NCBI GenBank assembly: GCA_023244895.1
Contig: JAHFLL010000001.1
Location: 268,009-332,008, forward strand
DNA from: Candidatus Liptonbacteria bacterium
Lineage (GTDB): Bacteria; Patescibacteriota; Minisyncoccia; UBA6257; 2-01-FULL-56-20
Direction: 5' to 3'
Length of the DNA stretch: 64,000 nt
In this document: in pieces, positions 1 through 64,000 of the stretch
How positions within the stretch are numbered: position 1 is the first letter of the stretch
How the letters are laid out: each line of letters starts with the position of its first letter
Made by a program: the position numbers and the translations under genes
The notes under the pieces: model-generated
The model's input: the letters and a program-made list of their open reading frames with translations, nothing else
Databases searched by the model: none
What the model was told of the DNA's origin: nothing

Positions 1-561
1 AGGTTTCATATTTTTAACAAGCAGTTTTCGGAAGATGAATATTGGGTTCGGGTGAATGCAATAAAAAATAAAATGTCAGAACGGGAAGAGTACGGCGAGT
101 TTTTTTCGCTCAAGTTAGGTCTAATGCCATATCAGTCCAGTTTCGGACAGATGTATTTTCCCCTAGATGTAGAGTCGGTGGGGGAAATGGGTATTCCTTG
201 GTACGCGGAACCAGCCTTAAAGTTGTCTACCGAGGAGGTTCTTAAAAATGATGATTTGCCGACAAAGATAGTGGACACAGGAGACGATGTTTTACAAAAG
301 ACTATAACATGCGAAGAGAGCGGAGCGCCTTATCGGCTTACTAAGATAGAGCTGGATTTCTACCGGCGCATGAATCTGCCGGTGCCTCGGAAGCATCCCT
401 GGCGCAGAATACAGGACAGAATCAAAAGAGAGCACGGCATGATTTTATATCCATTTTTATGCCCCAAATGCACAGAGGAATCATGGTCGGTTTATAACGA
501 GGAGGACCAGAAGAGGTATAAGATATATTGCGAAAAGTGCTATTTGAAAGAGGTGGTATAG
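1..561 (+). CDS. Cys-rich zinc-ribbon protein, 5'-truncated at window edge; paralog of the C-terminal half of the next gene
   Basis: Reading frame is open from base 1. C-terminal CxxC...CxxC motifs and a ...CYLK ending mirror the C-terminus of the 593..2299 protein. Confidence 0.55.
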   Translation, partial: RFHIFNKQFSEDEYWVRVNAIKNKMSEREEYGEFFSLKLGLMPYQSSFGQMYFPLDVESVGEMGIPWYAEPALKLSTEEVLKNDDLPTKIVDTGDDVLQKTITCEESGAPYRLTKIELDFYRRMNLPVPRKHPWRRIQDRIKREHGMILYPFLCPKCTEESWSVYNEEDQKRYKIYCEKCYLKEVV

Positions 562-592
562 AGCAGTAGTTAGCAGGAAGGAAATCAATAAA

Positions 593-2299
593 ATGGGACC
601 AGAAACAAGAAATTGTCAGAACTGCCAGAGAGGCTTCGCTATCGATCCCGAGAATTTTTCCTTTTACGAAAGAATAAAAGTTCCTCCTCCAACCTTTTGC
701 CCTCCATGTAGATTCCAAAGAAGATTGTTGTTTTGGAATGCCATTAATCTCTATAAGCGACCCTGCGATTTATGTCACAGCTTCAATGTTTCCGTATATG
801 CTCCGGAGGCGCCCTATACGGTTTATTGTCCTAAATGCTGGTGGAGTGATGATTGGGACGCAAGAGATTATGGACAAGATTATGATTTCTCCCGGCCTTT
901 TTTCGAGCAACTGAACGAATTTTGGCATAAGGTTCCGCTCATCGGTTTGTCCACTGATTTAACCGCCATTGAAACGTGTCCCTACAATCACGACAGTGGA
1001 CACGTCAAGAATTGCTATTTAATTTTTCACGGAGAAACAGTAGAAGATTCCGCGTACGGATACTTTGTGGGCTACAGCCAATCTATGTTGGATTGTTCTG
1101 CGGTGGAACAAAGTCAATCTTGCTATGACAGCATGCATTGCTATCGCGCCAATCATTGCGTAGGCATACGCGATCAGATTTCCGAGTCGGTAAACTGTTT
1201 ATTTTGCCGGGACTCGCAAAACTGCCAAGACTGTTTCGCCTCCGCTAATCTTAGGAATAAGAAGTACTATGCCTGGAATAAGCCTCTAAGCAAAGAGGAA
1301 TATCAAAAAGAAATTTCTAAATATGATTTAGGGTCTTATAAGGTCTATCGTGAACTTCAGACCAGGGCGCAAGATTTCTGGAAAACGCAGGTACCCAAAT
1401 CGGAATACAACGAATTTGCAGTTAATTGCACAGGGTCAAATATTTTTAGGTCGAAAAATGTTAAAGATGCTATCGAGACCTATGACACCGAGGACTCTAG
1501 ATACATATTTCGCGTCTGGGGACCGGGGAATAAAAATTGCCATGACATTTCCATGTGGGGAGTTAATCTGTCTAATTCTTACGAGAACATAGTGGTTGGA
1601 GATCACTCAACCGGCATGCTGTTCTGCAATGAAGCTGGTCTTGGTTCTTCGGATGTGCGCTACTCTAAGACTTCCATCTCTGGCAGTCATAACTTCGCCT
1701 GCGTATCTCTTAGGAAGGGGAATAACATGATATTTAATAAACAATATTCTCCAGAAGAATACTTGAAAATGGTTGAGAAGATAAAGAAGCACATGGACGA
1801 GATGCCGTATATAGATAAGGCCGGACGAATATATCGCTACGGAGAGTTTTTCCCTCCAGAAATGTCGCCTTTCGCCTACAACGAAACCCTAGCTTCTAAC
1901 CTATTTCCCATGGACAAAGAAGGAATCGAGCGAGCCGGCTATCGTTTTAGAGAGGTAAAACAGGAGGATGCCATCGCCACTATGAGCTACGAAGAATTGC
2001 CTGACCACATTAAGGACGCGCCAGATTCTGTTTTGAATGAACGGATATCTTGCGAGCAGTGCAGCCGAACTTTCCGTTTAATAGAAATGGAGTTGTCTTT
2101 TTTGCGCAGACAGAATCTACCATTGCCGCGAAGGTGTCCATTCTGTCGTATAGACGAGAAGCTCAATATCTGGGTCAAAGACAATAGGAGAATTTTAAGA
2201 ATTTGTGCTGATTGTGGTAAAAATATGGAGTCAAAATATTCCGAACAGGATGCCGAGGATGTATTCTGCCGCGCCTGCTATCTCAAAAAAATAGATTAG
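593..2299 (+). CDS. Cys-rich hypothetical protein with N- and C-terminal zinc-ribbon motifs
   Basis: 568 aa ORF with many CxxC pairs and a Cys-rich middle (SCYDSMHCYRANHCVG...). Tandem paralog of the upstream partial gene. Confidence 0.5.
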   Translation: MGPETRNCQNCQRGFAIDPENFSFYERIKVPPPTFCPPCRFQRRLLFWNAINLYKRPCDLCHSFNVSVYAPEAPYTVYCPKCWWSDDWDARDYGQDYDFSRPFFEQLNEFWHKVPLIGLSTDLTAIETCPYNHDSGHVKNCYLIFHGETVEDSAYGYFVGYSQSMLDCSAVEQSQSCYDSMHCYRANHCVGIRDQISESVNCLFCRDSQNCQDCFASANLRNKKYYAWNKPLSKEEYQKEISKYDLGSYKVYRELQTRAQDFWKTQVPKSEYNEFAVNCTGSNIFRSKNVKDAIETYDTEDSRYIFRVWGPGNKNCHDISMWGVNLSNSYENIVVGDHSTGMLFCNEAGLGSSDVRYSKTSISGSHNFACVSLRKGNNMIFNKQYSPEEYLKMVEKIKKHMDEMPYIDKAGRIYRYGEFFPPEMSPFAYNETLASNLFPMDKEGIERAGYRFREVKQEDAIATMSYEELPDHIKDAPDSVLNERISCEQCSRTFRLIEMELSFLRRQNLPLPRRCPFCRIDEKLNIWVKDNRRILRICADCGKNMESKYSEQDAEDVFCRACYLKKID

Positions 2300-2341
2300 C
2301 GGAGGCTACAAATTTAGCCGGATTTGTAGCATAATAGGGCC

Positions 2342-3181
2342 ATGTCACAGAATTCCAAGAAAATCGCGGTGGTTTATCACGGCGACTGCCCGGACGGATT
2401 CTCGGGTGCCTGGGTTGCGCGTAAAAAACTAGGCAATAAGGCGGAATATATTCCTGCTTCCGATAGGCATACTCCTCCGGAGGGGCTGGAGGGAAGAGAG
2501 GTGTATTTAATAGATTTTACTTATGCCGTACCGGTAATGGAGAAGCTAAAATCACAAGTTAAAAGATTGGTGGCGATAGACCACCATATTTCCCAACAAG
2601 AGTCCGTCAAAGTGGCGCACGAATATTCCTTCGCGCTCAATCATTCTGGGGCGGTTTTGGCCTGGAAGTATTTCAATTCCAATAAAAAAATGCCGAAGCT
2701 GCTTAACTATGTAGAAGATTATGATATCTGGAATTTCCGACACCCCGCCTCAATGCCCGTGCACGCTTTGATTGAATCAACCCACTTTACCTTTAAAAAT
2801 TGGGATAAACTATCCGCGGACTTGGACAAGCCCGCTACGGCTAAAAGAAGGATTTCGGAAGGCAAGATAGTTCTGGGTCTGTTTGATAAAATTTTGGAAC
2901 GGCTTTTGGGCTACGCGGAAAAAGTTGTTTTTGAGGGATTTGAGATAATGGCGGTAAATTCTCCGGTTTTAAACGACCAATTGGGAAATGTTTTATGCAA
3001 GAAACATCCGCCCTTGGCGATTGTCTGGCGGAGGGAGCGCAATCATATTCATGTTTCCTTGCGTTCGGACGGAAGCGTAGACGTGTCAAAGCTAGCCGCT
3101 AAATTTGGGGGAGCGGGTCATCGGGCCGCCTCCGGTTTTAGCTTGGGAAAAGACCAACCCCTGCCCTGGCGTCCGGTTTAA
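2342..3181 (+). CDS. DHH-family phosphoesterase (NrnA-like oligoribonuclease/pAp phosphatase)
   Basis: Motifs HGDCPDGFSG and AIDHH, plus a C-terminal GGAGHRAASGF (GGGH of DHHA1). Confidence 0.7.
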   Translation: MSQNSKKIAVVYHGDCPDGFSGAWVARKKLGNKAEYIPASDRHTPPEGLEGREVYLIDFTYAVPVMEKLKSQVKRLVAIDHHISQQESVKVAHEYSFALNHSGAVLAWKYFNSNKKMPKLLNYVEDYDIWNFRHPASMPVHALIESTHFTFKNWDKLSADLDKPATAKRRISEGKIVLGLFDKILERLLGYAEKVVFEGFEIMAVNSPVLNDQLGNVLCKKHPPLAIVWRRERNHIHVSLRSDGSVDVSKLAAKFGGAGHRAASGFSLGKDQPLPWRPV

Positions 3182-3205
3182 AAGTGAGCTATCGTTAGCT
3201 TATAT

Positions 3206-3649
3206 ATGACCAAAGAAGAGCTTTTCCCCAGTAAAATACTGGTCCACACGGATGGTGGTTCGCGAGGTAACCCTGGGCCGGCTGCGATTGGGGTGGTTAT
3301 CGGTGGCAAGGAATACGGCGAATATCTGGGAGTAAAGACTAATAATCAGGCGGAATATCAAGCCGTTGTTTTCGCCTTCAAAAAAATGAAGCAGATTTTG
3401 GGCAAAAAGAAGACCAAGGAAACAGAGGTCCTTTTTAGATTGGACAGTGAATTGGTGGTAAAGCAGATTAACGGGCAATATAAAATATTGGAACCCGATC
3501 TGCAGCCGCTGTTTTTAGAAATTTGGAACGCCCGTTTGGACTTTAAAAAAGTTGAATTCGTGCACGTGCCTCGCGAAGAGAATAAAATAGCGGACAAAAT
3601 TGTTAACCATATTCTAGACCAGGAGAAAAGAACCTCTTATCAGAATTAG
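3206..3649 (+). CDS. rnhA: Ribonuclease HI
   Basis: Motifs TDGGSRGNPGPAA, NNQAEYQA and REENKIAD. Confidence 0.8.
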   Translation: MTKEELFPSKILVHTDGGSRGNPGPAAIGVVIGGKEYGEYLGVKTNNQAEYQAVVFAFKKMKQILGKKKTKETEVLFRLDSELVVKQINGQYKILEPDLQPLFLEIWNARLDFKKVEFVHVPREENKIADKIVNHILDQEKRTSYQN

Positions 3650-3694
3650 GCTGGTGGGAGCGTGTTCTAAAGCGACGTCTTTGCGACAGACTTC

Positions 3695-3726
3695 ATGAAA
3701 CGAAAAGACCCCGCGTGAGCGGGGCT
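3695..3726 (-). terminator. Rho-independent terminator after rnpB
   Basis: Hairpin GACCCCGC-GUGA-GCGGGGUC followed by UCUUUUCGUUU on the minus strand. Confidence 0.55.
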
Positions 3727-4083
3727 TTCGGTAATTCGTAAGCCGGATTCTGTGCCTCCGAAAAATCGGAGCGGTAATCATTTCTCTGGACCCTCGATTA
3801 CTCTCGGGTTCTTGCGGCACAAACCATTGCTTACGCAATGGAGTACGACCTTGCACCCAGTAAGGATTTAGCCGTTTCACTCCTGCTTTTTTGTCCCTAT
3901 GGCAGGATTAAGCCAACTAGCTTGGGATCGGGCTCTCTTGGCTCTTTCGGACCAAGACGTCACTGCTCGCACCTCTCGCATTACTGCGGTCCGCCGTTAG
4001 CGGATACGCTTGTCTCGCGAAGCGAGACTGGTGTCCGGACTTTCCTCTCCTTGAAAAATCAAAGAGCGATTACCTGAATTACG
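3726..4083 (-). ncRNA. rnpB: RNase P RNA (bacterial type A-like)
   Basis: Minus strand carries CR-I GGAAAGUCCGGAC (complement of 4033-4045) and CR-IV ACAGAAUCCGGCUUAC (complement of ~3737-3755). P1 pairs GUAAUUC with GAAUUAC. Ends are approximate. Confidence 0.75.
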
Positions 4084-4089
4084 TTCCTA

Positions 4090-4118
4090 ATTATATCAAA
4101 ACGTAAGGTTTTGGTCAA
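4090..4118 (-). promoter_or_regulatory. sigma70-like promoter for rnpB (TTGACC-17-TATAAT)
   Basis: Minus-strand TTGACC (complement of 4113-4118), 17 nt spacer, then TATAAT (complement of 4090-4095). The -35 overlaps the terminator hairpin of the upstream mgtC-like gene. Confidence 0.6.
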
Positions 4119-4153
4119 TTCGACCAAACCCTTCTTTCTGAGTTGGTGGCTCG

Positions 4154-4591
4154 TCAGTTATTTTTCCGAACCTCCCTTATTTCCGTCTTGCGCAATATAT
4201 AAAGCAATACCGCGAAAAGTATTCCCGAGAAAGCCGCAAATTCTATCAGACCCACGCCGGCTAGTACGCCCACTGCGGAGGTGGTCCAGATGACGGCGGC
4301 AGTAGTCAATCCATGCGCGCGTTTATCGTCCTTAATAATCGTACCAGCTCCTAAAAATCCAATACCCACGACAATATTCGCGATAACTGCTAGAGCAGAT
4401 CCGGAAGCGGAAGAGGCTCCAATAATGCCGGGCAGGCTCAAGCCGACCATTGCGAAAATAACCGACCCGCCCGCCACCATCATGCCGGTGCGCACGCCCG
4501 CTTCTTTTCCAACTAGTTCACGCTCCAGGCCCATAAGGGCTCCGAGTGCGAGCGCCACCAGTAGGCGAATGACCATTTGAGAAAATTCCAT
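4154..4591 (-). CDS. MgtC/SapB family membrane protein
   Basis: LALGALMGLERE motif and multiple TM segments. Start chosen at the internal Met (MEFSQMV) rather than the longest ORF. Confidence 0.65.
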   Translation of the reverse strand: MEFSQMVIRLLVALALGALMGLERELVGKEAGVRTGMMVAGGSVIFAMVGLSLPGIIGASSASGSALAVIANIVVGIGFLGAGTIIKDDKRAHGLTTAAVIWTTSAVGVLAGVGLIEFAAFSGILFAVLLYILRKTEIREVRKNN

Positions 4592-4662
4592 TGTTGCTTT
4601 ATTATAGCATACGTGATTTAAACGATCTCGGGCGGTAGGCAAGACTTTAAAAAATATAAAAA

Positions 4663-6066
4663 ATGAGAATAAATATAGGAGACATCTCGGGCAAGGTGGG
4701 TGAGCAGGTTGAGCTGAAGGGCTGGGTGCATGCCCGGCGCGACCACGGCAAGTTGGTTTTTATAGACCTAAGAGATAGAAGCGGATTGGCGCAGATAGTG
4801 CTTACGCCACAGATAGAAGGCGCCTCCGACCTACGCTTGGAATATGTGGTGGGAATAACGGGCAAGGTAAAAGAGCGCCCTGCCAGCATGGTAAACAAAG
4901 ACCAGCTAAACGGAGCTTATGAGGTAGAAGCCAGCACGCTTCAAATACTCAACAAATCCGAGCCAGTTCCTTTTCCGATAGATACGGATGGTTATGAGCA
5001 AAGTGATGACCTGAGAATGAAGTACCGGTATTTGGATTTGAGGCGTGAGCGCATGCAACGCAATCTGAAGGCCAAGCATGAGGCGTCTCAATTTATTCGC
5101 AACTATCTGACCGAAAAAGGATTTTGGGAGGTAGAAACTCCAATTTTAACCAAATCCACTCCGGAGGGAGCGAGGGACTTTCTGGTGCCGTCTCGCCTTC
5201 AAAAAGGTAAGTTTTACGCTCTGCCTCAATCGCCTCAGCAATATAAACAGATGCTCATGATCGCGGGAGTGGAAAGATATTTTCAGATAGCGCGCTGTTT
5301 TAGAGATGAGGACCCGCGCACCGATCGTGCCTATGGGGAATTTACCCAGTTGGATTTGGAAATGTCTTTCGCGACCCAGGAAGACATTATGCAATTAGCG
5401 GAAGATTTATTTACCAAACTAACCCACGCGATCTTCCCTGAGAAGAAGATATCCCAAACACCCTGGCCAAGACTTTCCCATAAGGATGCGATGGAAAAAT
5501 ATGGAACGGATAAGCCGGACTTAAGAAAGGATAAAAACGACCCGAACGAACTGGCTTTTGCCTGGACCGTGGATTTTCCGCTCTTTACCGAGCAGACCGC
5601 AGACGACTTTTTCCATGGCTCCGGTTCTGCCAAGTTCGCGCCTTCGCACCATATGTTTACGGCGCCCCATCCGGATGATGTCGCGCTTTTAGACACAGAC
5701 CCCATGAAAGTTAGAGGGCTCCAGCACGACATGGTTTTGAATGGTTACGAGGTTGGTGGGGGAAGTGTGCGTATCCATCAGCGCGAGGTACAGGAAAAAA
5801 TATTTGACCTGATTGGGTTCAGCGCGGAGCAGAAAAAACAGTTTGATTATTTCTTGAGTGCTTTTACCTATGGCGTGCCCCCGCACGGAGGCATAGCTCC
5901 GGGATTGGATAGGTTCTTATTCGCCATCTTGGGCGAAAAGAGCATTCGTGAAATAATTGCTTTTCCGGCCACCTCCGGTGGTCAGACGGCGGTTATGACT
6001 GCGCCCTCGGAAGTCGACCCGAAGCAGTTAAAAGAGCTAGGCATAGAAATAAGTAAAAAAGAGTAA
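4663..6066 (+). CDS. aspS: Aspartate--tRNA ligase, class II, short form lacking the GAD insertion
   Basis: Motifs FRDEDPRTDR, GGGSVRIHQRE and GVPPHGGIAPGLDRF. N-terminal OB fold. Confidence 0.8.
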   Translation: MRINIGDISGKVGEQVELKGWVHARRDHGKLVFIDLRDRSGLAQIVLTPQIEGASDLRLEYVVGITGKVKERPASMVNKDQLNGAYEVEASTLQILNKSEPVPFPIDTDGYEQSDDLRMKYRYLDLRRERMQRNLKAKHEASQFIRNYLTEKGFWEVETPILTKSTPEGARDFLVPSRLQKGKFYALPQSPQQYKQMLMIAGVERYFQIARCFRDEDPRTDRAYGEFTQLDLEMSFATQEDIMQLAEDLFTKLTHAIFPEKKISQTPWPRLSHKDAMEKYGTDKPDLRKDKNDPNELAFAWTVDFPLFTEQTADDFFHGSGSAKFAPSHHMFTAPHPDDVALLDTDPMKVRGLQHDMVLNGYEVGGGSVRIHQREVQEKIFDLIGFSAEQKKQFDYFLSAFTYGVPPHGGIAPGLDRFLFAILGEKSIREIIAFPATSGGQTAVMTAPSEVDPKQLKELGIEISKKE

Positions 6067-6140
6067 ATTCCCGATGCCCCCGAAGGGATCGGAATCCCGA
6101 CCGAAGCGTCGGTAGATTAATCAATAATAAATAAACTAAT

Positions 6141-7217
6141 ATGAAGGGCGTGAATTTTCCGATATTCAATATTAAATCCGGAGAAGGCTCCAGGAAGTTT
6201 AATCTGAGTAGTCCCGCAGAGCGCAAAGAATACTTCGCGCAAAAAGCCGGACCAGAGATAGAAAAGATTAGGAAGTATTTGGCCGAGGGTAAGACCTTCG
6301 TGGGATTCCTGCTGGGCAAGAAGAACTCCGGCAAGGGGACTTATTCTAAATTGATAATGGAGGCGGTAGGAGGGGACAAGATTGGTCATGTCTCTATCGG
6401 CGACATTGTACGCGACGTGCATGGCAGTTTGTCTGATCCCGCCAAAAAGAAAGAACTAGGAGAATTCCTTTCCAAGAATTATCGCGGCTTTCACACCCTT
6501 GAAGAGATAGACGATTTAATTGAGGGTCGCAGTCAGTCCACGCTCGTATCCACAGAGCTGATTATCGCCCTTTTAAAATATGAAATTAGCAAGCGTCCCA
6601 GGCAGGCCATATTTATTGATGGTTTTCCGCGCGGTTTGGATCAGATTGCGTACTCAATGTTTTTGAAAGATGTTCTGGGCTACAGAAACGATCCCGACTT
6701 TTTAGTCTTTATAGATCTTCCGACGACAATAATAGAGGCACGCATCAAGACTCGCGTTATCTGCCCTATCTGCAAGGTTCCGCGCAGCACCAAGCTTATG
6801 GCTACAAGTGAGGCCGGATATGACGCGGAAAAGAAGGAATTCTATTTGATGTGTGATAATCCGGAGTGCAATAAGGCGCGCATGGTGCCTAAAGAAGGGG
6901 ACTCTCTCGGCATAGAGCCTATTCGAGACCGCTTGGAGCTGGATGAGAAAATAATCAAGCAGCTATTGGATGTGAGCGGTTGGTCTAAGATTTATTTGCG
7001 CAACGCTCTGCCGGCGGATAAAGCTTCAGAAGTTGTGGACGATTACGAAATAACTCCAATGTACGACTATGAGCTAGACGAGGCGTCCGGCAAGGTTAAG
7101 ATAAAAGAATCGGTTTGGACCGTCGCGGACGACGAGGGAGTGACCTCTTGCAGTCTTTTACCCCCGCCGGTGGTGGTTACTTTTCTAAAGCAGATTGTGC
7201 AAGCCCTAGGACTCTAA
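6141..7217 (+). CDS. Adenylate-kinase-like NMP kinase with N-terminal extension and Cys4 LID
   Basis: P-loop GKKNSGKGTYSKL. LID-like segment RVICPICK...CDNPEC...RDRLELDE. Confidence 0.45.
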   Translation: MKGVNFPIFNIKSGEGSRKFNLSSPAERKEYFAQKAGPEIEKIRKYLAEGKTFVGFLLGKKNSGKGTYSKLIMEAVGGDKIGHVSIGDIVRDVHGSLSDPAKKKELGEFLSKNYRGFHTLEEIDDLIEGRSQSTLVSTELIIALLKYEISKRPRQAIFIDGFPRGLDQIAYSMFLKDVLGYRNDPDFLVFIDLPTTIIEARIKTRVICPICKVPRSTKLMATSEAGYDAEKKEFYLMCDNPECNKARMVPKEGDSLGIEPIRDRLELDEKIIKQLLDVSGWSKIYLRNALPADKASEVVDDYEITPMYDYELDEASGKVKIKESVWTVADDEGVTSCSLLPPPVVVTFLKQIVQALGL

Positions 7218-7230
7218 CTTTCCGCTCGGC

Positions 7231-7941
7231 CTAGTATCTTTTGACGGTGTATTTGCGCTCCACAAACTGGAAAGCGCCGGATTTTATTATTTTAATGGTT
7301 TCATCCACCCCGTCGAAAACATCCGGCAACCTGAATATTTCCTCTTCTCTAGTCCAGGCATTTTTACCGCCTTCGATATTATCTCTTAGCGTGCCGGTGG
7401 GATTTTCTGTCTTTACTATGAAAAAATATTTATCTTCCAGTAATTCGCCTGATTCTGAATAGTCCATTTTGTGCTTTACGCCAGAGATGGATAATTCAGC
7501 GGAAAGCCCCGCCTCTTCCTGAAGCTCGCGCGCGGCAGTCTCTAAAATCGTCTCGCCCCAGCGCACCTTCCCCGTGATAAACCCATGATAACCAAAATAT
7601 GGCTGTTTGAGTCTCTGTTGTATCAAAAAAAGTTCTTCGCCATTCCCGCTGTTTTTTATACAAGAGACTGATACTCCCAGCTTGGCCTGTCGCTCAAAGA
7701 CCATTTGGGCGGAGTCGGTATCGAAGCGATTGGCGAATTCTTTGCCGGGCGCGGTGAGTTCGTAGCCCGCGTCGGTTTTACGGATAAGATTTAATTCCGC
7801 GAGCCGGCGTAGGTGAAAGCTAAATTGATCGCTAGAAACCCCTTCCACATTCAACTCCGAAAACTTGCGTTCCGGGTGAAATATTAACTCTTTCAATATC
7901 TTGGCCTGGATGGGGTGAATATCTGCTTGGTTTATAGACAT
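7231..7941 (-). CDS. Winged-helix HTH plus NUDIX hydrolase domain protein
   Basis: N-terminal HTH (LRRLAELNLIRK). Nudix box GKVRWGETILETAARELQEEAGL. Confidence 0.65.
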   Translation of the reverse strand: MSINQADIHPIQAKILKELIFHPERKFSELNVEGVSSDQFSFHLRRLAELNLIRKTDAGYELTAPGKEFANRFDTDSAQMVFERQAKLGVSVSCIKNSGNGEELFLIQQRLKQPYFGYHGFITGKVRWGETILETAARELQEEAGLSAELSISGVKHKMDYSESGELLEDKYFFIVKTENPTGTLRDNIEGGKNAWTREEEIFRLPDVFDGVDETIKIIKSGAFQFVERKYTVKRY

Positions 7942-7964
7942 ATTCCCATTTTAGACACGTCCGA

Positions 7965-8500
7965 CAACTTGTCTAGTGAAGTCGGGTTCACTAGATATTA
8001 AACGAGAACAGACCGACACGCATCGGGCATGTGGGTCTGTTTCTTCTTGCTACTGCTCTTGCGTCAGAGTCCCAGGAGTCGTCGCACGACTCCGCGAGGA
8101 TCCCCGTCGCCTTTCTGAAAAAACTCGGTTGCCCGGACGGGGAGCTTGTCGTACTCCGCGTAAGACATCGAGCTTGTCATCAGCGTCGGTGTGTCGGGGC
8201 TCTCCGCTTGAACTACGGCGACCACCGTATCTCCGTAGGGTCCGGGCGGCATCCGGTAGTCCACGATTGCGAGCTTGAATGGCTGGCCCGCCGCTACTGC
8301 CTCACGGATCTTGGAGATGGCCTCCGTCGCCCCGCCGGCCGTGACGATCTCGATCTCCGCACCGATGGTCTCGAGAAGTGCCCTCATCCCCACGAGAGCG
8401 ATTGGCGTATCATCTACCACGAGAATGCGTCTTATCATGGTTCCTGCCCCCCCTCTCTCTTCTGGAGGCCATTATATTATCCATGTCTTTTAAGTCAATT
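7965..8500. other. GC-rich island A (about 65% GC), carries the orphan receiver gene
   Basis: Sharp compositional shift relative to flanks. Own SD and terminator (CAGACC...GGTCTG plus U-run). Confidence 0.5.
8064..8438 (-). CDS. Single-domain response regulator (CheY-like receiver), inside GC-rich island A
   Basis: Motifs LVVDD and AIVDYRMP. About 65% GC. SD-like GAGGGGGGG sits upstream of the ATG. Confidence 0.6.
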   Translation of the reverse strand: MIRRILVVDDTPIALVGMRALLETIGAEIEIVTAGGATEAISKIREAVAAGQPFKLAIVDYRMPPGPYGDTVVAVVQAESPDTPTLMTSSMSYAEYDKLPVRATEFFQKGDGDPRGVVRRLLGL

Positions 8501-8512
8501 ATAAAAAAGGAC

Positions 8513-8548
8513 TTGACATTATATTTACTACGCTATACTATAGTATAG
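8513..8548 (+). promoter_or_regulatory. Promoter plus operator module 1: TTGACA-17-TACTAT overlapping the 16 bp perfect palindrome CTATACTATAGTATAG
   Basis: TTGACA at 8513-8518, -10 at 8536-8541, palindrome at 8533-8548. The ATG at 8550 implies a leaderless mRNA. Confidence 0.6.
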
Positions 8549-8549
8549 T

Positions 8550-8900
8550 ATGCAAAATAAAAAAATGAACAAGAAAGAAAAGTGGCAGAACGAGGATAGT
8601 GAGGAGTTATTTAAAGCCGTGCTTGGTCTTAAAAATACGTCCGAAGCTAGGGCTTTTTTTAGAGATCTTTTAACCGAGAAGGAGATTTTGGAGTTCGGTC
8701 AGCGCTGGAAGGTGGCCAGGATGTTGTCCGAGAGTGTTCCTTATTCAGAAATAGGGCATAGAACCTGGATGAGTCCCAGAACCATAGCGCGTATTCAAAA
8801 ATGGCTTAAAAGCGGGAGGGGCGGTTACCGCTTAGCAATTCATCGGTTGGAGCAGAAAGCGGGTAAAAGGCCCGTTGCTGGCAAGAAAAGAAACAGATAG
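8550..8900 (+). CDS. YerC/YecD family TrpR-like DNA-binding protein
   Basis: Motifs FFRDLLTEKEILEFGQRWKVARML, PRTIARIQKWL and SGRGGYRL match the YerC/TrpR-like pattern. Confidence 0.75.
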   Translation: MQNKKMNKKEKWQNEDSEELFKAVLGLKNTSEARAFFRDLLTEKEILEFGQRWKVARMLSESVPYSEIGHRTWMSPRTIARIQKWLKSGRGGYRLAIHRLEQKAGKRPVAGKKRNR

Positions 8901-8963
8901 GCAAGGGGGTTGGGTAGAGGAATAAGTAAGCACCCCCCTTGCTTCCATTGAATATTTAAACCC

Positions 8964-8998
8964 TTGACTTTTTTATCCACCGCTATACTATAGTATAG
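8964..8998 (+). promoter_or_regulatory. Promoter plus operator module 2: TTGACT-16-TACTAT overlapping a second copy of the same 16 bp palindrome
   Basis: TTGACT at 8964-8969 and palindrome at 8983-8998. The shared 19-mer CGCTATACTATAGTATAGT matches module 1. Confidence 0.55.
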
Positions 8999-9004
8999 TG
9001 CACT

Positions 9005-9100
9005 ATCGGGGGTGACTACTGGGAGAGAGTAGAGAAGAGTAGAGGATAAGAGAGAAGAAGAGGAAGATAAGAAAGAAGAGAGAGGGTGGCGTGGGGTGGA
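9005..9100 (+). repeat. Polypurine (GA-rich) tract of about 95 nt
   Basis: Plus strand is almost entirely G/A (gagagagtagagaagagtagaggataagagagaagaagagg...). The two minus-strand ORFs across it are low-complexity artefacts. Confidence 0.7.
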
Positions 9101-9182
9101 ACACATTAGGTAGATGAGTGGGGTGAAATTGTAATGGGAGTACGAGCCGAGGGGCACTAGATTGGTTAAACAAGAGAACAAT

Positions 9183-9275
9183 ATGACTAAACAAAATATA
9201 AATTTTAATACGAGCGCCGGGCATCACAACCAACTCTTCCGAGAAGAGATTGGTTGTGGTTTTTATTTTTCTTAA
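9183..9275 (+). CDS. Candidate 30-aa leader peptide ORF running through a terminator hairpin
   Basis: ATG...TAA encodes MTKQNINFNTSAGHHNQLFREEIGCGFYFS. No SD, like host genes. Weak evidence. Confidence 0.2.
   Translation: MTKQNINFNTSAGHHNQLFREEIGCGFYFS
9225..9270 (+). terminator. Strong rho-independent terminator
   Basis: Hairpin CACAACCAACTCTTC / GAAGAGATTGGTTGTG followed by TTTTTATTTTT. Confidence 0.65.
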
Positions 9276-9310
9276 TAAGAAACAACACTCATTCTCCTCT
9301 CGGAAGTTCC

Positions 9311-9356
9311 GAGGGGTGTCGGCAAACCGAGCCCCTCACGAGAGGGGCTCTTTGAT
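9311..9356 (+). promoter_or_regulatory. Alternative-hairpin (attenuator-like) element upstream of the GCS2-like gene
   Basis: GAGGGGT (9311-9317), GCCCCTC (9331-9337) and GAGGGGC (9342-9348). The middle segment can pair with either flank. The perfect 9 bp stem GAGCCCCTC/GAGGGGCTC is followed by TTTG. Confidence 0.4.
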
Positions 9357-9382
9357 ATTGGCAGAACAAGAGGGAGGACGAT

Positions 9383-10396
9383 ATGAACGCTAAGGACCTG
9401 GTCCAGTACTTCACGCGCGGACTGAACGGGCTCTATGAGCTCGGAACAACAATCGGGATTGAGGTTGAGACCCAGTTCGTGGATCTGGGTGGTCGTGCCA
9501 TCCGGACGGAAATCGCCCAGCAGATCTTCCGGGGTTTCGTCGCTAGCGGTTGGAGGGTCGTGACGCGCAAGGGCGAGTTGCTGACGGAATTAATCTCTCC
9601 CGGGAATGATAGGTTGCTCTACGAGCTTGGCCGGCACAATTTGGAAATCAGTGCCGCGCCACGTCCCGCCGACGCGGTCGTCCCTGCCGTCCTGCGCTTA
9701 CTGGCGGAACTTTACGGCCAGGCTTGGAACTTGGGCGTTCGTCCGCTTCTTGCTCCGATCTTGGAGACGGAAGAGGACCTCCTGGTCGTGCCGGACGAAC
9801 GGGACGCGCAATGGGTAAGGACAGACGGGCGAAGCGCGCTCAATAATCTAACCAGATGCTCGGCGGTGCAGTTTACTATCGATGTGCCGCTCAAGGACGC
9901 GATACGCTGCGTCAATGTTCTGAACGAGATGAAATACTCCTTCCTGAACGAGTATCCCCAGGAGGAGTTGTGGCGGCGCTATATCAAGGAATCAGCCGCC
10001 ACCTATTCTCCCAGCCGCTACGGCGGTCCGGATCGCTTCGCCGATCTGGATGATTACTGCGCGAAACTGGCCGAGCATGGCGTGGTGCGAGACGGTAGGG
10101 TGGTGCCGTGCGAGTCGGCGGGGGAGGTGGATATCCCGCTCTTCCTGCGTTCAGTCTGGTGGTACTTCAGATTGAAGCGTTATGGTCCGAAGCTTTGCCT
10201 GGAAGTGCGCCCGTTCGCGCGGGGCAGGGATTCGAAAATCCAGGAGGATCTGGATCGGGTGCTGCAAATTCTGGGCATCTCCGGTCGGGAGCGCATGGAG
10301 CGAACGGTCGCCAGCCTTCGGGACAGTCTTGAGACACTGAAGTTCCAGGCGGTCCGCCGGCCCGTGTCTCTCGATTGGCCTTCGGGTGGTCACTAA
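9383..10396 (+). CDS. Carboxylate-amine ligase (GCS2/YbdK-like) family protein, GC-rich island B
   Basis: N-terminal TIGIEVETQFVD resembles the YbdK GIELEMQ motif. About 62% GC. Strong SD GAGGGAGGA 5 nt before the ATG. Confidence 0.4.
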   Translation: MNAKDLVQYFTRGLNGLYELGTTIGIEVETQFVDLGGRAIRTEIAQQIFRGFVASGWRVVTRKGELLTELISPGNDRLLYELGRHNLEISAAPRPADAVVPAVLRLLAELYGQAWNLGVRPLLAPILETEEDLLVVPDERDAQWVRTDGRSALNNLTRCSAVQFTIDVPLKDAIRCVNVLNEMKYSFLNEYPQEELWRRYIKESAATYSPSRYGGPDRFADLDDYCAKLAEHGVVRDGRVVPCESAGEVDIPLFLRSVWWYFRLKRYGPKLCLEVRPFARGRDSKIQEDLDRVLQILGISGRERMERTVASLRDSLETLKFQAVRRPVSLDWPSGGH

Positions 10397-10408
10397 ATCG
10401 CAAAGTAG

Positions 10409-10445
10409 TTGGGGCCGGACATCGTAGTCCGGCCCAATTTTTATA
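10409..10445 (+). terminator. Rho-independent terminator
   Basis: TTGGGGCCGGAC-ATCGTA-GTCCGGCCCAA followed by TTTTT. Confidence 0.65.
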
Positions 10446-10514
10446 TAGAAATAAATCAAAACCACCGTCCATCTGGGCGAAGTCCGTTACTAATGTGTCC
10501 TGTTCTGATCTCCG

Positions 10515-11237
10515 TTAAGATTGTTTCTTGAATGCTTCCACGATCTTGTCTAAATCTCCGTCCAAAATCTTCTCTATGTTATGAAACTTTTTACCGATGC
10601 GGTGGTCCGTAATCCTGTCTTCCGGGAAGTTGTAGGTACGAATCTTTTCGGAGCGGTCTGCACTACCAATTTGCTCGTTACGGTTCAGACCTGATTTTTT
10701 TGCCTCTTCTTCCATTTGAGCTTCGTGCAGCTTGGCCCGCAAAATTGTCATGGCGCGTTCGCGGTTGCCATGCTGGGAGCGTTCTACCCGGGAAGATATT
10801 ACGATGCCAGACGGTTTGTGAAGCACGCGTACCGCGCTTTCAATTTTATTCACATTCTGTCCGCCCGGCCCGCCTCCACGCGAGAAAGTTACTTCCAGAT
10901 CGCCTTCGTTTATTTGGACCTCTTTGGCTTCTACCTCCGGCATAATCGCGACGGATGCGGTAGAGGTGTGTACCCGGCCGGCTTTCTCGGTCTTAGGCAC
11001 TCTTTGTACGCGGTGCACGCCGGACTCCTGTTTTAGAGCGTCGTAGCAACCCTCGCCGGATATACCTGCCACAAAAGATTTATATCCGTATAAGGAAGTT
11101 TCGTTACTGTCTATTATGCTAAAGCCCCAGCCGCGCCTTTGGGCATACCTTTGATACATGCGCGCCAAGTCGCCCGCGAAGATGGCGGCTTCGTCTCCGC
11201 CCGCACCGGCTCTGATTTCTAAAATAATCTTATTCAT
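10515..11237 (-). CDS. prfA: Class I peptide chain release factor (RF1-like) lacking N-terminal domain 1
   Basis: GGQ motif SRGGGPGGQNVNK, RVQRVPKTEKAGRVHTS and an RF1-like C-terminus. The protein starts at RF1 domain 2 (ILEIRAGAGGDEA). An in-frame TAA sits 2 codons upstream of the ATG. Confidence 0.75.
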   Translation of the reverse strand: MNKIILEIRAGAGGDEAAIFAGDLARMYQRYAQRRGWGFSIIDSNETSLYGYKSFVAGISGEGCYDALKQESGVHRVQRVPKTEKAGRVHTSTASVAIMPEVEAKEVQINEGDLEVTFSRGGGPGGQNVNKIESAVRVLHKPSGIVISSRVERSQHGNRERAMTILRAKLHEAQMEEEAKKSGLNRNEQIGSADRSEKIRTYNFPEDRITDHRIGKKFHNIEKILDGDLDKIVEAFKKQS

Positions 11238-11246
11238 AGATGTTTA

Positions 11247-11276
11247 TGCAGAGATTCTAACAGAAGGAGTCGGGAG
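11247..11276 (-). promoter_or_regulatory. sigma70-like promoter TTGAAT-17-TAGAAT for the RF gene
   Basis: Minus-strand TTGAATctcccgactccttctgtTAGAAT, followed by a 16 nt leader before the ATG. Confidence 0.5.
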
Positions 11277-11285
11277 ATTCAATCT

Positions 11286-11314
11286 GATTGACTCGTTTTT
11301 GTCTCGGAGGCATA
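11286..11314 (+). promoter_or_regulatory. Divergent promoter TTGACT-17-CATACT for the island C small peptide gene
   Basis: ttgactcgtttttgtctcggaggcatact, back-to-back with the RF promoter. Confidence 0.45.
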
Positions 11315-11337
11315 CTCTTTGTCAGGAGGGCAGGGCG

Positions 11338-11484
11338 ATGATACCTCACCCGGCGGTAGTATTCGGGCTTGATGCTGTTACGGTGCGACAGTTGATCGTG
11401 GCCGGCATCGCGGTCTGCGTCGTGTCCGTCGCCCTCGGAGTCGCGGGCGCGGCCGGACTCGTCTACCTCGTTTCTTTGATCTAG
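11338..11484 (+). CDS. 48-aa hydrophobic (single-TM) peptide, GC-rich island C
   Basis: Peptide MIPHPAVVFGLDAVTVRQLIVAGIAVCVVSVALGVAGAAGLVYLVSLI. SD CAGGAGGG 8 nt upstream. Confidence 0.4.
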   Translation: MIPHPAVVFGLDAVTVRQLIVAGIAVCVVSVALGVAGAAGLVYLVSLI

Positions 11485-11866
11485 AGCTCGGACAGGCGCG
11501 CATGGGGTATCCTACGCGCCACGGGATGTGTGTCCCATCCGGGGCGGGGATGCTCTGGTCGTGCTGTTCAGTGTTGCCTCTGGGTAAGCGGCATGCTTTG
11601 CCGCTCGGTCTTTGGGCAACATTGCTCAGTTGCGGACGACTGGAGCATCTCCGTGTTTTCACAAGTCTTGATTCGGTGGGCGGTCTTGCTACTGGCAGGC
11701 ATCACCGCTTGAGGCGTGTGACCTCAGCCGAATCATGGGGCGCGGTCTGGTGGATTACCCAGGCTAGGCAGGCGGGGCAATGAAGCCAGCCGCGCCCTCT
11801 CATAGCGACCTCCGGAACCTACGGGAACCGGGGGTTTTGACTTATTTAGGGTCATATTCCAGCCAC

Positions 11867-11894
11867 TTGACATGGGCTGTGGATATGCTATAAT
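11867..11894 (+). promoter_or_regulatory. Consensus sigma70 promoter TTGACA-16-TATAAT
   Basis: ttgacatgggctgtggatatgcTATAAT, a perfect match to both hexamers. Confidence 0.6.
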
Positions 11895-11900
11895 GCATCT

Positions 11901-12500
11901 CAAGTGGGCGAGTGGGGATTCTTGGTCGGCGTCGGCTCTACGGAGCTACTGGCCACCTTCCCTCCCGAGCCTGCGGCGCTTTCGCCGCGTCGACTCGAGC
12001 GAGCGGGGGATTTCTTGGGCAGATTCGTCTGACCCACCCCCTCGTCCACAACCCTGCCGGCGGGTTCCACCGGTAATCGTTCTTGCGGGGCACAGCGCCG
12101 TCGGCACCGCGCACCGCCCCAAGACCATACGGGCCTGACCACATGGCCCACATTGGAAGGGAGGAAGAAAGTTCCGAAACCGAGACGTAGACGTTTGTGG
12201 AGGAGGGAAGACCAAATCTACAGATGGGTCTCGGGATGGCTGATCCCCATCCGGACGCGCTTCAAGGGATAAAATCCTAGGGCTAATAACCCGAAGCGTG
12301 AAAGTAGGATCGCAGGTAAGTAGGCGACCCAAAGCAGGGCGCCACCAACGGAGGTAACCACTCGGGAGTTCGCACGACCTTCGGGCCGGCGACGAGACGA
12401 CGGGGCACGCGCGACACGCATCCGCCCCAAACCCGAGAGAGCGATACTTCCAATCGGCGCCCTGCTATAGTCAACGGCCCCAGAGCATCAAAGCTCGGGG
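11901..12500 (+). ncRNA. Candidate GC-rich structured non-coding RNA of unknown family (about 600 nt)
   Basis: Lies downstream of the consensus promoter. No plausible ORF on either strand, only overlapping Arg/Pro-rich artefacts. The 5' GGGGAUUCUUGGUCGGCGUCGG loosely resembles a tmRNA 5' end, but no tag ORF or T-arm was found. Confidence 0.25.
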
Positions 12501-12581
12501 TCGTTTGCGTTTTGGGGATATGGTTCGCCCTCCCTTTCCTTTCCTGCTAGAATAACTTTTACTGGAAGATATAAATAAGCC

Positions 12582-13082
12582 ATGTTGCATAAACGCCCGG
12601 GCGACAAAAATGTTTATTTAAAAGTGGGCGCCTTAGTTCAAAAAAGAGGCGAGCTTTTACTAATCAAGGAGCGGAGTAATTGGAAAAAGAAATATCTTTG
12701 GAACACCATCAAGGGTAGTTTCGAGGGGGGAAAAGACAAAACCATAATGGCCGCGGTAGCACGGGAAGCCTGGGAAGAGGCGCGGGTTAAGATAAAAATC
12801 ACCCATCTCCAAAGCGTGAGTCATGCATATCAATATCAGAAAACTTTTATTCAATTCAATTTTGTGGCGGAACTTGTAAGTGGTGACGCAAGACTGCCGC
12901 TTCCAAAAGAGCAGCGTCTTTTAGATGAAGACATAGTTGAGGTGCGCTGGTTTAGTAGAAAGGAGGTTCAGAAACTGAAGGCCAGGGACATGATTAATAA
13001 CCGTGCCTGGGTTGCGGTTCAGGATTGGCTGGCTGGCAAGAGATTTCCCTTGGTCGCCATCCGAGAGTTGAATAAGCTTTAA
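12582..13082 (+). CDS. NUDIX-like hydrolase
   Basis: Degenerate Nudix box GSFEGGKDKTIMAAVAREAWEEARV. Confidence 0.45.
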   Translation: MLHKRPGDKNVYLKVGALVQKRGELLLIKERSNWKKKYLWNTIKGSFEGGKDKTIMAAVAREAWEEARVKIKITHLQSVSHAYQYQKTFIQFNFVAELVSGDARLPLPKEQRLLDEDIVEVRWFSRKEVQKLKARDMINNRAWVAVQDWLAGKRFPLVAIRELNKL

Positions 13083-13083
13083 G

Positions 13084-14079
13084 ATGAAGAGCCCTTTAGT
13101 CAGCAGAATTTTAAAGAAGCTCGCCAAGCGGGCGGGCGTAAAAGTTAATCTGGAGCCGAACTGGGGTTTCGTTGGCCAGGTGGTTTTACCAGATGGTAGG
13201 AAAAGATATTTTAGAAATACTAGTTTAGATTTGAATCCGCTGGGCGCGTCGGAAGTTGCAAGAGATAAAGACTACTCCAATTATTTCATGGGTAAGATGG
13301 GCTACCCCATTGTACCCGGGAAATCTTTCTTTTCGGATAAGTTGTCTACCGCCTTAAAATCTAAACGAAATATAGATGCGGGCTGGCGTTACGCTCAAAA
13401 AATAGGTTTGCCGGTTATCGTAAAGCCAAACAGCCGCAGTCAGGGCGTGGGCGTGAGTAAGGTTTCAAACAAAAAAGATTTTTACGCCGCTGCTAAGTTT
13501 GTTTTTAAAAAAGACAACGTGATGCTGGTGCAGCGCGCGCTTACGGGCAAGGATTATCGCATCGTGGTTTTAGATAAGGAAGTCATCTCCGCTTACGAGC
13601 GCCTGCCGCTTACGGTTGTGGGGGACGGCAAAAGTAGTATTTCTAAACTACTGGGCTTGCTACAAAAGAAATTTACGAGGGAGGGGAGAGACACCATGAT
13701 TAATCCGGAAGATTTTCGGATTAAGGCCAAGCTTCGGAGGCAGGGGCTAAAAATGAATTTTGTACCCAAGAAAAATGAGAAAATAACTTTATTGGACAAT
13801 GCCAACCTATCGGCTGGGGGCATGGCGCTCGATGTCACCGAAATTATTCATCCGGGTTTTAAGAAAATTGCGATTAAGCTCACCCGGGATATGGGCCTGC
13901 GCTATTGCGGAGTGGATTTGATGGTGGTGGGTGACATAGCTAAAGCTCCTCTAAAATACTGGGTGCTGGAGATAAACGCGGCAGCAGGATTGGATCACTA
14001 TGTTTCTTTGGGTAAAAAACAAGCTCGCATTGTGAATGACCTGTATCTCAAAGTATTGCGCGCGATGAAAAAATCCTAA
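13084..14079 (+). CDS. ATP-grasp family ligase (RimK/GshB/cyanophycin-synthetase-like)
   Basis: Motifs NLSAGG, VIVKPNSRSQGVGV and DYRIVVLD, typical of the ATP-grasp fold. Confidence 0.55.
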   Translation: MKSPLVSRILKKLAKRAGVKVNLEPNWGFVGQVVLPDGRKRYFRNTSLDLNPLGASEVARDKDYSNYFMGKMGYPIVPGKSFFSDKLSTALKSKRNIDAGWRYAQKIGLPVIVKPNSRSQGVGVSKVSNKKDFYAAAKFVFKKDNVMLVQRALTGKDYRIVVLDKEVISAYERLPLTVVGDGKSSISKLLGLLQKKFTREGRDTMINPEDFRIKAKLRRQGLKMNFVPKKNEKITLLDNANLSAGGMALDVTEIIHPGFKKIAIKLTRDMGLRYCGVDLMVVGDIAKAPLKYWVLEINAAAGLDHYVSLGKKQARIVNDLYLKVLRAMKKS

Positions 14080-14086
14080 ACAAATC

Positions 14087-14111
14087 AAAAACCGCCTTAA
14101 GGCGGTTTTTG
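14087..14111. terminator. Bidirectional terminator
   Basis: AAAAACCGCCTTAAGGCGGTTTTT. Confidence 0.7.
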
Positions 14112-14119
14112 AGTAGAAG

Positions 14120-14374
14120 CTACTTAGAAGCTTTCTTGGCGCGCACCTTCTTGGTCTTCTTGGGCGCGGTAGAAGCGCTCGCTCGGCGAGCCTTAAACTT
14201 CTCAACTCTTCCGGCGGTATCAATAAGCTTGTTCTCGCCAGTGTAGAAAGGATGGCAATTACTGCATATTTCCACGCGTATCTCTTCTTTAGTGGCTCCG
14301 GTTGTGACCGTGTGGCCGCAAGCGCAGATTAGCTTTGCTTTAGGAAAATATTTAGGATGAATTTCGTTTTTCAT
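14120..14374 (-). CDS. rpmE: 50S ribosomal protein L31
   Basis: Motifs IHPKY, C..C...C..H and [15 protein letters not shown]. Confidence 0.85.
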
Positions 14375-14474
14375 AACGGGAGGATTTTCGCTGATTTTTG
14401 GTGAAAAGTCAAATCGGGCTGGCTTAAATAAAACATCTCCGCGCCGGACCCCCTATGGGTGCGGCGCGGTTGGG

Positions 14475-14726
14475 CTACTGGATCGCGCTCAGGATGGCAT
14501 CCAGGTCGACTGGCCGCATAGAGAGCAGATCGTTGCACGTGGGGTGGGTCCGATGGGCGTTTGCCGCGCACTCAATGCGGACCCCGACCGCGCCCGCCAT
14601 AACCCGGGTGCCGTCCTTCCTGATGAGGTAGACGGCAGTTTCGTCGCCGTCTATCCCGACGACGAGAGCTGCGACTGGGCCACCAGCCACGGCCTCCACA
14701 TCCGTACGACTCACGGTCATGTCCAT
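14475..14726 (-). CDS. 83-aa hypothetical protein, GC-rich island D
   Basis: SD AGGAGG 6 nt upstream. Own promoter-like TTGATT-17-TAATCT. Terminator hairpin CCGCGCCG...CGGCGCGG plus U-run. Confidence 0.4.
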   Translation of the reverse strand: MDMTVSRTDVEAVAGGPVAALVVGIDGDETAVYLIRKDGTRVMAGAVGVRIECAANAHRTHPTCNDLLSMRPVDLDAILSAIQ

Positions 14727-14881
14727 CTGGGCCTCCTGCTGGCTACAGATTAGAATCTAGAGTTCTTTAAATCAATAAAAAATTGTCCCCAAAAGGTTTG
14801 TAAAAATTCAGAACGGCTCCGGGCGCTTGTGCGCGGAGCCGTCTTGGCTTACTGAGCCCGGTCACCCCCATCCAGGTTGTC

Positions 14882-15055
14882 CTATGGCCTTGCGAGCCTT
14901 AGGAACCCCCTGATCAGTTCCTGTACCACATCGTTGCAGAGGTACAGGAACAGGCCACCGATCAGGCAGATCACGAGAATGGCTGCCGCAACCGTGAGGT
15001 GCTTGGCGGTGCGGGTTATCGTTATTCTGTCTTCGTCCGACATGTGCACGGACAT
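14882..15055 (-). CDS. 57-aa single-TM small protein, GC-rich island D (below the 60 aa ORF cutoff)
   Basis: Peptide MSVHMSDEDRITITRTAKHLTVAAAILVICLIGGLFLYLCNDVVQELIRGFLRLARP. SD GGAGGG 4-5 nt upstream. Promoter-like TTGACG-17-CATAAT. Terminator hairpin plus U-run. Confidence 0.4.
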   Translation of the reverse strand: MSVHMSDEDRITITRTAKHLTVAAAILVICLIGGLFLYLCNDVVQELIRGFLRLARP

Positions 15056-15146
15056 GCAACCCTCCTGCTGATTGAAGATTATGTTGAAATTTAGGCATGC
15101 GTCAAATAGGGGCCTAAAAGCCCTTTCACTCAGGGCGTAATCAGAC

Positions 15147-15175
15147 TTGACTTTGGGGTTCGGTCCGTCTAGAAT
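15147..15175 (+). promoter_or_regulatory. 16S rRNA promoter TTGACT-17-TAGAAT
   Basis: ttgactttggggttcggtccgtctagaat, about 300 nt upstream of the 16S 5' end. Confidence 0.6.
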
Positions 15176-15471
15176 ATACCTCGCGTCTGATATGGGCGGT
15201 CCCTGCTGAACCGACAGCTTTTTGATAATTGAGACCCGTCATCTTTCGACAATTCAAGATGATCCATCTTGAACGGAGTCGAAAGATAAAAACAATAAAT
15301 CAGAAATAAGAGTTTTCTAGTTGTCCCAATGACAAACCCGATGAATGTACTTTACAGACATCGGTTCCGATCACGGTTTTTCACGCAAGTGAACTTTGCG
15401 AATTTGCATGGTTACTCCATTTGCAAATTCGCGTAGTCATTTTATCTTCGGATAAAATGGGTCGCGATCTT

Positions 15472-17009
<1,538 letters not shown>

Positions 17010-17111
17010 GTCGAATATTTTTCTTTTGAAAAATATGGTGCGTAAGCATTTCAGTCATTTGGGCAGCTAGAAAACTCTGATTTAAAAAGGGACCGATTGG
17101 TCCGTGGAAAG

Positions 17112-17137
17112 TAGGCCTGGTCAAAGGCCTATTTTCT
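17112..17137 (+). terminator. Terminator after 16S
   Basis: TAGGCC-TGGTCAAA-GGCCTA followed by TTTTCT. Confidence 0.45.
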
Positions 17138-17156
17138 ATGCTACAATCAATAAACT

Positions 17157-17558
17157 ATGGAACCAGCCAAAGTGTTAATTATTGAAGACGACCACTTCTT
17201 ATCCTCTATTTTAAAGAGCAAATTAGAGAAGGAGGGGTTTGAGGTTCACCAGGCTTTTGATGGAGATGAGGGCTTGGCTATACTCCAGACTTTCAAGCCG
17301 AATCTGATTCTGCTGGATTTGATTATGCCGAAATTGTCCGGCTTTGATGTTTTGCAGCAAGTTTCGGTTGACCCGGAGCTTAGTCAGATACCAATAATGG
17401 TCGCGTCCAACTTAGGGCAGGACAGCGACATCCAGAAGGCAAAATCACTGGGCGCGATAGATTATTACGTGAAAGTGCGCACCTCTATTGACGAACTGGC
17501 TCAATTAGTGAAAAATGTGATAAACCAAAACGCAGCCAGTCAACCGAATCAAACTTAA
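17157..17558 (+). CDS. Single-domain response regulator (CheY-like receiver)
   Basis: Motifs KVLIIEDD, LLDLIMPKLSG and a conserved K. A -10 TACAAT sits 9 nt before the ATG. Confidence 0.75.
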   Translation: MEPAKVLIIEDDHFLSSILKSKLEKEGFEVHQAFDGDEGLAILQTFKPNLILLDLIMPKLSGFDVLQQVSVDPELSQIPIMVASNLGQDSDIQKAKSLGAIDYYVKVRTSIDELAQLVKNVINQNAASQPNQT

Positions 17559-17562
17559 AACT

Positions 17563-17871
17563 ATGATAAAAGAAGAAATTTTGCAGAAAATAAAACCGGG
17601 CGCCAAAGTTAAGGTTTGGGAAGGCGCGGCCACCGCTCCTTTTCAGGGCTTGGTTATCGCGCGCAAGCATGGCTCCGAAAAAGGAGCGACCTTCACGGTG
17701 CGCACAGTGCTCGCCGGCGTAGGCGTGGAAAAAGTTTATCCCATAAATACTCCTATTATTAGTAAGGTGGATATCGTCTCCAGCCCCAAGAAGATTCATC
17801 GTTCCAAGTTGTACTTCGTGCGCAAGGCTTCCGGCGCTAAAGTGAGAAGGAAGTTGGGAGTATCTGTTTAG
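17563..17871 (+). CDS. rplS: 50S ribosomal protein L19
   Basis: Motifs PGAKVKVWEG, TFTVR, GVGVEKVYPINTP and KLYFVR. Confidence 0.85.
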   Translation: MIKEEILQKIKPGAKVKVWEGAATAPFQGLVIARKHGSEKGATFTVRTVLAGVGVEKVYPINTPIISKVDIVSSPKKIHRSKLYFVRKASGAKVRRKLGVSV

Positions 17872-17916
17872 GATATAGGACTTAGTCTTTAGAACTTAGA
17901 AACGTATGAAATACAC

Positions 17917-17947
17917 AAACCCCGCCCGAGCGGGGTTTGTGGTTTGA
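17917..17947 (+). terminator. Rho-independent terminator after rplS
   Basis: AAACCCCGCCCGAGCGGGGTTTGTGGTTTG. Confidence 0.7.
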
Positions 17948-17984
17948 AAAACATTGATAGCTAGCTTATAATCCCGAACGTAAC

Positions 17985-18067
17985 GCGCGGGTGGCGAAAT
18001 GGCAGACGCACTACCTTGAGGTGGTAGCGCTCGTAAGGGCGTGGAGGTTCGAATCCTCTCCCGCGCA
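17985..18067 (+). tRNA. tRNA-Leu (anticodon GAG), type II with a long variable arm
   Basis: Acceptor GCGCGGG/CCCGCGC, anticodon loop TTGAGGT, T-arm GGAGGTTCGAATCCTCT. Confidence 0.85.
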
Positions 18068-18090
18068 CAATCTAATAAATAGTCACAACC

Positions 18091-19599
18091 ATGGACACTC
18101 AAAGCTCGCAACCAAGCATATCGGCCAAGGCCTCTCTAATAGCGGGAGCCTCGTTGGCGTTGGGCTTACTTTTTGATTACTTTTTTTACGAAAAGGCTCC
18201 TGGAATAGGATTCCCGATATACGTGGGGCTGATTCTGGTGGGACTATTCGTTATCTCGGTATATTTTAAAAAGCGGGTAGATAAGCAGGCGCTTTGGCTT
18301 TTGATACCGCTGGCGTTCTTTAGCTCTATGGTCTTTGTGCGCTCCAGCATACTGCTTACGTTTCTAAATATTGTGGGTAGCTTCTTGTTGCTATTGCTTA
18401 TAGTAGAGGTGTCGCCCGTGCGGGCACTTAAAAGGTTTCTGGCGGAGGATTATATAAAAATAATTTTCCTGCCGCTCCAGTTTATTCGTCCATTTTTCCA
18501 AACGGTGGCGAGCATCTTTAAATTTAGAGAAGCGGGCGGGAAGCCAAGGGTATCCTCGCAGGTAATTAAGGGGGTGGTAATGGCTCTGCCGGTCCTTTTG
18601 GCATTTTTATTACTCTTTTCTTCGGCAGACCTTATTTTCCAGAAATACCTTTTAAACCTAATCCATATCAGCATAGACCCGCGGATTGTCTTTAGATCAA
18701 TTCTGGTATTGTGCGCCACTTCCGGCTTGATGGGGGCTTACGCCTATGCCTTCAGTAAAAAAGAAGAGGCGGCAGTTTCGGGCGAGACGAAGGATAAATT
18801 GCGCACGGTTGGCCAGATAGAAACCTCAATACTTTTGGGCGCGGTTAATGCTCTTTTTCTCGTGTTTATACTTGTTCAACTGACATATCTTTTCGGCGGG
18901 GAGGGCAACATCGCCTCGCAAGGATTTACCTACGCCGAGTATGCCCGCAAAGGATTTTTTGAATTGATCGCGGTCGCGGTCATTTCTTTTCTGCTAGTCC
19001 TGGCTACGGAAAAATATACGGCGAAGAAGGACACGGAACATACTTTAATTTTTAAAACATTAAGCACGGCGCTCACGGTGCAGGTAATGCTTATAATGGC
19101 GTCCGCCTTCAAGCGCCTTTTGCTCTATGAGGAAGCATACGGATTCACAACTCTTAGGTTGTATAGCCACGCTTTTATTATCTTTTTGGCAATTATCTTC
19201 GTTCTATTGCTCTATAAGATTTTTAAGGACAAAAGAGAAAATTTATTCGTATTTAGAGCCTTCATCTCCATTATCCTTTTTCTAGCCACCATAAATCTCC
19301 TCAACCCGGATGCGTTTATCGCTCGGCGCAACATTGAGCGGCTTAAGACCACCGAAGAGCTGGATGTTTATTACCTAAGCCGGCTGTCTGACGATGCCTT
19401 ACCCGAAACGATAAAAATATTGAATATCCCGAATGAAGATTTGAGAAAAAGTTTTGCGCGAGAATTGTATTGGCGGACTCAGGACCATGTTGCGCTTTTC
19501 TCCCGCTGGCAGTCCTCTAACATCTCCCGCATGAACGCGGACAGGATTTTGAAATCAAAAATTGCGGAGCTGGAACAGTCTAAAGATTATCAGCCATAG
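18091..19599 (+). CDS. Polytopic membrane protein of unknown function
   Basis: 502 aa with more than 10 predicted TM segments. Confidence 0.5.
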   Translation: MDTQSSQPSISAKASLIAGASLALGLLFDYFFYEKAPGIGFPIYVGLILVGLFVISVYFKKRVDKQALWLLIPLAFFSSMVFVRSSILLTFLNIVGSFLLLLLIVEVSPVRALKRFLAEDYIKIIFLPLQFIRPFFQTVASIFKFREAGGKPRVSSQVIKGVVMALPVLLAFLLLFSSADLIFQKYLLNLIHISIDPRIVFRSILVLCATSGLMGAYAYAFSKKEEAAVSGETKDKLRTVGQIETSILLGAVNALFLVFILVQLTYLFGGEGNIASQGFTYAEYARKGFFELIAVAVISFLLVLATEKYTAKKDTEHTLIFKTLSTALTVQVMLIMASAFKRLLLYEEAYGFTTLRLYSHAFIIFLAIIFVLLLYKIFKDKRENLFVFRAFISIILFLATINLLNPDAFIARRNIERLKTTEELDVYYLSRLSDDALPETIKILNIPNEDLRKSFARELYWRTQDHVALFSRWQSSNISRMNADRILKSKIAELEQSKDYQP

Positions 19600-19656
19600 A
19601 GCTTGTGTGTTTATCTGCGTTTCGTAAAAACCAGTGGAAAGTGGTTTAATTAAGGT

Positions 19657-20703
19657 ATGACTAAGTTGCATATCCTTTGGGGCGTGTTGGCTGTTTTGGT
19701 TCTAGTTGGTGGAGGTATTTTATATATATACAACATAGAGCCCAGCCTGAACCCACATCCAGTTGGCCCAATTGTGGGCGGCGATAGGGATGAGCATGGC
19801 TGTATCGGTTCCGCAGGTTATTCTTGGTGCGAGCTCAAGCAGAAATGTTTAAGAGTTTGGGAGGAGAAGTGCGAAGCGGGAACGACGAGTGATGTTAATA
19901 CCAAAACCCACATGACCAGCTGGTTTGAGGGTTTTGATTATGTAAATTTTGGCGTAAATTTGCCGCCCGATATCGCCCCGACCGCCAAGGGTGGCCAGGG
20001 TTGGCTAAGCTGGTGGGATAAGGGCGCCAATAAGGAGGTGTTACTATTCGCCTCATATGAAGGAGGAAGAGGATATGGCTTAAAAGAATATTTTGATTAT
20101 GTGATTTTGGCCAAGTGCCCCAAGTGCACGGAAAAAAGCGCTATGTCTCTGGGAAATATTTCCGGTAAGACATATTCGGACGGCGTCAAAGAATATGCTG
20201 ATTTTCTGGTCGCTAAAAATAACGGCGTTATGTTTCATATGGAATATCCCGCCGCCGCTTCTCAAAATGTCCAAAATATTTTGGCGACTTTTTGGAGCGA
20301 GTTTCCCAAAAGGGAAGAAGTGGAGGGCATGGAGCTAAAAATTTATCTAGTTAAGTCCAACGGTAATTCAGAAGAATATATTGAGGCGAAGCGCATGATT
20401 CCCAAGGCAAGCGCGGTGGCAACGGCGGCGATAAACGAGCTGTTGGTCGGTCCGTATCGCGCCGAGGTGGAAATGGGCTATTTTAGCGCCCTACCGCTGG
20501 GTAGTAGGCTTAACTCACTCAAGATAGAAAACGGCGTAGCCTATGCCGACTTCAATCAGCAGACCCAATCGGGCGGAGGCTCAACCAGTATGATGTTGCG
20601 TAGAAGTCAGATAACGCAGACGCTAAAACAATTTCCGACCATAAAATCCGTCGTGCTCTCGATTGATGGTAATTCTCAGCAGGATTTAATATTCCAACCG
20701 TAA
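19657..20703 (+). CDS. Membrane-anchored protein with C-terminal GerMN-like domain
   Basis: N-terminal TM segment. C-terminus INELLVGPYRAE...GYFSALPLGSRLNSLKIENGVAYADFN matches the GerMN/Gmad2-type fold common in CPR. Confidence 0.5.
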   Translation: MTKLHILWGVLAVLVLVGGGILYIYNIEPSLNPHPVGPIVGGDRDEHGCIGSAGYSWCELKQKCLRVWEEKCEAGTTSDVNTKTHMTSWFEGFDYVNFGVNLPPDIAPTAKGGQGWLSWWDKGANKEVLLFASYEGGRGYGLKEYFDYVILAKCPKCTEKSAMSLGNISGKTYSDGVKEYADFLVAKNNGVMFHMEYPAAASQNVQNILATFWSEFPKREEVEGMELKIYLVKSNGNSEEYIEAKRMIPKASAVATAAINELLVGPYRAEVEMGYFSALPLGSRLNSLKIENGVAYADFNQQTQSGGGSTSMMLRRSQITQTLKQFPTIKSVVLSIDGNSQQDLIFQP

Positions 20704-20709
20704 ATAAAA

Positions 20710-21405
20710 ATGGACATAAAAGGCAAGACAGTAATTATCACGGGAGGCAGTTCTGGTTTGGGTAGAGCACTGGCAGAGGGTTTTAAAAATGCCGGGGCGC
20801 ACGTTTTAATTTGCAGTAACAACCAAAAGGAGCTTCGAGAAGTAATAGTGGAGGCGGGAGTAGATGGCTTATTGTGCGATATAACTGATCCAGTCCAAGT
20901 GCAAGGCTTTGCCAAATCCGCGCATTCCAAATTGAAGAAAGTAGATATCTGGGTAAATAACGCAGGCGTAGGCAACCACCATACGGAGATAGAGCTTCAA
21001 GACCCCGCCTTCGTCCACAAGATGATGGAGGTTAATTTTTTTGGGATGATGTATGGCTCTCAAGAGGCGTTAAAGATTATGAAGAAGCAGAAGCAGGGAA
21101 CCATAATCAATATTCTTTCCATAAGAGCCATGAAAGCGCATCCCTTGTCCGCGGGCTACTCCGCGACAAAATGGGCGGCACGGGGCTTCGCGGAAGCGTT
21201 ACGAGTTGCGGGAGAAGAAAGCGGGGTGTCTGTCATAAATATTTATCCAACCGGTATGAAAACGGAATTTTACAACATCAATAAGCCAGACGATTATAGC
21301 CGTTTTATGGAACCAAGAGAGGTTGCGCGGCGGGTTATAGAAAATTTGGAACTTAGCAATCCGGAAGATGACCTGATTGTTGAAAAAAACAGTCTGTATT
21401 CCTGA
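20710..21405 (+). CDS. SDR family oxidoreductase
   Basis: TGGSSGLGRALA and YSATKWAARGFAEAL (YxxxK). Confidence 0.8.
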   Translation: MDIKGKTVIITGGSSGLGRALAEGFKNAGAHVLICSNNQKELREVIVEAGVDGLLCDITDPVQVQGFAKSAHSKLKKVDIWVNNAGVGNHHTEIELQDPAFVHKMMEVNFFGMMYGSQEALKIMKKQKQGTIINILSIRAMKAHPLSAGYSATKWAARGFAEALRVAGEESGVSVINIYPTGMKTEFYNINKPDDYSRFMEPREVARRVIENLELSNPEDDLIVEKNSLYS

Positions 21406-21420
21406 GTATCTACGTTCGGT

Positions 21421-21468
21421 AAAAACGGGAACAGGACGCGCAACGGGCGCATCCTGTCTTGTTCTGTT
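21421..21468. terminator. Bidirectional terminator between SDR and island E
   Basis: ACAGGACGCGC-AACGG-GCGCATCCTGT with T/A runs on both sides. Confidence 0.5.
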
Positions 21469-21471
21469 GCC

Positions 21472-21846
21472 CTAGGTGGGCGTCTCCTCTGGGAAGAGGA
21501 GTGTGCGCGTAGTGCATTTGTAAGTGTCCGCGCATCGCATTCCAACCTTACCCGCTTCTTGGAGCTTGGCTTGGATCTGCTTGTCCACTACGGCCCTTTG
21601 TGTCGCGTCGAGATCCTGCCATCCCGAACTAGACAAGGCCGCAATCATCGCATCGGCCACGACTTCGCCCATCAGGTGGCAATCTGATGATCCGAGTCCG
21701 TGGACCAGTCTTGATACCACTCCGGTGCGATAGCTGAACCTCGCTCCGATTCTTGACTTGGCAACGCTGAGTGAGCCACCTGACATCTCGTACGCAGTCC
21801 GGGCAGTTTCCACGAGTTCTTGCATTATCGCAATCGGTTCGGTCAC
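21472..21846 (-). CDS. 124-aa hypothetical protein (GTG start), GC-rich island E
   Basis: High-GC ORF with SD-like GGAAGGAAGG upstream. No recognisable domain. Confidence 0.35.
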   Translation of the reverse strand: MTEPIAIMQELVETARTAYEMSGGSLSVAKSRIGARFSYRTGVVSRLVHGLGSSDCHLMGEVVADAMIAALSSSGWQDLDATQRAVVDKQIQAKLQEAGKVGMRCADTYKCTTRTLLFPEETPT

Positions 21847-21973
21847 GGCGACGCCTTCCTTCCTGATTGAGTGGGAGAGCTGAAAACAATTTTCTTAAAT
21901 TATTACCCTCCGGTCAATGTGTATAACTTGAATTTGGCTGGAAACCTGCTAGATTTTTTACCAGAGGTGACTC

Positions 21974-22183
21974 ATGGCGAAACAGTGGAAACTGTCTGCG
22001 GATGGAATGCCGCAGAGGCCCGCTCGGCCCCGCAGACCGGATGCGCCCGAAGTCCCCGCGACCCTAGGTGGCAGCTACCTCGCTTCCACCGCAGGCCTCG
22101 GAACCACCAGTCCTCCGCCGAAGTTGCGAGGACGCGCACGATACGGTAAAGGCGCGTCATTCCGAGGGTGGGAGGCGCAGTAG
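21974..22183 (+). CDS. 69-aa Pro/Arg-rich small protein, GC-rich island E (tentative)
   Basis: SD AGAGGTG 5 nt before the ATG. Promoter-like TTGAAT-16-TAGATT at ~21929. Terminator at 22201-22233. Composition is low-complexity, so it may instead be an ncRNA. Confidence 0.25.
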   Translation: MAKQWKLSADGMPQRPARPRRPDAPEVPATLGGSYLASTAGLGTTSPPPKLRGRARYGKGASFRGWEAQ

Positions 22184-22200
22184 AACGGGAAACGAAGATT

Positions 22201-22233
22201 GGCGGCGTCGCGAGTGACGCCGCCACGCTTTTT
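22201..22233 (+). terminator. Rho-independent terminator
   Basis: GGCGGCGTCGCGAGTGACGCCGCC followed by ACGCTTTTT. Confidence 0.65.
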
Positions 22234-22249
22234 ATTATAGAATTCACTC

Positions 22250-22894
22250 ATGCGCTACATAGTTGGCTTAGATGAAGTGGGGCGAGGCCCGCTGGCCGGG
22301 CCGGTGGTGGTTGCGGCTGCCCTTATAATGCAAAATGTAAAAATTAAAGATAAAAAATTGGGGATACCGAGGGATTCCAAAAAGCTCACCCCAAAACAGA
22401 GAGAGGATTGGGTCAGATATTTTGAAAATAATCCCAAGATTTTTTACGCCGTCGCGCAGGTTTCGCCCAGAGTGATAGATAAAATAAATATCTCCGCCGC
22501 AGCAAACCTAGCCGCTTGGCGGGCCTACGGTAGGCTAATTAAAAAATCAAAAATCCATCCTTCGTCTAACTACGAACGGGCGAGCAAAATTAAAAATGTG
22601 GGAGTGTTCCTGGATGGGGGGTTGTATCTAAAGAAAAAAGGATTTTATCCTGGCGCGAAAACCATTATAAAAGGGGACCAGAAAATACCAGCGATTTCTA
22701 TCGCATCCATTATCGCCAAGGTCTATCGGGATGATTTAATGAACAAAATGGCAAAGAAGCATCCCGGGTATGGATTTGAAATTCATAAAGGCTATGGCAC
22801 CAAGGCTCATTATTCCGCTTTAAGAAAATTGGGTCCTTCCGAAATCCATCGGTTGACGTTTTTGGGAAAAAAACATAAAATCACAAAGTCGTAA
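22250..22894 (+). CDS. rnhB: Ribonuclease HII
   Basis: GLDEVGRGPLAGPVVVAA and DSKKL. Confidence 0.85.
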   Translation: MRYIVGLDEVGRGPLAGPVVVAAALIMQNVKIKDKKLGIPRDSKKLTPKQREDWVRYFENNPKIFYAVAQVSPRVIDKINISAAANLAAWRAYGRLIKKSKIHPSSNYERASKIKNVGVFLDGGLYLKKKGFYPGAKTIIKGDQKIPAISIASIIAKVYRDDLMNKMAKKHPGYGFEIHKGYGTKAHYSALRKLGPSEIHRLTFLGKKHKITKS

Positions 22895-22913
22895 TATCAG
22901 CAGGAAGTCGGCG

Positions 22914-22946
22914 ATCCCGCCTACGGCGGGATGCAAGATTTTCTAG
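22914..22946 (+). terminator. Rho-independent terminator after rnhB
   Basis: ATCCCGCC-TACG-GCGGGAT followed by GCAAGATTTT. Confidence 0.6.
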
Positions 22947-22975
22947 GCTCGTAAACTCACCAACAAAATCTAAGC

Positions 22976-23134
22976 ATGGGTGGCGTACCTACTAAACATC
23001 ATTCTCACGGCAAAGTTGGCCGCAGGCGGTCGCATCTGGCGTTGAAGAAAATAACGCTCAAGGTTTGTCCTACTTGTAACGGTCCTAAGGTGGCACATCG
23101 CACCTGCAAGCAGTGCGGCAAGAAGAGTAAGTAA
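22976..23134 (+). CDS. rpmF: 50S ribosomal protein L32 (52 aa, below the ORF-track cutoff)
   Basis: Translation MGGVPTKHHSHGKVGRRRSHLALKKITLKVCPTCNGPKVAHRTCKQCGKKSK. Confidence 0.75.
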   Translation: MGGVPTKHHSHGKVGRRRSHLALKKITLKVCPTCNGPKVAHRTCKQCGKKSK

Positions 23135-23157
23135 GTTAACTCGTCTAGTCGCACGAG

Positions 23158-23184
23158 ACCCCTTTTGGAATAAGGGGTTTTGTG
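23158..23184 (+). terminator. Rho-independent terminator after rpmF
   Basis: CCCCTTTTGGAATAAGGGG followed by TTTTG. Confidence 0.6.
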
Positions 23185-23210
23185 TTATTCTAAATTACAG
23201 TTAGCTCTTT

Positions 23211-23681
23211 ATGGCAACCAGGCACCTTATCAGAAGCGTCATACTCCAAACTTTATACGAATGGGATTTCTATAATCGCCAGCGAGATTTGGTTGCGATG
23301 CTGGATCGTAATCTAGCCGAATTCGCGCCCGAAATAGACGAGCCGGAATTTGCCTGGAAGATAATGAAGGGAGTGATAGACCATCTAAAGGAAATAGACG
23401 CGACAATTACGAAGGCGGCTCCAGAGTGGCCTATGGATAAGATTGCCATAGTAGATAGGAATATCTTGCGGATTGGTCTATACGAGCTTTTGTATGCCGA
23501 TCCAGAGGAGGTTCCGCCGAAAGTCGCTATAAACGAGGCAATTGAGATTGCAAAAAGCTATGGCGGACCGAACGCGGGTCGTTTTGTAAACGGCGTGTTG
23601 GGCACGGTTTACCGCGAACGCAAGGCATTGAAGCAGAAAGAACGGGAAGAGGAGGGAGGGCTGCAGGAAAAGAAAGAGTAG
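23211..23681 (+). CDS. nusB: Transcription antitermination factor NusB
   Basis: N-terminal ARxxxLQxLY-like segment and GRFVNGVLG. Confidence 0.75.
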
Positions 23682-23692
23682 AGAACCGAAAA

Positions 23693-24367
23693 ATGGACTT
23701 AGAAAAAAGAATAGGAGTAGTTTTTAAAAATAAAGATTTATTGAAAGAGGCCTTAACTCACAGGTCTTATTTGAATGAGCATCCAGAGTGGGAGCTGCCC
23801 CATAACGAGCGATTGGAGTTTTTGGGCGACGCAGTTTTGGAATTAGTGGTCACGGAATATCTATATAACCGTTTCCCGGATAAGCCGGAAGGACAACTTA
23901 CTATGTTGCGCGCCGCGCTGGTTAATTATCAGTTTTTGAGCAAAATCACGGCGGAGTTTGATCTAGATGGCGCAATGCTCATGTCGCGGGGCGAACGAGC
24001 GGATAATTCCAAGGCGCGCGAGGTAATTCTAGCGAACGCGATAGAATCTCTAATCGGCGCGATATATCTGGATCAGGGTTTTGAGATGGCAAAAAACTTC
24101 ATTCACCGTTTTGTTATTGAGTATTTGCCCCAGATACTTGAAACCAAGAGCTACAAGGATGCAAAGAGTGAGCTACAGGAAATCGTCCAGGAGAAGTTGA
24201 GGGTTACTCCCAGCTATAAGGTTTTGAGCGAAATAGGTCCGGCGCATAAGAGGACATTCAAGATAGGGGTCTATTTTGGCGATAAGTTGGTCGCTAGCGG
24301 AGAGGGATCTTCTAAACAGGAAGCTGAAATAGAAGCAGCAAGGGAAGCATTGAAGAAATACAAATAA
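23693..24367 (+). CDS. rnc: Ribonuclease III
   Basis: ALTHRSY, ERLEFLGDAVLELVV and a C-terminal dsRBD. Confidence 0.85.
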   Translation: MDLEKRIGVVFKNKDLLKEALTHRSYLNEHPEWELPHNERLEFLGDAVLELVVTEYLYNRFPDKPEGQLTMLRAALVNYQFLSKITAEFDLDGAMLMSRGERADNSKAREVILANAIESLIGAIYLDQGFEMAKNFIHRFVIEYLPQILETKSYKDAKSELQEIVQEKLRVTPSYKVLSEIGPAHKRTFKIGVYFGDKLVASGEGSSKQEAEIEAAREALKKYK

Positions 24368-24373
24368 GCCTTC

Positions 24374-26572
24374 ATGCCCCATCTTCTCAAAAAGTTAGAA
24401 CTGAACGGTTTTAAATCTTTTGCTCAGAGAACCGTTTTAGACTTTCCGGAGGGTATTACCGGCATAGTCGGTCCGAACGGTTCCGGCAAGTCCAACGTGA
24501 TAGACGCCATCCGCTGGCTTTTGGGCGAACGGGAAGCAAAGAATCTGCGCGGGGCCAAATCCGAAGACTTAATATTTGCGGGCACGGCCAAGCGCCCGCG
24601 CATGGGTCAGGCCTCCGCCAGCCTACATTTTGATAACAGCAGCGGTTTTTTCCCGGTGGATTTTTCGGAAATAATCATCACTCGCCAGGCCAGCCGGGAC
24701 GGTAATAATCAATATTTTATTAACAAGTCAGAGGTTCGCTTAAAAGATATTATTGATTTCTTCGCGCAGGCTCGTTTGGGTTCGCGCGGGCTAGTGGTAG
24801 TTACGCAGGGCAATAGCGATATGTTTATTCAGGCTAATCCTACTCAGAGAAGAGAAATGGTAGAGGAGATGCTGGGGCTAAGAGAGTATCAGCTAAAGAA
24901 GGGCGAAGCCGAAAGACGTCTTAAAAATACCCAGATAAACTTGGATAAAGTAAGCGCGCTCACGGAGGAAATTTTGCCCCACCTACGTTCTTTGAAGCGC
25001 CAGACCGGACGTTGGGAAAAAAGGGCGGTATTGGAGCAGGAACTACGTGATTTAGAAAATAGATTTTTTGGCTCTGCCTGGCAGGACATAGAAAGTAGAA
25101 AGAAAGCTTTGGAATCGGAGCTCGCCGAACATCACAAACAGCTATCGCATCTTTCTAAGGAAAAAGAGTCCGCGGAGCTGAGGTTAGCCAAGGTTGAATC
25201 CAACCAGCCGGAGGAACGCAAGGAGTTGCAGGAGATAAAAGAGAAAACCAGAAAATTGTTGGACGAAAGAAACGCGCTTCAGAAGGAAATCGGTCGTCTG
25301 GAGGCCCAGTTGGAATATTCTCCGGCGGCTCCTCAGAATCAGGCCACGCCGGAAGCCAGGGAGCTCCTGGAGTTCGTCAAAAAGATGAGAACCAAGCTGG
25401 AGGTCGCGCTAGACGACCCGGAAAAATTAGAAAGAGTGGTGGGGGAGATATTGGAGGAAGTGGAAGATTTTCTGGCTTCCGGTAGAAACATTCAAAGTAA
25501 AATTGCACCTCCGGCACAGAACCAGGAAATAAAAAACCGTTTTGAAAAAATTAAAAAGGATCTCGCCCTTCTGGACTCTAGCCTAAAAGATTTATCAGAG
25601 CGAGAAAAGCATCTGGAGAAGAACCAGGAGTCTTTCTATCAAGCTTTCAAGATGGCTGTGGCGGAGTTGGAGTCCGCTAAGGATAAGTTAGAGAGGTGGC
25701 ATAACGCGGAACAGCAGAAAAAGTTTGAATTAGAAAGGCTGAGTCTTCATATGGAAGAATGGTCCCGCCAGGTTGAGCAAAGCGGCCGGCGCGAGGAAGA
25801 GTTTCATAAACTAGAATCGCTTATGTCTCTTGGCGGGGAGGAGAAGGGTCAGATAGAACACCGCATTTTCAGGTTGCGCGGGGATTTGGCCAGTATCGGC
25901 GAGATAGATGAAGCATTACTAAAAGAGGCGCGCGAGACAGAGGAGCGTTATGAGTTTTTAAAAAGGGAGTCGGATGATTTGGAAAAAGCCAGAATTGATT
26001 TACGGGCACTTATTTCAGAGTTAAACGAGAAGATTAAGACTGAATTTGGTTCCGCCCTGGTTAAGATAAATGAGGAATTTGAAAAATTTTTCGGGGTTAT
26101 GTTTGGGGGAGGGCAAGCCAAGCTGAAATTGGAAAAACCCAAGTCCAGGCAGGCGGTCTCAGAGATAGAGGGCTCGATCTCTGCCGAGGCTCGCGTGCCG
26201 GATGAAGTCAAGGTGGAAGAGGACGAAGAGGTAGAGGCGGGCCTAGAAATAGACCTAAAGCTTCCCAGGAAGCGTATAAATTCGCTGGATGTCTTGTCTG
26301 GCGGAGAGAGGAGTTTGGTGGGCATAGCCGCCCTTTTCGCGCTTATATCCGTCAGCCCGCCCCCGTTTTTGGTATTGGACGAGGTAGACGCTCCGCTTGA
26401 CGAACGCAACACGCGTCGGTTTGCGGAAATGCTCAAGGAATTTTCCAAGCACAGCCAATTCATTCTAGTAACCCACAACCGGGCCACTATGGAGGCGGCC
26501 AATCTTCTTTATGGCGTGACCATGAACGAGGATGGAACTTCTAAGATTTTATCTTTGAGTATTGAGGTCTAG
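24374..26572 (+). CDS. smc: SMC-family ATPase, short (732 aa)
   Basis: Walker A GPNGSGKSN at the N-terminus, long coiled coil, signature LSGGERSL, Walker B LVLDEVDAPLD. Confidence 0.6.
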   Translation: MPHLLKKLELNGFKSFAQRTVLDFPEGITGIVGPNGSGKSNVIDAIRWLLGEREAKNLRGAKSEDLIFAGTAKRPRMGQASASLHFDNSSGFFPVDFSEIIITRQASRDGNNQYFINKSEVRLKDIIDFFAQARLGSRGLVVVTQGNSDMFIQANPTQRREMVEEMLGLREYQLKKGEAERRLKNTQINLDKVSALTEEILPHLRSLKRQTGRWEKRAVLEQELRDLENRFFGSAWQDIESRKKALESELAEHHKQLSHLSKEKESAELRLAKVESNQPEERKELQEIKEKTRKLLDERNALQKEIGRLEAQLEYSPAAPQNQATPEARELLEFVKKMRTKLEVALDDPEKLERVVGEILEEVEDFLASGRNIQSKIAPPAQNQEIKNRFEKIKKDLALLDSSLKDLSEREKHLEKNQESFYQAFKMAVAELESAKDKLERWHNAEQQKKFELERLSLHMEEWSRQVEQSGRREEEFHKLESLMSLGGEEKGQIEHRIFRLRGDLASIGEIDEALLKEARETEERYEFLKRESDDLEKARIDLRALISELNEKIKTEFGSALVKINEEFEKFFGVMFGGGQAKLKLEKPKSRQAVSEIEGSISAEARVPDEVKVEEDEEVEAGLEIDLKLPRKRINSLDVLSGGERSLVGIAALFALISVSPPPFLVLDEVDAPLDERNTRRFAEMLKEFSKHSQFILVTHNRATMEAANLLYGVTMNEDGTSKILSLSIEV

Positions 26573-26661
26573 ACAGCGCCCAATCCTTGCCTTTTGGCTC
26601 GTTTTATATTACTCTTACCTCGCTTAATTCATAATTCAATATTCTAATTTATCCTAATACT

Positions 26662-26964
26662 ATGCTAGTCATCAGATTGCAGCGCGTAGGCAAAAAGCAT
26701 CAACCCAGCTATAGGCTAGTGGTGGCAGAAAGGCGGTCCAAGATGATTGCCCCTCCCACCGAAGATTTGGGCACTTATAATCCTTCCGGTAAAAAAGCTT
26801 CTTTTAAGAAGGAGAGAATTTTGTATTGGCTGGGAGTTGGTGCTAAGGCAAGCGTTACTACCCATAACATTTTAGTCAAAGAGGGCGTTATTTCCGACAA
26901 GAAGAGAGCTGTTAGGATGAAGAAGGCTGTTCCGAAAGCGGCAGAGGCCGCTCCGGCTGCTTAG
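26662..26964 (+). CDS. rpsP: 30S ribosomal protein S16
   Basis: MLVIRLQRVGKKHQPSYRLVVAE. Confidence 0.85.
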   Translation: MLVIRLQRVGKKHQPSYRLVVAERRSKMIAPPTEDLGTYNPSGKKASFKKERILYWLGVGAKASVTTHNILVKEGVISDKKRAVRMKKAVPKAAEAAPAA

Positions 26965-27021
26965 TTTGACCAGTTTATAAATAAAAAAAGAAAGGTCGTA
27001 GAAGCTTAAATACAGACCAGA

Positions 27022-27339
27022 ATGAATAAAGAGAACGATAAGGAATTTTTGGAATTCTTGGTCAAATCCCTAGTGGATCACCCAGAAGATGTGCAGGTTG
27101 TCCGCACTGTAGATGAGCGGGGGGTACTGTTATCTTTAAGGGTAAATCCGGCGGATATGGGCCAGGTGGTAGGTCGCAAGGGCGCTACCGCGAATGCCAT
27201 TCGTCCGCTTTTGCGTATCGTGGGCAGGAAGAACAACGCCCATATCAATCTCAAGATTGAAGAGCCGGAGGGTAGTACCTATGTGCGACCGGTAGAAGAT
27301 GGCGCGCATCAGGCTGGCGGTCCGGAGGCGCAGATTTAG
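27022..27339 (+). CDS. KH-domain RNA-binding protein (UPF0109/YlqC-like)
   Basis: GQVVGRKGATANAIRPLL motif. Sits directly after rpsP, the usual YlqC position. Confidence 0.7.
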   Translation: MNKENDKEFLEFLVKSLVDHPEDVQVVRTVDERGVLLSLRVNPADMGQVVGRKGATANAIRPLLRIVGRKNNAHINLKIEEPEGSTYVRPVEDGAHQAGGPEAQI

Positions 27340-27358
27340 CCAATAGATTGCTTTCTTG

Positions 27359-27386
27359 TAAAATCCCCGCTTAGCGGGGATTTTAC
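27359..27386. terminator. Bidirectional terminator
   Basis: AAAATCCCCGCTTAGCGGGGATTTT. Confidence 0.7.
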
Positions 27387-27467
27387 TTTAAAACCCTTTT
27401 CAAAATATGGAATTTGAGTATAATATCCCCGTCGCGATCAATACTGACTCTTAAAAACTAATTCACT

Positions 27468-28028
27468 ATGCTTAACTATACGGACCTGAAGCGCGGAGTA
27501 ATATTTTTGTACGAAGGCCATCCCTACGAAGTGATAGAGGCTAATTTTTTGCGCATGCAACAGCGCAAGGCGGTGGTAAGCACCAAGATCCAAAATCTCG
27601 CAACGGGCAAAATTTTGGATAGAACTTGGCAGGCTTCGGACTCTTTTGAGGAAATAGAGGTGGAGCGCAAGAAAGCGATTTTTATTTATATTTCTAAGGA
27701 CGAATGTTGGTTCCATGAGGCGGGAGATAAGTCCAAGCGTTTTGCCGTAAAAGAAGAGATAGTTGGTTCCCCGGCAAGGTTTTTGAAAGCCAACACAGAA
27801 GTGGTTACCCTTATGTTTGGAGACAAGGTTCTGACGGTAGAAGTACCCATTAAGATGACCCTAGAGGTCAAAGAAGCTCCTCCGGGAGTGAAGGGCAATA
27901 CGGCCCAAGGGGGAGTAAAGCAGGTCGTTCTTGAGACGGGAGCAACCGTCAACACCCCGCTTTTTATAGAATCTGGCCAGAAGATTATAGTGAACACTCA
28001 GACGGGAGAGTATGTGGAGCGAGCTTAA
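27468..28028 (+). CDS. efp: Elongation factor P
   Basis: 186 aa. LKRGVIFLYEGHPYEV, VVLETGATVNTPLFIESGQKIIVNTQTGEYVER. Confidence 0.85.
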   Translation: MLNYTDLKRGVIFLYEGHPYEVIEANFLRMQQRKAVVSTKIQNLATGKILDRTWQASDSFEEIEVERKKAIFIYISKDECWFHEAGDKSKRFAVKEEIVGSPARFLKANTEVVTLMFGDKVLTVEVPIKMTLEVKEAPPGVKGNTAQGGVKQVVLETGATVNTPLFIESGQKIIVNTQTGEYVERA

Positions 28029-28065
28029 GACGGAACCTGAATTAGGAAATTAACAGTTGGGATAT

Positions 28066-28112
28066 GTAAAAACGATTTGGCTCCACCCCGGACGGGTGGA
28101 GCCTTGTCGATC
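28066..28112. terminator. Bidirectional terminator shared by efp and the island F gene
   Basis: GGCTCCACC-CCGGACG-GGTGGAGCC flanked by an A-run and a T-rich run. Confidence 0.6.
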
Positions 28113-28116
28113 TTAC

Positions 28117-29004
28117 TTAGGGGTCGGGTATATACGTCCCGCAGTTTGGACATTTGTACCCGTGCCCATTGCGGTACATGACCGCGTCGCAATCATCGCA
28201 CTTCCTATCTCCGTGCACGGGCTCTTTCTCTCCGTTTACGCCCGCGCAGAAACGAGCTTCGGGAGACAGGAATTCGATCGCCAGCCACCGGAAGACGTAG
28301 TCCACGATGGACTTCGCGAACCGAATCTTCGGATGTCTGGTCATCCCCGACGGTTCGAAACGCATGTGGCTGAACCTGTCTACCAGCGTCTCGAGAGGTA
28401 CGCCGTACTGCAGGGCAATTGTGATTGCACTGGCAAACGCGTCCGCGAAGCCCGAGATCATCGAGTCCCCGTTGGCCATCACGAGGAACAAGTCGGCGGG
28501 CTTGCCGTCTTCGTATCGCCCGACGGTTACGTAGCCCTGGTGGCCACCGATGTCGAACTTGTGGGAGAGGGCGCGTCTGTCTTCAGGTGGTCTGCGGCGC
28601 TCAACATCCATCCGTCTGGATGCCTTGGCGAGATCGCCAAACTTCAGATCCAGCCACCGGAAGATGTAGTCCGCGATGGATTTTGCGAATCCAATTCGCG
28701 GATGCTTGGTCATCCCGGATGGCTCGAAGCGCATGTGGCTGAACCTGTCTACCAGCGTCTCGAGAGGGACGCCGTACTGTAGGCAGTACGACACCGCCCG
28801 CGCGAATGCGTCCGCGAAGCCGGAGAGGGTTGACCCCTCCTTAGCCATCACGAGGAACAGCTCTCCGAGAGTGCCGTCCTCGTAGAAGCCTACCGTGATG
28901 TAGACTTTGTGCCCACCGATTTTAACTCGGTGCACGAGCGCGTTGCGCTCGTCCGGTAGCGTCCGCCGGAGGGGCGGGTTTACTAACGAGCTGCTAGCGC
29001 TCAT
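28117..29004 (-). CDS. Tandem-duplicated (~130 aa x2) domain protein resembling the class II ribonucleotide reductase C-terminal (TSCPD-like) domain, with C-terminal zinc ribbon. GC-rich island F.
   Basis: Two repeats share ...GGH.GY.TVG.YEDG...LFLVMA...SGFADAFA.A....LQYGVPLETLVDRFSHMRFEPSGMT.HP.I.FAKSI.DY.FRWL. The tail carries CDDCD...CPNCG. The antisense 241-aa ORF is rejected. Confidence 0.4.
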   Translation of the reverse strand: MSASSSLVNPPLRRTLPDERNALVHRVKIGGHKVYITVGFYEDGTLGELFLVMAKEGSTLSGFADAFARAVSYCLQYGVPLETLVDRFSHMRFEPSGMTKHPRIGFAKSIADYIFRWLDLKFGDLAKASRRMDVERRRPPEDRRALSHKFDIGGHQGYVTVGRYEDGKPADLFLVMANGDSMISGFADAFASAITIALQYGVPLETLVDRFSHMRFEPSGMTRHPKIRFAKSIVDYVFRWLAIEFLSPEARFCAGVNGEKEPVHGDRKCDDCDAVMYRNGHGYKCPNCGTYIPDP

Positions 29005-29126
29005 CCTCTTTATCTTCCTTTCTGGTTTAACAGCTGACTTTCTTATATCAGAATATAATTTAAAGTCAAATCCGGGTTCCGCTATCCTTGTCTTTTTGCC
29101 AAGATGTTCAATAATTTGGAAGTTAC

Positions 29127-30305
29127 ATGAAAAAGATTGCGAAAAAAGTATTTGTGGGAATGAGTGGGGGCGTGGACAGCTCCGTAGCCGCTTATTTGCT
29201 CAAGAAGCAAGGTTATAACGTGACCGGTGTTTTTATGCGTTGTTATAACTTAGATGGATGTTCCGAAAAAGACGCGGAGGATGCCCGCCGAGTAGCGGAG
29301 CATTTAAAAATCCCATTCTATGTTTGGGATTTTGAAAAGGAGTATAAAAAGAAGGTAGTAGATTATATGATTCGCGGTTACAAGAGTGGCATTACGCCCA
29401 ATCCAGACGTGATGTGCAATCGCGAGATAAAGTTCGGTTTATTCTTGGCGCGAGCACTAAAAATGGGCGCGGATTATGTCGCTACGGGGCACTATGTGCG
29501 GCTTCGCCGGAAAAGCGATCCGAATACCCCGAATCACATCCGAATTCCACGAAAAAAGGACGATTCGGAGCATTCGGATGGATTTGTAGGTTTGGGTCGC
29601 TACTCTCTGGCTATAGCCAAAGACCCAAATAAGGATCAATCCTATTTTTTATGGACACTGACTCAAAGACAGCTCCAACATTGTTTGTTCCCGATAGGAG
29701 ATTATCTAAAGCCTAAAGTTAGAGAAATTGCACGTAGAGCGGGACTGCCAACCGCGGACAAAAAAGATTCCCAAGGTATCTGCTTTTTGGGCATGGTTTC
29801 TATGGATGAATTTTTGGAGAAATATATCCCCAAAAAGAAAGGAGATGTGTTGGACGCGAAGGGTAAAAAAATAGGGGAGCACATTGGAGCCCATTTCTAT
29901 ACCATTGGGCAGAGGCAGGGCGTAGGCAACATAAAGCATCAAAAGGGGAATCAGATACACAAGCCAGTTTATGTTTCTAAGAAGGACGTGAGGAAGAACG
30001 TGGTGGTAGTAGAAGAAGAGGGCAGTCCGGCTTTGTATCGTAGCGTGGCGCGCCTGAGCGATCTGAATATTATTAATCCGATTGGTCCAAACAGGGGCAA
30101 GAGGACCAAGGTAAATGTTTGGACGAGAGTAAGATATAGACAGCCGCTAGCTCCAGCCGTGCTGGAGAAGTCCCAAGTACTAAATTCCAAACGTCAAACT
30201 TGGAAGCTAGTCTTTAAAAATCCGCAGAAGTTCGTGGCGGAGGGTCAGTCCGCGGTTTTTTATAAGAAGAACGGAGAAATGTTGGGCGGAGGGATAATCG
30301 TTTAA
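29127..30305 (+). CDS. mnmA: tRNA 2-thiouridylase MnmA
   Basis: PP-loop SGGVDSSVAA and the C-terminal catalytic region. Confidence 0.85.
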   Translation: MKKIAKKVFVGMSGGVDSSVAAYLLKKQGYNVTGVFMRCYNLDGCSEKDAEDARRVAEHLKIPFYVWDFEKEYKKKVVDYMIRGYKSGITPNPDVMCNREIKFGLFLARALKMGADYVATGHYVRLRRKSDPNTPNHIRIPRKKDDSEHSDGFVGLGRYSLAIAKDPNKDQSYFLWTLTQRQLQHCLFPIGDYLKPKVREIARRAGLPTADKKDSQGICFLGMVSMDEFLEKYIPKKKGDVLDAKGKKIGEHIGAHFYTIGQRQGVGNIKHQKGNQIHKPVYVSKKDVRKNVVVVEEEGSPALYRSVARLSDLNIINPIGPNRGKRTKVNVWTRVRYRQPLAPAVLEKSQVLNSKRQTWKLVFKNPQKFVAEGQSAVFYKKNGEMLGGGIIV

Positions 30306-30324
30306 ATTTGCTATAATTCTGGAC

Positions 30325-30846
30325 ATGGAAGAGATAGAGCTAACATATCTAGCGAAAAATTTACCAGATGGCATTTTGGAATTCCCCAGCAAGGAGATTT
30401 TGGATATTTATCTTCCGTCTTCCGCGGTTCATCCCGGGCTACGCATCCGAAAGTCGGGAGATAAATACGACATAACCAAAAAGCGTCCGCTAAAGGAGGG
30501 CGACTCTTCTTATCAGCTGGAAACGACCGTACCTCTTACCCCCGAAGAATATTCGGAAATAAGCACGCTCCCGGGCAAGAGGGTCCGCAAGATTCGTTAC
30601 TATTACGAGCAGAATGGTGCGAGCTATGAAGTAGACGTTTTCAAAGATAATCTGGAGGGCCTGGTCTTGGTGGATATTGAGTTCAAGACCGTGGAGGAAA
30701 AAGATAGTTTTGTAATGCCCGACTTCTGCCTGCGGGAAGTGACTCAGGAAACGTTTATTGCGGGAGGCATGGTCTGTGGCAAAAAGTACAGCGACCTAGA
30801 GGGTGACCTAGAGAGGTTTGGATATAAGCCATTATTTCTCAAATGA
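30325..30846 (+). CDS. CYTH-like (triphosphate tunnel metalloenzyme) domain protein
   Basis: EIELTY, RIRK and EVDVFKDNLEGLVLVDIEF acidic motifs. Stop overlaps the next start (ATGA). Confidence 0.45.
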   Translation: MEEIELTYLAKNLPDGILEFPSKEILDIYLPSSAVHPGLRIRKSGDKYDITKKRPLKEGDSSYQLETTVPLTPEEYSEISTLPGKRVRKIRYYYEQNGASYEVDVFKDNLEGLVLVDIEFKTVEEKDSFVMPDFCLREVTQETFIAGGMVCGKKYSDLEGDLERFGYKPLFLK

Positions 30847-31370
30847 TTATATTGATAACCGGAGATGGTAAAGGGAAGACCACTTCCGCCTTGGGGCAGA
30901 TGATGCGGGTTTTGGGGCGGGGTAAGTCCGCGCTTATGATCCAGTTTATTAAGGGCCCCTGGATATCGGGGGAAGATAAGTTTGGGGAAAAATATCATAT
31001 ATCAAACGATAAGTTTCAAATAAGAAAAAGAGGCTTGGGGTTTGTGGGGATTTTGGGAGACAAACTGCCCCGAGAAGAGCACGCGCGAGCGGCCAAGAGC
31101 GCCCTGGAGGAGTTCGGGAGAGAGCGGGAGTCCGGTAATTGGCACCTAATAGTTTTAGACGAGATTAATGTCGCGCTTTCTTTGGAGTTGCTGACGATAC
31201 AAGAAGTTTTAAACGCTATTAAGGATTATCCCGAAGATAGCTTACTGATGCTGACCGGCCGAGGCGCGCCCCAGGAATTGATTGATTTAGCGGATCTAGT
31301 GACGGAAACTAAGGACATTAAGCACCCCTACCACGACGGTCAGGATGCCAAGCCGATGGTGGAATTCTAG
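30843..31370 (+). CDS. cobO: Cob(I)alamin adenosyltransferase (CobA/CobO/BtuR family)
   Basis: MIILITGDGKGKTTSALGQMMRVLGRGKSALMIQFIKG closely matches the BtuR/CobA P-loop region. HLIVLDEIN also matches. Confidence 0.75.
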   Translation: MIILITGDGKGKTTSALGQMMRVLGRGKSALMIQFIKGPWISGEDKFGEKYHISNDKFQIRKRGLGFVGILGDKLPREEHARAAKSALEEFGRERESGNWHLIVLDEINVALSLELLTIQEVLNAIKDYPEDSLLMLTGRGAPQELIDLADLVTETKDIKHPYHDGQDAKPMVEF

Positions 31371-31437
31371 TCTTTACAAGGCCCATTTTTTTTACTATAC
31401 TGTCTGCCGTGCCCCTAAGGGGCTATTATCAATAAAA

Positions 31438-32211
31438 ATGACTGAAGACCAAACAATAGCTAAAGTAGAAGAGATTTTTACGGACCCGGCCTTTAAGGAT
31501 ATGGTGGAGGCGGGTATTTATTATGGCCGTAAAAAGAGCAAGACCCATCCCAAAATGAAACAGTTCACTTTGGGTAATCGCAGTGGCATAGAGATAATCA
31601 ATTTGATCAAGACCAAGGAGCTGCTAGATGAGGCCCTAAAGGTTATTGAAGACAGGGTAAAAAACGGAGGCAGCATTCTGGTTGTTGCGACTCAACCGCA
31701 AGCAGAGGAGGCGGTAACTTTCGCGAATGAGTTTGGCTTTCCGGTAGTCAATAAGCGCTGGCTGGGTGGAACTCTCACTAATGGACGCATAATACTAACT
31801 CGCATTGAGCACTTTAAGAAGTTAAGAAATGATTTGGCTCAGGGCCTACTTGAAAAATATACCAAGAAAGAAAGATTAGGCTTTGAGAAAGAAACTAAGA
31901 AAACTACAGAGCTTTTAGGTGGACTGGAAAACTACAACGGCCGGCCGGCGCTGATGTTGGTTATTGATTCCAATATGCATATGACTGCCGTGCGAGAGGC
32001 GCACCACATGCATGTTCCGGTAATCGCCTTTTCCAACACGGATGTTGATCCGGACACGGTGGACTATCTGGTCTTGGGAAACAATAAGGCGCGCGTGGGC
32101 ATTAGTTGGTTCTTGGGTAAGGTAAGAGAAGCGGTAAAATCCGGTATTGCGGCACGGCCGGTAGTCAAGCCCGCGGAAGAGAAAGTGGAACCATCCGCGG
32201 ATAAGAAGTAA
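31438..32211 (+). CDS. rpsB: 30S ribosomal protein S2
   Basis: FTLGNRSGIEIINL and RWLGGTLTN. Start moved to the internal ATG at 31438. The upstream ORF extension is rejected. Confidence 0.8.
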   Translation: MTEDQTIAKVEEIFTDPAFKDMVEAGIYYGRKKSKTHPKMKQFTLGNRSGIEIINLIKTKELLDEALKVIEDRVKNGGSILVVATQPQAEEAVTFANEFGFPVVNKRWLGGTLTNGRIILTRIEHFKKLRNDLAQGLLEKYTKKERLGFEKETKKTTELLGGLENYNGRPALMLVIDSNMHMTAVREAHHMHVPVIAFSNTDVDPDTVDYLVLGNNKARVGISWFLGKVREAVKSGIAARPVVKPAEEKVEPSADKK

Positions 32212-32244
32212 AATTAGCGGGTAATAAAAATTAAATAAAATTTT

Positions 32245-32694
32245 ATGTCTCAACCAGCGAGTTTAGTTCAGCAGTTGCGAGAATTGACCGGCGCGGGCGT
32301 AATGGAGTGCAAGAGAGCATTGGAGGATGCGGCGGGCGATATGGAAAAAGCAAAAAAGCTCATTGCGGAGCGTGGTTTGGCTAGTGTGGGCAAGCGTTCC
32401 GAGCGGGAAACCGGCGCGGGCTTACTTAAGACTTATGTTCATAATAATCGTATCGGCGTTCTCTTGGAGATAAGGGCGGAGACCGACTTCGTGGTCCGTT
32501 CTGATCCCTTCCAGCAATTGGCGCAAGAACTAGTTATGCAGATAGCGGCGGTGGAAGTGGAGAGTGTGGAAGATTTATTGAAGCAACTTTACGTTAGAGA
32601 CGAATCTAAGACGGTAGACATCTTAGTTAAGGAGGTTATCGCCAAGGTTGGCGAAAACGTACGTATTACCCGCTTCGCTCGTTTCGCGTTATAA
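32245..32694 (+). CDS. tsf: Elongation factor Ts, short form
   Basis: LRELTGAGVMECKRALE. 149 aa, as in reduced genomes. Confidence 0.8.
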   Translation: MSQPASLVQQLRELTGAGVMECKRALEDAAGDMEKAKKLIAERGLASVGKRSERETGAGLLKTYVHNNRIGVLLEIRAETDFVVRSDPFQQLAQELVMQIAAVEVESVEDLLKQLYVRDESKTVDILVKEVIAKVGENVRITRFARFAL

Positions 32695-32727
32695 TTAGGG
32701 AGCCCCAGTTTAGCTGGGCTTAAATCA

Positions 32728-33066
32728 ATGGATGCCATTCAATTCATATTTTCAACTACTTTAATGATAGCGGTGGGCGTGGTTTTGTATTTCTCCGCGC
32801 GCGCCCTACCCAGGATTTCAGATGACAATGGGGAGCAGAAGGCGTCTCTTTTGGAGCGCTGGCTGACTTCCGAGATGCCGAACCGGCTGGACCAGGTGCT
32901 TAATAACTATATGGGCAAGTTCTTTCGCAAGCTAAAGGTATATATATTGCGCATGGACAATGTCTTGACCGGTAAGCTAAGGAAAATGAATATGGAGCAG
33001 AACGGTAAGCCCAGAATAGACTTCAACGAAATAACCGGAGACAAGAATATGGAGGGAGGGGAGTAG
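32728..33066 (+). CDS. Small membrane protein, hypothetical
   Basis: N-terminal TM segment. No homology recognised. Confidence 0.35.
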   Translation: MDAIQFIFSTTLMIAVGVVLYFSARALPRISDDNGEQKASLLERWLTSEMPNRLDQVLNNYMGKFFRKLKVYILRMDNVLTGKLRKMNMEQNGKPRIDFNEITGDKNMEGGE

Positions 33067-33160
33067 GCTCTAGCTATTGCCGAAAAGGGCTAATTTTTGT
33101 TAAATTAGATGCGCCCACATGACGCTGTTTTGAGCGGAGGGCGTGGGAGTGGTTTTACAT

Positions 33161-33244
33161 GCACGGGTGGCAGAGCGGTCAATTGCAATAGACTGTAAAT
33201 CTATCGCCTTTATGGCTACGCAGGTTCGAATCCTGCCCCGTGCA
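33161..33244 (+). tRNA. tRNA-Tyr (anticodon GTA), long variable arm
   Basis: Acceptor GCACGGG/CCCGTGC, anticodon stem ATAGA/TCTAT with loop CTGTAAA, T-arm GCAGGTTCGAATCCTGC. Confidence 0.85.
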
Positions 33245-33355
33245 CAAAAAACAGAACGTGATATTCTTTATGAGTATCACGTTTTGTTTTGTATAGTCAG
33301 ATTCGAACCGCGGGCCGCAGGCTCCGAAGAGGAGCCGAAGGTTTCGAGCATAGTA

Positions 33356-33772
33356 ATGCGAGAGGCGAATCCCATCCCGTGCACTAAGAAAATGAGAAAA
33401 GACGTAGTTGTTAAAAAATCCCGATTATCTGGCATGGGCGTTTTTGCTGCCAGGAGTTTTAAAAAAGGGGAGGTTGTGATGCGCTGGAATCCGCTGACGA
33501 TCAATAAGGAAGATTTAAAAAAATTATCACGGAAGGAGCGGCGCTATATTAACCATCCAGCCCCGGGAAAGTATTTTTTAATGCAACCACCGGAACGATA
33601 TGTAAATCATTCCTGTGATGCAAATACTATCGCTAGAAACTCCCGGGATGTCGCGAGAAGAGCTATAAAAAAAGGAGAGGAGATAACATCTGATTACGAA
33701 AAGCTGGGTCCATCAACGATTGTTTTCAAATGCATGTGTGGTTCTAGAAAATGTCGTGGAAAAGTGTCTTGA
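33356..33772 (+). CDS. SET-domain protein (putative lysine methyltransferase)
   Basis: GMGVFAARSFKKGEVV, NHSCDAN and GEEITSDY. The upstream part of the tracked ORF overlaps the tRNA and is rejected. Confidence 0.65.
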   Translation: MREANPIPCTKKMRKDVVVKKSRLSGMGVFAARSFKKGEVVMRWNPLTINKEDLKKLSRKERRYINHPAPGKYFLMQPPERYVNHSCDANTIARNSRDVARRAIKKGEEITSDYEKLGPSTIVFKCMCGSRKCRGKVS

Positions 33773-33817
33773 ATCGGAAGAAAATTATAACATCGTCCCA
33801 TCCTGTGCACCAACAAA

Positions 33818-34900
33818 ATGAAAATTGAAGACCTCGGTTACGACGATTCTTTTGAGGTCAATCGCAATAAATTAGGACTGGCCGAATTTTCGGTTGCACG
33901 GGTCGTGGTTCAGCATAGGGGAGTCTACAAGGTCAAGAACGCGGATGGGGAATACCTGGCGAAGATAACCGGTAAGCGGATGTTTGAGGCCGTCTCCCGA
34001 GAAGATTATCCCGCCGTAGGAGATTGGGTGGCGATTGCTGTGCTCGGCCAGGGGCAGGCCATTATTCGGGGCGTATTGCCGAGAAGAACGATAATCAAAA
34101 GAAAGCATGGAGATAGAGACAGACTTAAGGAAAAGAGCGAGACACAGATTATCGGGACGAACATTGACGTGGCATTTGTGGTTGAGTCGGTGGATAGAGA
34201 TTACAATTTGAACCGATTGGAGAGATATTTTGCCATAGTAGGCGACGGGGGCGTGAAGCCTGCCATAATAATCAACAAAACAGACCTAATCTCTAAAACG
34301 GAACTTGACCTAAAATTAACCCAGCTTAGAGCCAGGTTCGGGGACGCAGATATTGTAATTACCAGCACCAGGACGGAAGAGGGATTGGACGAGCTTAAGG
34401 CCCGCATTCAAAGCGGGAAGACCTATTGTTTTTTGGGTTCGTCCGGAGTTGGAAAGTCCTCTTTGATTAATAAACTGCTCGGAGAAAATGTTATAAAGAC
34501 CGAGGAGATAAGTCTTAGTACCGGCAAGGGCAGGCACACCACCACCAACCGGGAAATGTATTTTTTGGAAAACGGGGGGATTGTGATAGACAACCCGGGC
34601 ATGCGGGAAGTGGGGATGACGGACGTGAGCGCGGGCATAGACAATTTATTTGATGAAATAACGGCTTTGGCCGATAAGTGCAAGTATGCTGATTGTGCCC
34701 ACATAGAGGAGCCCGGTTGCGGAGTTCTACTCGCCCTCAAAGCCGGCAAATTGGATAAAGATAAATACTTAAACTATATTAATCTGAAGAAGGAGGCCAA
34801 GCACTATGAAATGACCGAGCTAGAAAAGAGAGAGAAGGACCGCCGATTTGGAAAGTTTATCAAAAAGGCCAAAGAAGAAGTGAAGAGATATAAGTCTTAG
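33818..34900 (+). CDS. rsgA: Ribosome small-subunit-dependent GTPase A (RsgA/YjeQ)
   Basis: G-motifs in circularly permuted order, GSSGVGKSSLIN, and the zinc cluster CKYADCAHIEEPGC. Confidence 0.8.
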   Translation: MKIEDLGYDDSFEVNRNKLGLAEFSVARVVVQHRGVYKVKNADGEYLAKITGKRMFEAVSREDYPAVGDWVAIAVLGQGQAIIRGVLPRRTIIKRKHGDRDRLKEKSETQIIGTNIDVAFVVESVDRDYNLNRLERYFAIVGDGGVKPAIIINKTDLISKTELDLKLTQLRARFGDADIVITSTRTEEGLDELKARIQSGKTYCFLGSSGVGKSSLINKLLGENVIKTEEISLSTGKGRHTTTNREMYFLENGGIVIDNPGMREVGMTDVSAGIDNLFDEITALADKCKYADCAHIEEPGCGVLLALKAGKLDKDKYLNYINLKKEAKHYEMTELEKREKDRRFGKFIKKAKEEVKRYKS

Positions 34901-34970
34901 GATCTATTAGTAGACTTTGCGTGAGATGTTTTAGGCACAAAGAAGAGTGATATAATGCCGTAGTAATAAA

Positions 34971-35405
34971 ATGACCTGCCCTTATTGCGAATTGCCAGAA
35001 CTAAAAACAAGAACGATCGTAAGGAATCGTTCAGCGTGGGCTTTCCCGACTAACATCCCAATAGTTCCCGGCCATATTTTGATTGCGCCGATTAGATGTG
35101 TGCCTACCTTTGAGGAGCTTACCTCCGATGAGGTTGAAGACATATTTGATTTAAAAAAGAAGCTGAAGCTGGCTCTCATAAAATCATTCGGAGCTGAAGG
35201 ATTTAATTATGCTTGGAATGAAGGCGACCTAGCTGGGCAATCCATCCCGCACTTTCACCTCCATATGCTTCCCCGAAAGACCGGGGACGAAGGGATAACG
35301 GAATATGAGCCGAGGAAATTTCTATACCGTCCCGGATCAAGAGAGAAAACCCCAGAGCAGGAATTGGCTAAGGTGGCGGATCTAATTAGAGGCTCAATTG
35401 AATAA
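34971..35405 (+). CDS. HIT family hydrolase
   Basis: HFHLHMLPR histidine triad. Confidence 0.75.
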   Translation: MTCPYCELPELKTRTIVRNRSAWAFPTNIPIVPGHILIAPIRCVPTFEELTSDEVEDIFDLKKKLKLALIKSFGAEGFNYAWNEGDLAGQSIPHFHLHMLPRKTGDEGITEYEPRKFLYRPGSREKTPEQELAKVADLIRGSIE

Positions 35406-35408
35406 ACT

Positions 35409-35954
35409 ATGTCCGTAAACATCACCTATTTTGTTCACGGGACGACCACGGATAACGAAAAAGACATATCGTCCGGATGGTATGATGTAGAGTTGTCGGA
35501 TTTGGGAGTAAGACAGTCCACTGAGCTTAGAGACAAGATAAAAGATAAAAAATTTGATGTGGTTTTCTGCTCCGATCTCAAAAGGGCAACCAATTCGACA
35601 AGGCTGGCATTTGAAGGGTTAGCTCCCATAATACCCGACCAAAGACTTAGAGAGTGCAACTACGGGGAATACAATGCTAAGCCTTCGGAGGTGGTTGAGC
35701 CAATGTGCGAGAAGCTATTGGACGAAAGATTCCCAGGAGGGGAAAGCTATGAAGACGTGAAGGCCAGAATTTCTGATTTTTTGGATTTTTTAAAAGCTAA
35801 CTATGACGGTAAATCCGTCGCGATTGTCGCTCATAAGGCGCCTCAGCTCGCGCTCGACGTTCTGCTTAAGGGGAAGACCTGGGAGCAGGCTTTTGCCGAA
35901 GACTGGCGCAAGACCCGTTCTTGGCAACCGGGCTGGGACTATATTCTTAACTGA
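35409..35954 (+). CDS. Histidine phosphatase (phosphoglycerate-mutase-like) family protein
   Basis: N-terminal VHGTTTDN, a variant of the RHGxT motif. Confidence 0.5.
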   Translation: MSVNITYFVHGTTTDNEKDISSGWYDVELSDLGVRQSTELRDKIKDKKFDVVFCSDLKRATNSTRLAFEGLAPIIPDQRLRECNYGEYNAKPSEVVEPMCEKLLDERFPGGESYEDVKARISDFLDFLKANYDGKSVAIVAHKAPQLALDVLLKGKTWEQAFAEDWRKTRSWQPGWDYILN

Positions 35955-35987
35955 TTTTATATTAAAGAGAAGAGGATATTTTATACG

Positions 35988-36197
35988 ATGTCTCCCGATA
36001 ACCCCGCGCCACCTAAAAGAAGCGAAATCCGCCCGGGCGTGGCGGTTTGGGTTATAGAGAAAGAGAATTATGGCACGAACAAATACGTCCAGGGCATAGT
36101 AAAAGACGTTTTAACCTCCATTAGCAATCACCCCCGTGGCATAAAAGTTCGCCTCACGGACGGCACCATCGGGCGGGTGCAGTGGCTGGTGGATTAG
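35988..36197 (+). CDS. YwbE family small protein
   Basis: GIVKDVLTSISNHPRGIKVRLTDGTIGRV matches the YwbE/TIGR03833 pattern. Confidence 0.55.
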   Translation: MSPDNPAPPKRSEIRPGVAVWVIEKENYGTNKYVQGIVKDVLTSISNHPRGIKVRLTDGTIGRVQWLVD

Positions 36198-36212
36198 TGC
36201 TACAATTGCTCC

Positions 36213-36794
36213 ATGCCTAAGCGGGTCTTTATCGTGCACGGTTGGGATGGCAGTCCAGAAGAGGGCTGGTTTCCTTGGCTGAAGAAAAATCTCACAGATA
36301 GGGGTTTCAAGCCTAGAATCCTTGAGATGCCGAATCCGGGCGAACCGATTATAAAAGATTGGGTGTCGTGCATTGCTAACGCAGTAGGCGCGATAGATAA
36401 TCAAACTTACTTTGTCGGACACAGCATCGGCTGCCAGGCAATCCTAAGATATTTAGCCGGCATTAGTCAGGATGTTCAGGCGCGCGGAGCGGTTTTTGTG
36501 GGCGGGTGGATAGAGGTGAGCGGTCTTGAAACAGAAGAAGAACGCAGGATCGCCCAGCCCTGGCTCACGACTAAAATAGATTTCTGGAAAGTAAGACAGC
36601 ATGCCCGCAGGTTCTCCGCGATATTTTCGGATAATGATAAGTTCGTCCCTTTAAGCAACAGAGAAATATTTAAAAAAGAACTCGGAGCGAAAATAATAAC
36701 CGAACACAATAAGGGACATTTTAGCGGTAGTGATGGCACGACCGAACTACCGAACGCGCTAGAAGAGGTATTTCAGATGCAATTTATGGAGTAA
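36213..36794 (+). CDS. Alpha/beta hydrolase, RBBP9/YdeN-like serine hydrolase
   Basis: IVHGWDGSPEEGWFPWL and the nucleophile elbow GHSIG. Confidence 0.6.
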   Translation: MPKRVFIVHGWDGSPEEGWFPWLKKNLTDRGFKPRILEMPNPGEPIIKDWVSCIANAVGAIDNQTYFVGHSIGCQAILRYLAGISQDVQARGAVFVGGWIEVSGLETEEERRIAQPWLTTKIDFWKVRQHARRFSAIFSDNDKFVPLSNREIFKKELGAKIITEHNKGHFSGSDGTTELPNALEEVFQMQFME

Positions 36795-37288
36795 TGCACG
36801 AACATTTGGGTCGGGCTATCGTTTTAGAGGTTTTGCCGCGCGGCAATTCGGACGCACGGGTGATTTTGTTTATGGAGAAAATGGGCAAACTTCTGGCGCG
36901 CGCGCAGAGCTTAAGAAAAATAACCTCCAAACTAGCCTCTCACCTCCAGCCGGGCAATTTGGTGCGGGTAAGAGTGATAGAGAAGGGCAATTTGGTTCAG
37001 GTGGTGGACGCCCTCAAGATTGGTAAGGTTAGCGCGGATCTAGAAAAACTCCACCTACTCAGCGGTCTTTTAGCGGATAATCAGCCCGAGGATAAGTTAT
37101 GGCAAGAGGTCGCCAAAGACGGCTTGTCTTGGCGGGAGATACTTAAACTATTGGGCTGGGACCCGGATCATGCCGCTTGCCACATTTGCGGTCATGTTAA
37201 GGTAGCGTCTTTTCACGTCCGTAGCCAGGATTTTTTCTGCGGGGAGTGTTCTTCTCAATTACGGCCAAATGAGCTAATATTTATATAA
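36794..37288 (+). CDS. recO: Short RecO-like recombination mediator with C-terminal zinc finger
   Basis: N-terminal OB-fold pattern RAIVLEVLPRGNSDARVILFMEKMGKL. C-terminal CHICG...CGEC. Confidence 0.45.
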   Translation: MHEHLGRAIVLEVLPRGNSDARVILFMEKMGKLLARAQSLRKITSKLASHLQPGNLVRVRVIEKGNLVQVVDALKIGKVSADLEKLHLLSGLLADNQPEDKLWQEVAKDGLSWREILKLLGWDPDHAACHICGHVKVASFHVRSQDFFCGECSSQLRPNELIFI

Positions 37289-37291
37289 ATT

Positions 37292-39016
37292 ATGACTCAG
37301 ATGACAAGAGTTTTGGTTGTTTTGGCGGTTTTGGTCGTGCTGGCGATCGCTGCCGTGGGCGCCTATTTTATTTGGTTCGCGCCCCCGCCCGCCGGCGTGG
37401 AATTGGAATTTCAAACTCCTGCGGAAGTGTCGGTTGGGCAACCGTTTGAAGTGTCTGTCCATTTTTCCAATCCCAATGATCAGATTATTAAAAATGCCAG
37501 GATGTCGCTTATTTTGCCGGAAGGGATATCTTTTGTGGGAAAGTCGGGCGAGCTAAAAGTTTCGGAGCAAATGATAGGGGATATCGGTCCCGGCAGTTTA
37601 AATAAGCAGTCATTTAATTTAATAGTCACAAACGGAGTCCAGTCCGTTAAAAGAATATCAGCCAAGATAACTTATGGGCTAGAGAGTAATCCCTCCGCGG
37701 AATTTGAATCTAAAAAAGAGGCCAGTATCTCAATCGGGCAATCGTCTATTTCTTTGTCTTTCTCCGCGGCGGAGAAAGTTTTCGCCGGTCAGAATTTTGA
37801 TATAGGAATAAATTATGTGAATAACACCAATCAGGACCTGGAAAATGTTCAGTTAAAGCTGGAATACCCGCCCGTATTTCAATATAAGGAGAGTAGTGTC
37901 GAGCCTTCGCATGGTAATAATTTTTGGGATCTAGGGTCTCTGGCAGCCGGCAAGAACGGAGAAATAGCTATTACCGGGAATCTGGTTGGGCAGGTTGCCG
38001 GAGAGTACGTTTTTAATGGAACTATTACCGCCTCTTACCAGGGTCAGACATATACTATTAGCGGACAGGCGATTAAAATAGGCATCGCGACCTCACCCCT
38101 TGTTATCGGGGTTCAGGTGAATGGCTCTTCGGAAGGAGTTTTAAATTTCGGTCAGATTGCTCGCTACACCATTAACTATCGCAACGATTCCAATACCTCT
38201 CTCTCTAACTTATCCATAGAGGCGAACTTGGTGGGGCAGGCTTTAGATTTATACAGCTTGCGTACGGAGGGATCGCTTAACTCGGTTAGGAACACGATTA
38301 CATGGAACAAGGCCACGACTCCAACTCTAGCTTCCATTTTGCCTGGCGGGACGGGTAGAGTGACTTTTGATGTTCAAATGAAGAAGCAATTCGCGCCCAC
38401 TAAATTAACAGACAAAGATTATTCCGTGCGGGTTGACGCTCAAATTGAATCTCCCACCGTGCCGGCCGGCGCAAGCGGAGACAAGACAATGTCAATGACC
38501 GGCCTAGAGAGCAAGCTGGCTGGATATTTAGGCCTGGAGGCCAAGGCTTTTTTCCGAGATGCTTCGTCCGGCATTCTTAACTCCGGACCTTATCCGCCCA
38601 AGGTCAACGTTCCGACCAGATACACGATTCATTGGATATTAAAAAACTACACCACCGATATGGGTAACGCGCGGGTTTCCGCCTATCTTCGTCCCAACAC
38701 CAAGTTTACCGGCACAACCAAGAGCACGACAGGTTCCAAGCCAGAATATAATTCCCAAACAGGGGAGGTCGTTTGGGATGTGGGCAGTATCGCCGCCGCG
38801 CAGGGTATTGTGGGCGGCAAGCTGGAGGCCATCTTCCAGGTAGAAAATACTCCTGGCGCGAACGAGATCGGCAAAGATTCTAATTTAATAAGCGAGAGCA
38901 AGCTAACAGCCAAAGACCTTTTTACCGATCTAGACATAACCGGTAGCGCATCCGCGATAGACACCAACCTGCCAGGCGATACGAGTTTTGGCGGCAGTAG
39001 ATCAGTTGGACAATAA
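37292..39016 (+). CDS. Large secreted/surface protein with beta-rich repeat domains (DUF11-like)
   Basis: N-terminal TM/signal anchor, then repetitive Ser/Thr/Asn-rich segments without Cys. Confidence 0.4.
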   Translation: MTQMTRVLVVLAVLVVLAIAAVGAYFIWFAPPPAGVELEFQTPAEVSVGQPFEVSVHFSNPNDQIIKNARMSLILPEGISFVGKSGELKVSEQMIGDIGPGSLNKQSFNLIVTNGVQSVKRISAKITYGLESNPSAEFESKKEASISIGQSSISLSFSAAEKVFAGQNFDIGINYVNNTNQDLENVQLKLEYPPVFQYKESSVEPSHGNNFWDLGSLAAGKNGEIAITGNLVGQVAGEYVFNGTITASYQGQTYTISGQAIKIGIATSPLVIGVQVNGSSEGVLNFGQIARYTINYRNDSNTSLSNLSIEANLVGQALDLYSLRTEGSLNSVRNTITWNKATTPTLASILPGGTGRVTFDVQMKKQFAPTKLTDKDYSVRVDAQIESPTVPAGASGDKTMSMTGLESKLAGYLGLEAKAFFRDASSGILNSGPYPPKVNVPTRYTIHWILKNYTTDMGNARVSAYLRPNTKFTGTTKSTTGSKPEYNSQTGEVVWDVGSIAAAQGIVGGKLEAIFQVENTPGANEIGKDSNLISESKLTAKDLFTDLDITGSASAIDTNLPGDTSFGGSRSVGQ

Positions 39017-39066
39017 TTAAGAAATAGGATTTAATCGTCAGAAATCAGACAACATAAACAAAACAG

Positions 39067-40455
39067 ATGGAGAAAAAACAGGAGAAATCGGATTTGATGG
39101 AAAAGATTGTGAGTCTTTGTAAGAGGCGCGGATTTGTTTTCCCGGGCTCAGAGATCTATGGGGGATTGGCCAACTCCTGGGACTATGGTCCTTTGGGCGT
39201 AGAGCTTAAGAATAATATCAAGAGCTATTGGTGGAAGAAGTTTGTGCACCAGCGGGACGACATGGTGGGCATAGACGCGGCACTTATTATGAATCCCAAG
39301 GTCTGGGAAGCGAGCGGGCATTTATCTAATTTTTCCGACCCGCTCATAGAGTGTGAAAAATGTCACGAACGATTTCGTTGCGACGATCCGCATTCTCCAG
39401 AGGCGACGCAGGAGATGTTTGATCACCTGACCAAAAAGCATTCAGATGTTAAACACCTGGTGTCTAGCTTCAAGCTAATAGGGGAAAATTTCACGAAGCC
39501 GAAGCAATTCAACTTAATGCTCAAGACTTTTTTGGGTCCAGCTGAAGAGAGCGTTAATACGGTCTATTTCCGTCCCGAAACGGCGCAAGCTATGTTTGTG
39601 GATTTTAAAAATGTTTTGACTACTAGCCGCAAGCAAGTTCCTTTTGGTATCGCTCAAATCGGTAAGGCTTTCCGGAACGAAATAACGCCAGGCAATTTCA
39701 TTTTTCGCACACGGGAGTTTGAACAGATGGAAATAGAATACTTCATACATGAATCCGGTTGGCAGGAGTTCTTTGAACACTGGAAAGAGCAAATGAATGA
39801 ATGGATGAGGGAGGTGGGTATCAACTTGGACCTGGTCCACGAGGTAGAAATATCGGAAGAGGACCGAGCGTTTTATTCCAAGCGCACCATAGATTTTGAA
39901 TTTGATTTCCCGTTCGGGCAGAAAGAGCTGTTTGGTTTGGCATATCGCACGGACTACGACCTAAGCAGGCACCAAAAAGAATCCGGAGAAAATCTGGCCT
40001 ACAAAGACCCGCAAACCGGGGAAGAGTTTATCCCGCATGTGATAGAGCCAACCTGGGGCGTGGACCGGGCCATGCTTGCGATATTGGTGAGCGCCTATCA
40101 AGAGGACGGCGAGAGAGTTTATCTCAAGCTAAAACCGTCTATGGCGCCCTACAAGGTGGCCGTTTTCCCGCTTCTGGCCAACAAGCCCCAGTTGGTGGAG
40201 AAGGCGCGAGAGATATACGACTTACTTAGAAAGGATATGAATGTCGCCTGGGACGACCGGGGCAATGTGGGTAAGCGTTACTACGCGCAAGATGAAATCG
40301 GTACGCCTTATTGCATTACGGTAGACTTTGATACCCTGGGCGAGAAGGGAGAGGAATTAAAAGACACCGTTACCGTGCGCGACCGTGATACAGCTAAGCA
40401 GGAACGAATGAAGATAGGGGAGCTAAAGGCTTATCTTAAAGAAAAGATCGGGTAG
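39067..40455 (+). CDS. glyQS: Glycine--tRNA ligase (alpha2 type)
   Basis: RRGFVFPGSEIYGGLANSWDYGPLG and a class II core. Confidence 0.85.
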   Translation: MEKKQEKSDLMEKIVSLCKRRGFVFPGSEIYGGLANSWDYGPLGVELKNNIKSYWWKKFVHQRDDMVGIDAALIMNPKVWEASGHLSNFSDPLIECEKCHERFRCDDPHSPEATQEMFDHLTKKHSDVKHLVSSFKLIGENFTKPKQFNLMLKTFLGPAEESVNTVYFRPETAQAMFVDFKNVLTTSRKQVPFGIAQIGKAFRNEITPGNFIFRTREFEQMEIEYFIHESGWQEFFEHWKEQMNEWMREVGINLDLVHEVEISEEDRAFYSKRTIDFEFDFPFGQKELFGLAYRTDYDLSRHQKESGENLAYKDPQTGEEFIPHVIEPTWGVDRAMLAILVSAYQEDGERVYLKLKPSMAPYKVAVFPLLANKPQLVEKAREIYDLLRKDMNVAWDDRGNVGKRYYAQDEIGTPYCITVDFDTLGEKGEELKDTVTVRDRDTAKQERMKIGELKAYLKEKIG

Positions 40456-40591
40456 ACAAGCTTGGGGGTATAGGCTCGGACTAGTAAAGACTCTAACTTA
40501 TCCACAGGGGCTTGTTTGTGTTATATCATATGTGATATACTACTAATAAAGGACATATAACACGTGGCTTATAAAAATAAGCAAAAATATT

Positions 40592-42136
40592 ATGGACAAG
40601 AAAACTAAAAAAGCGCCAGTTGTGGAAAACGAGCAGGAAAAAATAGGTAAGTTTATCGCGGACTTACGGGAAAGATTGGGTTTAACCCAAGAGGATTTAG
40701 CCAAAGAGCTTAAAACCAGCCAAAGCGCTATCGCGCGCATGGAGGCGGGCGAGCAAAATTTCTCAACCGAAATGCTTGGTAAATTAAGCCATGCCCTAAA
40801 CCGACCGATTATTCAACTCGCGAGCGGAGCGGTTAACTTCAAGATTGAGGGCGGGCACAAGCTTTCCGGCACGATAGTTACCAATACTTCCAAAAACTCC
40901 GCGGTCGGCCTCTTAATGGCCACGCTCATCAATAAAAATAAAACGATTCTGAAAAGAATGCCTCGCATAGAAGAGGTGTATCGTTTGTTGGAGGTACTGG
41001 AAAGCTTGGGCGTATCAACCAAATGGCTGGAGGGCAATGACTTGGAAATCGTTCCGCCCGCCAAGCTTAACCTGGCGGGACTTAACACCGAATCCGCCAC
41101 CCGCACCCGTAGCGTGCTAATGTTGCTCGGCCCGCTTATCCATCTTTTTCCGGAATTCAAACTGCCTTATCCGGGTGGCTGTAAATTGGGCAGACGCACG
41201 GTGCGACCGCATCTTTTCGCCCTAGAGAAATTGGGCGTGAAGATTAAGGCCACGCATGGTTATTATCATGTTAGGTCCAGTCGGCTAAGGGCGTCAGAGG
41301 TAGTGCTCTACGAATCGGGAGACACGGTAACCGAAAATGTGGTTATGGCGGCGGCACGGCTCGACGGAGTAACTACCGTCAAATTCGCCTCAGCCAACTA
41401 TATGGGCCAGGACGTTTGCCACTACTTGGAAGCCCTGGGCGTGCAAGTGGAGGGCATAGGCACCAGCACTCTTAGGATTTACGGCAAGTCGGAGATTGAT
41501 TCACCGGTAGTTTTTTACCCCGGCGAAGATCCCATTGAGTCAATGTTGTTTTTGTCGCTCGCGGCCACTACCAACTCTTCCATAACCATTGAACGTTGCC
41601 CGATAGACTTTTTGGAGCTGGAACTTCTGAAGTTGGAGAAGATGGGTTTCAAGTACAAAATATTAAAGCGTTACAAGTCTTATAATGGCTACACCAATTT
41701 GGTGGACATAAAAACTCTGCCGTCCAAGCTGAAGGCGCTGGAGGAAAAGATACATGCTCAGCCATTCCCGGGCATAAACATAGACAACTTGCCCTTCTTC
41801 GTGCCGGTAGCTACCCAGGCCAAGGGCACCACTTTAATTCACGACTGGACTTATGAAAATCGGGCAATTTACTACATGGAAATGGTCAAGCTAGGCGCGG
41901 ATGTGATTTTGGCCGACCCTCACCGAGTTTATGTGAACGGTCCGACCGAACTGCGGGGTGCGGAGGTAGTCTGCCCGCCCGCCTTGCGTCCGGCAGTCAT
42001 TATTCTAATCGGTATGTTGGCCGCTAAAGGAACTTCCGTCTTGCGCAACGTCTACTCCATCAATCGCGGTTACGAAGATTTGTGCAATCGTCTAAACAAG
42101 CTGGGCGCGAGGGTTGAAATAATGCAGGGGGTGTAG
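40592..42136 (+). CDS. murA: UDP-N-acetylglucosamine 1-carboxyvinyltransferase with N-terminal XRE-type HTH domain
   Basis: N-terminal LRERLGLTQEDLAKELKTSQSAIARMEAG. MurA core with KLSGTIVTNTSKNSAVGLLMA and the active-site Cys in PYPGGCKLGRR. Confidence 0.7.
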   Translation: MDKKTKKAPVVENEQEKIGKFIADLRERLGLTQEDLAKELKTSQSAIARMEAGEQNFSTEMLGKLSHALNRPIIQLASGAVNFKIEGGHKLSGTIVTNTSKNSAVGLLMATLINKNKTILKRMPRIEEVYRLLEVLESLGVSTKWLEGNDLEIVPPAKLNLAGLNTESATRTRSVLMLLGPLIHLFPEFKLPYPGGCKLGRRTVRPHLFALEKLGVKIKATHGYYHVRSSRLRASEVVLYESGDTVTENVVMAAARLDGVTTVKFASANYMGQDVCHYLEALGVQVEGIGTSTLRIYGKSEIDSPVVFYPGEDPIESMLFLSLAATTNSSITIERCPIDFLELELLKLEKMGFKYKILKRYKSYNGYTNLVDIKTLPSKLKALEEKIHAQPFPGINIDNLPFFVPVATQAKGTTLIHDWTYENRAIYYMEMVKLGADVILADPHRVYVNGPTELRGAEVVCPPALRPAVIILIGMLAAKGTSVLRNVYSINRGYEDLCNRLNKLGARVEIMQGV

Positions 42137-42177
42137 ATGGGATTGTGGTAATAGCGTAAAATACATAAAAAGATTCA

Positions 42178-42528
42178 ATGACAGAAGAGAAACCATTCAT
42201 AAAGAAATTGTCGGACATACCCATAGAAGACGCCCATGGCGGAAGCGGGAAGAGGCAATTAATATTAACCCAAGAAGATCATGTTTCAGAACGGCTTCAG
42301 GCTATGACAAAAGGTTTTCTATCGGCTGGGGCGGTTTTCGATTGGCACAAGCATGAGGGAGTGGACGAACTGTTTTTCGTGATTAAGGGAGATGGGCTTG
42401 TAGAGTTTAGGGAGACGCAGGGCATGAGTTATGCAAACGAGGACGTGGTCTATGTACCATCCAATATTGAGCACAAAATCACAGCCCAGAAAGACACAGA
42501 ATTTATATTTATTCGCCTAAATCGCTAG
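42178..42528 (+). CDS. Cupin domain protein
   Basis: WHKHEG...ELFFVIKG and YVPSNIEHK are cupin motifs. Confidence 0.6.
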   Translation: MTEEKPFIKKLSDIPIEDAHGGSGKRQLILTQEDHVSERLQAMTKGFLSAGAVFDWHKHEGVDELFFVIKGDGLVEFRETQGMSYANEDVVYVPSNIEHKITAQKDTEFIFIRLNR

Positions 42529-42658
42529 GATTGTCTTGGAGGTGTCCAGAGAACATAAATCTAGCCTAAATATTTTAGCCCGCCCGCCAGATTTGAAATT
42601 AGGGTTCTTTAGAGTTAGTATTCATCCAATTAACCAGGTCGTCATTTAATAAACAAAA

Positions 42659-43408
42659 ATGTATTACTTAATAACCTTCGTCGTAGTCATAATTTTGGTA
42701 AGTATTCGCCAAATTAATCAGTGGGAAAGAGGTGTGAAATTCACTTTGGGTAGATTCACCAGCACCGTCGGGCCTGGCTGGCGACTGGTTATTCCCGTTT
42801 TCCAGACGATGAAGAAGGTAGATATGCGTCTTAAGACGGTGGATGTACCGGCGCAAGACGCCATCACTAAGGATAACGTTTCCGCTAAGATTAACGCGGT
42901 TATTTACTACAAGGTCACGGACGCGGCCAAGGCGATTATAGATATACAGAACATTGATTACGCGGTAATACAGTTGGCCCAGACCACGATGCGCAACATC
43001 AGTGGTTCGGTAACGCTGGACGAGCTTCTGGCAGAGAGACAGAGTATCTCCGAAAAAATTGAGCAGATTGTGGACGCGGCCACCAAGGACTGGGGCGCGG
43101 ATGTGGTAACGGTTGAGCTTAAGGATATTGATTTGCCGGAGGATATGGTGCGCACTATCGCCAAGCAAGCGGAGGCGGAGCGCGAGCGCAGAGCCGTCAT
43201 CATAAACGCGGAAGGAGAAGTAATAGCGGCGCACAATTTGGCCAAAGCGGCGGAAATATTGGGAGCTTCGAGGGGCGCTTTGCACTTGCGTACCCTAAAC
43301 TCCATTAATGATATTTCTTCGGATAAGTCCAATACGGTAGTGTTCACTATTCCGCTTGAAATTATGCAGGCCATCACCGGTTTTGTGGAAAGTAAGCAAG
43401 CTAAATAA
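42659..43408 (+). CDS. SPFH/band-7 (stomatin/prohibitin-like) protein
   Basis: N-terminal TM segment, then PVFQTMKKVDMRLKT...PAQDAITKDNV, typical SPFH. Confidence 0.75.
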   Translation: MYYLITFVVVIILVSIRQINQWERGVKFTLGRFTSTVGPGWRLVIPVFQTMKKVDMRLKTVDVPAQDAITKDNVSAKINAVIYYKVTDAAKAIIDIQNIDYAVIQLAQTTMRNISGSVTLDELLAERQSISEKIEQIVDAATKDWGADVVTVELKDIDLPEDMVRTIAKQAEAERERRAVIINAEGEVIAAHNLAKAAEILGASRGALHLRTLNSINDISSDKSNTVVFTIPLEIMQAITGFVESKQAK

Positions 43409-43440
43409 GGGTTAGCTATTCCAACTGTTTGAAGAAGGGC

Positions 43441-43475
43441 TCATTTGAAAAAATGGGCCCTTCGGCGTAGAATAG
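43441..43475 (+). promoter_or_regulatory. sigma70-like promoter TTGAAA-17-TAGAAT for mreB
   Basis: ttgaaaaaatgggcccttcggcgtagaat. The spacer contains the 3' half of a 10 bp hairpin. Confidence 0.45.
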
Positions 43476-43503
43476 AGCCTGTTAAATAGCCCGCAAAACA
43501 AAG

Positions 43504-44511
43504 ATGTTTACCCGCAAAATAGGTATAGATTTAGGGACTGCGAACACGGTCGTTTTTGTGCCGGGTCGTGGTTTTATCATCAATGAACCGACCATTGTAG
43601 CTCTCCGTAAGCCCGAAAATACGGTCTTAGCGGTGGGGGTGGAAGCTAAGGAGATGATTGGGCGTACCAGCGAGGAAATAGTGGCCTATAGACCCCTCAA
43701 AGATGGCGTAATCGCGGACTATTACATCACCAAGGCGCTTCTTACCTACTTTATCCGTAAGGCGGTGGGACGAGGCAATATCTTTAAGCCAGACGTGATT
43801 ATCTCCGTCCCGGCGGGAATTACCCAGACTGAGCGGAGAGCGGTTATAAACGCGGGCGAAGAGGCGGGCGCGAAGAACGTTTTTATTGTGCGCGAACCGG
43901 TTCTGGCGGCGCTTGGTGCCGGAATTCCGATTAATGCTCGTTCCGGGCATATGATTGTAAATATGGGCGGAGGCACATCCGAGGTGGCTGTTATCGCTTT
44001 GGGTAATATTGTTTCTTGGGCCAGCGTGCGTATCGCGGGTAATAAATTTGACCAAGCCATCACGGACTTTGTTAAAAAGAAATATTCTCTGGCCATTGGC
44101 GAACAAACTTCCGAGACGGTGAAGATAGAGATTGGCTCTGCTCTGCCCACTAAAGAAAAGACAGAGCATCAATTGCGCGGGCGCAGCTTGACCAACGGGC
44201 TACCTAAAGATGTTGTTCTAAATAGTAACGAGATAGCGGAGGCGTTACAGCCACTACTAATAGACATAGCTTCTGCCGTCCAAAATGTTTTTAACGAAAC
44301 TCCGCCGGAGCTGGTGGCGGATATTATGGGCAAGGGCATAATACTTTCCGGAGGAAGCGCCCAGTTGCATCACCTTTCCGAATTTTTTGAAAGATTTTTG
44401 GGCGTGGCCGCTTACGTGGCGGAAGACCCGCTTTTCTGCGTGGCTAAAGGCACAGGCTTGATCTTAGACCATTTGGAGGTGTACAAACAAACCCTGCTCA
44501 ATAAACGCTAG
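43504..44511 (+). CDS. mreB: Rod shape-determining protein MreB
   Basis: IGIDLGTANTVVFV, and the N-terminal region matches MreB. Confidence 0.85.
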   Translation: MFTRKIGIDLGTANTVVFVPGRGFIINEPTIVALRKPENTVLAVGVEAKEMIGRTSEEIVAYRPLKDGVIADYYITKALLTYFIRKAVGRGNIFKPDVIISVPAGITQTERRAVINAGEEAGAKNVFIVREPVLAALGAGIPINARSGHMIVNMGGGTSEVAVIALGNIVSWASVRIAGNKFDQAITDFVKKKYSLAIGEQTSETVKIEIGSALPTKEKTEHQLRGRSLTNGLPKDVVLNSNEIAEALQPLLIDIASAVQNVFNETPPELVADIMGKGIILSGGSAQLHHLSEFFERFLGVAAYVAEDPLFCVAKGTGLILDHLEVYKQTLLNKR

Positions 44512-44612
44512 TAAGAGGAGTAGGTAGCAGGTAGAATGTAGTATAAAATTACCACGAATTCGATTTTATTAGATACTTACATTACCTACTGCTCACTACT
44601 ATCTACTTACTA

Positions 44613-45461
44613 ATGTTGATTGGCCACGAAGAGTTAAAAAAGGAATTTTGCGCTTGGGCGGACGGTGGGAGCCTGGCGCAAAGCTACATATTTTACGGTC
44701 CGGCCCGGGTCGGTAAGTTCGCGTTCGCGCGCGCGTTGAGCAACTATTTGGAAAACGGGGTGTTTGAAAAAGAATCCCAGGCACCCCTGGGCGATGCCTT
44801 AGTGGTTGCGACGGATGAGTCCAATTCAATCGGCATAGATCGCGCCCGCGAGATAAAAAAATTTCTTTGGCAAAAACCAAACCGCAGCGCTAATCGGACG
44901 CTAATAATAGACCGGGCGGAGTTGCTGACGGATGAGGCGCAAAACGCGCTCCTTAAGATTACAGAGGAACCTCCCGCTTCAAGCCTTCTGATTTTAGTTG
45001 TTGAAGACCCAGAGTCCTTGAGGCCAACCCTCCAATCCAGATTTCGTAAGATTTATTTTGGTCCGGTTTCTCTGAAGAAGATAGAAAAATGGTTACAGAC
45101 GGATTTCAGTATGTCCAAAGAGGAATCCGTAAGTATGGCGGAAAAGTCTTTGGGCTTGCCGGGCTTGGCGGCGGAGCTAACAGATAAGGACAGCGCTCTC
45201 TCTCGCGGGCTGGGCCTGGCTGGGAAGTATCTAAAACTGCAAGGCGCGGCGAGGGGAGCATTTATTAAAGAGATGCTGGAAGACGAAACTTTCAGGTTGG
45301 ATAATTTTTTGGAGGCTCTGGCTATGTTTGCTAGTCAATCCGGCTACAGACAGGCAGGTTTTTGGCACTATCTTTTGGAGTTGCGCAGGCAGGTTAGTTC
45401 CTTTAATCTTAATCCGCGGATACAGCTGAGTGCGCTCTCGCGACATATAGACAATAGATAA
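44613..45461 (+). CDS. holB: DNA polymerase III delta-prime-like AAA+ subunit
   Basis: Degenerate P-loop YGPARVGK, NALLKITEEPP and SRFRKI. Confidence 0.65.
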   Translation: MLIGHEELKKEFCAWADGGSLAQSYIFYGPARVGKFAFARALSNYLENGVFEKESQAPLGDALVVATDESNSIGIDRAREIKKFLWQKPNRSANRTLIIDRAELLTDEAQNALLKITEEPPASSLLILVVEDPESLRPTLQSRFRKIYFGPVSLKKIEKWLQTDFSMSKEESVSMAEKSLGLPGLAAELTDKDSALSRGLGLAGKYLKLQGAARGAFIKEMLEDETFRLDNFLEALAMFASQSGYRQAGFWHYLLELRRQVSSFNLNPRIQLSALSRHIDNR

Positions 45462-45501
45462 GACGTATCACATAACAATTAACACGCAACAATAACCAAA
45501 A

Positions 45502-46056
45502 ATGTTGGAATCAATAATAAAAGAATTAGAGGGCAAGCTAAATCAGGTAACGGGCTTTTTCCAGTCCGAATTGCAGGGTGTGCGCAGTAATCGTCCCTCG
45601 GTGGGACTTTTGGAAGATATTAAGGTGGAATATTACGGTCAGATAATGCAAATAAAACAACTGGCGTCCCTTTCTATCCGCCCGCCCAGAGACATTGAGG
45701 TCAGTATTTGGGATAAGGGCGCGGTGGGCGCGGTAGCCAAAGCGATTGAAACCGCCAAAGCGGGATTTTCGGTTTCAAACGACGGTAACATCGTGCGTGT
45801 TTCCTTACCGCCCTTGACCGACGAACGACGCGCGGAAATGACCAAATTGGTTAAAAGAATGTCGGAAGACGCGCGCATATCAATCCGGGGCGAAAGAGAT
45901 GAGGCGAATAAAAAAGTTAAAGCAGGGGAGGACTCCGGGCAGATAACCGAGGACCAGGCCTTTAAAGGCAAGGAACAGATCCAAAAGAGTACGGAAGCGG
46001 CTAATAAGCAGGTAGAGAACTTATTGAATAGCAAGATAGCGGAACTTAGCGAATAG
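45502..46056 (+). CDS. frr: Ribosome recycling factor
   Basis: VRSNRPSVGLLEDIKVEYYG and ISIRGERDEANKK. Confidence 0.85.
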   Translation: MLESIIKELEGKLNQVTGFFQSELQGVRSNRPSVGLLEDIKVEYYGQIMQIKQLASLSIRPPRDIEVSIWDKGAVGAVAKAIETAKAGFSVSNDGNIVRVSLPPLTDERRAEMTKLVKRMSEDARISIRGERDEANKKVKAGEDSGQITEDQAFKGKEQIQKSTEAANKQVENLLNSKIAELSE

Positions 46057-46081
46057 CCATTTTACTGCTATAATAAGCCCT

Positions 46082-47122
46082 ATGCTAACTGGAATATTGG
46101 TAGTCTTGGGTTTGGCTTTATTGGTCTTGAGTCACGAGGCAGGGCATTTTTTCGCGGCGAAATCTTTCAAAATGAAGGTAGAGGAGTTTGGTTTCGGTTT
46201 CCCCCCGAAAATATTTTCCAAAAAGAAGGGGGGTACAATTTATAGTATAAACCTCTTGCCTTTGGGCGGATTTGTTCGCATCGCCGGAGAGAATGAAAGA
46301 TTGTTGGGCGACGATAAGGCTTTGGAATCTTATCCGCCGGAAGAGAGGAGAAAATTGTTTTTTAACCAGCCCCCTTGGCGACGGAGTGTAGTTATTCTAG
46401 CGGGCATAACCATAAACATTGTTTTAGGCTGGGTTCTTTTTTCGGGTGTCTTGTGGGTCGGCTCTTCCGATAATTTGATTGTGGCGGGTGTGCAGGAGGG
46501 CTCTCCCGCGGAGCAGGCAGGCATATTGCCTCAAGACCAAATTTTAAATTTCAAGACGGATGCGGAGTTTATTAAATTCGGAAAAGCGAACGGAGGCCAA
46601 GCGATAAAAATACATATTGAGCGAAAGGGCGAGGCGAAAGAAATCGAGGTTACGCCCAGGATTAATCCCGCTCCGGGACAGGGCGCGACCGGCATAATCC
46701 TGGCGGGCATAACTCCTAGGCCACTTGGAACGGCTTTAAAGGACGGAGTAATTATGACTTGGCAGTCTATTGCTCAAACCTTTGAGGGTTTGGCGCTCAT
46801 CTTCAACAGTTTAATTCAGTATGGCAGACTGCCGGAAGGTATTATGGGGCCGGTTGGAATATTTTCTGTCGCGCAAGAGAGCGCGCGCGTTAGTATCGTA
46901 TTCTTTATCCATCTTCTGGCGCTTATATCCATAAATCTGGCAGTCCTTAATCTGTTGCCAATCCCGGCTTTAGATGGAGGCAGGTTTTTGCTGATACTCA
47001 TAGAAAAGATAAAAGGCTCTCCGGTCTCGCGTAAAATAGAGATAGGCATAAATACCACCGGCTTGGTTTTGCTCCTACTTTTGATGTTAGCGGTTACGGT
47101 GCGGGACGTGATGCAGCTTTAG
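46082..47122 (+). CDS. rseP: RIP metalloprotease RseP (site-2 protease)
   Basis: HEAGHF at the N-terminus, PDZ-like middle, LNLLPIPALDGG at the C-terminus. Confidence 0.8.
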   Translation: MLTGILVVLGLALLVLSHEAGHFFAAKSFKMKVEEFGFGFPPKIFSKKKGGTIYSINLLPLGGFVRIAGENERLLGDDKALESYPPEERRKLFFNQPPWRRSVVILAGITINIVLGWVLFSGVLWVGSSDNLIVAGVQEGSPAEQAGILPQDQILNFKTDAEFIKFGKANGGQAIKIHIERKGEAKEIEVTPRINPAPGQGATGIILAGITPRPLGTALKDGVIMTWQSIAQTFEGLALIFNSLIQYGRLPEGIMGPVGIFSVAQESARVSIVFFIHLLALISINLAVLNLLPIPALDGGRFLLILIEKIKGSPVSRKIEIGINTTGLVLLLLLMLAVTVRDVMQL

Positions 47123-47517
47123 CCCGCGCCGTTTTCTAGCAACAGGGATATCCTTTTTAATATTTTAGGATGCCAAAATTTGTATAATTCGGCATCTTCC
47201 GGTTTGATCCAGGCAAATTCCTGATGCTCTTTGCTCAAAACTATCTTTGGGTTATTTTCGATTTCGCACAAAAATGTAGTTACATAAGAATCCTTATCAT
47301 CACTTGTGTCTGCGTCCAGCACTTTTTTTATCAACAAATCTACTATCCCGGTTTCTTCTCTAATCTCCCTTAGCAATCCTTCGGCGCAGGTTTCATTTTC
47401 TTCCAGCCTGCCTCCGGGCAGCATCCATGAATCATTTTTCTTTAATATCAAAATTTGCCCCATTTTATTTCTAATTATGGCGGCTTGTCCCACCTTGAAT
47501 CTTTTATGACTATTCAT
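47119..47517 (-). CDS. NUDIX hydrolase
   Basis: Nudix box GGRLEENETCAEGLLREIREETGI. Confidence 0.75.
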   Translation of the reverse strand: MNSHKRFKVGQAAIIRNKMGQILILKKNDSWMLPGGRLEENETCAEGLLREIREETGIVDLLIKKVLDADTSDDKDSYVTTFLCEIENNPKIVLSKEHQEFAWIKPEDAELYKFWHPKILKRISLLLENGAG

Positions 47518-48748
47518 ACCTCAAGGCCTCAATCGGATCTTTTTTAGCAGCCTGTCTCGCGGGATAGATTCCGAAGATTAGCCCTATTGCGGAAGAAACT
47601 CCAATGCCCAGTATTACGGAAGATAGGGGCAGGAAGAAACCCCACTCCATACCATAAAAGTTAGTTAGAACGGTGGCGATTAAGAACGATAAGGCGCCTC
47701 CGAGGGCGATGCCTATTATGCCTCCTAGGCCGGTCAGTATGATCGCTTCCAGCAGGAACTGGCTCAAGATGTTGTTGTTGGTTGCCCCGAGCGCCTTGCG
47801 CAGGCCTATTTCATGGGTGCGCTCCGTAACCGAGACGAGCATTATATTCATAATGCCTATACCACCTACCACCAGAGATATGGCGGCTATCGCGGCCAGA
47901 AATACGGTCAGAGCGCTCATAATAGTGCTGACCATAGCCATCGCGTCCGCCTGAGTTTCTACGAAGAAGTCGTCCTTGTCCGGGTCGGTAATGTTGTGGT
48001 TGTTGCGCAGGGTGCGCTCAATATCGCTTACGGTCGCTTCAATGTTTGCCTCGCTGTCGGCCTCTACCACGAGGCGGTTGTAGTGCTTGATGCCAAAAAT
48101 ATATTGTTGCGCGGTAGTGTAGGGCACGAAGATGACCTTATCAAAATTTAAGAAGGAGACTTGGCCGGTTTTGGGCAGGATGCCAACCACTCTTAGATTT
48201 CTGCCCTTAATCTTTATTTTTTGACCCAGCGCGTCATCGTTGCCGAATAGCTCATCCTTAACTTCGGAACCTATAATCGCCACTTCACTATAACCGAGTA
48301 TTTCTTCTTCCGTGAAGACTCTGCCTTGGTTGGGATAGGTGTCGTATATGCGGAAGCCCATACTGGTTCCGCCGAAAATAGTTGGCACATATATTTCGTT
48401 ACCATAGGTCGCGGATTCACTGCCAAAAACGACCGGCATTATTTCTTGGGCATGGGGCACGTTGCCCTTGTTGAGCAGAGATTCCAAATCCCTCTTTTTG
48501 AGCGAGTCGGTAAAGGTGGAGAGCGAATCCGTCAGGCTGGTGGGGTGCTTGCCGGGCGAGACCCCGATAATTTTAGAGCCCACGCTTTGGATTTGCTCAA
48601 GAATGAGGTTTTGCGCTCCTTGGCCGAGCGACATAACCATAATAATGGAGGTTATACCTATCACTATGCCCAAAATAGTGAGCAGGGAACGGGACTTGTG
48701 CGTTTTAAGGCCGATTATGGCTGTTTTAAGAAGGTAACGACTGCGCAT
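47510..48748 (-). CDS. ABC transporter permease (MacB/FtsX-like)
   Basis: N-terminal TM, large periplasmic domain, C-terminal FtsX-like TM bundle. Confidence 0.75.
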   Translation of the reverse strand: MRSRYLLKTAIIGLKTHKSRSLLTILGIVIGITSIIMVMSLGQGAQNLILEQIQSVGSKIIGVSPGKHPTSLTDSLSTFTDSLKKRDLESLLNKGNVPHAQEIMPVVFGSESATYGNEIYVPTIFGGTSMGFRIYDTYPNQGRVFTEEEILGYSEVAIIGSEVKDELFGNDDALGQKIKIKGRNLRVVGILPKTGQVSFLNFDKVIFVPYTTAQQYIFGIKHYNRLVVEADSEANIEATVSDIERTLRNNHNITDPDKDDFFVETQADAMAMVSTIMSALTVFLAAIAAISLVVGGIGIMNIMLVSVTERTHEIGLRKALGATNNNILSQFLLEAIILTGLGGIIGIALGGALSFLIATVLTNFYGMEWGFFLPLSSVILGIGVSSAIGLIFGIYPARQAAKKDPIEALRYE

Positions 48749-49467
48749 TATTTTCTGAAAGATTCTTTGGCCAGATGCCTGGTCTTGACCTTTTCGTCGC
48801 TCTCAATGCGTCCGTCTCTGACCCGGATTATGCGTTCCGCGTGTTCGGCAGTGTAGGTTTCGTGCGTTATTAAAACTATGGTATGGCCCTGTTCCATATT
48901 TAAAGTTTGAAGAACCTCCATTACGGCCTGTCCCGATTTGGAGTCCAGGTTGCCGGTCGGTTCATCCGCGAAGATGACCCTGGGCGAATTTACCAGGGCG
49001 CGCGCGATTGCGGCGCGTTGCTTTTCTCCGCCGGAGAGCTGAGATGGCACGTGGGTCAGGCGATGCTCCAATCCAACCGAGCGAATCGCGCCCAAAGCCA
49101 TTTCCTCCCATTTTTTTTCCGGAAACTTTGAATAGAGTAGGGGAAGTTTAACGTTTTCCAACACTGAAGTTCGGGAAAGCAAATTAAAGGATTGAAAGAT
49201 AAAGCCCATTTCCTGGTTGCGCACGTGCGCCATGCTTTCCTGGTCATAGGAACAGATCTCTTTGCCGTTGAAATAGTATTTACCGCTGGTAGGACGGTCC
49301 AGAAAGCCCAAAATATGGAGTAGGGTAGATTTGCCCGAGCCGGACGGTCCCATTATCGCCACAAATTCACCTTCCTTTATGGAGAAGGTTATATCGTCCA
49401 ATGCCAGCGTCTCTACGTCTTCATTGGCGTAGGCCTTATGCAATTCGACGGTCTCTATAAGCTTCAT
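48748..49467 (-). CDS. ABC transporter ATP-binding protein (MacB/LolD-like)
   Basis: [42 protein letters not shown]. Confidence 0.85.
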
Positions 49468-49480
49468 GGGCTTATGCTCT

Positions 49481-51043
49481 TTATTCCGGCGAGCTTAAGA
49501 TTATTTCTCCTTCCGTGAGCCCGCTGACTATTTCCACGTTTCCGTCCGAACCACGCAGGCCGGTCACAACCTCTCGCTCCTGCCCGGTTATCTGTTCGGC
49601 AACGTAAATCATAACTATTTTTTTGCCATCCGAAGTTTTGACCGAGCGTTGGGGGATAGAAATGACCCCGCTCTTTTTCTGGGTCATGATGTCCAGATTG
49701 GCGGTCATGCCCGGCTTGGCCTGTTCGTATTTTTTGTCAAAGAGAACTTTTGTTTTATAAGTGGCCACCCCTTCGATAACGGTTTCGGATGGGTCAATGC
49801 TGGCCACCTTGCCGGCAAACTTAACGTCTTCTCCGTAAGCATCCAGAGTAATCACTGCCGTGTCTCCTATCTTTACCTTCGCAATGTCCACCTCCGGGAT
49901 GTTGGACTCTATCAGCAAACTGCCCGCGATTAGCGAGACTAGGTTTACGTTGGTCGCGACTATGGCTCCTTCTTTGGCGTCCTGCCTGGTAATCACTCCG
50001 GATTGGGGCGCCCGCAGAACAGTTTTGGCCAACTGGGCTTGTATTAGCTCCACGTTAGCCCTGGCCTGAGCGACTTGCGCCTCCTGCACTTTTATTTCTT
50101 CCGGATCGCTGCCGGATAGCATTTTGTTTAGCTCGTCGTTTGTTCTCACAACCACTAATTCTTGAGATGCAAGGGTGTCTATTCGGGTGTTTATCGCGGA
50201 GAGGGCGCTAGTCACATTGGTCCGAGCAGTATTGATGCTGGTTCTGTATTCGCTTATAGTGGCACCGCTTATCCCAGACGCATCTGCCACCGCTGAATTT
50301 ATAACAGCCAGAGCGCCGCGTATAACCTCCAAATGTTTTTGGGAGGTCACAAGAATCGGCTTGTCTTTCTCGGTTGCGGTACTGGTTTTATCAAATTGAT
50401 TTAGCTCTAGAAGCCAGGTGCGCAACTCCGCCCCCGCGGCATAGCGCTCTCTTTCCGCGTCATTCTTGACCTGAGAAGACAATGTTTGAAATGCCAGAGC
50501 AACATTTGAATCCTCATCATTGCTAAAGAGGGAGTCAATCTGCTTGCGCATGGCATCGTCAGCTTTAATATAAGCATCATGAATAACGTCGCTGATGCCA
50601 CGGTAGTAATTGGTCAGATCTTGCTCGGCTTTAGCCAGGTCGGTTTTTTTAGCCTGAACATCTTCTGCTCTGCTTCCGCGTTTTAACTCATCTAGCTTCG
50701 CGACTTGCGCGTCCACGCTGGCCTCCGCCTGACTAAGCTGAGCTTGAAGTTCAGAGGTGTCAAGCGTCACTAAGGCTTGTCCCGCACCAACCCTGTCTCC
50801 GACTTTAACGTATGTATTCCTTACCCTACCGCCCCGCTCAAAGGAGAGATCGATATCTTGATTAGGAGTAACTTTACCGGTTACGGAAACTTCTTGAACT
50901 ATATCGCCCCGCTCAATCTTAATGGTCGCGGGACCACTTTTCGGTTTACCCCCAAAAGAGAACCAGGCAACAGCAATTATGACTAGTACTAAAAGGATAT
51001 AGGACTTCTTTCTGTTTTTTAGATGATCAATTATGTTTTTCAT
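49481..51043 (-). CDS. HlyD/MacA-family periplasmic adaptor subunit
   Basis: N-terminal TM, long coiled coil, beta-barrel/lipoyl-like segments. Adjacent to the ABC pair. Confidence 0.7.
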   Translation of the reverse strand: MKNIIDHLKNRKKSYILLVLVIIAVAWFSFGGKPKSGPATIKIERGDIVQEVSVTGKVTPNQDIDLSFERGGRVRNTYVKVGDRVGAGQALVTLDTSELQAQLSQAEASVDAQVAKLDELKRGSRAEDVQAKKTDLAKAEQDLTNYYRGISDVIHDAYIKADDAMRKQIDSLFSNDEDSNVALAFQTLSSQVKNDAERERYAAGAELRTWLLELNQFDKTSTATEKDKPILVTSQKHLEVIRGALAVINSAVADASGISGATISEYRTSINTARTNVTSALSAINTRIDTLASQELVVVRTNDELNKMLSGSDPEEIKVQEAQVAQARANVELIQAQLAKTVLRAPQSGVITRQDAKEGAIVATNVNLVSLIAGSLLIESNIPEVDIAKVKIGDTAVITLDAYGEDVKFAGKVASIDPSETVIEGVATYKTKVLFDKKYEQAKPGMTANLDIMTQKKSGVISIPQRSVKTSDGKKIVMIYVAEQITGQEREVVTGLRGSDGNVEIVSGLTEGEIILSSPE

Positions 51044-51165
51044 GTGTTTTTATACCCGGACATTATATCTCAAAGTTAACCAATATGGAACCTGGGGCTC
51101 CGGAACGCATAACATGAAACACGGAACACGGGGACTCGCTTGTTTCGTGTTAGGTGATGCGTGTT

Positions 51166-52545
51166 TTATGTCTGGCGGTAGTCCTCAATTATCTTAAGCA
51201 ATAATCGGATGGGGGAACCGGTTGCGCCCTTGGCTAGCTCATCCGTGTCGGAGGGAGTCATGGTGGGCGCCATGTCTATGTGTAACCAGGGATAGTTCTT
51301 GGCGTATTGATATAGAAACATGCCCGCGTTAATCGCATCTCCACATTTTTCTTTCCTACCCGCGTTTAGGATATCCCCGAAATCACCCTTAATGTATTCG
51401 TAGTATTCATCCCAAAGTGGCAGGGGCCAGACATAATCTCCGCTTTCTTCGCCCCATTTGCGAGTGTTTTTTTCTAAGGATTCGTTTCGGGTCATAATCG
51501 CGGAGGCCTTTTCTCCTAGGGCGACGATTGATGCACCAGTTAAGGTTGCCACGTCCACCACCAGCTGAGGATGGAATCTTTCCGCGTATGCCAATGCGTC
51601 CGCTAAAACCAAGCGCCCTTCCGCGTCGGTGTTTTTTATCTCTATAGTCGGTCCGGAAAGAGGACGAATTACATCGCTGGGATGAAAGCTGGAACCAGAA
51701 ACGGCATTTTCCGCGGCTGGAATTATTCCGACAATGTGGCGCTTAACTTTCAATTTCGCGGCCAAAATGCATGCGTGGATAACTGCCGCGCCGCCCGCCA
51801 TATCAAGGTGCATATCTCCCAGCCCCTCCCCGGGTTTTATATTTATGCCACCGGTGTCAAAAGTTATGCCCTTGCCTACCAAAACGATTGGCTCTTCCTT
51901 GCGTCCGGCGTATTCCATAATAATAAACTTCGGTTCTGCAACCGCGCCCTGTCCTACTGCCAAAACCGCCCGCAGGCCGGCGCCCTCCATCTCTTTTTTG
52001 TTCAAGACGGTAACTTTGATGGGCAAGCCTTTGCTGGCTGTTCTCGCGCTATCTGCCAGAACGGCGGGAGTCATGTCCGCTCCCGGCGTATTAGATAGAA
52101 CCCGTGCGGAATTTATTTCCCGACCAATCATCTGTCCTCGCTCTATGGCTCTGCGGAGGGAGACCGGAGTTTTATGAATCAAGGCTATTTCTTCCAGAAA
52201 CGGCCAGCCCGCCTTGGGGGTGGTTTTATATGCTACGGATTCAAAGTCGGCCAATTCAAAATTTTGAACCAATATGTCCGCGAGTTCTTGAGGTGTTAGG
52301 CGTAATTTTGGGAAACGGAACTCATCCAGAAATATGGCGATTTTTTTAAGGTTGTTCGCCTTGGTCTGGCGGACTACTTTGCGAGCCAAGATTATCAGCT
52401 TGCGGCGATTAAGATTTTTAATATCTTCCACTCCTACTATCAACTTTTCCGCCCCCGGAGAGCTTTCCCTATAGCTGGCAATGCCTTCTTTTAGGGAGAC
52501 CTGCGTGAATCCGGCTGGAATACGCGAAATTACGCTTATTTTCAT
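51166..52545 (-). CDS. pepA: Leucyl aminopeptidase (M17)
   Basis: NTDAEGRLVLADAL motif. Confidence 0.85.
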   Translation of the reverse strand: MKISVISRIPAGFTQVSLKEGIASYRESSPGAEKLIVGVEDIKNLNRRKLIILARKVVRQTKANNLKKIAIFLDEFRFPKLRLTPQELADILVQNFELADFESVAYKTTPKAGWPFLEEIALIHKTPVSLRRAIERGQMIGREINSARVLSNTPGADMTPAVLADSARTASKGLPIKVTVLNKKEMEGAGLRAVLAVGQGAVAEPKFIIMEYAGRKEEPIVLVGKGITFDTGGINIKPGEGLGDMHLDMAGGAAVIHACILAAKLKVKRHIVGIIPAAENAVSGSSFHPSDVIRPLSGPTIEIKNTDAEGRLVLADALAYAERFHPQLVVDVATLTGASIVALGEKASAIMTRNESLEKNTRKWGEESGDYVWPLPLWDEYYEYIKGDFGDILNAGRKEKCGDAINAGMFLYQYAKNYPWLHIDMAPTMTPSDTDELAKGATGSPIRLLLKIIEDYRQT

Positions 52546-52605
52546 AGCTTCAACATAGCCAAATTGAGGGGGTTGGTCAAACGTCTATCTTGTGCAAAAA
52601 ACCTA

Positions 52606-53907
52606 TTATCGCCCAAGGGCAAAGAACATAGCGATGGCCGCCGCGCCCATGATTACAAATCCGCCCCAAACAAACAAGCTGGAGAGAAGGCCGCTTTTAT
52701 GTTCGCCCATTACTTTCTCGCTCCTTGCGATTTTTGCGATAAGAAAAATAAGCGGTACCGCGGCGACGCCGTTAAAAACCGCGGCGAACACGAGCGCTCG
52801 CATCGGGTCTATTCCCAAGAAGTTGATAGCCAGACCGATTATAGTGGCGATTGTTATTACTCCGTAGAATCCGTGCGCGCGCTTAAATTTTAGATTCAGG
52901 CCCTCCTTCCAATTGAGTGTTTCCGAAACAGCGTAAGACGCTGAAGCGGAAAGAACCGGTACGGCCAATAGTCCCAGGCCGATAATTCCGATTGCGAATA
53001 TGAGCTTTGCCAAAAAGCCGGCGAAGGGGAAGGTGTGCACCAGCGGTTCCAGCGCCCGAGCCGCGTCCGCGGCAGTAGTAATATTTGTTACCCCGTTAGA
53101 ATTTAAGACCGTAGCCGCAACGACGATAATGCTCCAAGTCGCGATTTCGGAAGAGAGCATTCCGATAAAATTATCCATTCTGAGGCGCTGCAAAAAGGAT
53201 TTAGTAATATGCGGTCCGTCTTTTCTCATAAGCCCCAGCCTTCTTTCTTCTTCGTTTTCTTCAGACGCTTCCCAGAAAAACATATAAGGAGAGATGGTGG
53301 TTCCGAAGACGCCGGTAATGATAAACAGAAAAGCAAAACTTAGTTCCACGTGCGGGACGAACGTAGCTTTGAGCAGTTCCATCCACGGCTCTTTCACTAA
53401 AAACAAGGTGATGGGATAAGCCAGAAGAGAGAGGGCGAGCCACTTTAGAATTTTGGAGTAAGTCTTGTAGGAGGTAAAAATTTCCAAGACCAAGATGACA
53501 ACCGTGAAAAAGAGCGTAAGAACAGCGAAGTTTATCGGTAAAACGAGATGTGCCGCCGCACCCATAGCTCCCAAGTCCGCTCCGATGTTGATAGTATTGG
53601 CTACTAAAACCAAGATGAGGGTCGCATAAAGAATCTTTTTGTTGTAGTGCTCTTTAATAGCTGCCGCCAAGCCCTTGCCGGTCACCGCGCCTATCCTGGC
53701 GCAGGCTTCCTGAATCGCGGTCATAAAGGGCAACAACAATAAAGCCGTCCAGAGTTGGCCATAGCCGAACTGGGCGCCGGTCTGGGAATAAGTGGCGATT
53801 CCGGAGGGGTCGTCGTCCGCCGCTCCGGTTACTATGCCCGGTCCCAGAGCGCGAAAAAACGACGCTACTTTTTTAAAAGGATGCAGCGCGCGTGTTTTCC
53901 AGGTCAT
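52606..53907 (-). CDS. mntH: NRAMP-family divalent metal transporter (MntH-like)
   Basis: GPGIVTGAADDDPSGI, GAQFGYGQLW...IGAVTGKGLA. Confidence 0.75.
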   Translation of the reverse strand: MTWKTRALHPFKKVASFFRALGPGIVTGAADDDPSGIATYSQTGAQFGYGQLWTALLLLPFMTAIQEACARIGAVTGKGLAAAIKEHYNKKILYATLILVLVANTINIGADLGAMGAAAHLVLPINFAVLTLFFTVVILVLEIFTSYKTYSKILKWLALSLLAYPITLFLVKEPWMELLKATFVPHVELSFAFLFIITGVFGTTISPYMFFWEASEENEEERRLGLMRKDGPHITKSFLQRLRMDNFIGMLSSEIATWSIIVVAATVLNSNGVTNITTAADAARALEPLVHTFPFAGFLAKLIFAIGIIGLGLLAVPVLSASASYAVSETLNWKEGLNLKFKRAHGFYGVITIATIIGLAINFLGIDPMRALVFAAVFNGVAAVPLIFLIAKIARSEKVMGEHKSGLLSSLFVWGGFVIMGAAAIAMFFALGR

Positions 53908-53911
53908 ATGT

Positions 53912-54649
53912 TTATTGCATCACGAAAGAAGCGCGTACTACCGAGGTTATCTGCTTCTCTATGGACGAGGTGTCGTATGAGCCATAGTCGGAAACGTCTG
54001 TGGAATTAACCTGGGTTATTTGGAACACGCCCTGGCTGGCGGATTTTATCTTACCAACCTTACTGCCGGAACTTTCCGCGATCTTGCTGGCGCGTACCTG
54101 GGCATCTTCCGTTGCCTTAGAAAGCATTTCCAGCTTAATATCCGCCAGTTTGCTGTAATAGTATTCCAGCGGGCGGGAAGCGAAAGTCACGCCCTGGTCT
54201 ATTAGTTCTCCGCTCTTTTGGGCTATGCGAGTTATCTTCTCCACATCACTCAGTTGAACCTGAATATTTTGGGTAAGATTATAACCGGTTATCTCGCCCG
54301 ACTTCCCGCCGTAGTTACTGCCGTAGTTGTAGTTAGTCTGCACATCTATCACGCCTACGGTAATATCTTTTTCTTCCACCCCGTTAGCTTTTAAAAACGC
54401 CATTACTTTTTCCAGGTCGCCCTTCATCAAGCGGTAAGAGTCGGATAATTTACTCGTGTCCGCCTGGCGGGAGATATAGCTGTTCCACTTTCCAACGTCG
54501 GAAGTAATAATTTTTTGAGAATAACCGGACACGGATATGACATTATCAAGCGAGCGCACCTGGTAGATGGCGTAGGCGACTATTATAGAAACTATCACCA
54601 AACACCCCCCGATTATTAGCCCGAAAACAGACAAACCTTTATTAGTCAT
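53912..54649 (-). CDS. SIMPL-domain (DUF541) protein, membrane-anchored
   Basis: N-terminal TM. C-terminal GVFQITQVNST is SIMPL-like. Confidence 0.6.
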   Translation of the reverse strand: MTNKGLSVFGLIIGGCLVIVSIIVAYAIYQVRSLDNVISVSGYSQKIITSDVGKWNSYISRQADTSKLSDSYRLMKGDLEKVMAFLKANGVEEKDITVGVIDVQTNYNYGSNYGGKSGEITGYNLTQNIQVQLSDVEKITRIAQKSGELIDQGVTFASRPLEYYYSKLADIKLEMLSKATEDAQVRASKIAESSGSKVGKIKSASQGVFQITQVNSTDVSDYGSYDTSSIEKQITSVVRASFVMQ

Positions 54650-54747
54650 GGTCTATATGAATTAATCTAACGACTTGTCTATTATAGCAAAAACAAGGAG
54701 AACTCTGCTATTGTGTCGCGCTACGGGGTTGGTGCTATAATTTAGCT

Positions 54748-55029
54748 ATGAATAAAAAAATAATTTTAGCCGTAGTCGCGGTTTTGGTTCTCTTGGGGGT
54801 TTGGTGGTGGTACAAGTCGAAACCGGGCGCAAGCTCGGACGAAAATAGCGCCATGGGTCCCGGCGGAGAGGGAGCGGCAATTCCAGTGGCAGATCAGTCT
54901 TTAGGTGCTTCAATCTATTCTCAGGTAGGAGCAACCGGCAACCCGGCCGAGAAGATGCCGGACACGAATCCTCTGGGCGACAAGTCCAATCCAATCAAGG
55001 GCGCGTACAACAATCCTTTTGGAGAATAA
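54748..55029 (+). CDS. Small secreted/membrane-anchored protein
   Basis: N-terminal TM anchor. A -10 TGCTATAAT with extended TG lies 10 nt upstream. Confidence 0.4.
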   Translation: MNKKIILAVVAVLVLLGVWWWYKSKPGASSDENSAMGPGGEGAAIPVADQSLGASIYSQVGATGNPAEKMPDTNPLGDKSNPIKGAYNNPFGE

Positions 55030-56869
55030 TATGAAAAAAATAATTAGTCTTACTCCGGTCTTGGTGCTGTCTTTAGGGTTAATGATCAGCTCCGCGATAG
55101 TCGCTTTTGCGCAGGTTTCTGTGACCGCGACTCCGGCAGGAGTAACAGTGGGGGCAGCTCCGGCGGGGGTAATTTTCCCGATAGCGGAACTTGGTAATTG
55201 TAAAAATCAGGGTGACTGCAAGTCTTATTGTAATAAGAAAGAAAATATTCAGGCCTGCGTCGGTTATGCCGAGAAAAACGGCATGATGTCCGCGCAAGAT
55301 GCCGCCCAGGCGCGCGAGTTCGCGGACGCGTTAGCAGGGGAAGCACCGGGTGGGTGTCAAGATAAAAAGACCTGCGAAAAGTATTGCGCGGATATTTCTC
55401 ATTTGGATGAGTGCGTGGCTTTCGCGGAAAAGCATAATTTTGTGGACAAGGGCGACTTGGCGGTAGCTAAAAATATCGCCAAAGCGTTAAAGAGCGGCAA
55501 GAAGCTGCCAGGCGGATGCAGCAGCCAGGCTTCTTGTAACAACTACTGCGAGAATACCGAGCACGCGGAAGAGTGTATCTCTTTCGCGGAGGGAACGGGA
55601 ATTCTCTCAGACGCGGATTTAGCAGAAGCTAAGAAGGTTCTGCCTCTCATAAAGGCGGGCAAGGCGCCGGGCGGGTGTAAAACTAAGACGGAATGTAAGG
55701 CCTACTGCGAAGCGGATGGTCATTTTGAGGAGTGTATCTCTTTCGCGGAGGAGGCTGGCTTTGTGGATAAAGAGGAAGCTGTGATGGCTCGTAAAACCGG
55801 AGGTAAGGGACCGGGTGGGTGCAAGTCTAAGGCTGCTTGCGAGGACTACTGCAATAAATCGGAAAATGCCGCCACCTGTTTTAATTTCGCCAAAGAGAAA
55901 GGACTTCTTTCCGAGAAAGAGGTAAAAGAAATAGAAGATGGTATGGGTCGTTTGCGCTCGGGATTAAGCCAGATGCCGCCCGAGATGGTGGATTGCTTGA
56001 AAGAAGGTTTGGGCGCGGATTCGGTTTCTAAAATTGAAGCCGGGACGTTAATTCCGGGTCCGAAAGTTGGCGAAATGGTTAAGGCTTGCGTTAGTAAATC
56101 TCTGCCCAAATTAAAAGAGAAGATGAATTCTGCCATGAAGATGGCGACGCCGGAAGTAAAGGCGTGTTTGGAGCAGGGCGGAATTAATGAGGCGGAGTTA
56201 GAAAAAATACAGAACGGCGAGGCGCCTAGCCCGAGCCTAGGAGACGTGATGAAGAAATGTTTCAACGTCTTGAAGAAAGAGGGGCTAGATAAAGCTCGGG
56301 CGGGTCTGGCTAAAATGCCGCCCCAGATGCGCCAGTGCGTGGAAGATAAACTGGGTGCGGATGTTTTACGTAAGATAGCGAATGGCGAAGATGTGGAGGC
56401 TGGCGCGGAAATGGGGGAGGCGTTTGAGTCTTGCGTGCAAAATGCGGCTGGAGCCGCCGGGGAACAGTTCAAGAACGCACAAATTCCAGCCGGGGCTAAA
56501 AAGTGCATTGAAGATAAGCTGGGCATGGATGTTCAGAGCGCGGTAAATGCCGGAAAGATAAGCGGACCGGAAGAGGTTCAAAAATTGATAATGGAGTGTA
56601 TGAAGGGGGCTATCCCGGGCGGAGCACCTAGTGGTGCGGGTGGTCCTCCGGATGGTACCCGAATGGGTCCTCCAGCAGGGACAGATATGGGTCCACCGCC
56701 CGGCATGGGTATGGGTGGTCCGGTTCCAGCTCCGGGAGGTCCTGGTGCGGGTGGTCCGCCTGCGGGAGGTGGCGGTCCGGACTGCTCTCAGTTTGCATCC
56801 GCTCCATCTTGCGACTATGTCCCAGCCGGTCAGCCCCAGGAGATGTGCAAGAAGTGCAGGGGACAATAA
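55019..56869 (+). CDS. Secreted modular Cys-rich repeat protein with Gly/Pro-rich C-terminal tail
   Basis: Signal peptide. Six ~45-aa modules (PGGC..K..C..YC......EC..FAE..G). Three or four second-type modules (MPP.M..C.E..LGAD). Poly-G/P tail ending in C-rich CSQFASAPSCD...CKKCRGQ. Confidence 0.5.
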   Translation: MENNMKKIISLTPVLVLSLGLMISSAIVAFAQVSVTATPAGVTVGAAPAGVIFPIAELGNCKNQGDCKSYCNKKENIQACVGYAEKNGMMSAQDAAQAREFADALAGEAPGGCQDKKTCEKYCADISHLDECVAFAEKHNFVDKGDLAVAKNIAKALKSGKKLPGGCSSQASCNNYCENTEHAEECISFAEGTGILSDADLAEAKKVLPLIKAGKAPGGCKTKTECKAYCEADGHFEECISFAEEAGFVDKEEAVMARKTGGKGPGGCKSKAACEDYCNKSENAATCFNFAKEKGLLSEKEVKEIEDGMGRLRSGLSQMPPEMVDCLKEGLGADSVSKIEAGTLIPGPKVGEMVKACVSKSLPKLKEKMNSAMKMATPEVKACLEQGGINEAELEKIQNGEAPSPSLGDVMKKCFNVLKKEGLDKARAGLAKMPPQMRQCVEDKLGADVLRKIANGEDVEAGAEMGEAFESCVQNAAGAAGEQFKNAQIPAGAKKCIEDKLGMDVQSAVNAGKISGPEEVQKLIMECMKGAIPGGAPSGAGGPPDGTRMGPPAGTDMGPPPGMGMGGPVPAPGGPGAGGPPAGGGGPDCSQFASAPSCDYVPAGQPQEMCKKCRGQ

Positions 56870-56957
56870 CTAGTAACCAGTAGTTAGTAGATAGAAGTTA
56901 GAAGTTAGAAGATAGAATGTAGAAGTTGGAATAAAGAGAGGGGACGGGAATGAGTAA

Positions 56958-56990
56958 TGGCCGAGCGCGATGTTTTGCGCTCGGCCATTG
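56958..56990. terminator. Bidirectional hairpin terminator
   Basis: GGCCGAGCGC-GATGTTTT-GCGCTCGGCC. Confidence 0.5.
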
Positions 56991-57012
56991 CCGTTCTCTT
57001 GCCGTCTTCCGT

Positions 57013-57516
57013 TTACCGCTGCTCGGCTGCGACAGGCGGCCAAGCGGGCGGGACGACCGGACGGACGGGCCGACCGGCTTCTTCCGCCAGGTAGTCCTTG
57101 AAGCTGATTCGACCGTCCTGAGCGGACGAGCGTCGCAGAGCAAAGTCGTACTCGCGCGCCCAGTCTACGACGGCGAAGAACTTGGCGGTGGCAGCCTTGA
57201 ATCTGGATTCGTAGGACCTGAGGTTGTCCTCCAGGGACTGGGTGTCCCAGATTTCCGACTCTGCCGCCGCGCGAAGCCGCTTCTGGAGGAGGCCGATGCC
57301 CTTACTCCAGGCCTCACACTCGCGTGCGAGCTTGACGAGTCTCGCGTCCATGTCCTCGTCCGAGAGGAGTTGGTGCACCACCGCCATGGTCTTCTTGATG
57401 AACCGACTACGCACCGCGCTGGCCGCAATGGACCAGGTTATGGCGCCGGTCAAGATGGAGAAAAAGACAAGGAGCGCCAGCTGAACCTCACGCGTGATGT
57501 CCATATCCAAGCTCAT
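57013..57516 (-). CDS. 167-aa membrane-anchored coiled-coil protein, GC-rich island G
   Basis: N-terminal TM, then charged helical region. SD CGGGGGT 5 nt upstream. About 62% GC. Confidence 0.4.
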   Translation of the reverse strand: MSLDMDITREVQLALLVFFSILTGAITWSIAASAVRSRFIKKTMAVVHQLLSDEDMDARLVKLARECEAWSKGIGLLQKRLRAAAESEIWDTQSLEDNLRSYESRFKAATAKFFAVVDWAREYDFALRRSSAQDGRISFKDYLAEEAGRPVRPVVPPAWPPVAAEQR

Positions 57517-57714
57517 ATGTACCCCCGAGACACTCTTTGCTTGATTGCCATCCGGAGATTTGCTCCAGAGAGGGACGATTTGCGCCCCTAAAGAGTCTGG
57601 CCAAAGAATATATGTTTATTGAAAAATGTCAATGGTAACTGAGTCAATAAAGACAGCAAGCAGATTATTAATAATTGATTATTAATTACTGTTATAATAA
57701 GATGGTTCCGCGAT

Positions 57715-57787
57715 TGGGAGATCGTCTAATGGTAGGACAGCGGCCTTTGAAGCCGTGAATCTAGGTTCGATTCCTAGCCTCCCAGCA
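57715..57787 (+). tRNA. tRNA-Gln (anticodon TTG)
   Basis: Acceptor TGGGAGA/CCTCCCA with one A-C mismatch. 3-bp D stem. Anticodon loop CTTTGAA. T-arm CTAGGTTCGATTCCTAG. Confidence 0.75.
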
Positions 57788-57844
57788 TTCGTCCAGTATA
57801 GACGCTTGTTTCTCGGCATTCTTAGATTATGTATAATGTTTTAA

Positions 57845-58492
57845 ATGAAAGAGCTTATTTTAAGGAATAAATTGGCTTGGACGAATCGCAATTTTCTGAT
57901 TAGCACACTTCTTGGTCTGGCGCTGTTGCTTATTGGTTTCATCGTCACTTATTATGCCAATGCGTTTGCTACCGTGAGCGCCAGCAATTATGTTTCTGAC
58001 TTGATTTTAGATAACGTACCGGTTATGGGCGTAGATTTTTTATATTATCGGGGCATATTGATATTTATCGCTTTCCTTACCTTAATTCTATTTTACGAGC
58101 CCAAAAGGATTCCTTTCATCCTTAAAATCATCGCGGTTTTTTATCTGGTAAGATCGTTTTTTATGATTCTTACTCATCTGGCTCTACCGATAGATGTCTC
58201 TTCGGAATCCTTAAGTTCTGTTTCCAACTTTTTAAGTTCCGGCGCGGACCTATTCTTTTCGGGCCACGCGGGTGCGCCCTTTATCATTGCCTTGGCTTTT
58301 TGGAATAACAAGACCTTGCGCTTTATATTTCTTGCCGGTTCCGTGTTCGGGGCGCTTATGGTCATTCTTGGGCATATGCATTATTCCATAGATGTATTTT
58401 CCGCCTACTTCATCGCTTATGGAATTTATAAATTCTGCCAATACTTTTTTAGAGAAGATCACCAAAGAGCCGGATTGGGTCGCCCTATATAA
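57845..58492 (+). CDS. PAP2-superfamily membrane phosphatase-like protein
   Basis: FFSGHAG and GHMHYSIDV motifs (SGH and H...D), multiple TM. Confidence 0.5.
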   Translation: MKELILRNKLAWTNRNFLISTLLGLALLLIGFIVTYYANAFATVSASNYVSDLILDNVPVMGVDFLYYRGILIFIAFLTLILFYEPKRIPFILKIIAVFYLVRSFFMILTHLALPIDVSSESLSSVSNFLSSGADLFFSGHAGAPFIIALAFWNNKTLRFIFLAGSVFGALMVILGHMHYSIDVFSAYFIAYGIYKFCQYFFREDHQRAGLGRPI

Positions 58493-58523
58493 AATATTAA
58501 GCCCGACGTGATTCGTTATCCCT

Positions 58524-58772
58524 ATGCACTTCGTCTATATTCTTAAATGTGCCGATAAGTCCCTGTACACCGGCTGCACCAACAATCTTGAGAAAAGATT
58601 AGAGGAGCATAATAATTCCAAAAAGGGAGCGCGCTATACCAAAGCTCGGCGCCCCGTAAAACTTATTTATCAAGAGAGATTTAGAACTCTCCACCGTGCC
58701 CGTGCGCGGGAAGCCGAAATAAAAAGCTGGCCGAGGGAGAAGAAGTTGGACTTGATAGATAAATCTAAATGA
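58524..58772 (+). CDS. GIY-YIG nuclease family small protein (UPF0213-like)
   Basis: [28 protein letters not shown]. Confidence 0.7.
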
Positions 58773-59173
58773 TTCAAAACCGCATGTCTCTAAAAACAAT
58801 AAAAAGAATTATAGTCGGGGTTGTCGCGCTGATTCTAGTGCTCACGGTGCTGGAATTTCCGGCGCCGGTTGGGTTTGAGGTTAGACCGCAAGATAATGTT
58901 TCTCTGTGGTGGCTAGCCTTATTTTTGGCCAGTCTAGCATCTGAAATAGCCACGATTTCACTGGTCTTTAGATGGCCGAGCTTGGGCGCGAAATTTGGGC
59001 TTCTAGCCGCGACTCTCAATATCTTGCAGGTTGTCGCCGACCAGACTCACATGATGCAACCGGAAATAGCCCCTTTGGGATATTTGCTTTTGGAAGACGC
59101 TGTGGCGTTCGCTTCTTTGGCATTGAGTTACTTCTCTTGGAAGATTTTAACGATATATAAATCTCGTTCCTAA
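58769..59173 (+). CDS. Small membrane protein, hypothetical
   Basis: 3-4 TM segments. Start overlaps the upstream stop. Confidence 0.4.
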
Positions 59174-59249
59174 GCTGAATAAAGCTTCACTTGTTTCCTG
59201 TTTGGGAGGGGATTAGTATTAGGGGCAATACAGGAGCCTTAATTTATAT

Positions 59250-60059
59250 ATGTTCAGACAGCTCAAGCAAGCCTCGGTCATTATCAGCTCGGCGTTCCAG
59301 AGAATGCTGAGCTATCAATTTTCAGTCATAACTTACCGCATCGGCGAAGTCGCGGAGGTTTTGGTTCTTATTCTGATGTGGAGCGCCATTTATTCTAGTG
59401 GCAATGGCGCGGTTAAGGGTTTTACCTTAAACGAGATGATTACCTATGTTCTGGTCGGTAATCTTTGCGCGGTAGCCGTCCGAAGTTTTCTGCCTTCTGT
59501 CGTCGCGCGCGACATTGAAGAGGGCAAGTTGTCTATGTTCCTCGTCAAACCGATACCTTACATAAAATATATATTTTTAAACGAATTGGGGCGCATTTTC
59601 CTTTCTACCGTGCTCTCCGTGATATCTCAGCTATGCGTCATATTATTTTTCTTGGATAGAATATTTATCAATACGGACTGGAGATATATCTGCTTAATAT
59701 TCTTAATGCTTATCCTCGCATTTATTATTGAACTCTTAATCGGTTTCCTGATAGGCGCGATAGCTTTCTGGACAGAAGAGGTGAACGGCTTGCAGACCAC
59801 GTTAGAGCGCATAAAAAGATTTTTCTCGGGTGGTTACTTCCCGCTTAGTCTTCTGCCAATATATCTTATAACCGCCAGCAAATACCTCCCGTTCCAGTAT
59901 TCTTTTTTTGCGCCCGCCCAGCTGTATCTTAAAAAAGTTGATTTGGGCCAAGGTCTAGAGGGTATATTGATTCAAGTTGTGTGGGTGATACTACTATCCC
60001 TTATAGTGCGCGTAGTGTGGCATATGGGATTGCGTAAATATGAAGCAGTTGGATCTTAA
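59250..60059 (+). CDS. ABC-2 family transporter permease
   Basis: Six TM segments. Adjacent to the ATPase. Confidence 0.6.
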   Translation: MFRQLKQASVIISSAFQRMLSYQFSVITYRIGEVAEVLVLILMWSAIYSSGNGAVKGFTLNEMITYVLVGNLCAVAVRSFLPSVVARDIEEGKLSMFLVKPIPYIKYIFLNELGRIFLSTVLSVISQLCVILFFLDRIFINTDWRYICLIFLMLILAFIIELLIGFLIGAIAFWTEEVNGLQTTLERIKRFFSGGYFPLSLLPIYLITASKYLPFQYSFFAPAQLYLKKVDLGQGLEGILIQVVWVILLSLIVRVVWHMGLRKYEAVGS

Positions 60060-60062
60060 AAT

Positions 60063-61040
60063 ATGGACATAATCCGCGTTAAAAATTTAGTAAAAAGTTA
60101 CGAGATATATCGCAAAGAGCCGGGCTTGTGGGGCTCGGTAAAATCCTTCTTCTACCGTAAGAAGGATTTCGCGGAAGCGGTCAAGGATATTTCTTTTACC
60201 ATTAAAGAAGGGGAGGTGGTCGGGTTTTTGGGTCCGAATGGTGCCGGTAAGACCACGACTCTCAAGATATTGTCCGGGATTTTGTATCCGACTTCCGGTA
60301 GCGTGGAAGTGTTGGGCTTTACTCCTTACGACCGAAAAAAAGAGTTTAAAAAACAGTTTGGCATAGTAATGGGCCAAAAAGACCAGCTGGTGCGGATGCT
60401 TCCGGCTATGGACAACTTTCTGCTTTTTAAAGAGTTCTATGAGGCACCGGAAGGAGAATTTGATAAGACTCTGGAAGAGCTTATAGAGCTTTTGGATGTA
60501 AAAGAATTTTTGAATATTCCAGTCAGAAAGCTATCTCTCGGCCAGCGTATGCGCTGTGAGCTAATCGCCGCCCTACTCCACAATCCCAAAGTGCTTTTAT
60601 TGGATGAACCGACCATCGGCTTAGACGTAGTCGCTCAAAAGAACATTCGGGATTTTATACGAAAATATAATCAGAAGAAGAAGACTACCATTCTCTTAAC
60701 CTCTCACTATATGGATGACATTAAGGAGTTATGCGAGCGGGTCATTATTATTAACTTTGGCAAAATAATTTACGATGGCAAGCTGGCAGATCTAATATCC
60801 AGATATGCCACGGAAAAAATCATTAAGATCACCGCGACCGATACTATTTCTAAAGAGTCTTTAGGGAAATTTGGACGGGTGGAGGATTATCAGGGCATTC
60901 GGGCACTGATACGCGTTCCCAGGGATAGGGTCAAATCCGTGGCGGCGGAGATTATCAGTTCCAATCTGCCAGTGGACGATATTTTCATAGAAGACATGCC
61001 GATTAGCGACATCGTGCGAGCGATATTTGAGGGCAGGTAA
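60063..61040 (+). CDS. ABC transporter ATP-binding protein (ABC-2 exporter type)
   Basis: GPNGAGKTTTLKIL, LSLGQRMRCELIAALL, LLLDEPTIGLD. Confidence 0.85.
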   Translation: MDIIRVKNLVKSYEIYRKEPGLWGSVKSFFYRKKDFAEAVKDISFTIKEGEVVGFLGPNGAGKTTTLKILSGILYPTSGSVEVLGFTPYDRKKEFKKQFGIVMGQKDQLVRMLPAMDNFLLFKEFYEAPEGEFDKTLEELIELLDVKEFLNIPVRKLSLGQRMRCELIAALLHNPKVLLLDEPTIGLDVVAQKNIRDFIRKYNQKKKTTILLTSHYMDDIKELCERVIIINFGKIIYDGKLADLISRYATEKIIKITATDTISKESLGKFGRVEDYQGIRALIRVPRDRVKSVAAEIISSNLPVDDIFIEDMPISDIVRAIFEGR

Positions 61041-61058
61041 TTAAGACCGACCTTCAAT

Positions 61059-61412
61059 CTATTTTTCCGGAAAACTCAGGCGCTCAAAGACGCTGCGAAT
61101 CATCATCCTATTGCCCGCGATCAAAGCTACGTTTAAGTCGCTCGCGAACTTGCCCAGCTTGTTCTCAAACACCCGAGCTTTTGCTCGGTCTGCGGTTTTG
61201 CAGGCAAAGTTTGTTTGAGTCATCTCCGCCAGCGCCCGGCGATAGTGCCCAACCGACTCCCGAAGCTCTTCGTCTCCACCCGAAGTAAGAGCCTTGTCCA
61301 GATTTGTACCCGCCTTGCCCAGCGCCAACGAGAAGTAGGCCCAGCTTTCGGGCCTGTTTACCTTGCGAATCTCCTCTGGCGGAAGAAACTCCGGACGCAA
61401 CTTATCAAACAT
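61059..61412 (-). CDS. 117-aa hypothetical protein, moderately GC-elevated, SD-like GGAGG next to the ATG
   Basis: ORF with no recognised domain. GC is about 54%, above the local background. Confidence 0.35.
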   Translation of the reverse strand: MFDKLRPEFLPPEEIRKVNRPESWAYFSLALGKAGTNLDKALTSGGDEELRESVGHYRRALAEMTQTNFACKTADRAKARVFENKLGKFASDLNVALIAGNRMMIRSVFERLSFPEK

Positions 61413-61568
61413 GCCTCCACTCTACTCTCTTTGTCCCATCCCGTCCATTATTTAAGCCATAGTTCTTGCAGTGTCGGCGCGTTTCTCGGTCCTGTTTTTT
61501 GGTTTGCACCACCCTCTATCTTTTGTTATTTTTTAATAAGACCAAACAAAAATATAAATTTTTTAAAA

Positions 61569-62000
61569 ATGAACAAAATATTAATTGCGGGATTGATAAT
61601 AATATTAGTTTTATTGGGGGTTTATTTTTATTGGCCTAGCGAAAAGCAGGCGCGAATGGAAAATATTCCGACCGTCAGCGAAAGAGACCCGAATCCGCCC
61701 GCTTCCTATCCGGGTAGGTGGCGAAGCGATGAAGACGCCAAATATGAACTGGAATTCTTAGCGAGCGGTTCTTTTGTGGAATATTATGATGGTAAGGAAA
61801 CCGAAAAAGGCACTTGGCTGGAGACGCCGAGCCTGGGCGCCGAGGCGAGCAACTATGGAGACCTAGGGACGTCTGGGCCGTTTCTAAAACTTCAGCGCGG
61901 AGATGGTCCCTACCTATACAAGGTTTTGAAAGAGGACTCTGCCTCTCTTCAGATTATTTATCTGGGCCGGGGCAATACCCTGAGCTTCACCAGAGAGTAG
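61569..62000 (+). CDS. Membrane-anchored/secreted hypothetical protein (143 aa)
   Basis: Start moved to the internal ATG (MNKILIAGLIIILVLLGVYFYWP). The upstream ORF extension is antisense to the previous gene. Confidence 0.5.
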   Translation: MNKILIAGLIIILVLLGVYFYWPSEKQARMENIPTVSERDPNPPASYPGRWRSDEDAKYELEFLASGSFVEYYDGKETEKGTWLETPSLGAEASNYGDLGTSGPFLKLQRGDGPYLYKVLKEDSASLQIIYLGRGNTLSFTRE

Positions 62001-62064
62001 TTTAATTTGTTGGACGGTTTAAATTTACGTACATAAGCATGTAAGACCGTGGTATAATAGATTT

Positions 62065-62262
62065 ATGGAAGAAGATATATTGAAAAGAATTGAACAGCAG
62101 GAGAAGAGGCTGGAGGAGATTTATGTTTCCGTGGAGAAGACCAGGAAATATTTTCTCTGGACGATGATCATCACGGTAATCACAATCGTGTTGCCCCTAA
62201 TCGGTTTAGCGGTTGTGATCCCCATGCTTTTCAGCACTTACACTAGCGCCCTGGGTATTTAA
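62065..62262 (+). CDS. Small membrane protein with a coiled N-terminus
   Basis: -10 TGGTATAAT lies 6 nt upstream, implying a leaderless mRNA. One C-terminal TM. Confidence 0.4.
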   Translation: MEEDILKRIEQQEKRLEEIYVSVEKTRKYFLWTMIITVITIVLPLIGLAVVIPMLFSTYTSALGI

Positions 62263-62275
62263 TTTGTGGTGAGTC

Positions 62276-62779
62276 ATGAAGATTTTTAGCCGCAGGAAAC
62301 TGGACCCCAGGAAAAAAGACACGGGACCATTTTATGTTACCGCGCAGGGGCTCGCGGGTCTTAAGCAACAGCTCGCGCATCTTAAGAGTGTTTTGCCGGG
62401 CTATATCGCGGAAACCGCACGCACCGCGGCTTATGGCGACAGGTCGGACAACGCGGAATATAAAGACGCGAAGGGGACTTTGCGCCGGACCAACTATCGC
62501 ATATTGGAGTTGGAGGACCAGCTAAAGCGGGCGGAAATTATCAAATCCGGATTCAATTCTTCCGGAATAGTGGAGCTGGGGTCCACGGTTGTGCTGAGCG
62601 CGGGCCAATCCCAGAAAAGTTTTCAAATTGTCGGCCCACACGAAACTAATCCCGGCGAGGGGCGCATTTCGCACCAGTCTCCGCTCGGTTCGGCTCTCTT
62701 GGGTCACAAGAAAGGCGACGTGGTTAAAGTTAAAATAGCCAACGCCTGGCTGGAATATGGCATATTAGAGGTAAGATGA
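62276..62779 (+). CDS. greA: Transcription elongation factor GreA
   Basis: YGDRSDNAEYKDAK, HQSPLGSALLGHKKGDVV. Confidence 0.75.
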   Translation: MKIFSRRKLDPRKKDTGPFYVTAQGLAGLKQQLAHLKSVLPGYIAETARTAAYGDRSDNAEYKDAKGTLRRTNYRILELEDQLKRAEIIKSGFNSSGIVELGSTVVLSAGQSQKSFQIVGPHETNPGEGRISHQSPLGSALLGHKKGDVVKVKIANAWLEYGILEVR

Positions 62780-62841
62780 AGCCGGGGCGTTAAGAAGTAT
62801 GTGAATTCCATAAGCAACCGTTTTGGTGCTAAACTGGGGAC

Positions 62842-63795
62842 GTGAAAAACATAGTCACTATCGGTGGTGGGAGCGGCAGTTTCGTGGTTTTAAGCGCGCT
62901 TAAGCGCTATCCCGTCAACCTCTCCGCTATTATTTCCATGGCGGATGACGGGGGATCCACGGGGATGTTGCGCGATCAGTATGGCGCCCTGCCCCCGGGC
63001 GATATCCGGCGTGCCCTGGTAGCTCTTTCGGAATCGTCCGAGACTATGCGCAACCTATTTAATTATCGTTTCGAGAGTGGTGGTTTGGGCGGACACAGCT
63101 TCGGCAACCTATTCATTACCGCCCTTGAAAAGACTACCGGCAGTTTCGCTTCCGCCCTGCAGGAGGTTTCCAATATTTTAAACATTAACGGAGAGGTCGT
63201 GCCGGTAACTTTTGACGACGTGCGCTTATACGCGAAGCTGGAAGATGGGAAAATTTTAAAAGGGGAGACGAATATAGATATACCCGTTCATATAGATCGT
63301 TCTCCGATTGAGAGGGTTTGGCTCGCGCCGGAAGCAAGGATAAATCCCAGTGTGCGACGAGTGTTGAAAACGGCGGATTTAATTGTTATCGGTCCGGGAG
63401 ACATATACACCAGCATTTTGCCTAATTTTCTAGTTAAGGGAGTGGCGGAAGAAATCCGCAAATCCAGGGCGGTTAAGGTGTATATCTGCAACCTAATGAC
63501 TAAGCAAGGCGAGACGGACGGATATGCCGGTAAGGATTATCTCAAAAAAATAGAAGAATATCTGGGTAAGGGCGCGATAGATTACGTTATTTTTAACAAC
63601 AAGCGTCCGACCGAGAGGGTGATGAAAAAGTACCGCAAGGAAAACGCCAAGTTTGTAGAGATTGCCGGCATCGGCGAGAAAATTGGTAGAACCAAGTGCA
63701 TTTATTCCGACCTATTGGATTATGAAAAAGTTGTGCGTCACGGTCCGCCCCGCAAATTGGCCGGTATCTTGTTGCGCCTGATAGAAGGGGTATAA
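62842..63795 (+). CDS. YvcK/CofD-like family protein (UPF0052, gluconeogenesis factor)
   Basis: GTG start. IGGGSGSFVVLSAL...MADDGGSTGMLR. Confidence 0.75.
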   Translation: MKNIVTIGGGSGSFVVLSALKRYPVNLSAIISMADDGGSTGMLRDQYGALPPGDIRRALVALSESSETMRNLFNYRFESGGLGGHSFGNLFITALEKTTGSFASALQEVSNILNINGEVVPVTFDDVRLYAKLEDGKILKGETNIDIPVHIDRSPIERVWLAPEARINPSVRRVLKTADLIVIGPGDIYTSILPNFLVKGVAEEIRKSRAVKVYICNLMTKQGETDGYAGKDYLKKIEEYLGKGAIDYVIFNNKRPTERVMKKYRKENAKFVEIAGIGEKIGRTKCIYSDLLDYEKVVRHGPPRKLAGILLRLIEGV

Positions 63796-63836
63796 CTCGG
63801 ACGTGTTTATCCCTGGCGTGGTGCTATGATGACTAT

Positions 63837-64000
63837 GTGGAATACGTAGCCAAAAGAGAACCCCTTAGCTCGCTGTCTCATTCTGTGGGAGTGGTTTTGT
63901 CTATTGTGGCGTTGATTTTCCTTATTCTCTCCGCCGTAGAGAACGGTACCGCTCGGAATATCGTTGGCTTCACTATTTTCGGAACGAGTTTGATTCTCTT
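63837..64000 (+). CDS. Hemolysin-III/YqfA family channel protein, 3'-truncated at window edge
   Basis: Open frame reaches the window end: ...SLSHSVGVVLSIVALIFLILSAVENGTARNIVGFTIFGTSLIL. Start (GTG at 63837) is tentative and no ATG is in frame. Confidence 0.4.
   Translation, partial: MEYVAKREPLSSLSHSVGVVLSIVALIFLILSAVENGTARNIVGFTIFGTSLIL

Follow-up and report, generated by a model that had tools for sequence, protein, structure and literature searches.

A conserved putative carboxylate-amine ligase of CPR bacteria and its predicted two-part histidine control by HisR and a His-codon attenuator

Enzyme pairs that attach and later remove a gamma-glutamyl (acyl) protecting group are known from PuuA/PuuD, BtrJ/BtrG and LysX/LysK, and enzymes of the AstE, ArgE/DapE/LysK, PuuD and BtrG types remove N-acyl or gamma-glutamyl groups elsewhere. 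CPR bacteria (Patescibacteria) are thought to lack the biosynthesis of amino acids, including histidine, and to live off their hosts, and to our knowledge very little has been learned about how they sense nutrient shortage or respond to it. The regulator YerC is identical with HisR, which needs L-histidine to bind the 20-bp palindrome cacTTTAn6TAAAgtg and is often autoregulated; histidine-dependent DNA binding was shown only for the HisR of Ruminococcus gnavus (PMC9413887). We found no literature linking GCS2-type ligases, CPR bacteria and histidine control.

The whole stretch of DNA analysed here (64 kb, hereafter the window) carries a hisR/yerC-like repressor gene, a structured leader and a gene for a carboxylate-amine ligase of predicted GCL fold (Table 1). 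An earlier note on this DNA had called the ligase ORF from its start at 9383 and had ascribed to it a perfect Shine-Dalgarno sequence and a GIEVETQ core. All of this was confirmed: a reading frame of 337 aa begins at 9383 with an ATG, GGGAGG is present upstream of the ATG and the sequence IGIEVETQF occupies residues 24–32, in the N-terminal strand. Position 10445, given there as the end, is not the stop codon but the end of the intrinsic terminator; the ORF stops at 10396. The TrpR-like repressor and the leader that the note had placed upstream were found as well, the leader being structured, while the predicted identity of the repressor as HisR and of the leader as a His-codon attenuator had gone unrecognised.

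Table 1 Features of the hisR–ligase region of the window, and weak leader copies at other loci (locus numbering in each case)
Feature	Position	Strand	Remarks
hisR/yerC-like TrpR-family repressor gene	8550..8900	+	116 aa; PF01371 E 1.7e-17
Promoter-like site of hisR, TTGACA-17-TACTAT	8513..8541	+	
Operator 1, perfect 16-bp palindrome CTATACTATAGTATAG	8533..8548	.	overlaps the hisR −10 hexamer; predicted
Second promoter-like site, TTGACT-16-TACTAT, for leader and ligase	8964..8991	+	
Operator 2, second exact copy of CTATACTATAGTATAG	8983..8998	.	overlaps the −10 hexamer of the second site
Segment of ~400 nt absent from L061	8832..9234	+	blastn; within the 3' end of hisR
Leader mini-ORF MTKQNINFNTSAGHHNQLFREEIGCGFYFS	9183..9275	+	His codons CAT CAC at 9222-9227
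Hairpin P0, 17 bp	9223..9260	+	starts at the His codons; U run 9262-9272; corresponds to helix A:B
Hairpin X (CCUCUCGG / CCGAGGGG)	9296..9316	+	
Terminator-like hairpin GAGCCCCUC/GAGGGGCUC plus UUUGAUAUU	9329..9359 (hairpin 9329-9350)	+	just before the ligase gene
Shine-Dalgarno sequence GGGAGG	9371..9376	+	six bases 5' of the ligase ATG
GCL-fold carboxylate-amine ligase gene	9383..10396	+	337 aa, ATG start; predicted class
Intrinsic terminator of the ligase gene	10412..10445	+	stem 10412-10435, then T run
Weak R1 leader copies	L057 9828-9974; L027 9869-10051; L037 9811-9957; L018 9770-9917; L015 9758-9918		

With 67.5 bits on TIGR02531 (YerC/YecD), for which the cut-off is 42.2, the repressor of the window is, according to this family model, a HisR orthologue. 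The palindrome CTATACTATAGTATAG has only two exact copies in the 64 kb; with as many as 3 mismatches allowed, chance alone would give 0.13. It differs from the HisR consensus, and relatives carry a canonical HisR box at the position of operator 1. In the CPR loci, the box ACTTTAn6TAAAGT, which agrees with the published HisR consensus (PMC9413887), was found 33 times directly upstream of hisR, typically 7 nt before the start codon, and some hisR loci have two such boxes in tandem. The HisR box also lies just before an AstE-like gene in 10 loci, and this AstE-like deacylase would therefore belong to the HisR regulon. The sites at hisR and AstE-like genes made up 43 of the 86 matches obtained in this search, which covered 716 kb and allowed up to 2 mismatches. 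Since the hisR ATG of the window, at 8550, is so near to the −10 hexamer (9 nt past it), its mRNA is probably leaderless or nearly so. The starts of hisR and of the AstE-like genes (L001–L051; window 8541–8550) are placed only about 7–9 nt past the HisR box and the −10 hexamer. Leaderless mRNAs are probably the form in which both genes are expressed.

In essentially every locus the ligase gene is preceded by a conserved leader, which combines 2–5 His codons with a hairpin, a terminator and, as an alternative to the latter, an antiterminator. Its elements follow each other in the order CAT CAT CAC, hairpin A:B (ACAACUCU..AGGGUUGU), a stop codon 3 nt past B, hairpin C:D (AACCCCCUCC..GGAGGGGGUU) with a U run, a third hairpin and the Shine-Dalgarno sequence. 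The hisR gene itself, which in hisR-bearing loci ends in KLHHHNSIQSRRGLS, supplies the His codons as its final codons in about half of the loci, and in the others they belong to mini-ORFs of 17–45 codons with similar endings (NFYHHNFLFLGRGLS, KKHHHYNFSLLERELF). An open frame with clustered His codons was found immediately 5' of A:B in all 34 aligned leaders. The leader is conserved while the flanking proteins are only 45–50% identical.

In leader alignments that were partly fitted to the proposed structure, the terminator form pairs 78.8% of the alignment cells, with covariation above both shuffled and slid controls, and the antiterminator B:C pairs 81.8% as compared with 42–61% for slid controls and shows compensatory GC/AU changes. 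All 52 matches of the covariance model R1 at E < 1e-4 ended at a ligase start codon, about 20 of these loci being outside the seed alignment, and no match at this threshold was obtained elsewhere in 763 kb. When arm A was masked during folding, which mimics a ribosome stalled at the His codons, B:C formed without the terminator in 21 of the 34 leaders; masking of arm B, which corresponds to a ribosome at the stop codon, gave the terminator in 33. The simple MFE switch was not reproduced in 13 of the 34. These outcomes follow the logic of classical leader-peptide attenuation and predict expression when tRNA-His is poorly charged. Taken with the His codons and the two alternative helices, they assign the ligase leader as a predicted His-codon, ribosome-mediated attenuator. 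Neither the window nor five other loci gave an Rfam match for the leader, including His_leader (RF00514) at E <= 1, and weak Rfam matches to mir-247 represented the long hairpin only. R1 also matched weakly (20–30 bits) between a GATase gene and a 255-aa GCS2 gene in five operons (Table 1), which suggests that the paralogous GCS2 ligase is preceded by a diverged His leader of its own.

The leader of the window has been rearranged relative to that of the sister contig L061. By blastn, positions 1–2098 of L061 correspond to 6742–8831 of the window and 2132–3970 to 9235–11091. The inserted segment between them cuts the His-codon tail off hisR, giving the repressor gene a new C-terminus, and adds the second promoter and operator together with a purine-rich 5' region. 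As a result of the insertion, the His-codon segment forms a separate ORF of 30 codons, homologous to the hisR tail ending in LHHHNSIQSRRGLS and to the mini-ORFs of other loci. This leader folds strongly (z −5.7), and the region 9200–9385 scored 51.4 bits (E 1.4e-7) against R1. In the masking simulation its last terminator, directly before the ligase gene, stayed intact. The purine-rich (GA-rich) stretch inside the insertion, at 9003–9182, fills the space between the second promoter and the mini-ORF, and long ORFs on the opposite strand across it look spurious. Another feature was observed further downstream, at 11866–12520, where some 620 nt of GC-rich (59%) sequence with few ORFs, ending in a hairpin and a U run, lie behind a promoter-like site, TTGACA-17-TATAAT. 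The region has an MFE z of −3.95, produced no Rfam match at E <= 10 and contains no tRNA or tmRNA; it is a candidate for an as yet undescribed large non-coding RNA.

The search for homologues of the ligase yielded 197 proteins at E <= 1e-3, most of them about 295 aa long and 44–55% identical. All are unnamed or annotated as 'hypothetical'; where a source is named, it belongs to the Jorgensen-, Moran-, Sacchari- or other Patescibacteria. The conserved core comprises residues 1–297, and the remaining residues 298–337 form a lineage-specific tail common only to the window protein and that of the sister genome. An alignment of 52 sequences contains 38 invariant columns, including E27, E29, E88, R140, Q163, R263, E274 and R276; together with the 197 homologues, this conservation indicates that the gene is real.

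The assignment of the protein to an enzyme class depended on structure and on remote alignments. The window ligase gave zero matches to Pfam-A and NCBIfam at E <= 1, so that the significant PF04107 match by which the GCS2 assignment was to be checked did not appear, and weak matches to Pfam GCS2 (PF04107) were seen in only 5 of the 52 relatives (best E 0.0035). Searches of PDB sequences with the protein and with the family profile returned nothing meaningful, and a match to AnkX (E 0.24) was noise. Structure prediction and a fold search had been proposed as the other check. The AF2 model (pLDDT 92.3, pTM 0.85) has the GCL/GS-type catalytic fold, the closest structures found by Foldseek were all GCLs, and the family is closest to plant-type GCL, e.g. 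that of Brassica juncea (PDB 2GWC). An exhaustive profile search through 1.84 billion representatives collected only 135 clusters, the weakest members of which (E 1e-4 to 1e-6) are true PF04107 proteins; among these is a plant-type GCL (E 1.5e-83 to 9ufc, 6gmo and 2gwc). HHalign joined the family to an alignment of PF04107-positive proteins over 286 columns (probability 99.3%, E 4.1e-20) and set E27, E29, E88, Q163, R263, E274 and R276 on GCS2-invariant or conserved positions. E27, E29, E88 and Q163 align with E37, E39, E99 and Q180 of GCS2 proteins, and E274 and R276 with the E..R of the GCS2 motif 'EVRLK..iEfR'. The metal and phosphate ligands, i.e. the ExE strand, a second Glu, the Gln and the C-terminal ExR, are all represented. 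These comparisons place the ligase family as a compact branch of the GCL superfamily for which there is no Pfam or NCBIfam model, and the window protein is modelled as a 'minimal' enzyme of GCL / glutamine-synthetase fold with roughly 295 residues. The label 'ligase' rests on fold and aligned residues because no curated family model matches the window protein. The GCS2/YbdK-like class given in the earlier note was thus right at the level of fold and superfamily, and what it missed is that the proteins form a distinct family without a model of its own.

A scan of one genome per species provided 53 ligase loci, nearly all with CPR labels; five loci labelled Pseudomonadales or Bdellovibrionales come from binned assemblies. 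The lineages represented, all as MAGs of Patescibacteria type, are Uhr-, Jorgensen-, Kaiser-, Yanofsky-, Collier-, Doudna-, Peri- and Saccharibacteria and Paceibacterota. As far as the labels go, the family hardly occurs outside CPR/Patescibacteria, so it is not unexpected in a minimal genome; the earlier view, that such a ligase is out of place in a minimal metabolism, was mistaken, the enzyme being typical of CPR and found in 53 species-representative genomes. The contig L061, about 85% identical to the window in DNA, has the same gene order of NUDIX, response regulator, hisR, ligase and release-factor gene. Its ligase gene (2271–3274) is split into ORFs of 131 and 202 aa by a deletion of about 10 nt, and this would be either a pseudogene or an assembly error.

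To inspect the neighbours in related genomes, as had also been proposed earlier, ORFs were called and clustered in 52 non-redundant loci. The TrpR-family gene (hisR) lies directly upstream of the ligase gene on the same strand in 28 of them, and a deacylase or a gamma-glutamyl-cleaving enzyme is encoded no more than three genes away in 39. Near the ligase gene we found AstE/AspA-type zinc deacylases (15 of 52 loci), class-I GATase / peptidase-C26 proteins (10), GGACT/AIG2-type gamma-glutamyl cyclotransferases (9), a true GCS2 protein of 255 aa (8), a GCS2-like protein of 469 aa (7), ArgE/DapE-type M20 deacylases (7) and histidyl-tRNA synthetase (HisRS; 6). No homologue of the AstE, C26, GCS2, M20, GGACT or HisRS proteins is encoded in the 64-kb window, and no intermediate-modifying enzyme recurs among the clustered neighbours of the ligase.

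Three further observations concern the neighbouring genes. The GGACT/AIG2-like proteins encoded downstream of the ligase, namely c9 (L024, L038, L041, L045, L048, L049) and c24 (L008, L039, L047), are nearly free of histidine (0.1–0.2% as compared with 1.8% in other ORFs), which would fit their manufacture during histidine starvation. An ATP-grasp ligase of 331 aa (13084–14079), encoded 2.7 kb downstream of the window ligase, is similar to the C-terminal domain of GshAB and, in its ATP-grasp part, to cyanophycin synthetase; it was considered as a conserved second step resembling glutathione synthetase and was rejected, as it clusters with no other locus. A gene for a single-domain response regulator (8064–8438, minus strand) diverges from hisR behind a strong promoter-like site (8498–8471) and is GC-rich like the ligase gene (61%, GC3 0.71). 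At several other loci, e.g. L001, L004, L034 and L041, the ligase gene again has response regulators and 7TM-GAF histidine kinases in its vicinity.

The arrangement of the locus may be explained in more than one way. The hairpins upstream of the ligase gene might be a mere terminator of hisR and the His run a structure of the repressor tail, with no attenuation of the ligase by histidine. This would be in keeping with the position of the His codons inside hisR in 28 loci, with the normal terminator appearance of C:D and its U run, and with the last terminator of the window, which remained unopened in the simulation. The same leader is found, however, with a His mini-ORF of 17–45 codons where hisR is not adjacent upstream, compensatory changes preserve the alternative helix B:C, the intergenic sequence has been maintained although the proteins on either side are only 45–50% identical, and the GCS2 paralogue is preceded by weaker leader copies. 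We hold this explanation to be quite unlikely. Even less probable, in our opinion, is that the ligase is a recently acquired horizontal passenger whose position behind the repressor is accidental. The insertion of about 400 nt just upstream, the identity of only about 55% to the nearest full-length homologues and the base composition would suit such an origin: the GC content of the ORF is 59.6% (the contrast noticed before is real, though the 62% quoted was too high) against 48.2% for the 64-kb window, and its GC3 of 71.6% stands against 0.52 ± 0.03 in ten neighbouring ORFs (z = 7.5). The ligase gene is, however, richer in GC than its flanks in most of 52 loci (median +3.9 points, up to 14), and the +11.4 points of the window are high but have counterparts at other loci. 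L061 combines the identical gene order with a similar contrast (ligase 58.6%, hisR 44.9%). Because the contrast is common to L061 and typical of the ligase family, recent horizontal acquisition, as suggested in the earlier note, is not supported. The pairing with hisR in 28 of 52 loci from several CPR classes, the homologous leader before the ligase gene everywhere and the near confinement of the family to CPR argue in the same direction.

With regard to the function of the enzyme, it might be a gamma-glutamylcysteine ligase proper and serve the synthesis of a low-molecular-weight thiol, the GGACT/ChaC-like, C26 and M20 proteins then serving in the degradation of glutathione or in a gamma-glutamyl cycle. 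The closest structures are indeed all GCLs, the catalytic residues have been retained, each of the partner families includes members active in glutathione turnover, and the ATP-grasp ligase resembling the GshAB C-terminus is encoded in the window. Yet the protein is only 17% identical to plant GCL and about 130 residues shorter, it has no match to the GCS2 HMM, control by His codons and HisR offers no rationale for thiol synthesis, and the ATP-grasp gene is not a recurrent neighbour. This function is unlikely, although of the alternatives weighed here we give it the most credit. The least is given to a protein or peptide ligase like the Pup ligase PafA, which would tag proteins for breakdown and amino-acid recycling while GGACT proteins or peptidases clear gamma-Glu-Lys isopeptides; close structural similarity to Pup ligase or depupylase (PafA, Dop) and a Pup-like partner were not found, and we regard this as highly improbable.

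The reading that we prefer, and consider probable, is an ATP-dependent amide ligase induced by histidine limitation through HisR and the attenuator, the amide being opened by a partner hydrolase. As judged from the fold and the conserved residues, the enzyme would use ATP and Mg2+ to activate a carboxylate as acyl-phosphate and would then join it to an amine; the gamma-carboxyl of glutamate is the most likely carboxylate. HisR would bind the palindrome that overlaps the −10 hexamer of the hisR promoter and, in the window, also the second promoter in front of the ligase leader. In the attenuator, the His codons lie at the foot of A:B, with the stop codon just past B and the terminator C:D behind it, and B may pair with C instead. 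A ribosome stalled at the His codons would free B, which would sequester C, so that no terminator forms and the ligase gene is transcribed. On the evidence of the conserved loci, the ligase is the constant target of this predicted two-part control circuit for histidine limitation. The amide would later be opened by the accompanying AstE/AspA-type, ArgE/DapE M20, class-I GATase/C26 or GGACT enzyme, so that the partner hydrolases would act on what the ligase has made. A protect/deprotect or gamma-glutamyl-cycle-like route of this kind might raise or spare the supply of histidine. Protection and deprotection is the most economical explanation because all four partner families remove N-acyl or gamma-glutamyl groups elsewhere. 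An enzyme apparently induced when histidine is scarce has, at the same time, no obvious histidine-yielding chemistry. That the ligase and its deacylase form a new pathway of histidine salvage or sparing in CPR bacteria, which uses a gamma-glutamyl (acyl) protecting group and is governed by a circuit with the 3' codons of the repressor gene as leader peptide, is a tentative proposal that we find possible rather than likely.

If this tentative proposal is true, free histidine (via HisR) and charged tRNA-His (via the ribosome) would be sensed on one transcript. According to the preferred reading, one enzyme family would be under a two-layer control by histidine limitation in dozens of species, which belong to several CPR classes. 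This provides a concrete, testable regulon in these bacteria, and the ligase may catalyse a histidine-related reaction that has so far escaped recognition in organisms believed not to synthesise amino acids. The predicted attenuator is of unusual design, as the C-terminal codons of a repressor double as leader peptide. The alignment of the ligase family and the RNA motif go beyond the current Pfam, NCBIfam and Rfam releases.

The HisR regulons of Firmicutes and Proteobacteria share with the CPR loci the TrpR-family HisR, the 20-bp palindrome and autoregulation (PMC9413887). In contrast, HisR elsewhere targets histidine biosynthesis or a transporter, the target in CPR is a GCL-fold ligase, and the palindrome CTATACTATAGTATAG of the window is unlike the cacTTTAn6TAAAgtg of known HisR regulons. 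The His-leader attenuators of the same two phyla (Rfam RF00514) contain leader peptides with 3–5 His codons beside terminator and antiterminator hairpins, and so does the CPR leader, which differs from them in that hisR often supplies the His codons with its own 3' end and in matching no Rfam family. The plant-type (group 3) GCL measures 430–450 aa as against a ligase core of about 295 aa, and its C-terminal regulatory region is absent from the CPR enzymes, which therefore lack the plant-type architecture; the CPR family is further set apart by the absence of a PF04107 match, its near confinement to CPR and its predicted histidine-type regulation. As to the YbdK/GCS2 ligases (PF04107; PDB 1R8G, 1TT4), the window protein reaches no GCS2, YbdK or NCBIfam model, and some ligase operons encode, in a gene of its own, a true GCS2 paralogue (255 aa). 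The ligases of the PuuA/PuuD, BtrJ/BtrG and LysX/LysK pairs are of GS or ATP-grasp type, unlike the GCL-fold ligase, and known protect/deprotect systems encode intermediate-modifying enzymes alongside, whereas none recur at the CPR ligase loci. The likeness to these pairs consists in the combination of an ATP-dependent ligase with a C26 hydrolase, an M20 deacylase or a gamma-glutamyl cyclotransferase, the very hydrolase families that alternate beside the CPR ligase.

Follow-up and report, generated by a model that had tools for sequence, protein, structure and literature searches.

A release factor 1 without domain 1 in a Liptonbacteria-related Parcubacterium and its relatives

Here, we describe a prfA gene in a 64,000-nucleotide stretch of DNA from a Candidatus Liptonbacteria bacterium (henceforth the window), whose product corresponds to a release factor 1 (RF1) from which the whole N-terminal domain 1 is missing. 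The gene (10515..11237, minus strand) is an open reading frame (ORF) of 240 codons that runs from an ATG to a TAA, and it encodes the codon-recognition superdomain 2/4 and the GGQ-bearing domain 3 of RF1. On the evidence set out below, it is the prfA orthologue of a Parcubacterium related to the Liptonbacteria, and with a probability of roughly 85% we take it to be the housekeeping RF1 of this organism in a naturally minimised, lineage-wide form. To our knowledge, virtually all RF1 and RF2 proteins that have been characterised from bacteria and organelles possess domain 1. While the gene family and its mechanism are familiar, a natural fixation of the short architecture, along with its intermediates and apparent recurrence, looks undescribed. 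In fact, a full-text search of the searchable literature found no description of a housekeeping RF1 lacking domain 1 in CPR, Patescibacteria, or Parcubacteria. Likewise, truncated RF1 goes undescribed in three pertinent papers (PMC6514570, PMC9297842, and PMC11665869), the first of which is a survey of release-factor diversity that recognises only RF1/RF2, ArfB, and PrfH as bacterial types.

Domain architecture and family assignment

In the Pfam analysis, the PCRF domain was matched on residues 2-96 of the product, spanning just positions 100-194 of the 194-position profile, and the RF-1 (GGQ) domain on residues 105-213 (profile positions 3-116 of 116). Among solved structures, those of Thermotoga maritima RF1 (residues 86-318) and Escherichia coli RF1 (residues 112-344) align with the protein over its whole length, and the protein stops about 12-14 residues short of the C-terminus of the E. 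coli and Thermus factors. The GGQ catalytic motif (10857..10865, minus strand; residues 125-127) aligns with G233-G-Q235 of E. coli RF1, and a PKT tripeptide (10989..10997, minus strand; residues 81-83) occupies the position of the RF1 PxT 'anticodon', P188-A-T190 in E. coli. Moreover, the tip of helix α5 carries the sequence GAGGDEA (11187..11207, minus strand; residues 11-17; E. coli G118-A124), the element with which RF1 reads the first base of the stop codon. Together, the Pfam matches and the structural alignment bear out the preliminary description of this DNA, in which the 240 residues had been read as RF1 domains 2-4 with GGQ and PKT, and the protein as an RF1-type member of the class I release factors that has no domain 1.

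An AlphaFold2 model of the 240-residue protein, built with 32 homologues as input, gave a pLDDT of 82.5. Using Foldseek, the model superposes on the compact form of RF1 (1rq0_B) with a query TM-score of 0.86 and a rmsd of 2.1 Å over 238 columns, on RF1 in the RF1-PrmC complex (2b3t_B) with a score of 0.84, and on 6orl_A, the pre-accommodated ribosome-bound RF1, with a score of 0.85. All of the top 26 matches were either RF1 or its mitochondrial homologue mtRF1a.

Of all the NCBIfam models, RF1 (NF001859) ranks first for this protein, with 364.9 bits over profile positions 105-340 of 347. This is 130 bits above RF2 (TIGR00020; 235.4 bits, cutoff 370), and PrfH (TIGR03072; 81.2 bits, cutoff 166.65) and ArfB (NF006718; 48.1 bits, cutoff 100) score lower again. 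The profile comparison suggested in the preliminary description is thus headed by RF1. Nonetheless, the protein falls below both RF1 equivalog cutoffs (TIGR00019 / NF001859; 364.9 against 400, and 354.3 against 423.25), because the first ~105 profile positions are unmatched. As a result, marker-gene and completeness pipelines based on TIGR00019 may score a short prfA as missing. In public databases, the short proteins are named either 'peptide chain release factor 1' or 'PCRF domain-containing protein'. As an RF1, the protein has the PxT loop, the GGQ motif, the fold of domains 2/4 and 3, and the orthologous genomic position, and it is without the N-terminal helical domain 1 (PCRF positions 1-99) and an equivalog-level score. 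It differs from RF2 by having PKT in place of SPF as well as by its score, and from ArfB by a match limited to residues 105-139 and by the presence of domain 2/4. With PrfH, it shares the absence of domain 1, though neither the curated score nor an upstream rtcB partner.

We searched 5.8 billion proteins, which returned thousands of homologues, and the figures given here come from the best 120. These are 233-279 residues long (113 of them 238-250) and 73-93% identical to the window protein, and their named sources include Candidatus Liptonbacteria, Wolfebacteria, Paceibacterota, and other Parcubacteria. We aligned 79 short homologues with the RF1 proteins of E. coli and T. thermophilus; in the truncated proteins, the stop-codon-reading and catalytic elements are all invariant. 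By E. coli numbering, the invariant residues are G118, G120, G121, E123, and A124 (at the α5 tip, G11, G13, G14, E16, and A17 of the window protein), P188, T190, E191, G194, R195, H197, T198, S199, G233-Q235, and the switch loop R303..R321. The motifs of the family can be written as G-x-G-G-D/E-E-A at the α5 tip, Q-R-x-P-x-T-E, G-R-x-H-T-S, and G-G-Q, with a switch loop of R-S-E-K-I-R-T-Y-N-F-P-x-D-R-I-T-D-H-R. In the window protein, the third of these motifs reads GRVHTS. At the variable residue of PxT, lysine occurs in 42 of the 79 proteins, alanine in 15, and valine in 8, and serine is found as well.

The known homologues of class I release factors that lack domain 1, namely PrfH, ArfB, and ICT1, are rescue factors (PMC6514570, PMC1586002), and the DNA compared here consists of the window and of loci around prfA. 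The short protein could then be a paralogue that has specialised in rescue or quality control, in the manner of PrfH or ArfB, and that acts beside a full-length RF1 encoded elsewhere, and a role of the PrfH kind had been hinted at in the preliminary description. We consider this very unlikely. Not only are the PrfH and ArfB scores about half of what their models call for (81.2 against 166.65 bits, and 48 against 100 for the GGQ region only), but the RF1 PxT loop and all residues that read the stop codon are also invariant. Furthermore, the conserved neighbours of prfA are rpmE, an SLT-like gene of 468 codons, and the L25 gene (rplY), with neither rtcB nor any other repair gene among them; rtcB is found nowhere beside prfA in the gene tables of the window and the related loci. 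The short gene also occupies the rpmE-prfA slot in which related lineages carry a full-length prfA, its evolution is slow (73-93% identity between candidate phyla), and no second release-factor homologue occurs in the 1.1 Mb around these genes. All of this favours the housekeeping RF1 over a rescue factor.

Stop codons and other release factors

TGA is the rarest stop codon in the window, where it ends 7-9 of about 70 ORFs. Among the related loci, the proportion of TGA-terminated ORFs is 12% at those of low G+C content and 30% at those of high G+C content, and TGA is also the stop codon of 11 of the 80 short prfA genes. TGA is thus a normal stop codon in these genomes, and so an RF2 is to be expected. 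By tblastn, no second release factor, be it RF2 or a full-length RF1, was found in the 64-kb window and ~1.03-1.1 Mb of related loci; since only ~1.5 RF2 genes are expected in that amount of DNA, this says little. Parcubacterial RF2 was likewise missing among the best 120-150 matches listed, all of which are RF1 or close relatives of the query, and a search of representatives returned RF1 alone.

These observations bear on the idea that the short RF1 is an omnipotent sole class I factor, reading UGA along with UAA and UAG after a loss of RF2. The rarity of TGA in the window and the want of an RF2 in its 64 kb or in 1.07 Mb of related loci would both suit such a factor. However, with ~1.5 RF2 genes expected in the sampled DNA the second point carries little weight, and the RF1-specific recognition residues are unchanged. 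Moreover, the use of TGA climbs with G+C content from 12% to 30%, as in ordinary bacteria using code 11, and genes for the short factor itself stop at TGA. Hence, we see scant likelihood of omnipotence, and a short RF1 of normal codon specificity is the better description.

Genomic position and loss of domain 1

Upstream of the start codon, the sequence reads TAA ACA TCT ATG, and so an in-frame TAA (11244..11246, minus strand) lies two codons before the ATG, as had been pointed out beforehand. Translation of the 1.5 kb upstream of prfA in three frames gave no release-factor-like coding, and a tblastn search for a hidden domain 1, for which E. coli RF1 and two further RF1 proteins (P0124 and P0128) supplied the N-terminal queries, found no match in the window or 80 related loci. 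In addition, the Logan assemblies of SRR14366791 and SRR14366796 are 100% identical to the window over prfA and its upstream region. With two independent assemblies in agreement, sequencing error does not explain the short N-terminus, and no N-terminal domain of the kind that the preliminary description names as a refutation was found upstream.

When one genome per GTDB species was scanned, at least 334 loci with the short form were found, the carriers being tiny uncultured Parcubacteria. The best 80 of these loci, which we fetched, add Harrison-, Jorgensen-, Brenner-, and Colwellbacteria to the sources, and almost every one has an in-frame stop no more than ~30 codons upstream of the position of residue 1. 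Of the 80 loci, 56 have rpmE, the gene for L31, no more than 10 kb from prfA. It mostly adjoins prfA upstream and in the same orientation, across gaps of 5-200 nt (e.g., 5, 22, 35, and 39 nt), and in one further relative the two genes overlap by 4 nt. With rpmE placed directly against prfA, there is therefore no physical space for a domain 1 of 105 residues. Compared with its nearest relative (L001), the window gene shows a dN of 0.058 with synonymous sites saturated, and the proteins are 91% identical by pairwise alignment and 93% by BLAST. The notion of a pseudogene or an assembly or annotation artefact, such as a prfA whose 5' part was destroyed by insertion of the ORF-free, GC-rich stretch (island C) that adjoins its 5' end in the window, is refuted by the same short architecture in at least 334 species, mostly without the island, by rpmE abutting the start codon in many loci, by strong purifying selection (dN), and by the identical independent assemblies, and has next to no chance of being right. 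The gene is, as first described, an intact stand-alone one.

The nearest full-length RF1 that we found (P0124) has 345 residues and 58% identity, and on its contig tsf and rpsB share one strand, with rpmE and then prfA on the opposite one. This tsf-rpsB/rpmE-prfA slot is common to prfA genes for proteins of 345 residues (L083), 309 and 303 residues (L084 and L086), and 240 residues (L085). A second clade with short RF1, which includes Candidatus Portnoybacteria, has proteins of 231-246 and of 299-309 residues, and the genes for 309, 303, and 240 residues just named (L084, L086, and L085) belong to it. In the 299-309-residue forms, PCRF positions 40-194 are matched and domain 1 is reduced to a helical stub of ~62 residues. 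On a neighbour-joining tree made from the shared 240 columns, in which the deep nodes are weak (36-61% support), the clade of the window is short throughout (97% bootstrap), a 240-residue protein (P0403) falls inside a 299-309-residue group (96% bootstrap), and further short groups are sister to a group of 302-307 residues. Comparison of these proteins indicates that domain 1 in Parcubacteria eroded stepwise, from ~100 residues to a stub of ~62 and then to nothing. The branching pattern suggests that the final loss happened several times independently, the exact number being uncertain because of the weak deep nodes. A few RF1 entries with a C-terminal extension or tandem release factors (P0121, P0125, P0135, and others) proved to be assembly duplications, cuts at contig ends, or read-through into prmC.

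Such a history also bears on whether prfA might be split, with a separately encoded domain 1 joining the 240-residue protein in trans. Domain 1 is an autonomous helical bundle that is flexibly attached, which makes a fission conceivable, and the neighbourhoods searched reach ~10 kb to each side of prfA in 80 relatives. Within the window and those 80 loci, tblastn detected no domain-1-like ORF, nor is there a conserved small helical neighbour. A word-indexed search for a stand-alone domain 1, using residues 1-102 of the nearest full-length RF1 (P0124), gave no scored match, though it is insensitive for so fast-evolving a domain. The intermediates with the 62-residue stub and the repeated independent losses point to gradual erosion over fission. 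Accordingly, we regard a split gene as highly improbable and prefer an RF1 that functions in its short form.

In the window, rpmE (14120..14374, minus strand), the ancestral upstream operon partner of prfA, is parted from it by a 2.9-kb insertion. This insertion holds island C, a Nudix gene (12582..13082, plus strand), and an ATP-grasp gene (13084..14079, plus strand), both genes being on the strand opposite to prfA. Against the nearest relative, the window shows two insertions, with ~2.5 kb downstream of prfA (roughly positions 8000-10500) and a different rpmE-prfA stretch. Since the 2.9-kb insertion separated prfA from rpmE, the gene has a promoter-like site of its own. This σ70-like candidate, TTGAAT-17-(TG)n-TAGAAT (11254..11282, minus strand; -35 at 11282..11277, -10 at 11259..11254), has 9 of 12 consensus matches and a TG before the -10 box, and it ends 16 nt ahead of the ATG. 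As 91 sites in the window reach 9 of 12 on either strand, it is plausible as the prfA promoter and, taken alone, not significant. Transcripts from it, with a predicted start near 11247, would have ~10 nt ahead of the ATG and no Shine-Dalgarno (SD) sequence. Both the candidate and a weak divergent site (TTGACT-17-CATACT, plus strand, beginning at 11288) agree with the preliminary description, where the former had been proposed as prfA's own promoter. At the other end, a G+C-rich hairpin (10412..10435) lies between prfA and a convergent ORF of 337 codons; because its T-run is on the plus strand only, it is a clear terminator for the plus-strand gene and merely a possible one for prfA.

As for the GC-rich island C itself, it belongs to the insertion and is confined to the genome of the window and its nearest relative. 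It has no Rfam match, no repeats, and no relation to the other islands of the window. A perfect promoter sequence lies at 11867..11894, from which the island might be transcribed. GC-rich stretches upstream of prfA occur in just these two genomes and are no general trait of prfA loci. A functional link between prfA and island C is thus not borne out, and their adjacency is incidental.

Proposed termination without domain 1 and relation to known systems

In E. coli termination complexes, domain 1 touches uL11 at a proline-rich helix of its N-terminal domain, and domain 1 is also what links the factor to domain 3 of RF3 (PMC3677378). As the work of Mora et al. (2003) is summarised in PMC1586002, deletion of domain 1 leaves codon specificity and in vitro release unchanged, and the truncated E. 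coli RF1 is active in vivo while its interplay with RF3 is abolished. PMC1586002 also notes that prfC was not found in small-genome bacteria.

The short RF1 would bind the A site at UAA and UAG, open from its compact form, and set its GGQ motif in the peptidyl-transferase centre, where peptidyl-tRNA would be hydrolysed as by any RF1. Without domain 1, there would be neither contact with the uL11 N-terminal domain nor recycling by RF3, so that the factor would leave spontaneously or through RRF/EF-G recycling; the window does contain an ordinary frr gene (45502..46056). The pattern of loss suggests that domain 1 became dispensable in Parcubacteria, the simplest cause being the absence of RF3, and the simplest inference for Parcubacteria with a short RF1 is that they terminate without RF3. 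Many small-genome bacteria without RF3, however, still keep domain 1. Loss of RF3 alone would then be insufficient, and something further must have changed. The role of domain 1 beyond RF3, be it docking at uL11 and the GTPase-associated centre or an effect on speed or accuracy, is still debated. With regard to expression, the insertion has cut prfA off from its customary rpmE-prfA operon, and transcription probably starts from its own TTGAAT-17-TAGAAT promoter. The resulting mRNA is probably one with a short leader and no SD sequence, which would fit a 16S rRNA without an anti-SD.

Indeed, the 16S rRNA gene of the window (15470..17009), with the 3' end ...GCGUGGACCAAUUAAAUUG, is without the CCUCC anti-SD. 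SD-like sequences precede only 3 of 39 confident genes in the window, and many genes have a -10 box a few bases ahead of the ATG. Besides the window's own, all 19 genuine 16S 3' ends at short-prfA loci are devoid of CCTCC. According to Tsurumaki et al. (2022; PMC9297842), the Parcubacteria that lack an anti-SD are largely the subgroup without uL1, and in that paper the terms 'release factor', 'L11', and 'termination' occur zero times each. The short RF1 may be a further trait of this subgroup. No rplK or rplA gene, by which co-variation with uL11 and uL1 could be followed, lies within the 1.14 Mb of the window and related loci.

A more far-reaching reading, which we advance only tentatively as one that is possible and somewhat less than even in its chances, would make the loss of domain 1 one element in a concerted remodelling of how translation is terminated and ribosomes are recycled in the uL1-less, anti-SD-less subgroup. 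There would then be no RF3 and no contact between release factor and uL11, RF2 would be likewise trimmed, and the repeated losses, together with the 62-residue stub, would be traces of an ancestral change after which domain 1 had no use. If this were true, the clade would be a natural system for probing what domain 1 is for.

Among known systems, the short RF1 can first be set beside the trimmed ribosome components that define the CPR/Patescibacteria, to which it adds a translation factor. Reductions of ribosomal proteins and rRNA in a subgroup of Parcubacteria were reportedly described by Brown and colleagues in 2015. The uL1-less, anti-SD-less Parcubacteria resemble the present case in having lost a peripheral, normally conserved part of the machinery, apparently in the same kind of organism; whereas the reductions reported for that subgroup concern ribosomal proteins and rRNA, here it is a release factor.

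Among release-factor homologues, ArfB (YaeJ) and mitochondrial ICT1 resemble the window protein in having a GGQ domain that works without domain 1. Unlike it, ArfB is without domain 2/4 and reaches into the empty mRNA channel with a C-terminal tail that is basic. PrfH (RFH) is a protein of 200-230 residues without domain 1 that keeps GGQ and a domain-2-like module. However, PrfH has an altered codon-recognition loop, is always accompanied by rtcB, and is spread sporadically by horizontal transfer (PMC6514570), while the window protein has the RF1 loop, no rtcB neighbour, and vertical inheritance. With canonical RF1 (E. coli P0A7I0, T. maritima 1RQ0, and T. thermophilus 4V63), the window protein shares ~47-50% identity over domains 2-4, as well as the PxT, GGQ, α5 tip, GRxHTS, switch loop, and compact fold. 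The rpmE-prfA order of canonical prfA in related CPR lineages is also that of the short gene. What sets canonical RF1 apart is domain 1, a stretch of ~105 residues for binding RF3 and the N-terminal domain of uL11, and the window protein is without it.

Further counterparts are the engineered truncations of E. coli RF1 and RF2 (Mora, Zavialov, Ehrenberg, and Buckingham, 2003, as described in PMC1586002), which consist of domains 2-4 only, as does the window protein. By that account, these retain codon-specific release and function in vivo, with neither stimulation of RF3 nor recycling by it. From such laboratory deletions, domain 1 is dispensable for catalysis and costly for growth. A natural clade in which the deletion is fixed implies that this cost can be removed by evolution, and it offers a comparative handle on the compensation. 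Thus, whereas the E. coli truncations are laboratory deletions that slow growth, the same architecture is here a natural, fixed state found in hundreds of species and one that has arisen repeatedly.

GC-rich island adjoining prfA

At the 5′ end of prfA lies island C (11300-12570), a 1.27-kb stretch with a G+C content of ~60% versus 48% for the window, in which we found neither a credible ORF nor a Pfam match, and for which an Rfam search at E ≤ 1 likewise gave no match. Its folding z-scores fall between -3.9 and -5.3 on both strands, with the greater stability on the + strand, and this same strand carries a perfect sigma-70 consensus, TTGACA-16-(TG)TATAAT, at 11867..11894. A counterpart to the island is present only in L001 (~4100-5400 of that locus), the closest relative among the fetched loci, and there the two are weakly colinear. 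Here, we noticed that L001 also contains a short degenerate copy of the 5′ end of its own prfA (5459-5500; aagataattctagaaatcagggcgggcgcgggc versus aagattattttagaaatcagagccggtgcgggc of the prfA 5′ end), situated ~50-90 nt upstream of the gene. This partial copy looks like the scar of the rearrangement by which rpmE and prfA came to be separated by the GC-rich stretch.

Other GC-rich stretches and ORFs

Four further GC-rich stretches that lack ORFs are found at 7944-8470, 14380-15070, 21400-22240, and 56900-57600. None has an Rfam match, and we observed no kinship among them and no counterparts in the 80 related loci (the best 80 of 334). At one edge of three of these stretches, there is a strong promoter-like site that points inward, with 10-11 of 12 matches to the sigma-70 consensus (8498..8471, 15105..15078, and 57632..57605, all on the - strand). 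Equally strong sites (10-11/12) precede the RNase P RNA (4118..4090; 11/12 with TG), the 16S rRNA (15147..15175), and tRNA-Leu (17944..17972). The four stretches may be unknown RNAs or the leftovers of insertions.

On the downstream side of prfA, a 2.5-kb segment (8000-10500) is missing from L001; it includes a Trp-repressor-like gene (8550..8900) and, convergent to prfA, a 337-aa ORF of 60% G+C (9383-10396, + strand) with no Pfam match. A 295-aa ORF of 59% G+C (28117-29004, - strand) encodes two TSCPD domains and contains an internal tandem duplication of 319 nt with 73% identity.

RNA genes, stop codons, and translation starts

The RNase P RNA (3727-4082, - strand) is a divergent class A RNA, since its Rfam score of 103 bits barely exceeds the gathering score of 100. 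In the region 15470-18068, the 16S rRNA gene is followed not by a 23S gene but by genes for a response regulator (17157..17558), rplS (17563..17871), and tRNA-Leu (17985..18068). As for termination, crude ORF sets gave 36-39 TAA, 24-28 TAG, and 7-9 TGA stop codons in the window, TAG thus being ~3 times commoner than TGA, and in related loci below 50% G+C the use of TAG equals or exceeds that of TGA.

Only three of 39 window genes are preceded by a Shine-Dalgarno-like sequence, and in many genes a -10 box lies 7-16 nt ahead of the ATG, which suggests that their mRNAs are leaderless or have very short leaders. The 3′ end of the 16S rRNA (16958-17009) is without the CCUCC anti-Shine-Dalgarno sequence, reading GGACCAAUUAAAUUG where the usual form is GGAUCACCUCCUUA, and each of the 19 related loci that extend over this 3′ end (among L005-L080 of the fetched set) has the same ending. 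Loss of the anti-Shine-Dalgarno sequence has been reported before for a subgroup of the Parcubacteria (PMC9297842).

Follow-up and report, generated by a model that had tools for sequence, protein, structure and literature searches.

The window analysed here is a 64-kb stretch of DNA from Candidatus Liptonbacteria, a small-genome groundwater bacterium, in which a gap of 1344 nt (11238-12581) separates an RF1-like gene on the minus strand (10515-11237) from a NUDIX gene on the plus strand (12582-13082), with an ATP-grasp gene further downstream, after the NUDIX gene. The open reading frames (ORFs) within this gap have no Pfam or NCBIfam match. Genomes of the Patescibacteria (CPR) are tiny and densely packed, and since the gap also carries the strongest promoter in the 64 kb, this 1.3-kb non-coding stretch is unlikely to be idle.

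The part of the gap nearest to the RF1-like gene appears to hold a transcription unit of its own, which would start at a weak promoter-like site on the plus strand (TTGACT-17-CATACT, 11288-11316, matching at 9 of 12 positions); the relative L092 has the stretch TTGACT...GGCATACTCT as well. Behind it lies a hydrophobic ORF of 48 codons (11338-11484, plus strand) with an AGGAGG motif 8 nt upstream, which a first-pass annotation of the sequence had taken for a peptide gene with a Shine-Dalgarno (SD) site. That reading is not supported. The ORF matches nothing in Pfam or NCBIfam, tblastn over about 100 related loci found no homologue, a search against 5.8 billion proteins returned the peptide itself as the only match, and the ORF is missing in L092, the closest lineage whose sequence covers this position. 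Furthermore, the 3′ end of the 16S rRNA in this clade lacks CCUCC, the anti-SD, so that the AGGAGG motif is not evidence of translation; SD-like motifs are found upstream of 13% of long ORFs, against a background of 16%. Type I toxins (Hok, Fst and TisB-like) are likewise short, single-helix hydrophobic peptides lying beside structured RNA and terminators, but the likeness is confined to size and hydrophobicity, and, besides the missing homologues and family matches and the absence from relatives, no antisense RNA can be identified for the 48-aa ORF. Judged from the sequence comparisons, it is an orphan and unlikely to be a conserved gene.

Further along the plus strand, a long imperfect hairpin (arms 11545-11562 and 11636-11653), detected both as an inverted repeat and by a terminator scan, is followed by UGUUUUCAC (11545-11662); this terminator-like hairpin is not conserved in the two other genomes compared below, L006 and L090. 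Next to it, at 11669-11800 on the same strand, comparison with L092 and folding revealed a second, shorter conserved structured element, consisting of a branched hairpin and a long hairpin. It is about 87-88% identical to its L092 counterpart, while the flanks cannot be aligned, and almost all of its 40 predicted pairs are kept there, with one compensatory and three one-sided changes. Its U-G pairs indicate the plus strand, its fold is more stable than expected (z = -3.9), and it has no Rfam match. From fold and sequence, a hairpin at 11807-11836 followed by a UUUUGACUUAUUU run (11807-11848, plus strand) would provide a terminator-like end for this middle element. The upstream unit of L006 differs from that of the window.

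Limits and composition of the RNA region

A sigma-70-type promoter, TTGACA-16-TATAAT with a TG extension (TGnTATAAT), occupies 11867-11894 on the plus strand and matches the consensus at all 12 positions, just as the first-pass annotation had described it. Neither strand of the window has another perfect match, and about 0.02 would be expected by chance per 64 kb. Homologues of this promoter are found in L006 and L090, with the spacer motif TGTGG...TGCTAWAATG conserved. Three other promoters in the window come within one mismatch of the consensus, and they lie upstream of the RNase P RNA, a tRNA-Leu and one GC-rich ORF. The window's genes for RNase P RNA and tRNA thus share with the region studied here a type of near-consensus promoter whose spacer measures 16-17 nt, and also the possession of their own terminators; they differ from it in composition (51-54% GC, against 62%) and in being universal, whereas the RNA described here is restricted to a narrow lineage.

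Promoter, terminator, fold, a homologue in L006 and a null coding test together delimit a candidate structured non-coding RNA of about 615 nt at 11901-12515 on the plus strand. Its start is placed 7-8 nt after the -10 hexamer, and its end at the U-run of an intrinsic terminator (12476-12515, plus strand), in which a stem at 12476-12502 (-22 kcal/mol) precedes GUUUGCGUUUUGG. The simple terminator scan had missed this terminator, which has a bulge and an interrupted U-run; its equivalent in L006 has a stability of -21 kcal/mol. Promoter and terminator lie on one strand, and both are conserved in L006.

The claim that some 600 nt behind the promoter hold no credible ORF was borne out, since every frame of the region contains between 2 and 8 stops and no protein family matches. 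The accompanying estimate of about 65% GC applies to sub-windows only: the whole of 11901-12520 has 61.9% GC, compared with 48% for the window, 52% for the 16S rRNA and 51% for the RNase P RNA. High GC had been read as a sign of structured RNA, and the region is indeed GC-rich; however, several protein-coding islands of the window are equally so, and GC alone is therefore not diagnostic. For the fold, dinucleotide shuffles control for GC content. Against these shuffles, the minimum free energy (MFE) lies well below the null on the plus strand (z = -5.6) and less so on the minus strand (z = -3.6). The orientation of promoter and terminator, together with G-U pairs that form on the plus strand, points to plus as the transcribed strand.

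Conserved blocks and base pairing in L006

A homologous RNA is present in L006, a Liptonbacteria MAG, at 2779-3486 on the minus strand, with the same RF1-like gene as its neighbour. Between the two genomes, this neighbouring gene is 77.5% identical in DNA and 92% in protein, and since its silent sites are heavily diverged, blocks of intergenic sequence that have stayed the same imply selection. Such blocks include the promoter spacer, the 5′ CAAGUGGG.CGAG, CCUUCCC, GGCUGAUCCCC, AGGGAUAA, AACCCGAA, AAAGUAGGAUC, GGGCGCC, UCGGCGCCC and the terminator tail, and several of them are 8-11 nt long.

Base pairing was compared over nine helices in a hand-curated alignment of the two RNAs, anchored by the conserved blocks and selected for its pairing. 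Of the 59 pairs in this two-sequence alignment, 58 are canonical in the window and in L006 alike; 12 pairs have changed on both sides in a compensatory way, and another 9 have changed on one side with wobble pairing allowed. When the 3′ partner strands were slid by 1-3 nt as a control, canonical pairs fell to 14-26 and double changes to 1-2.

The 5′ domain (11904-12049, plus strand) is predicted to be closed by a helix between 11904-11912 and 12041-12049 (GUGGGCGAG / CUCGUCCAC), for which equivalents exist at the 5′ ends of the RNA in L006 (4-14/187-197) and L090 (4-11/68-75). Inside this domain lie hairpin P1 (11924-11929/11949-11954), with one compensatory and three one-sided changes, and the conserved CCUUCCC (11956-11962); in the window, a conserved hairpin of the 11957-11973 region, CCGGCGGGUUCCACCGG, contains a C-A mismatch. 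Further downstream, helix H5 (12180-12186/12228-12234) carries a variable apical extension, and its seven pairs show one compensatory and three one-sided changes and one pair that is broken in L006.

The conserved core follows on the same strand. Hairpin H6 (12235-12251) displays an invariant 7-nt loop, CUGAUCC (12240-12246), although both sides have changed in three of its five stem pairs between the window and L006. Next comes a three-way junction (12256-12300), whose closing stem (12256-12263/12293-12300) has compensatory changes in four of eight pairs, and whose two arms, GGGAU-AAA-AUCCU (12266-12278) and GGG-CUAAUAA-CCC (12280-12292), are both nearly invariant. It is directly followed by the invariant AAAGUAGGAUC (12301-12312), of which the last six nucleotides, GGAUCG (12307-12312), are predicted to form a pseudoknot with UGAUCC (12241-12246) of the H6 loop. 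This putative interaction comprises six complementary pairs, one of them a U-G pair in the window that corresponds to U-A in L006. A covariance model of this core (R1), which covers H6 and the three-way junction, gives the two RNAs 89 and 93 bits and has no other match in 654 kb. Finally, an inverted repeat defines a domain at 12333-12466 (plus strand) closed by the long-range helix H10 (12333-12343/12456-12466; AGCAGGGCGCC / GGCGCCCUGCU), with 11 pairs, three of them compensatory. It encloses the conserved GAGAC and the CGCGCGAC hairpin region; its inner helices are analogous in the window and L006, with an ambiguous alignment.

Coding potential was checked in the same pair of genomes. A frameshift-tolerant comparison of amino-acid similarity gave z = 0.3 and 0.07 for the two strands, not above the shuffled null, while the RF1-like gene, used as positive control, gave z = 19.4. 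The lengths of the indels between the two RNAs (1, 17, 48, 8, 37, 9, 2, 1, 1, 6, 6 and 27) are mostly not multiples of three, and no reading frame is conserved between them. The frameshift-corrected protein gene that the first-pass annotation had named as the counter-reading was thus looked for directly, with no coding signal on either strand.

Known RNA families and distribution

All 4227 families of Rfam 15 were searched with cmscan at the gathering threshold and at E<=10 in the regions from the window, L006 and L090, and the RNA drew only chance-level matches to unrelated small families. This Infernal scan had been proposed together with the suggestion that the region may encode an uncharacterised structured RNA, and the latter gains from the comparison with L006, in which promoter, 5′ end, core motifs and terminator are kept and paired positions change in a compensatory manner. 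On the sequence evidence, the RNA looks like a new, narrowly distributed family of structured non-coding RNA.

The closest general resemblance is to the large 'ornate' bacterial RNAs OLE, ROOL, GOLLD, HEARO and raiA, which are also about 600 nt long, stand-alone, multi-domain and heavily base-paired, as the predicted fold is here, and which similarly occupy long GC-rich intergenic regions of lower-GC genomes without an associated reading frame. OLE, ROOL and GOLLD either self-assemble into RNA-only multimers or bind specific partner proteins. However, the covariance models of these five families do not match the RNA even at E<=10; they are known from Firmicutes, phage or rumen, whereas its host belongs to the Patescibacteria; they occur in hundreds of genomes and it in two; and, unlike them, it has no tRNA, prophage or partner-protein gene nearby.

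Other candidates fared no better. An ORF-less group II intron is contradicted by the failure of the Intron_gpII and group-II-D1D4 models at E<=10, and by the presence of a promoter and terminator of the RNA's own in place of exon flanks. A stranded rRNA leader would not be expected either, as the 16S rRNA gene of the host genome has its own promoter, the region shows no rRNA similarity and the compensatory changes argue for function. For a CsrB-like GGA sponge, the number of GGA motifs, as judged by eye, seems close to that predicted from base composition.

In about 90 related loci, nhmmer, mismatch-tolerant scans with the conserved blocks and the R1 model found L006 as the sole match, and the RNA is absent at the corresponding locus in about 80 related genomes. 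Within the 64-kb window, the island has no further copy. Exact patterns of conserved blocks gave 0 matches and then 1 chance match (L086) in two scans of JGI metagenomes, and 0, 2 (by chance) and 0 matches in IMG/VR. A protein-anchored search of 185,579 species genomes found no further member, and neither did the loci L087-L104, which were reached via the RF1-like, NUDIX, L31, 83-aa, 337-aa and 48-aa ORF proteins; the contigs of the closest lineages, L092 and L099-L102, of which L092 and L102 show 87-96% DNA identity, end before the RNA. As far as could be searched, the RNA is confined to a narrow Liptonbacteria lineage.

L090, which is no more distant than L006 by its RF1-like gene, keeps the promoter and the 5′ stem, but its 570-nt body cannot be aligned to the window RNA, and L099 has a GC-rich ORF in place of the RNA. 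The content of the locus is therefore subject to turnover, as would suit DNA of accessory or foreign origin.

Interpretation and alternative readings

Taken together, these results make it probable, though by no means certain, that a stand-alone gene occupies 11901-12515 on the plus strand and encodes a structured non-coding RNA of about 615 nt, with a consensus promoter and its own intrinsic terminator, and that the product serves neither as mRNA nor as leader of the gene downstream. Transcription from such a stable-RNA-type promoter would be strong and would stop at the gene's own terminator. The product may fold around a conserved core composed of the CUGAUCC-loop hairpin, the three-way junction and the invariant AAAGUAGGAUC with its GGAUC-loop pseudoknot, set between a 5′ domain with the 5′-terminal helix and a 3′ domain with the GC-rich long-range helix. 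A trans-acting role for the folded RNA is our inference; by analogy with other large bacterial non-coding RNAs, it would most plausibly serve as a scaffold or work together with a protein partner.

Part of the evidence would also suit an origin as cargo. Lineages may swap the RNA at a hot spot beside the RF1-like gene and the rRNA region, the RNA then being carried by a mobile or horizontally acquired GC-rich island (phage, plasmid or other element) and serving that element, not the cell. The content of the locus does differ in every lineage sampled (window, L006, L090 and L099), and in more distant relatives the 16S rRNA gene lies directly at the position of the RNA. Islands of 60-66% GC stand in a genome of 48% GC, no close homologue of the NUDIX gene was found, and the two genomes that bear the RNA are the most distant pair by RF1-like gene DNA. 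However, the flanks of the island contain no integrase, transposase, repeats or tRNA target, blastn and pattern searches of phage, plasmid and viral collections gave no match, and three lineages have retained the same promoter. We consider such an origin unlikely, while noting that it overlaps with the stand-alone gene, since a structured non-coding RNA is involved in both.

That the region is instead decaying foreign or pseudogenised DNA behind a strong promoter, its fold a functionless by-product of GC, seems to us quite improbable. The RNA region, with 62% GC, does resemble the adjacent GC-rich coding islands and not the rRNA and RNase P RNA (51-52%), its distribution is narrow, the L090 body is unalignable, and GC-rich sequence folds on both strands, as the minus-strand z-score above illustrates. 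Such decay would hardly leave twelve compensatory changes between invariant blocks while silent sites in the adjacent gene diverged heavily, nor a conserved terminator; no residual coding signal is seen, and the dinucleotide shuffles already control for GC.

The NUDIX start codon lies 66 nt beyond the end of the RNA, with both on one strand, and the terminator of the RNA could in principle serve as an attenuator, so that a cis-acting leader, similar to a giant riboswitch, might be imagined for the NUDIX and ATP-grasp genes. The downstream gene is not constant, however. In L006 the RNA is followed by a convergent rpmE and no NUDIX, the slot in L090 by a convergent ORF of 265 aa, and L099 has the ATP-grasp gene with neither RNA nor NUDIX; all other contexts of NUDIX or ATP-grasp genes likewise lack the RNA. 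Since a full terminator precedes the NUDIX gene and its place is taken by convergent rpmE in L006, the RNA would not be a NUDIX leader; no riboswitch model matches, and we give this explanation very little weight.

Even less weight attaches to a divergent universal RNA (tmRNA, SRP, 6S or RNase P RNA) that the models have missed. Stable RNAs of the CPR are divergent, the RNase P RNA of the window (3727-4082) itself passes its Rfam threshold of 100 by a mere 3 bits, and the strong stable-RNA-type promoter and G-rich 5′ end would suit such an RNA. The tmRNA (ssrA) in particular is stable and strongly expressed, measures a few hundred nucleotides and has a G-rich 5′ end, features that the RNA shares in sequence and, as predicted, in expression, and the first-pass annotation had seen a loose likeness to the tmRNA 5′ acceptor/D region in GGGGATTCTTGGTCGGCGTCGG (11914-11935). 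This likeness is not supported. ARAGORN found no tmRNA in the window or the related loci, no tmRNA model matched at E<=10, and the hallmarks of tmRNA, namely a tRNA-like domain, a T-arm (not found at first pass either, like the tag ORF), pairing of the 5′ and 3′ ends as an acceptor and a conserved tag frame, are all lacking; the 5′ end is predicted to pair internally, with CUCG..CCAC (positions 141-149 of the RNA), and the 3′ end is a terminator hairpin. More generally, in three lineages neither ARAGORN nor any Rfam model identified the RNA at E<=10, an RNase P RNA is already present in the window, the length of 615 nt far exceeds that of 6S and SRP RNA, and the RNA is absent from the locus in about 80 related genomes.

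A protein-coding gene on either strand, masked by frameshifts or an unusual start, is hardly credible, for although a minus-strand frame is open for 172 codons and short translated segments resemble L006 (DPTF/DPTL, RILSL/GILSL), those segments are reverse complements of invariant RNA blocks, the conserved nucleotides shift frame between them, the coding test and indels speak against it as described, no family matches, and gene callers placed no gene there.

Returning to the stand-alone RNA gene, a broader and rather doubtful extension would see the position beside the RF1-like gene as an 'expression slot', in which a fixed promoter and short 5′ stem drive large lineage-specific RNAs of a new class, possibly self-assembling, exchanged between lineages and with an episymbiotic role. 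The RNAs behind this slot would be 570-710 nt long, GC-rich and strongly folded, with those of the window and L006 forming one family and that of L090 another. The sole hint of self-assembly is the palindrome GAUC in the invariant apical loop, and a GAUC-centred palindromic hairpin is found at a similar position in L090. Such RNAs may have been acquired horizontally and exchanged, and they may play a part in the episymbiotic lifestyle.

The absence of an anti-SD from the 16S rRNA of this clade bears on gene calling in these genomes. As for the RNA, its distribution over two genomes limits its value at present, and we regard it as a well-delimited candidate rather than a discovery. Large bacterial RNAs of such size have repeatedly been associated with unusual biochemistry, and to our knowledge almost no non-coding RNAs besides the universal ones have been described in the phylum Patescibacteria. 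If confirmed, the RNA reported here would represent a new large structured RNA family for these bacteria.

A strong promoter and terminator in a gene-free gap

The host genome belongs to the Patescibacteria (CPR), close to Candidatus Liptonbacteria, and the locus was also found as identical copies in ENA ERZ27279977 and in Logan SRR14366791 and SRR14366796. All the island features lie in a gene-free gap of 1,344 nt (11238-12581). It is bordered on the left by a release-factor-1-like (RF1-like) gene on the minus strand (10515-11237) and on the right by a plus-strand NUDIX gene (12582-13082). The RF1-like protein (240 aa) is without the N-terminal domain, matching positions 105-340 of 347 in the prfA profile, and this short form is kept in all related Paceibacteria-type genomes fetched (the window and about 85 related loci).

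The perfect TTGACA-16-TATAAT promoter described in the first-pass annotation is present on the plus strand at 11867-11894 (12/12 match, with a TG extension), and is the sole perfect match on both strands of the 64 kb, where about 0.02 would be expected by chance. Three further sites in the window, both strands scanned, lie within one mismatch; one drives the RNase P RNA (3727-4082), one tRNA-Leu (17985) and one a GC-rich response-regulator-like ORF. Downstream of the perfect promoter no credible ORF is found, as the first reading had stated; stops are present in all six frames and the ORFs of the island region gave zero matches in Pfam and NCBIfam. The GC content of 11901-12520 is 61.9%, versus 48% for the window, 52% for 16S rRNA and 51% for RNase P RNA, and the predicted fold lies 5.6 SD below dinucleotide shuffles on the plus strand and 3.6 SD below on the minus strand. 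A terminator hairpin (12476-12502, plus strand, −22 kcal/mol) followed by GUUUGCGUUUUGG closes the unit, giving a putative island RNA of about 615 nt (11901-12515, plus strand). Directly after the terminator (12516-12581) lies a pyrimidine tract, CGCCCUCCCUUUCCUUUCCU, complementary to a purine tract, AAGGGAGGAAGAA, within the RNA (12157-12169; inverted repeat I12).

Between a 48-aa ORF (see below) and the promoter we found another structured element, about 130 nt long (11669-11800, plus strand), with a terminator-like hairpin at 11807-11836 (whole region 11669-11848). It shares about 87-88% identity with its counterpart in L092, a close lineage, where its base pairs are kept, and its U-G pairs fall on the plus strand; no Rfam family matches it, and it may represent a small RNA of its own. 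In SRR14366796 the assembly breaks at 11822-11851, just upstream of the strong promoter, where contigs L005 and L003 share only a 30-nt overlap; this may be a strain-level variant junction or a mere coverage gap. Further upstream, an orphan 48-aa ORF (11338-11484, plus strand) preceded by AGGAGG had been taken for a Shine-Dalgarno-bearing peptide gene, a reading that finds no support. Neither the related loci nor a search of 5.8 billion proteins yielded a homologue, and the ORF is missing from L092, the nearest lineage whose sequence covers this position. The AGGAGG carries no weight, because the 16S rRNA 3′ end (16985-17012), reading ...GUGCGUGGACCAAUUAAAU / ...GCGGAAGCUGUGCGUGGACCAAUUAAAUUG, is without the CCUCC anti-Shine-Dalgarno, as are those of two relatives (L013 and L063), and SD-like motifs are not enriched in front of the 53 long ORFs (13% versus 16% background).

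A diverged homologue with proposed conserved pairing

In a protein-anchored search taking one genome per species, 80 loci around the RF1-like gene were fetched, and island-like sequence was seen in the closest one only, the Liptonbacteria MAG locus L006 (JAZDLT010000064.1). Its homologous RNA, 708 nt long, runs on the minus strand of the locus (L006 2779-3486) and is flanked by the RF1-like gene on one side and a convergent rpmE (L31) gene on the other. The two share the promoter with its spacer motif TGTGG...TGCTAWAATG, a 5′ terminus of CAAGUGGG(A)CGAG, the blocks CCUUCCC, ACCGCCCC, GGCUGAUCCCC, AGGGAUAA, AACCCGAA, AAAGUAGGAUC, GGGCGCC and UCGGCGCCC, and the terminator with its tail; outside the blocks they are about 54% identical (MAFFT alignment). 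Since identity between the two RF1-like genes is 92% in protein but only 77.5% in DNA, silent sites are heavily diverged, and the identical intergenic blocks thus indicate selection. On the strand of the RNA, L006 carries two additional promoters close to consensus (L006 2415-2775 and 3581-3805, minus): the one at 3805 drives an upstream unit that is about 185 nt long, has a terminator of its own and is homologous to an upstream unit in the lineage L090, and the one at 2775 lies just past the RNA terminator, facing the rpmE 3′ end.

Nine helices were hand-aligned between these two RNAs with the invariant blocks as anchors. In both, 58 of 59 pairs are canonical, one being broken; 12 pairs have double changes with pairing kept, and nine have one-sided changes through G-U. 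When the 3′ partners were slid by 1-3 nt as a control, 14-26 pairs were canonical in both, with 1-2 double changes. The most telling replacements occur in a hairpin at 12235-12251 (3 of 5 stem pairs, loop CUGAUCC unchanged), in the closing stem of a three-way junction at 12256-12300 (4 of 8) and in a long-range helix, 12333-12343/12456-12466 (three), all on the plus strand. The invariant loop UGAUCC is complementary to an invariant GGAUCG or GGAUCA at 12307-12312, with a U-G to U-A change at one end, and we propose that the two form a predicted pseudoknot. A covariance model of the core (R1) gave the two RNAs scores of 89 and 93 bits, with no credible further match in 654 kb of related loci. 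This pairing evidence is suggestive rather than statistical, because it comes from two sequences in an alignment picked with pairing in mind.

Alternative identities of the putative transcript

The likeness to a tmRNA 5′ acceptor/D region noted in the first pass did not hold up, and tmRNA identity is rejected: ARAGORN found no tmRNA, the pairing partner of the island RNA 5′ end is an internal segment and not the 3′ end, and, unlike tmRNA, the molecule has neither a T-arm nor a conserved tag frame. Scanning all of Rfam 15 returned no family at gathering score in the island region, in agreement with an uncharacterised RNA; at E ≤ 10 there were four chance-level matches, all to unrelated small families.

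A frameshift-hidden protein gene, also raised earlier, is very unlikely. The minus strand is open over 172 codons, and translated comparison with L006 gives short similar peptides; however, these come from the invariant RNA blocks read in reverse complement, and the conserved nucleotides between them change frame. With the best frame chosen block by block in a frameshift-tolerant manner, neither strand showed more amino-acid similarity than column-shuffled alignments (z = 0.3 and 0.07), whereas the RF1-like gene gave z = 19.4 in the identical test, and the indels are mostly not multiples of three. As for a cis-regulatory leader of the NUDIX gene, the RNA does end 66 nt before it, but the L006 RNA has no NUDIX gene downstream and the NUDIX gene has no close homologue anywhere, so that such a role is unlikely.

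Turnover of the locus and possible origin

Clustering of the RF1-like protein at 90% identity supplied further lineages. L090, L087 and L091, identical in the RNA region (L090 1005-1609, minus strand), keep the same perfect promoter, a homologous spacer and the 5′-terminal CGAG/CUCG helix of the window and L006 RNAs. The body of about 570 nt, without long ORFs and with a fold z of −6.3, matches no Rfam family and cannot be aligned with either RNA. Since L090 is nearer in RF1-like DNA to the window and to L006 than these are to each other, its RNA would either have diverged very fast or have been replaced. The L090 RNA also contains a palindromic hairpin, GGGACCGAUCGGUCCC, and a 27-codon ORF that has a GGAGG-like motif. 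In L099, a GC-rich ORF end and a similar terminator tail lie directly upstream of an ATP-grasp gene; in more distant relatives a 16S rRNA gene, divergent from the RF1-like gene, occupies the RNA's position.

Other GC-rich islands (60-69% GC in a 48% GC genome) lie at 8064-8438, 9383-10396, 14475-14726, about 21998-22176, 28400-28946 and 56624-57435. Some code for protein (a response-regulator-like ORF, an 83-aa ORF and a 337-aa ORF without family hits at 9383-10396) and some are missing from close relatives or differ there, suggesting a pool of accessory genes with a distinct composition. By eye, the 337-aa ORF looks like a glutamate-cysteine-ligase-type protein; together with a nearby ATP-grasp gene (13084-14079), whose top NCBIfam matches are ligases of the cyanophycin or glutathione synthetase type, it could form a putative small peptide-ligase module.

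Pattern scans of JGI metagenomes (a single match, by chance) and IMG/VR (chance matches) and blastn against phage and plasmid collections gave no further member, and literature searches on large or structured ncRNAs of this phylum found nothing further. Because of the distinct composition and fast change of the region, a mobile or acquired origin is kept as the main rival to, or complement of, the reading as an uncharacterised structured ncRNA. Taken together, we regard this latter reading, which the first-pass annotation had put forward, as the most likely one, given the L006 homologue, the kept pairs and the null coding test: the island RNA is probably a real, stand-alone structured ncRNA, predicted to be strongly transcribed, of a family not yet described. 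It is limited, as far as searched, to a narrow lineage, and is part of a variable GC-rich island in a compositionally distinct, fast-changing region of the genome.

Follow-up and report, generated by a model that had tools for sequence, protein, structure and literature searches.

Two small open reading frames (ORFs) of 57 and 83 amino acids, both on the minus strand, occupy the gap between rpmE and the promoter of the 16S rRNA gene in this genome, and the locus raises the question of whether they are genes at all, whether they form a functional pair, and how their products could be translated. An earlier note on this DNA had described them as two independent minigenes placed in the space that separates the rpmE promoter from that of 16S, each with its own promoter, Shine-Dalgarno (SD) sequence and stem-loop terminator, and had likened them to small toxin or membrane-peptide modules. 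Both ORFs are present in the ORF listing with the lengths given there. The window, as the term is used here, is the whole stretch of DNA that was analysed, 64,000 nucleotides in length, and the features of the locus are as follows.

14120..14374, minus strand: rpmE (ribosomal protein L31, PF01197), reaching 14412 with its promoter (TTGACT-17-GAAAAT)
14423..14469, minus strand: predicted terminator of the 83-aa gene from folding, hairpin CCGCGCCGCACCCAUAGGGGGUCCGGCGCGG (14469..14439) followed by AGAUGUUUUAUUU
14475..14726, minus strand: 83-aa ORF, from the ORF listing
14732..14741, minus strand: leader of the 83-aa gene, CAGCAGGAGG, with GGAGG 5 nt before the ATG
14775..14747, minus strand: putative promoter of the 83-aa gene, TTGATT-17-TAATCT, weak (7/12) and under the scan thresholds
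14747..14812, minus strand: conserved junction block, ACAAACCTTTTGGGGAcAATTTTTTA plus the 83-aa promoter
14800..14843, minus strand: predicted terminator of the 57-aa gene from folding, hairpin GACGGCTCCGCGCACAAGCGCCCGGAGCCGT (14843..14813) followed by UCUGAAUUUUU
14882..15055, minus strand: 57-aa ORF, from the ORF listing
15061..15070, minus strand: leader of the 57-aa gene, CAGCAGGAGG, with GGAGG 5 nt before the ATG
15078..15105, minus strand: promoter-like site of the 57-aa gene, TTGACG-16-CATAAT, 10/12 in a consensus scan
15147-15175, plus strand: 16S promoter, pointing away from the adjacent 57-aa promoter-like site
15470..17009, plus strand: 16S rRNA, from an RNA-family search
16996..17009, plus strand: 3' tail of the 16S rRNA, GGACCAAUUAAAUU, at RF00177 positions 1520-1533 of the cmscan alignment, the usual place of CCUCC

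The DNA that holds the two ORFs, here termed the islet, is unlike its neighbours in base composition. Its GC content is 57% over 14370-15058, with a peak of 66.5% when taken in 200-nt windows; the 64-kb window as a whole has 48.2%, and the flanks lie at 44-50% where the islet lies at 57-66%. The GC-rich DNA of the islet contains long ORFs in several frames, and its transcripts fold somewhat better than shuffled sequences (z = -2.0 and -2.9), both of which would be expected if the two ORFs had arisen by chance within a GC-rich structured non-coding RNA or spacer. This explanation is barely credible. The ORFs were judged to be more than chance because two further organisms, one a sister strain and the other a distant groundwater relative, have homologues of the same length at this site, and because only the annotated frames give full-length alignments in a six-frame comparison (E 2e-24 and 1.6e-9). 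Indels between homologues fall outside the ORFs or are multiples of three. GC content by codon position follows the coding pattern GC3 > GC1 > GC2 in both ORFs (GC1/2/3 of.55/.38/.76 for the 57-aa ORF and.69/.46/.77 for the 83-aa ORF), dN lies well below dS, and both products gave confident AlphaFold2 (AF2) models. An Rfam search of the islet returned noise only (snoZ206 at E 1.7 and CsrC at E 0.18), and the terminator hairpins supply most of the excess folding energy.

The homologues of the 57-aa protein are likewise 57 aa long, with 81% identity in the sister strain and 33% in the groundwater relative. The 83-aa protein is 98% identical in the sister strain and 48% identical to an 82-aa homologue in the relative (E 1.7e-14). 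With lengths so closely kept (57/57 and 83/82 aa) neither gene is a fragment of a larger disrupted gene, an outcome which the earlier note had named as one that would count against it, and the conservation it had asked for is found in both organisms. Purifying selection on the 83-aa gene is strong in comparison with the relative (pN.35, pS.74, p=6.5e-8; 63 changes at 181 nonsynonymous sites and 46 at 62 synonymous sites). For the 57-aa gene dN/dS is 0.40 against the sister strain (p=.026), and selection on this ORF is only modestly significant, at p=.026 and.098. From these alignments both small ORFs are evidently real protein genes under purifying selection, restricted to one lineage. Searches of 1.8-5.8 billion proteins recovered three members per family only (the window, the sister strain and the groundwater relative), and among these proteins and among phages, plasmids and viral contigs there were no homologues outside the lineage. 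Neither protein matched any family in Pfam, NCBIfam, PHROG or PADLOC, even at E<=10; tblastn of both returned nothing from phages or plasmids, and a sequence-profile search of the PDB gave nothing meaningful. When viral and metagenome contigs were scanned for the proteins and for the hairpin pattern, the same groundwater organism gave the sole matches. One match to a 2434-aa protein (E 1.4e-4) was rejected as spurious, as it covers just 41 residues inside Ig-like repeats. Relatives were also sought through a neighbouring ATP-grasp gene for an rpmE-16S gap without cassettes; the 38 loci so found are only ~60% identical, and the stretches retrieved contained neither rpmE, nor the small ORFs, nor any 16S gene.

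The description of the 57-aa product as a transmembrane (TM) peptide is borne out by hydropathy, which places a single TM segment at about residues 21-40 (KD19 of 2.74 at residues 22-40, and 2.5-3.0 across all three homologues), and by an AF2 model, built on a two-sequence alignment, which consists of a single long helix over residues 7-54 (pLDDT 85.8). The positive-inside rule predicts an N-in/C-out topology with a 17-residue amphipathic tail outside. A juxtamembrane motif, SD.D...ARTAK, is conserved in the family. Judged by its N-terminal acidic motif and its conserved 17-residue C-terminal tail, the peptide is more suggestive of a structural membrane protein than of a pore-forming toxin. 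The 83-aa product is modelled as a soluble alpha/beta protein of the order H-E-E-E-H-H-H (pLDDT 91.8), and structural comparison of this model gave no fold match. The family contains the invariant motifs VAGGPVAA and RIECAAxAH, and the invariant cluster of Cys53, His58 and Cys64 may form a metal or thiol site. Two candidate relationships were considered for the 83-aa protein and discarded: a TSCPD or NrdJ C-terminal-like domain, by comparison with the TSCPD protein of the window, and paralogy with the N-terminal domains of Zn-ribbon cassettes in the relative. Neither hhalign comparison was significant (probabilities of 0.1-0.4%, E 0.14-0.57).

Each of the two genes is predicted to be a self-contained transcription unit. 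The coordinates place both between the rpmE and 16S promoters, and both minigenes have the parts ascribed to them, a promoter-like site, a GGAGG leader and a hairpin with a T-run. The promoter hexamers TTGACG and CATAAT reported for the 57-aa gene are present (10/12), but are separated by 16 nt and not 17; those of the 83-aa gene are present with the reported spacing, but this site is weak. Stable hairpins with T-rich tails follow both ORFs, in keeping with the terminators proposed, and that of the 83-aa gene sits just upstream of the rpmE promoter. These elements have in general been retained while the ORFs diverged, with regulatory blocks 78-94% identical. The promoter block of the 57-aa gene is ~90% identical in the groundwater relative, and the 83-aa promoter keeps its position there as TTGAAT-17-TAAACT. 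The stem of the 83-aa terminator is identical in the sister strain and the relative, and its loop alone differs, while the 57-aa terminator has 82-90% identity to the hairpin copies of the relative. Positions 14732-14845 are 82% identical to 2681-2793 of the relative, although synonymous sites of the 83-aa gene are saturated.

The 57-aa peptide invites comparison with toxins. Type I toxin peptides such as Hok, Fst, TisB and Ldr are small and hydrophobic, and each has charged termini around a single TM helix. Like these, the 57-aa peptide is shorter than 60 aa, has a single TM helix with charged flanks, and is preceded by a strong promoter; the two small genes also adjoin in this genome. It could thus be supposed that the peptide is a membrane-damaging toxin of the type I kind, with the 83-aa protein or an antisense RNA as its antidote. 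A toxin-antitoxin system of this sort is very unlikely. A consensus scan, which may miss non-canonical promoters, detected no plus-strand promoter-like site facing 14882-15055, even at 8/12, and neither an antisense promoter nor an overlapping RNA gene of the type I kind was seen. The proteins lack any toxin or antitoxin match in Pfam, NCBIfam and PADLOC. As regards type II systems, the two genes do not form an operon, since the 155-nt spacer between them holds both a T-run hairpin and another promoter-like site, nor are they kept together, their homologues being separated in the relative. The suggestion of a paired toxin or membrane-peptide module is thus not supported, in view of the separation of the genes in the relative, the terminator and promoter between them, the failure of the scan to detect an antisense promoter, and the want of a family match.

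In the relative the islet is bounded by the same 16S leader and rpmE but differs in content. Where the window has [57][83], the relative has [57-108fs][182][140][82][141], that is, six cassettes at the site in place of two. The 57-aa gene is there coupled to another ORF, of 108 aa and frameshifted, and the homologues of the 57- and 83-aa genes lie three cassettes apart (108, 182 and 140 aa), so that the same pair, which the earlier note had proposed to look for in other genomes, is not found side by side. The 57-aa gene is the anchor gene, with a conserved position beside the 16S promoter. The 83-aa gene has evolved out of step with rpmE, its synonymous divergence being lower than that of rpmE between strains (p=.0015) and higher between species (p=.0003). 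The aligned loci thus show a variable cassette content and, for the 83-aa gene, a history discordant with that of rpmE.

Variable content at a fixed site is also a property of integrons. Integron gene cassettes carry attC sites, are recombined by the integrase IntI at attI, and are without promoters. The islet resembles them as an array of short ORFs with a conserved imperfect palindrome (31-36 nt) 3' of four cassettes in the relative and of one here, with a cassette number that varies between species and with junctions 82-94% identical beside ORFs that are saturated or unrelated. The hairpin might therefore be taken for a recombination site and the gap between 16S and rpmE for a capture site. 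Such an integron-like, site-specific array is highly improbable. Among the called genes in and beside the islet, on any contig seen, there was no integrase, transposase, phage protein or other recombinase, and neither IntI nor attI was seen there. Unlike integron cassettes, each cassette here has its own promoter, and the short hairpin followed by a T-run is of the form of an intrinsic terminator. The 57-aa terminator hairpin is present as one copy only in the 64-kb window, and the hairpin pattern was found in one further organism in one metagenome scan and in no viral contigs. Tandem duplication with gene conversion is a simpler account of the repeats.

A closer parallel is found in the morons of phages, defined as independent transcription units that have been inserted among the genes of a phage (Cumby et al., 2012, PMC3594210). 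The islet shares with them short genes, each with its own promoter and factor-independent terminator (here as read from sequence), a deviant composition, variable presence between related genomes, and a history unlike that of the flanks. It differs in lying between the core chromosomal genes rpmE and 16S rRNA rather than in a prophage, with no phage genes nearby and no PHROG, phage or viral-contig match.

The earlier note had called both genes SD-driven. The motif GGAGG-N5-ATG is indeed present at both, but its partner is missing, and the claim is doubtful. The 16S rRNA ends in GGACCAAUUAAAUU where GGAUCACCUCCUUU is expected, and CCUCC is absent downstream of it as far as the processing stem at 17054. 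Core genes are in keeping with this: of 61 core ORFs just 3 are preceded by GGAG or GAGG, and in many core genes the -10 box lies 6-7 nt from the ATG, for which reason they are considered leaderless. Likewise rpmE is without an SD, and since its -10 box ends 9 nt from the ATG its mRNA would be near-leaderless. With a 16S rRNA that lacks CCUCC and core genes that are SD-free or leaderless, canonical SD:anti-SD pairing cannot drive translation here. Roughly half of Parcubacteria have a 16S rRNA without the CCUCC tail (Tsurumaki et al., 2022, PMC9297842), and the present genome resembles those in its 16S rRNA and in core genes without SD motifs. It departs from that account in a GC-rich minority class of genes that keep GGAGG-N5-ATG leaders, which is not described there. 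Purine-rich SD-like leaders precede all GC-rich islet genes examined, and beside core genes that lack them the GGAGG leaders lend the islet a foreign or exchanged character. The predicted 5' UTR of the 57-aa mRNA is only ~15 nt, and the GGAGG of its leader is retained in the sister strain and the groundwater relative; the 83-aa homologue in the relative has the leader GCTGGAGG-N5-ATG. In the comparison with the relative GGAGG-N5-ATG and the -10 box are kept, whereas the promoter spacer has diverged.

The mismatch between leaders and ribosome might be explained if the genes were recent imports that are transcribed but poorly translated or untranslated, and now decaying, with GGAGG and high GC as leftovers of an SD-using, GC-rich donor. 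The foreign-looking composition, the state of the 16S rRNA and core genes, and the frameshift in one cassette of the relative would all fit such decay. It is nonetheless quite unlikely, as both ORFs are intact and of the same length over strain- and species-level divergence, the 83-aa gene is under strong purifying selection, the leader and -10 box outlast the promoter spacer, and donor homologues are absent from every database searched.

The explanation that we favour, and hold to be probable without great assurance, is that both ORFs are genuine, translated, lineage-restricted genes carried in autonomous, moron-like cassettes of a variable GC-rich accessory islet. In one lineage of Parcubacteria (Patescibacteria) this islet fills the gap from which the 16S and rpmE promoters diverge, and it would evolve as whole cassettes are gained, lost, duplicated and exchanged, with the repeated hairpin-plus-promoter junctions as probable substrates for homologous recombination. 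The cassettes may be of horizontal origin; since no donor lineage, mobile-element gene or outside homologue was found, the case for this is made from composition and discordant divergence only. The 57-aa product would insert into the cell membrane as a single-pass peptide and the 83-aa product would be a compact cytoplasmic alpha/beta protein, the two acting independently and not as a pair. The short, purine-rich, 5'-proximal leader is assumed to be merely permissive for initiation.

A bolder proposal, which we consider unlikely, is that the GC-rich accessory cassettes, these two genes among them, keep GGAGG-N5-ATG under selection, either because GGAGG works independently of an anti-SD or because the cassettes are selected in an SD-using context, and that cassettes are exchanged at the conserved hairpin junctions, in an array of a new kind. 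In the first case a protein or some other rRNA element would read GGAGG, which would act in initiation or regulation; in the second, the cassettes would circulate by way of a different cellular context that uses SD sequences, for example a host or a shared mobile reservoir.

CPR bacteria are rich in unannotated small genes, most of them unchecked, and the two ORFs of fewer than 100 aa described here are real genes under selection. One falls under the usual 60-aa cutoff, the other has a confident predicted fold without a structural match, and the islet in which such genes are swapped in and out adjoins an rRNA promoter. Should GGAGG prove functional, these cassettes would provide a natural system in which to ask what an SD-like sequence does once its rRNA partner is gone, and a sequence marker of recently exchanged genes in these symbionts.

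The GC-rich gap between rpmE and the 16S promoter, hereafter the islet, is a real feature: its cassettes are accessory and autonomous, and the small proteins they encode are orphans. It spans about 650 nt; its GC content averages 57% and peaks at 66.5% in 200-nt windows, compared with 48.2% in the whole window. Both ORFs exist on the minus strand, exactly as an earlier note had given their sequences, and are wedged between the neighbors it named:

14120..14374, minus: rpmE
14475..14726, minus: 83-aa ORF
14882..15055, minus: 57-aa ORF
15147-15175, plus: 16S promoter, TTGACT-17-TAGAAT
15470-17009: 16S rRNA, bacterial

A 30-nt inverted repeat, 87% complementary (15304-15333 / 17054-17083), flanks the 16S gene and is likely its processing stem. 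Downstream (17010-18068) lie a 133-aa ORF and then tRNA-Leu rather than 23S, and no LSU rRNA is found anywhere in the 64-kb window; the rRNA genes are therefore unlinked. The window also holds RNase P RNA and three tRNAs, and an ATP-grasp gene near the islet has its closest relatives (~60% identity) in Parcubacteria/Paceibacterota/Kaiserbacteria-type MAGs, which places the bacterium in the Patescibacteria (CPR).

Both ORFs are genes. They are called as such in independent assemblies of the same strain and are intact at the same place in a sister strain (Logan contigs L001/L002; 93-95% nucleotide identity). Compared with that strain, 6 codon changes in the 57-aa ORF are synonymous and 11 nonsynonymous, and there is no indel, the only nearby one falling outside it; the 83-aa ORF has 2 synonymous and 2 nonsynonymous changes, and rpmE 13 and 0. 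When 1.84 billion representative proteins were scanned exhaustively with HMMER, the 83-aa protein gained a single additional relative, P0004 (82 aa, 48% identity, E 1.7e-14), from aquifer/groundwater metagenomes and again sited between the 16S 5' end and rpmE. At this relative's locus a 57-aa ORF directly adjoins the 16S promoter; its product is 33% identical to the window protein and shares with it the transmembrane (TM) segment and the motifs SD.D...ARTAK and FL..C.D. When the two islets are compared in all six frames, full-length alignments appear in the annotated frames only (E 2e-24 and 1.6e-9), other matches being short and confined to common hairpins and promoters. GC by codon position is gene-like (.69/.46/.77 for the 83-aa ORF,.55/.38/.76 for the 57-aa ORF). 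Nei-Gojobori counts with Fisher p show selection: for the 83-aa gene, comparison with the relative gives pN.35 and pS.74 (p=6.5e-8); for the 57-aa gene significance is modest, with dN/dS 0.40 in the sister-strain comparison (p=.026) and p=.098 in that with the relative. That the ORFs are non-coding is extremely improbable, and that they are decaying imports, not translated, is unlikely. Because lengths are conserved (57/57/57 and 83/83/82), neither is a fragment of a larger disrupted gene, an origin the earlier note had raised.

Hydropathy indicates one TM segment in 3/3 57-aa homologues (2.5-3.0 in a 19-residue window, KD19), and AlphaFold2 predicts a single long helix (pLDDT 85.8), in agreement with the TM peptide originally proposed. 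We conclude that the product is a single-pass membrane protein; its N-in/C-out topology is predicted from the flanks of the TM segment, basic on the N side (RTAK(H)) and acidic on the C side (ND/DD). The 83-aa protein is modeled, from three sequences only, at pLDDT 91.8 with topology H-E-E-E-H-H-H; its family invariants are VAGGPVAA, RIECAAxAH, C53, H58 and C64. We take it to be small, soluble and alpha/beta in fold, with a possible Cys/His site. Both proteins are orphans: Pfam, PHROG, NCBIfam and PADLOC scans gave no match, 5.8 billion clustered proteins, profile search included, held no other homologues, phages, plasmids, viral contigs and JGI metagenome contigs had no match beyond the groundwater relative, and a PDB sequence-profile search was empty. 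The two families are restricted to this lineage. A second TM peptide, described earlier as unrelated, indeed has no sequence kinship to the 57-aa peptide: its 48-aa ORF (11338-11484), in Island C (11288-11484, plus), has a single hydrophobic segment (KD19 2.61). Upstream of this ORF stand TTGACT-17-CATACT and CAGGAGG-N9-ATG, and the gene calls of an independent assembly include it.

Each gene has its own promoter-like site, leader and 3' hairpin, as expected of two independent minigenes. The site of the 57-aa gene, TTGACG-16-CATAAT (its spacer 16 nt, not 17 as first reported), matches the -35/-10 consensus at 10/12 in the scan; that of the 83-aa gene, TTGATT-17-TAATCT, is present and weaker (7/12, under the scan thresholds). 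Both share an identical leader, CAGCAGGAGG, with GGAGG 5 nt before the ATG. A 13-bp-class hairpin and then UCUGAAUUUUU follow the 57-aa gene, and a long hairpin and then AGAUGUUUUAUUU the 83-aa gene. The pair had been likened to small toxin or membrane-peptide modules. A terminator and promoter separate the genes in the window, their homologues lie three cassettes apart in the relative, and a consensus scan, even when relaxed to 8/12, finds no promoter antisense to the 57-aa ORF. Given this separation and the scan result, the only positive support for the toxin/antidote reading is the small size and hydrophobicity of the peptide, and a toxin-antitoxin pair is quite improbable.

In the relative, the gap from the 16S leader to the rpmE promoter is ~2.8 kb. 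It accommodates six genes, each GC-rich (GC3.65-.78) and each preceded by a GGAGG leader. Among them, the 57-aa gene is translationally coupled to a 108-aa ORF, and the remaining genes encode proteins of 182, 140, 82 and 141 aa, the 140-, 141- and 182-aa proteins being paralogues with a terminal CxxC...CxxC zinc ribbon. In contig L043 (1002-1459), a stretch after the 108-aa ORF and out of its frame encodes a seemingly intact remnant of the zinc ribbon (CARCGAKMEKDG...C..C), either a frameshifted paralogue of these cassettes or a sequencing error. A 31-36-nt palindrome (GACGRCTCCGYGCAYANGYGCNCGGAGYC) lies 3' of four of the relative's cassettes and, in the window, 3' of the 57-aa gene. Identity among junctions (hairpin plus the promoter that follows) is 82-94%, whether the comparison is within or between species; the ORFs beside them are saturated at synonymous sites or unrelated. 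The islet is thus a variable cassette array; that it is an integron-like site-specific array is highly unlikely. Elsewhere in the window, a 295-aa protein (28117-29004, minus) combines two TSCPD domains (the type known from the C-terminus of ribonucleotide reductase) with a zinc ribbon at its own C-terminus that resembles those of the relative's cassettes (tblastn E 1.6e-4); within its gene, 28281-28414 and 28650-28783 form a direct repeat of 134 nt with 87% identity.

The 83-aa gene and the adjoining rpmE have discordant histories. Between strains (window versus L001/L002) its synonymous divergence is 8-fold lower (pS.03 versus.23, Fisher p.0015), whereas between species (window versus L042/L043) it is 2-fold higher (.74 versus.37, p.0003). 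A single rate difference cannot yield both contrasts, so the cassette must have undergone exchange or replacement separately from its flank, and on these comparisons its genealogy differs from that of rpmE 100 nt away. Phage morons have their own promoter and terminator, a composition unlike their flanks and variable presence (PMC3594210). The window cassettes share all these traits but lie between core chromosomal genes and have no phage signature. They are best read as two independent moron-like accessory cassettes, one for the single-pass membrane protein and one for the soluble alpha/beta protein, in an islet probably exchanged horizontally through recombination at the junctions and anchored beside the rRNA promoter.

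The 16S 3' tail (16996-17009) reads GGACCAAUUAAAUU where the model has GGAUCACCUCCUUU (cmscan alignment), and no CCUCC occurs from the tail to the processing stem at 17054-17083. A subgroup of Parcubacteria is reported to have lost the anti-SD motif (PMC9297842), and the window's tail matches that subgroup. GGAG/GAGG lies upstream of only 3/61 core ORFs, and in many first-in-operon core genes a strong -10 box ends 6-7 nt before the ATG (e.g., 2342, 22250, 30325, 36213, 46082 and 57845, plus, and 7941, minus; perfect TATAAT at 30325, 46082 and 57845), so that the mRNAs of these genes are probably leaderless; both features are consistent with anti-SD loss. rpmE (ATG 14374, minus), with 9 nt from the end of its -10 box to the ATG, is near-leaderless. 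In contrast to core genes, the GC-rich window genes examined, the 57- and 83-aa genes among them, have purine-rich SD-like leaders, with one exception. The others examined are these six, with GC3 of.60-.75:

8064-8438: response-regulator-like gene, 124 aa, SD-like leader
9383-10396: 337-aa gene, SD-like leader
11338-11484, plus: 48-aa TM ORF, SD-like leader
21472-21846: 124-aa ORF, GTG start, no purine-rich SD-like leader
28117-29004, minus: TSCPDx2-Zn-ribbon protein, SD-like leader
56950-57591: 213-aa gene, SD-like leader

Further GC-rich islets (57-59% GC) lie at 7999-8490, 9309-10452, 11251-12573, 21424-22335, 28083-29027 and 56279-57536. A perfect extended promoter, TTGACA-16-TGnTATAAT (12/12), stands at 11867-11894 (plus), and the ~640 nt of GC-rich sequence after it (feature 11867-12545, plus) have no convincing ORF. 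Their predicted fold far exceeds that of shuffled sequences in stability (z = -4.95), and Rfam gives nothing at E<=1; the stretch is a candidate for a large structured non-coding RNA.

CAGGAGG precedes the ATG of an intergenic ORF only three times in the window, at the 48-, 57- and 83-aa ORFs. Between species the promoter spacer of the 83-aa gene has diverged, with TAAnCTGTrGCyAGCwGGAGG-N5-ATG kept, so this is a real motif, apparently conserved. It cannot act by pairing with the window 16S tail; in the relative, the contigs cover only the 5' part of the 16S gene. Of the earlier 'SD-driven', the GGAGG 5 nt before the ATG stands and the pairing does not. The motif may be left over from a donor context and constantly refreshed by exchange; alternatively, it may have a role that needs no anti-SD. 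The most novel aspect of the locus is this conserved GGAGG leader in an anti-SD-less organism, together with the conserved hairpin junctions.
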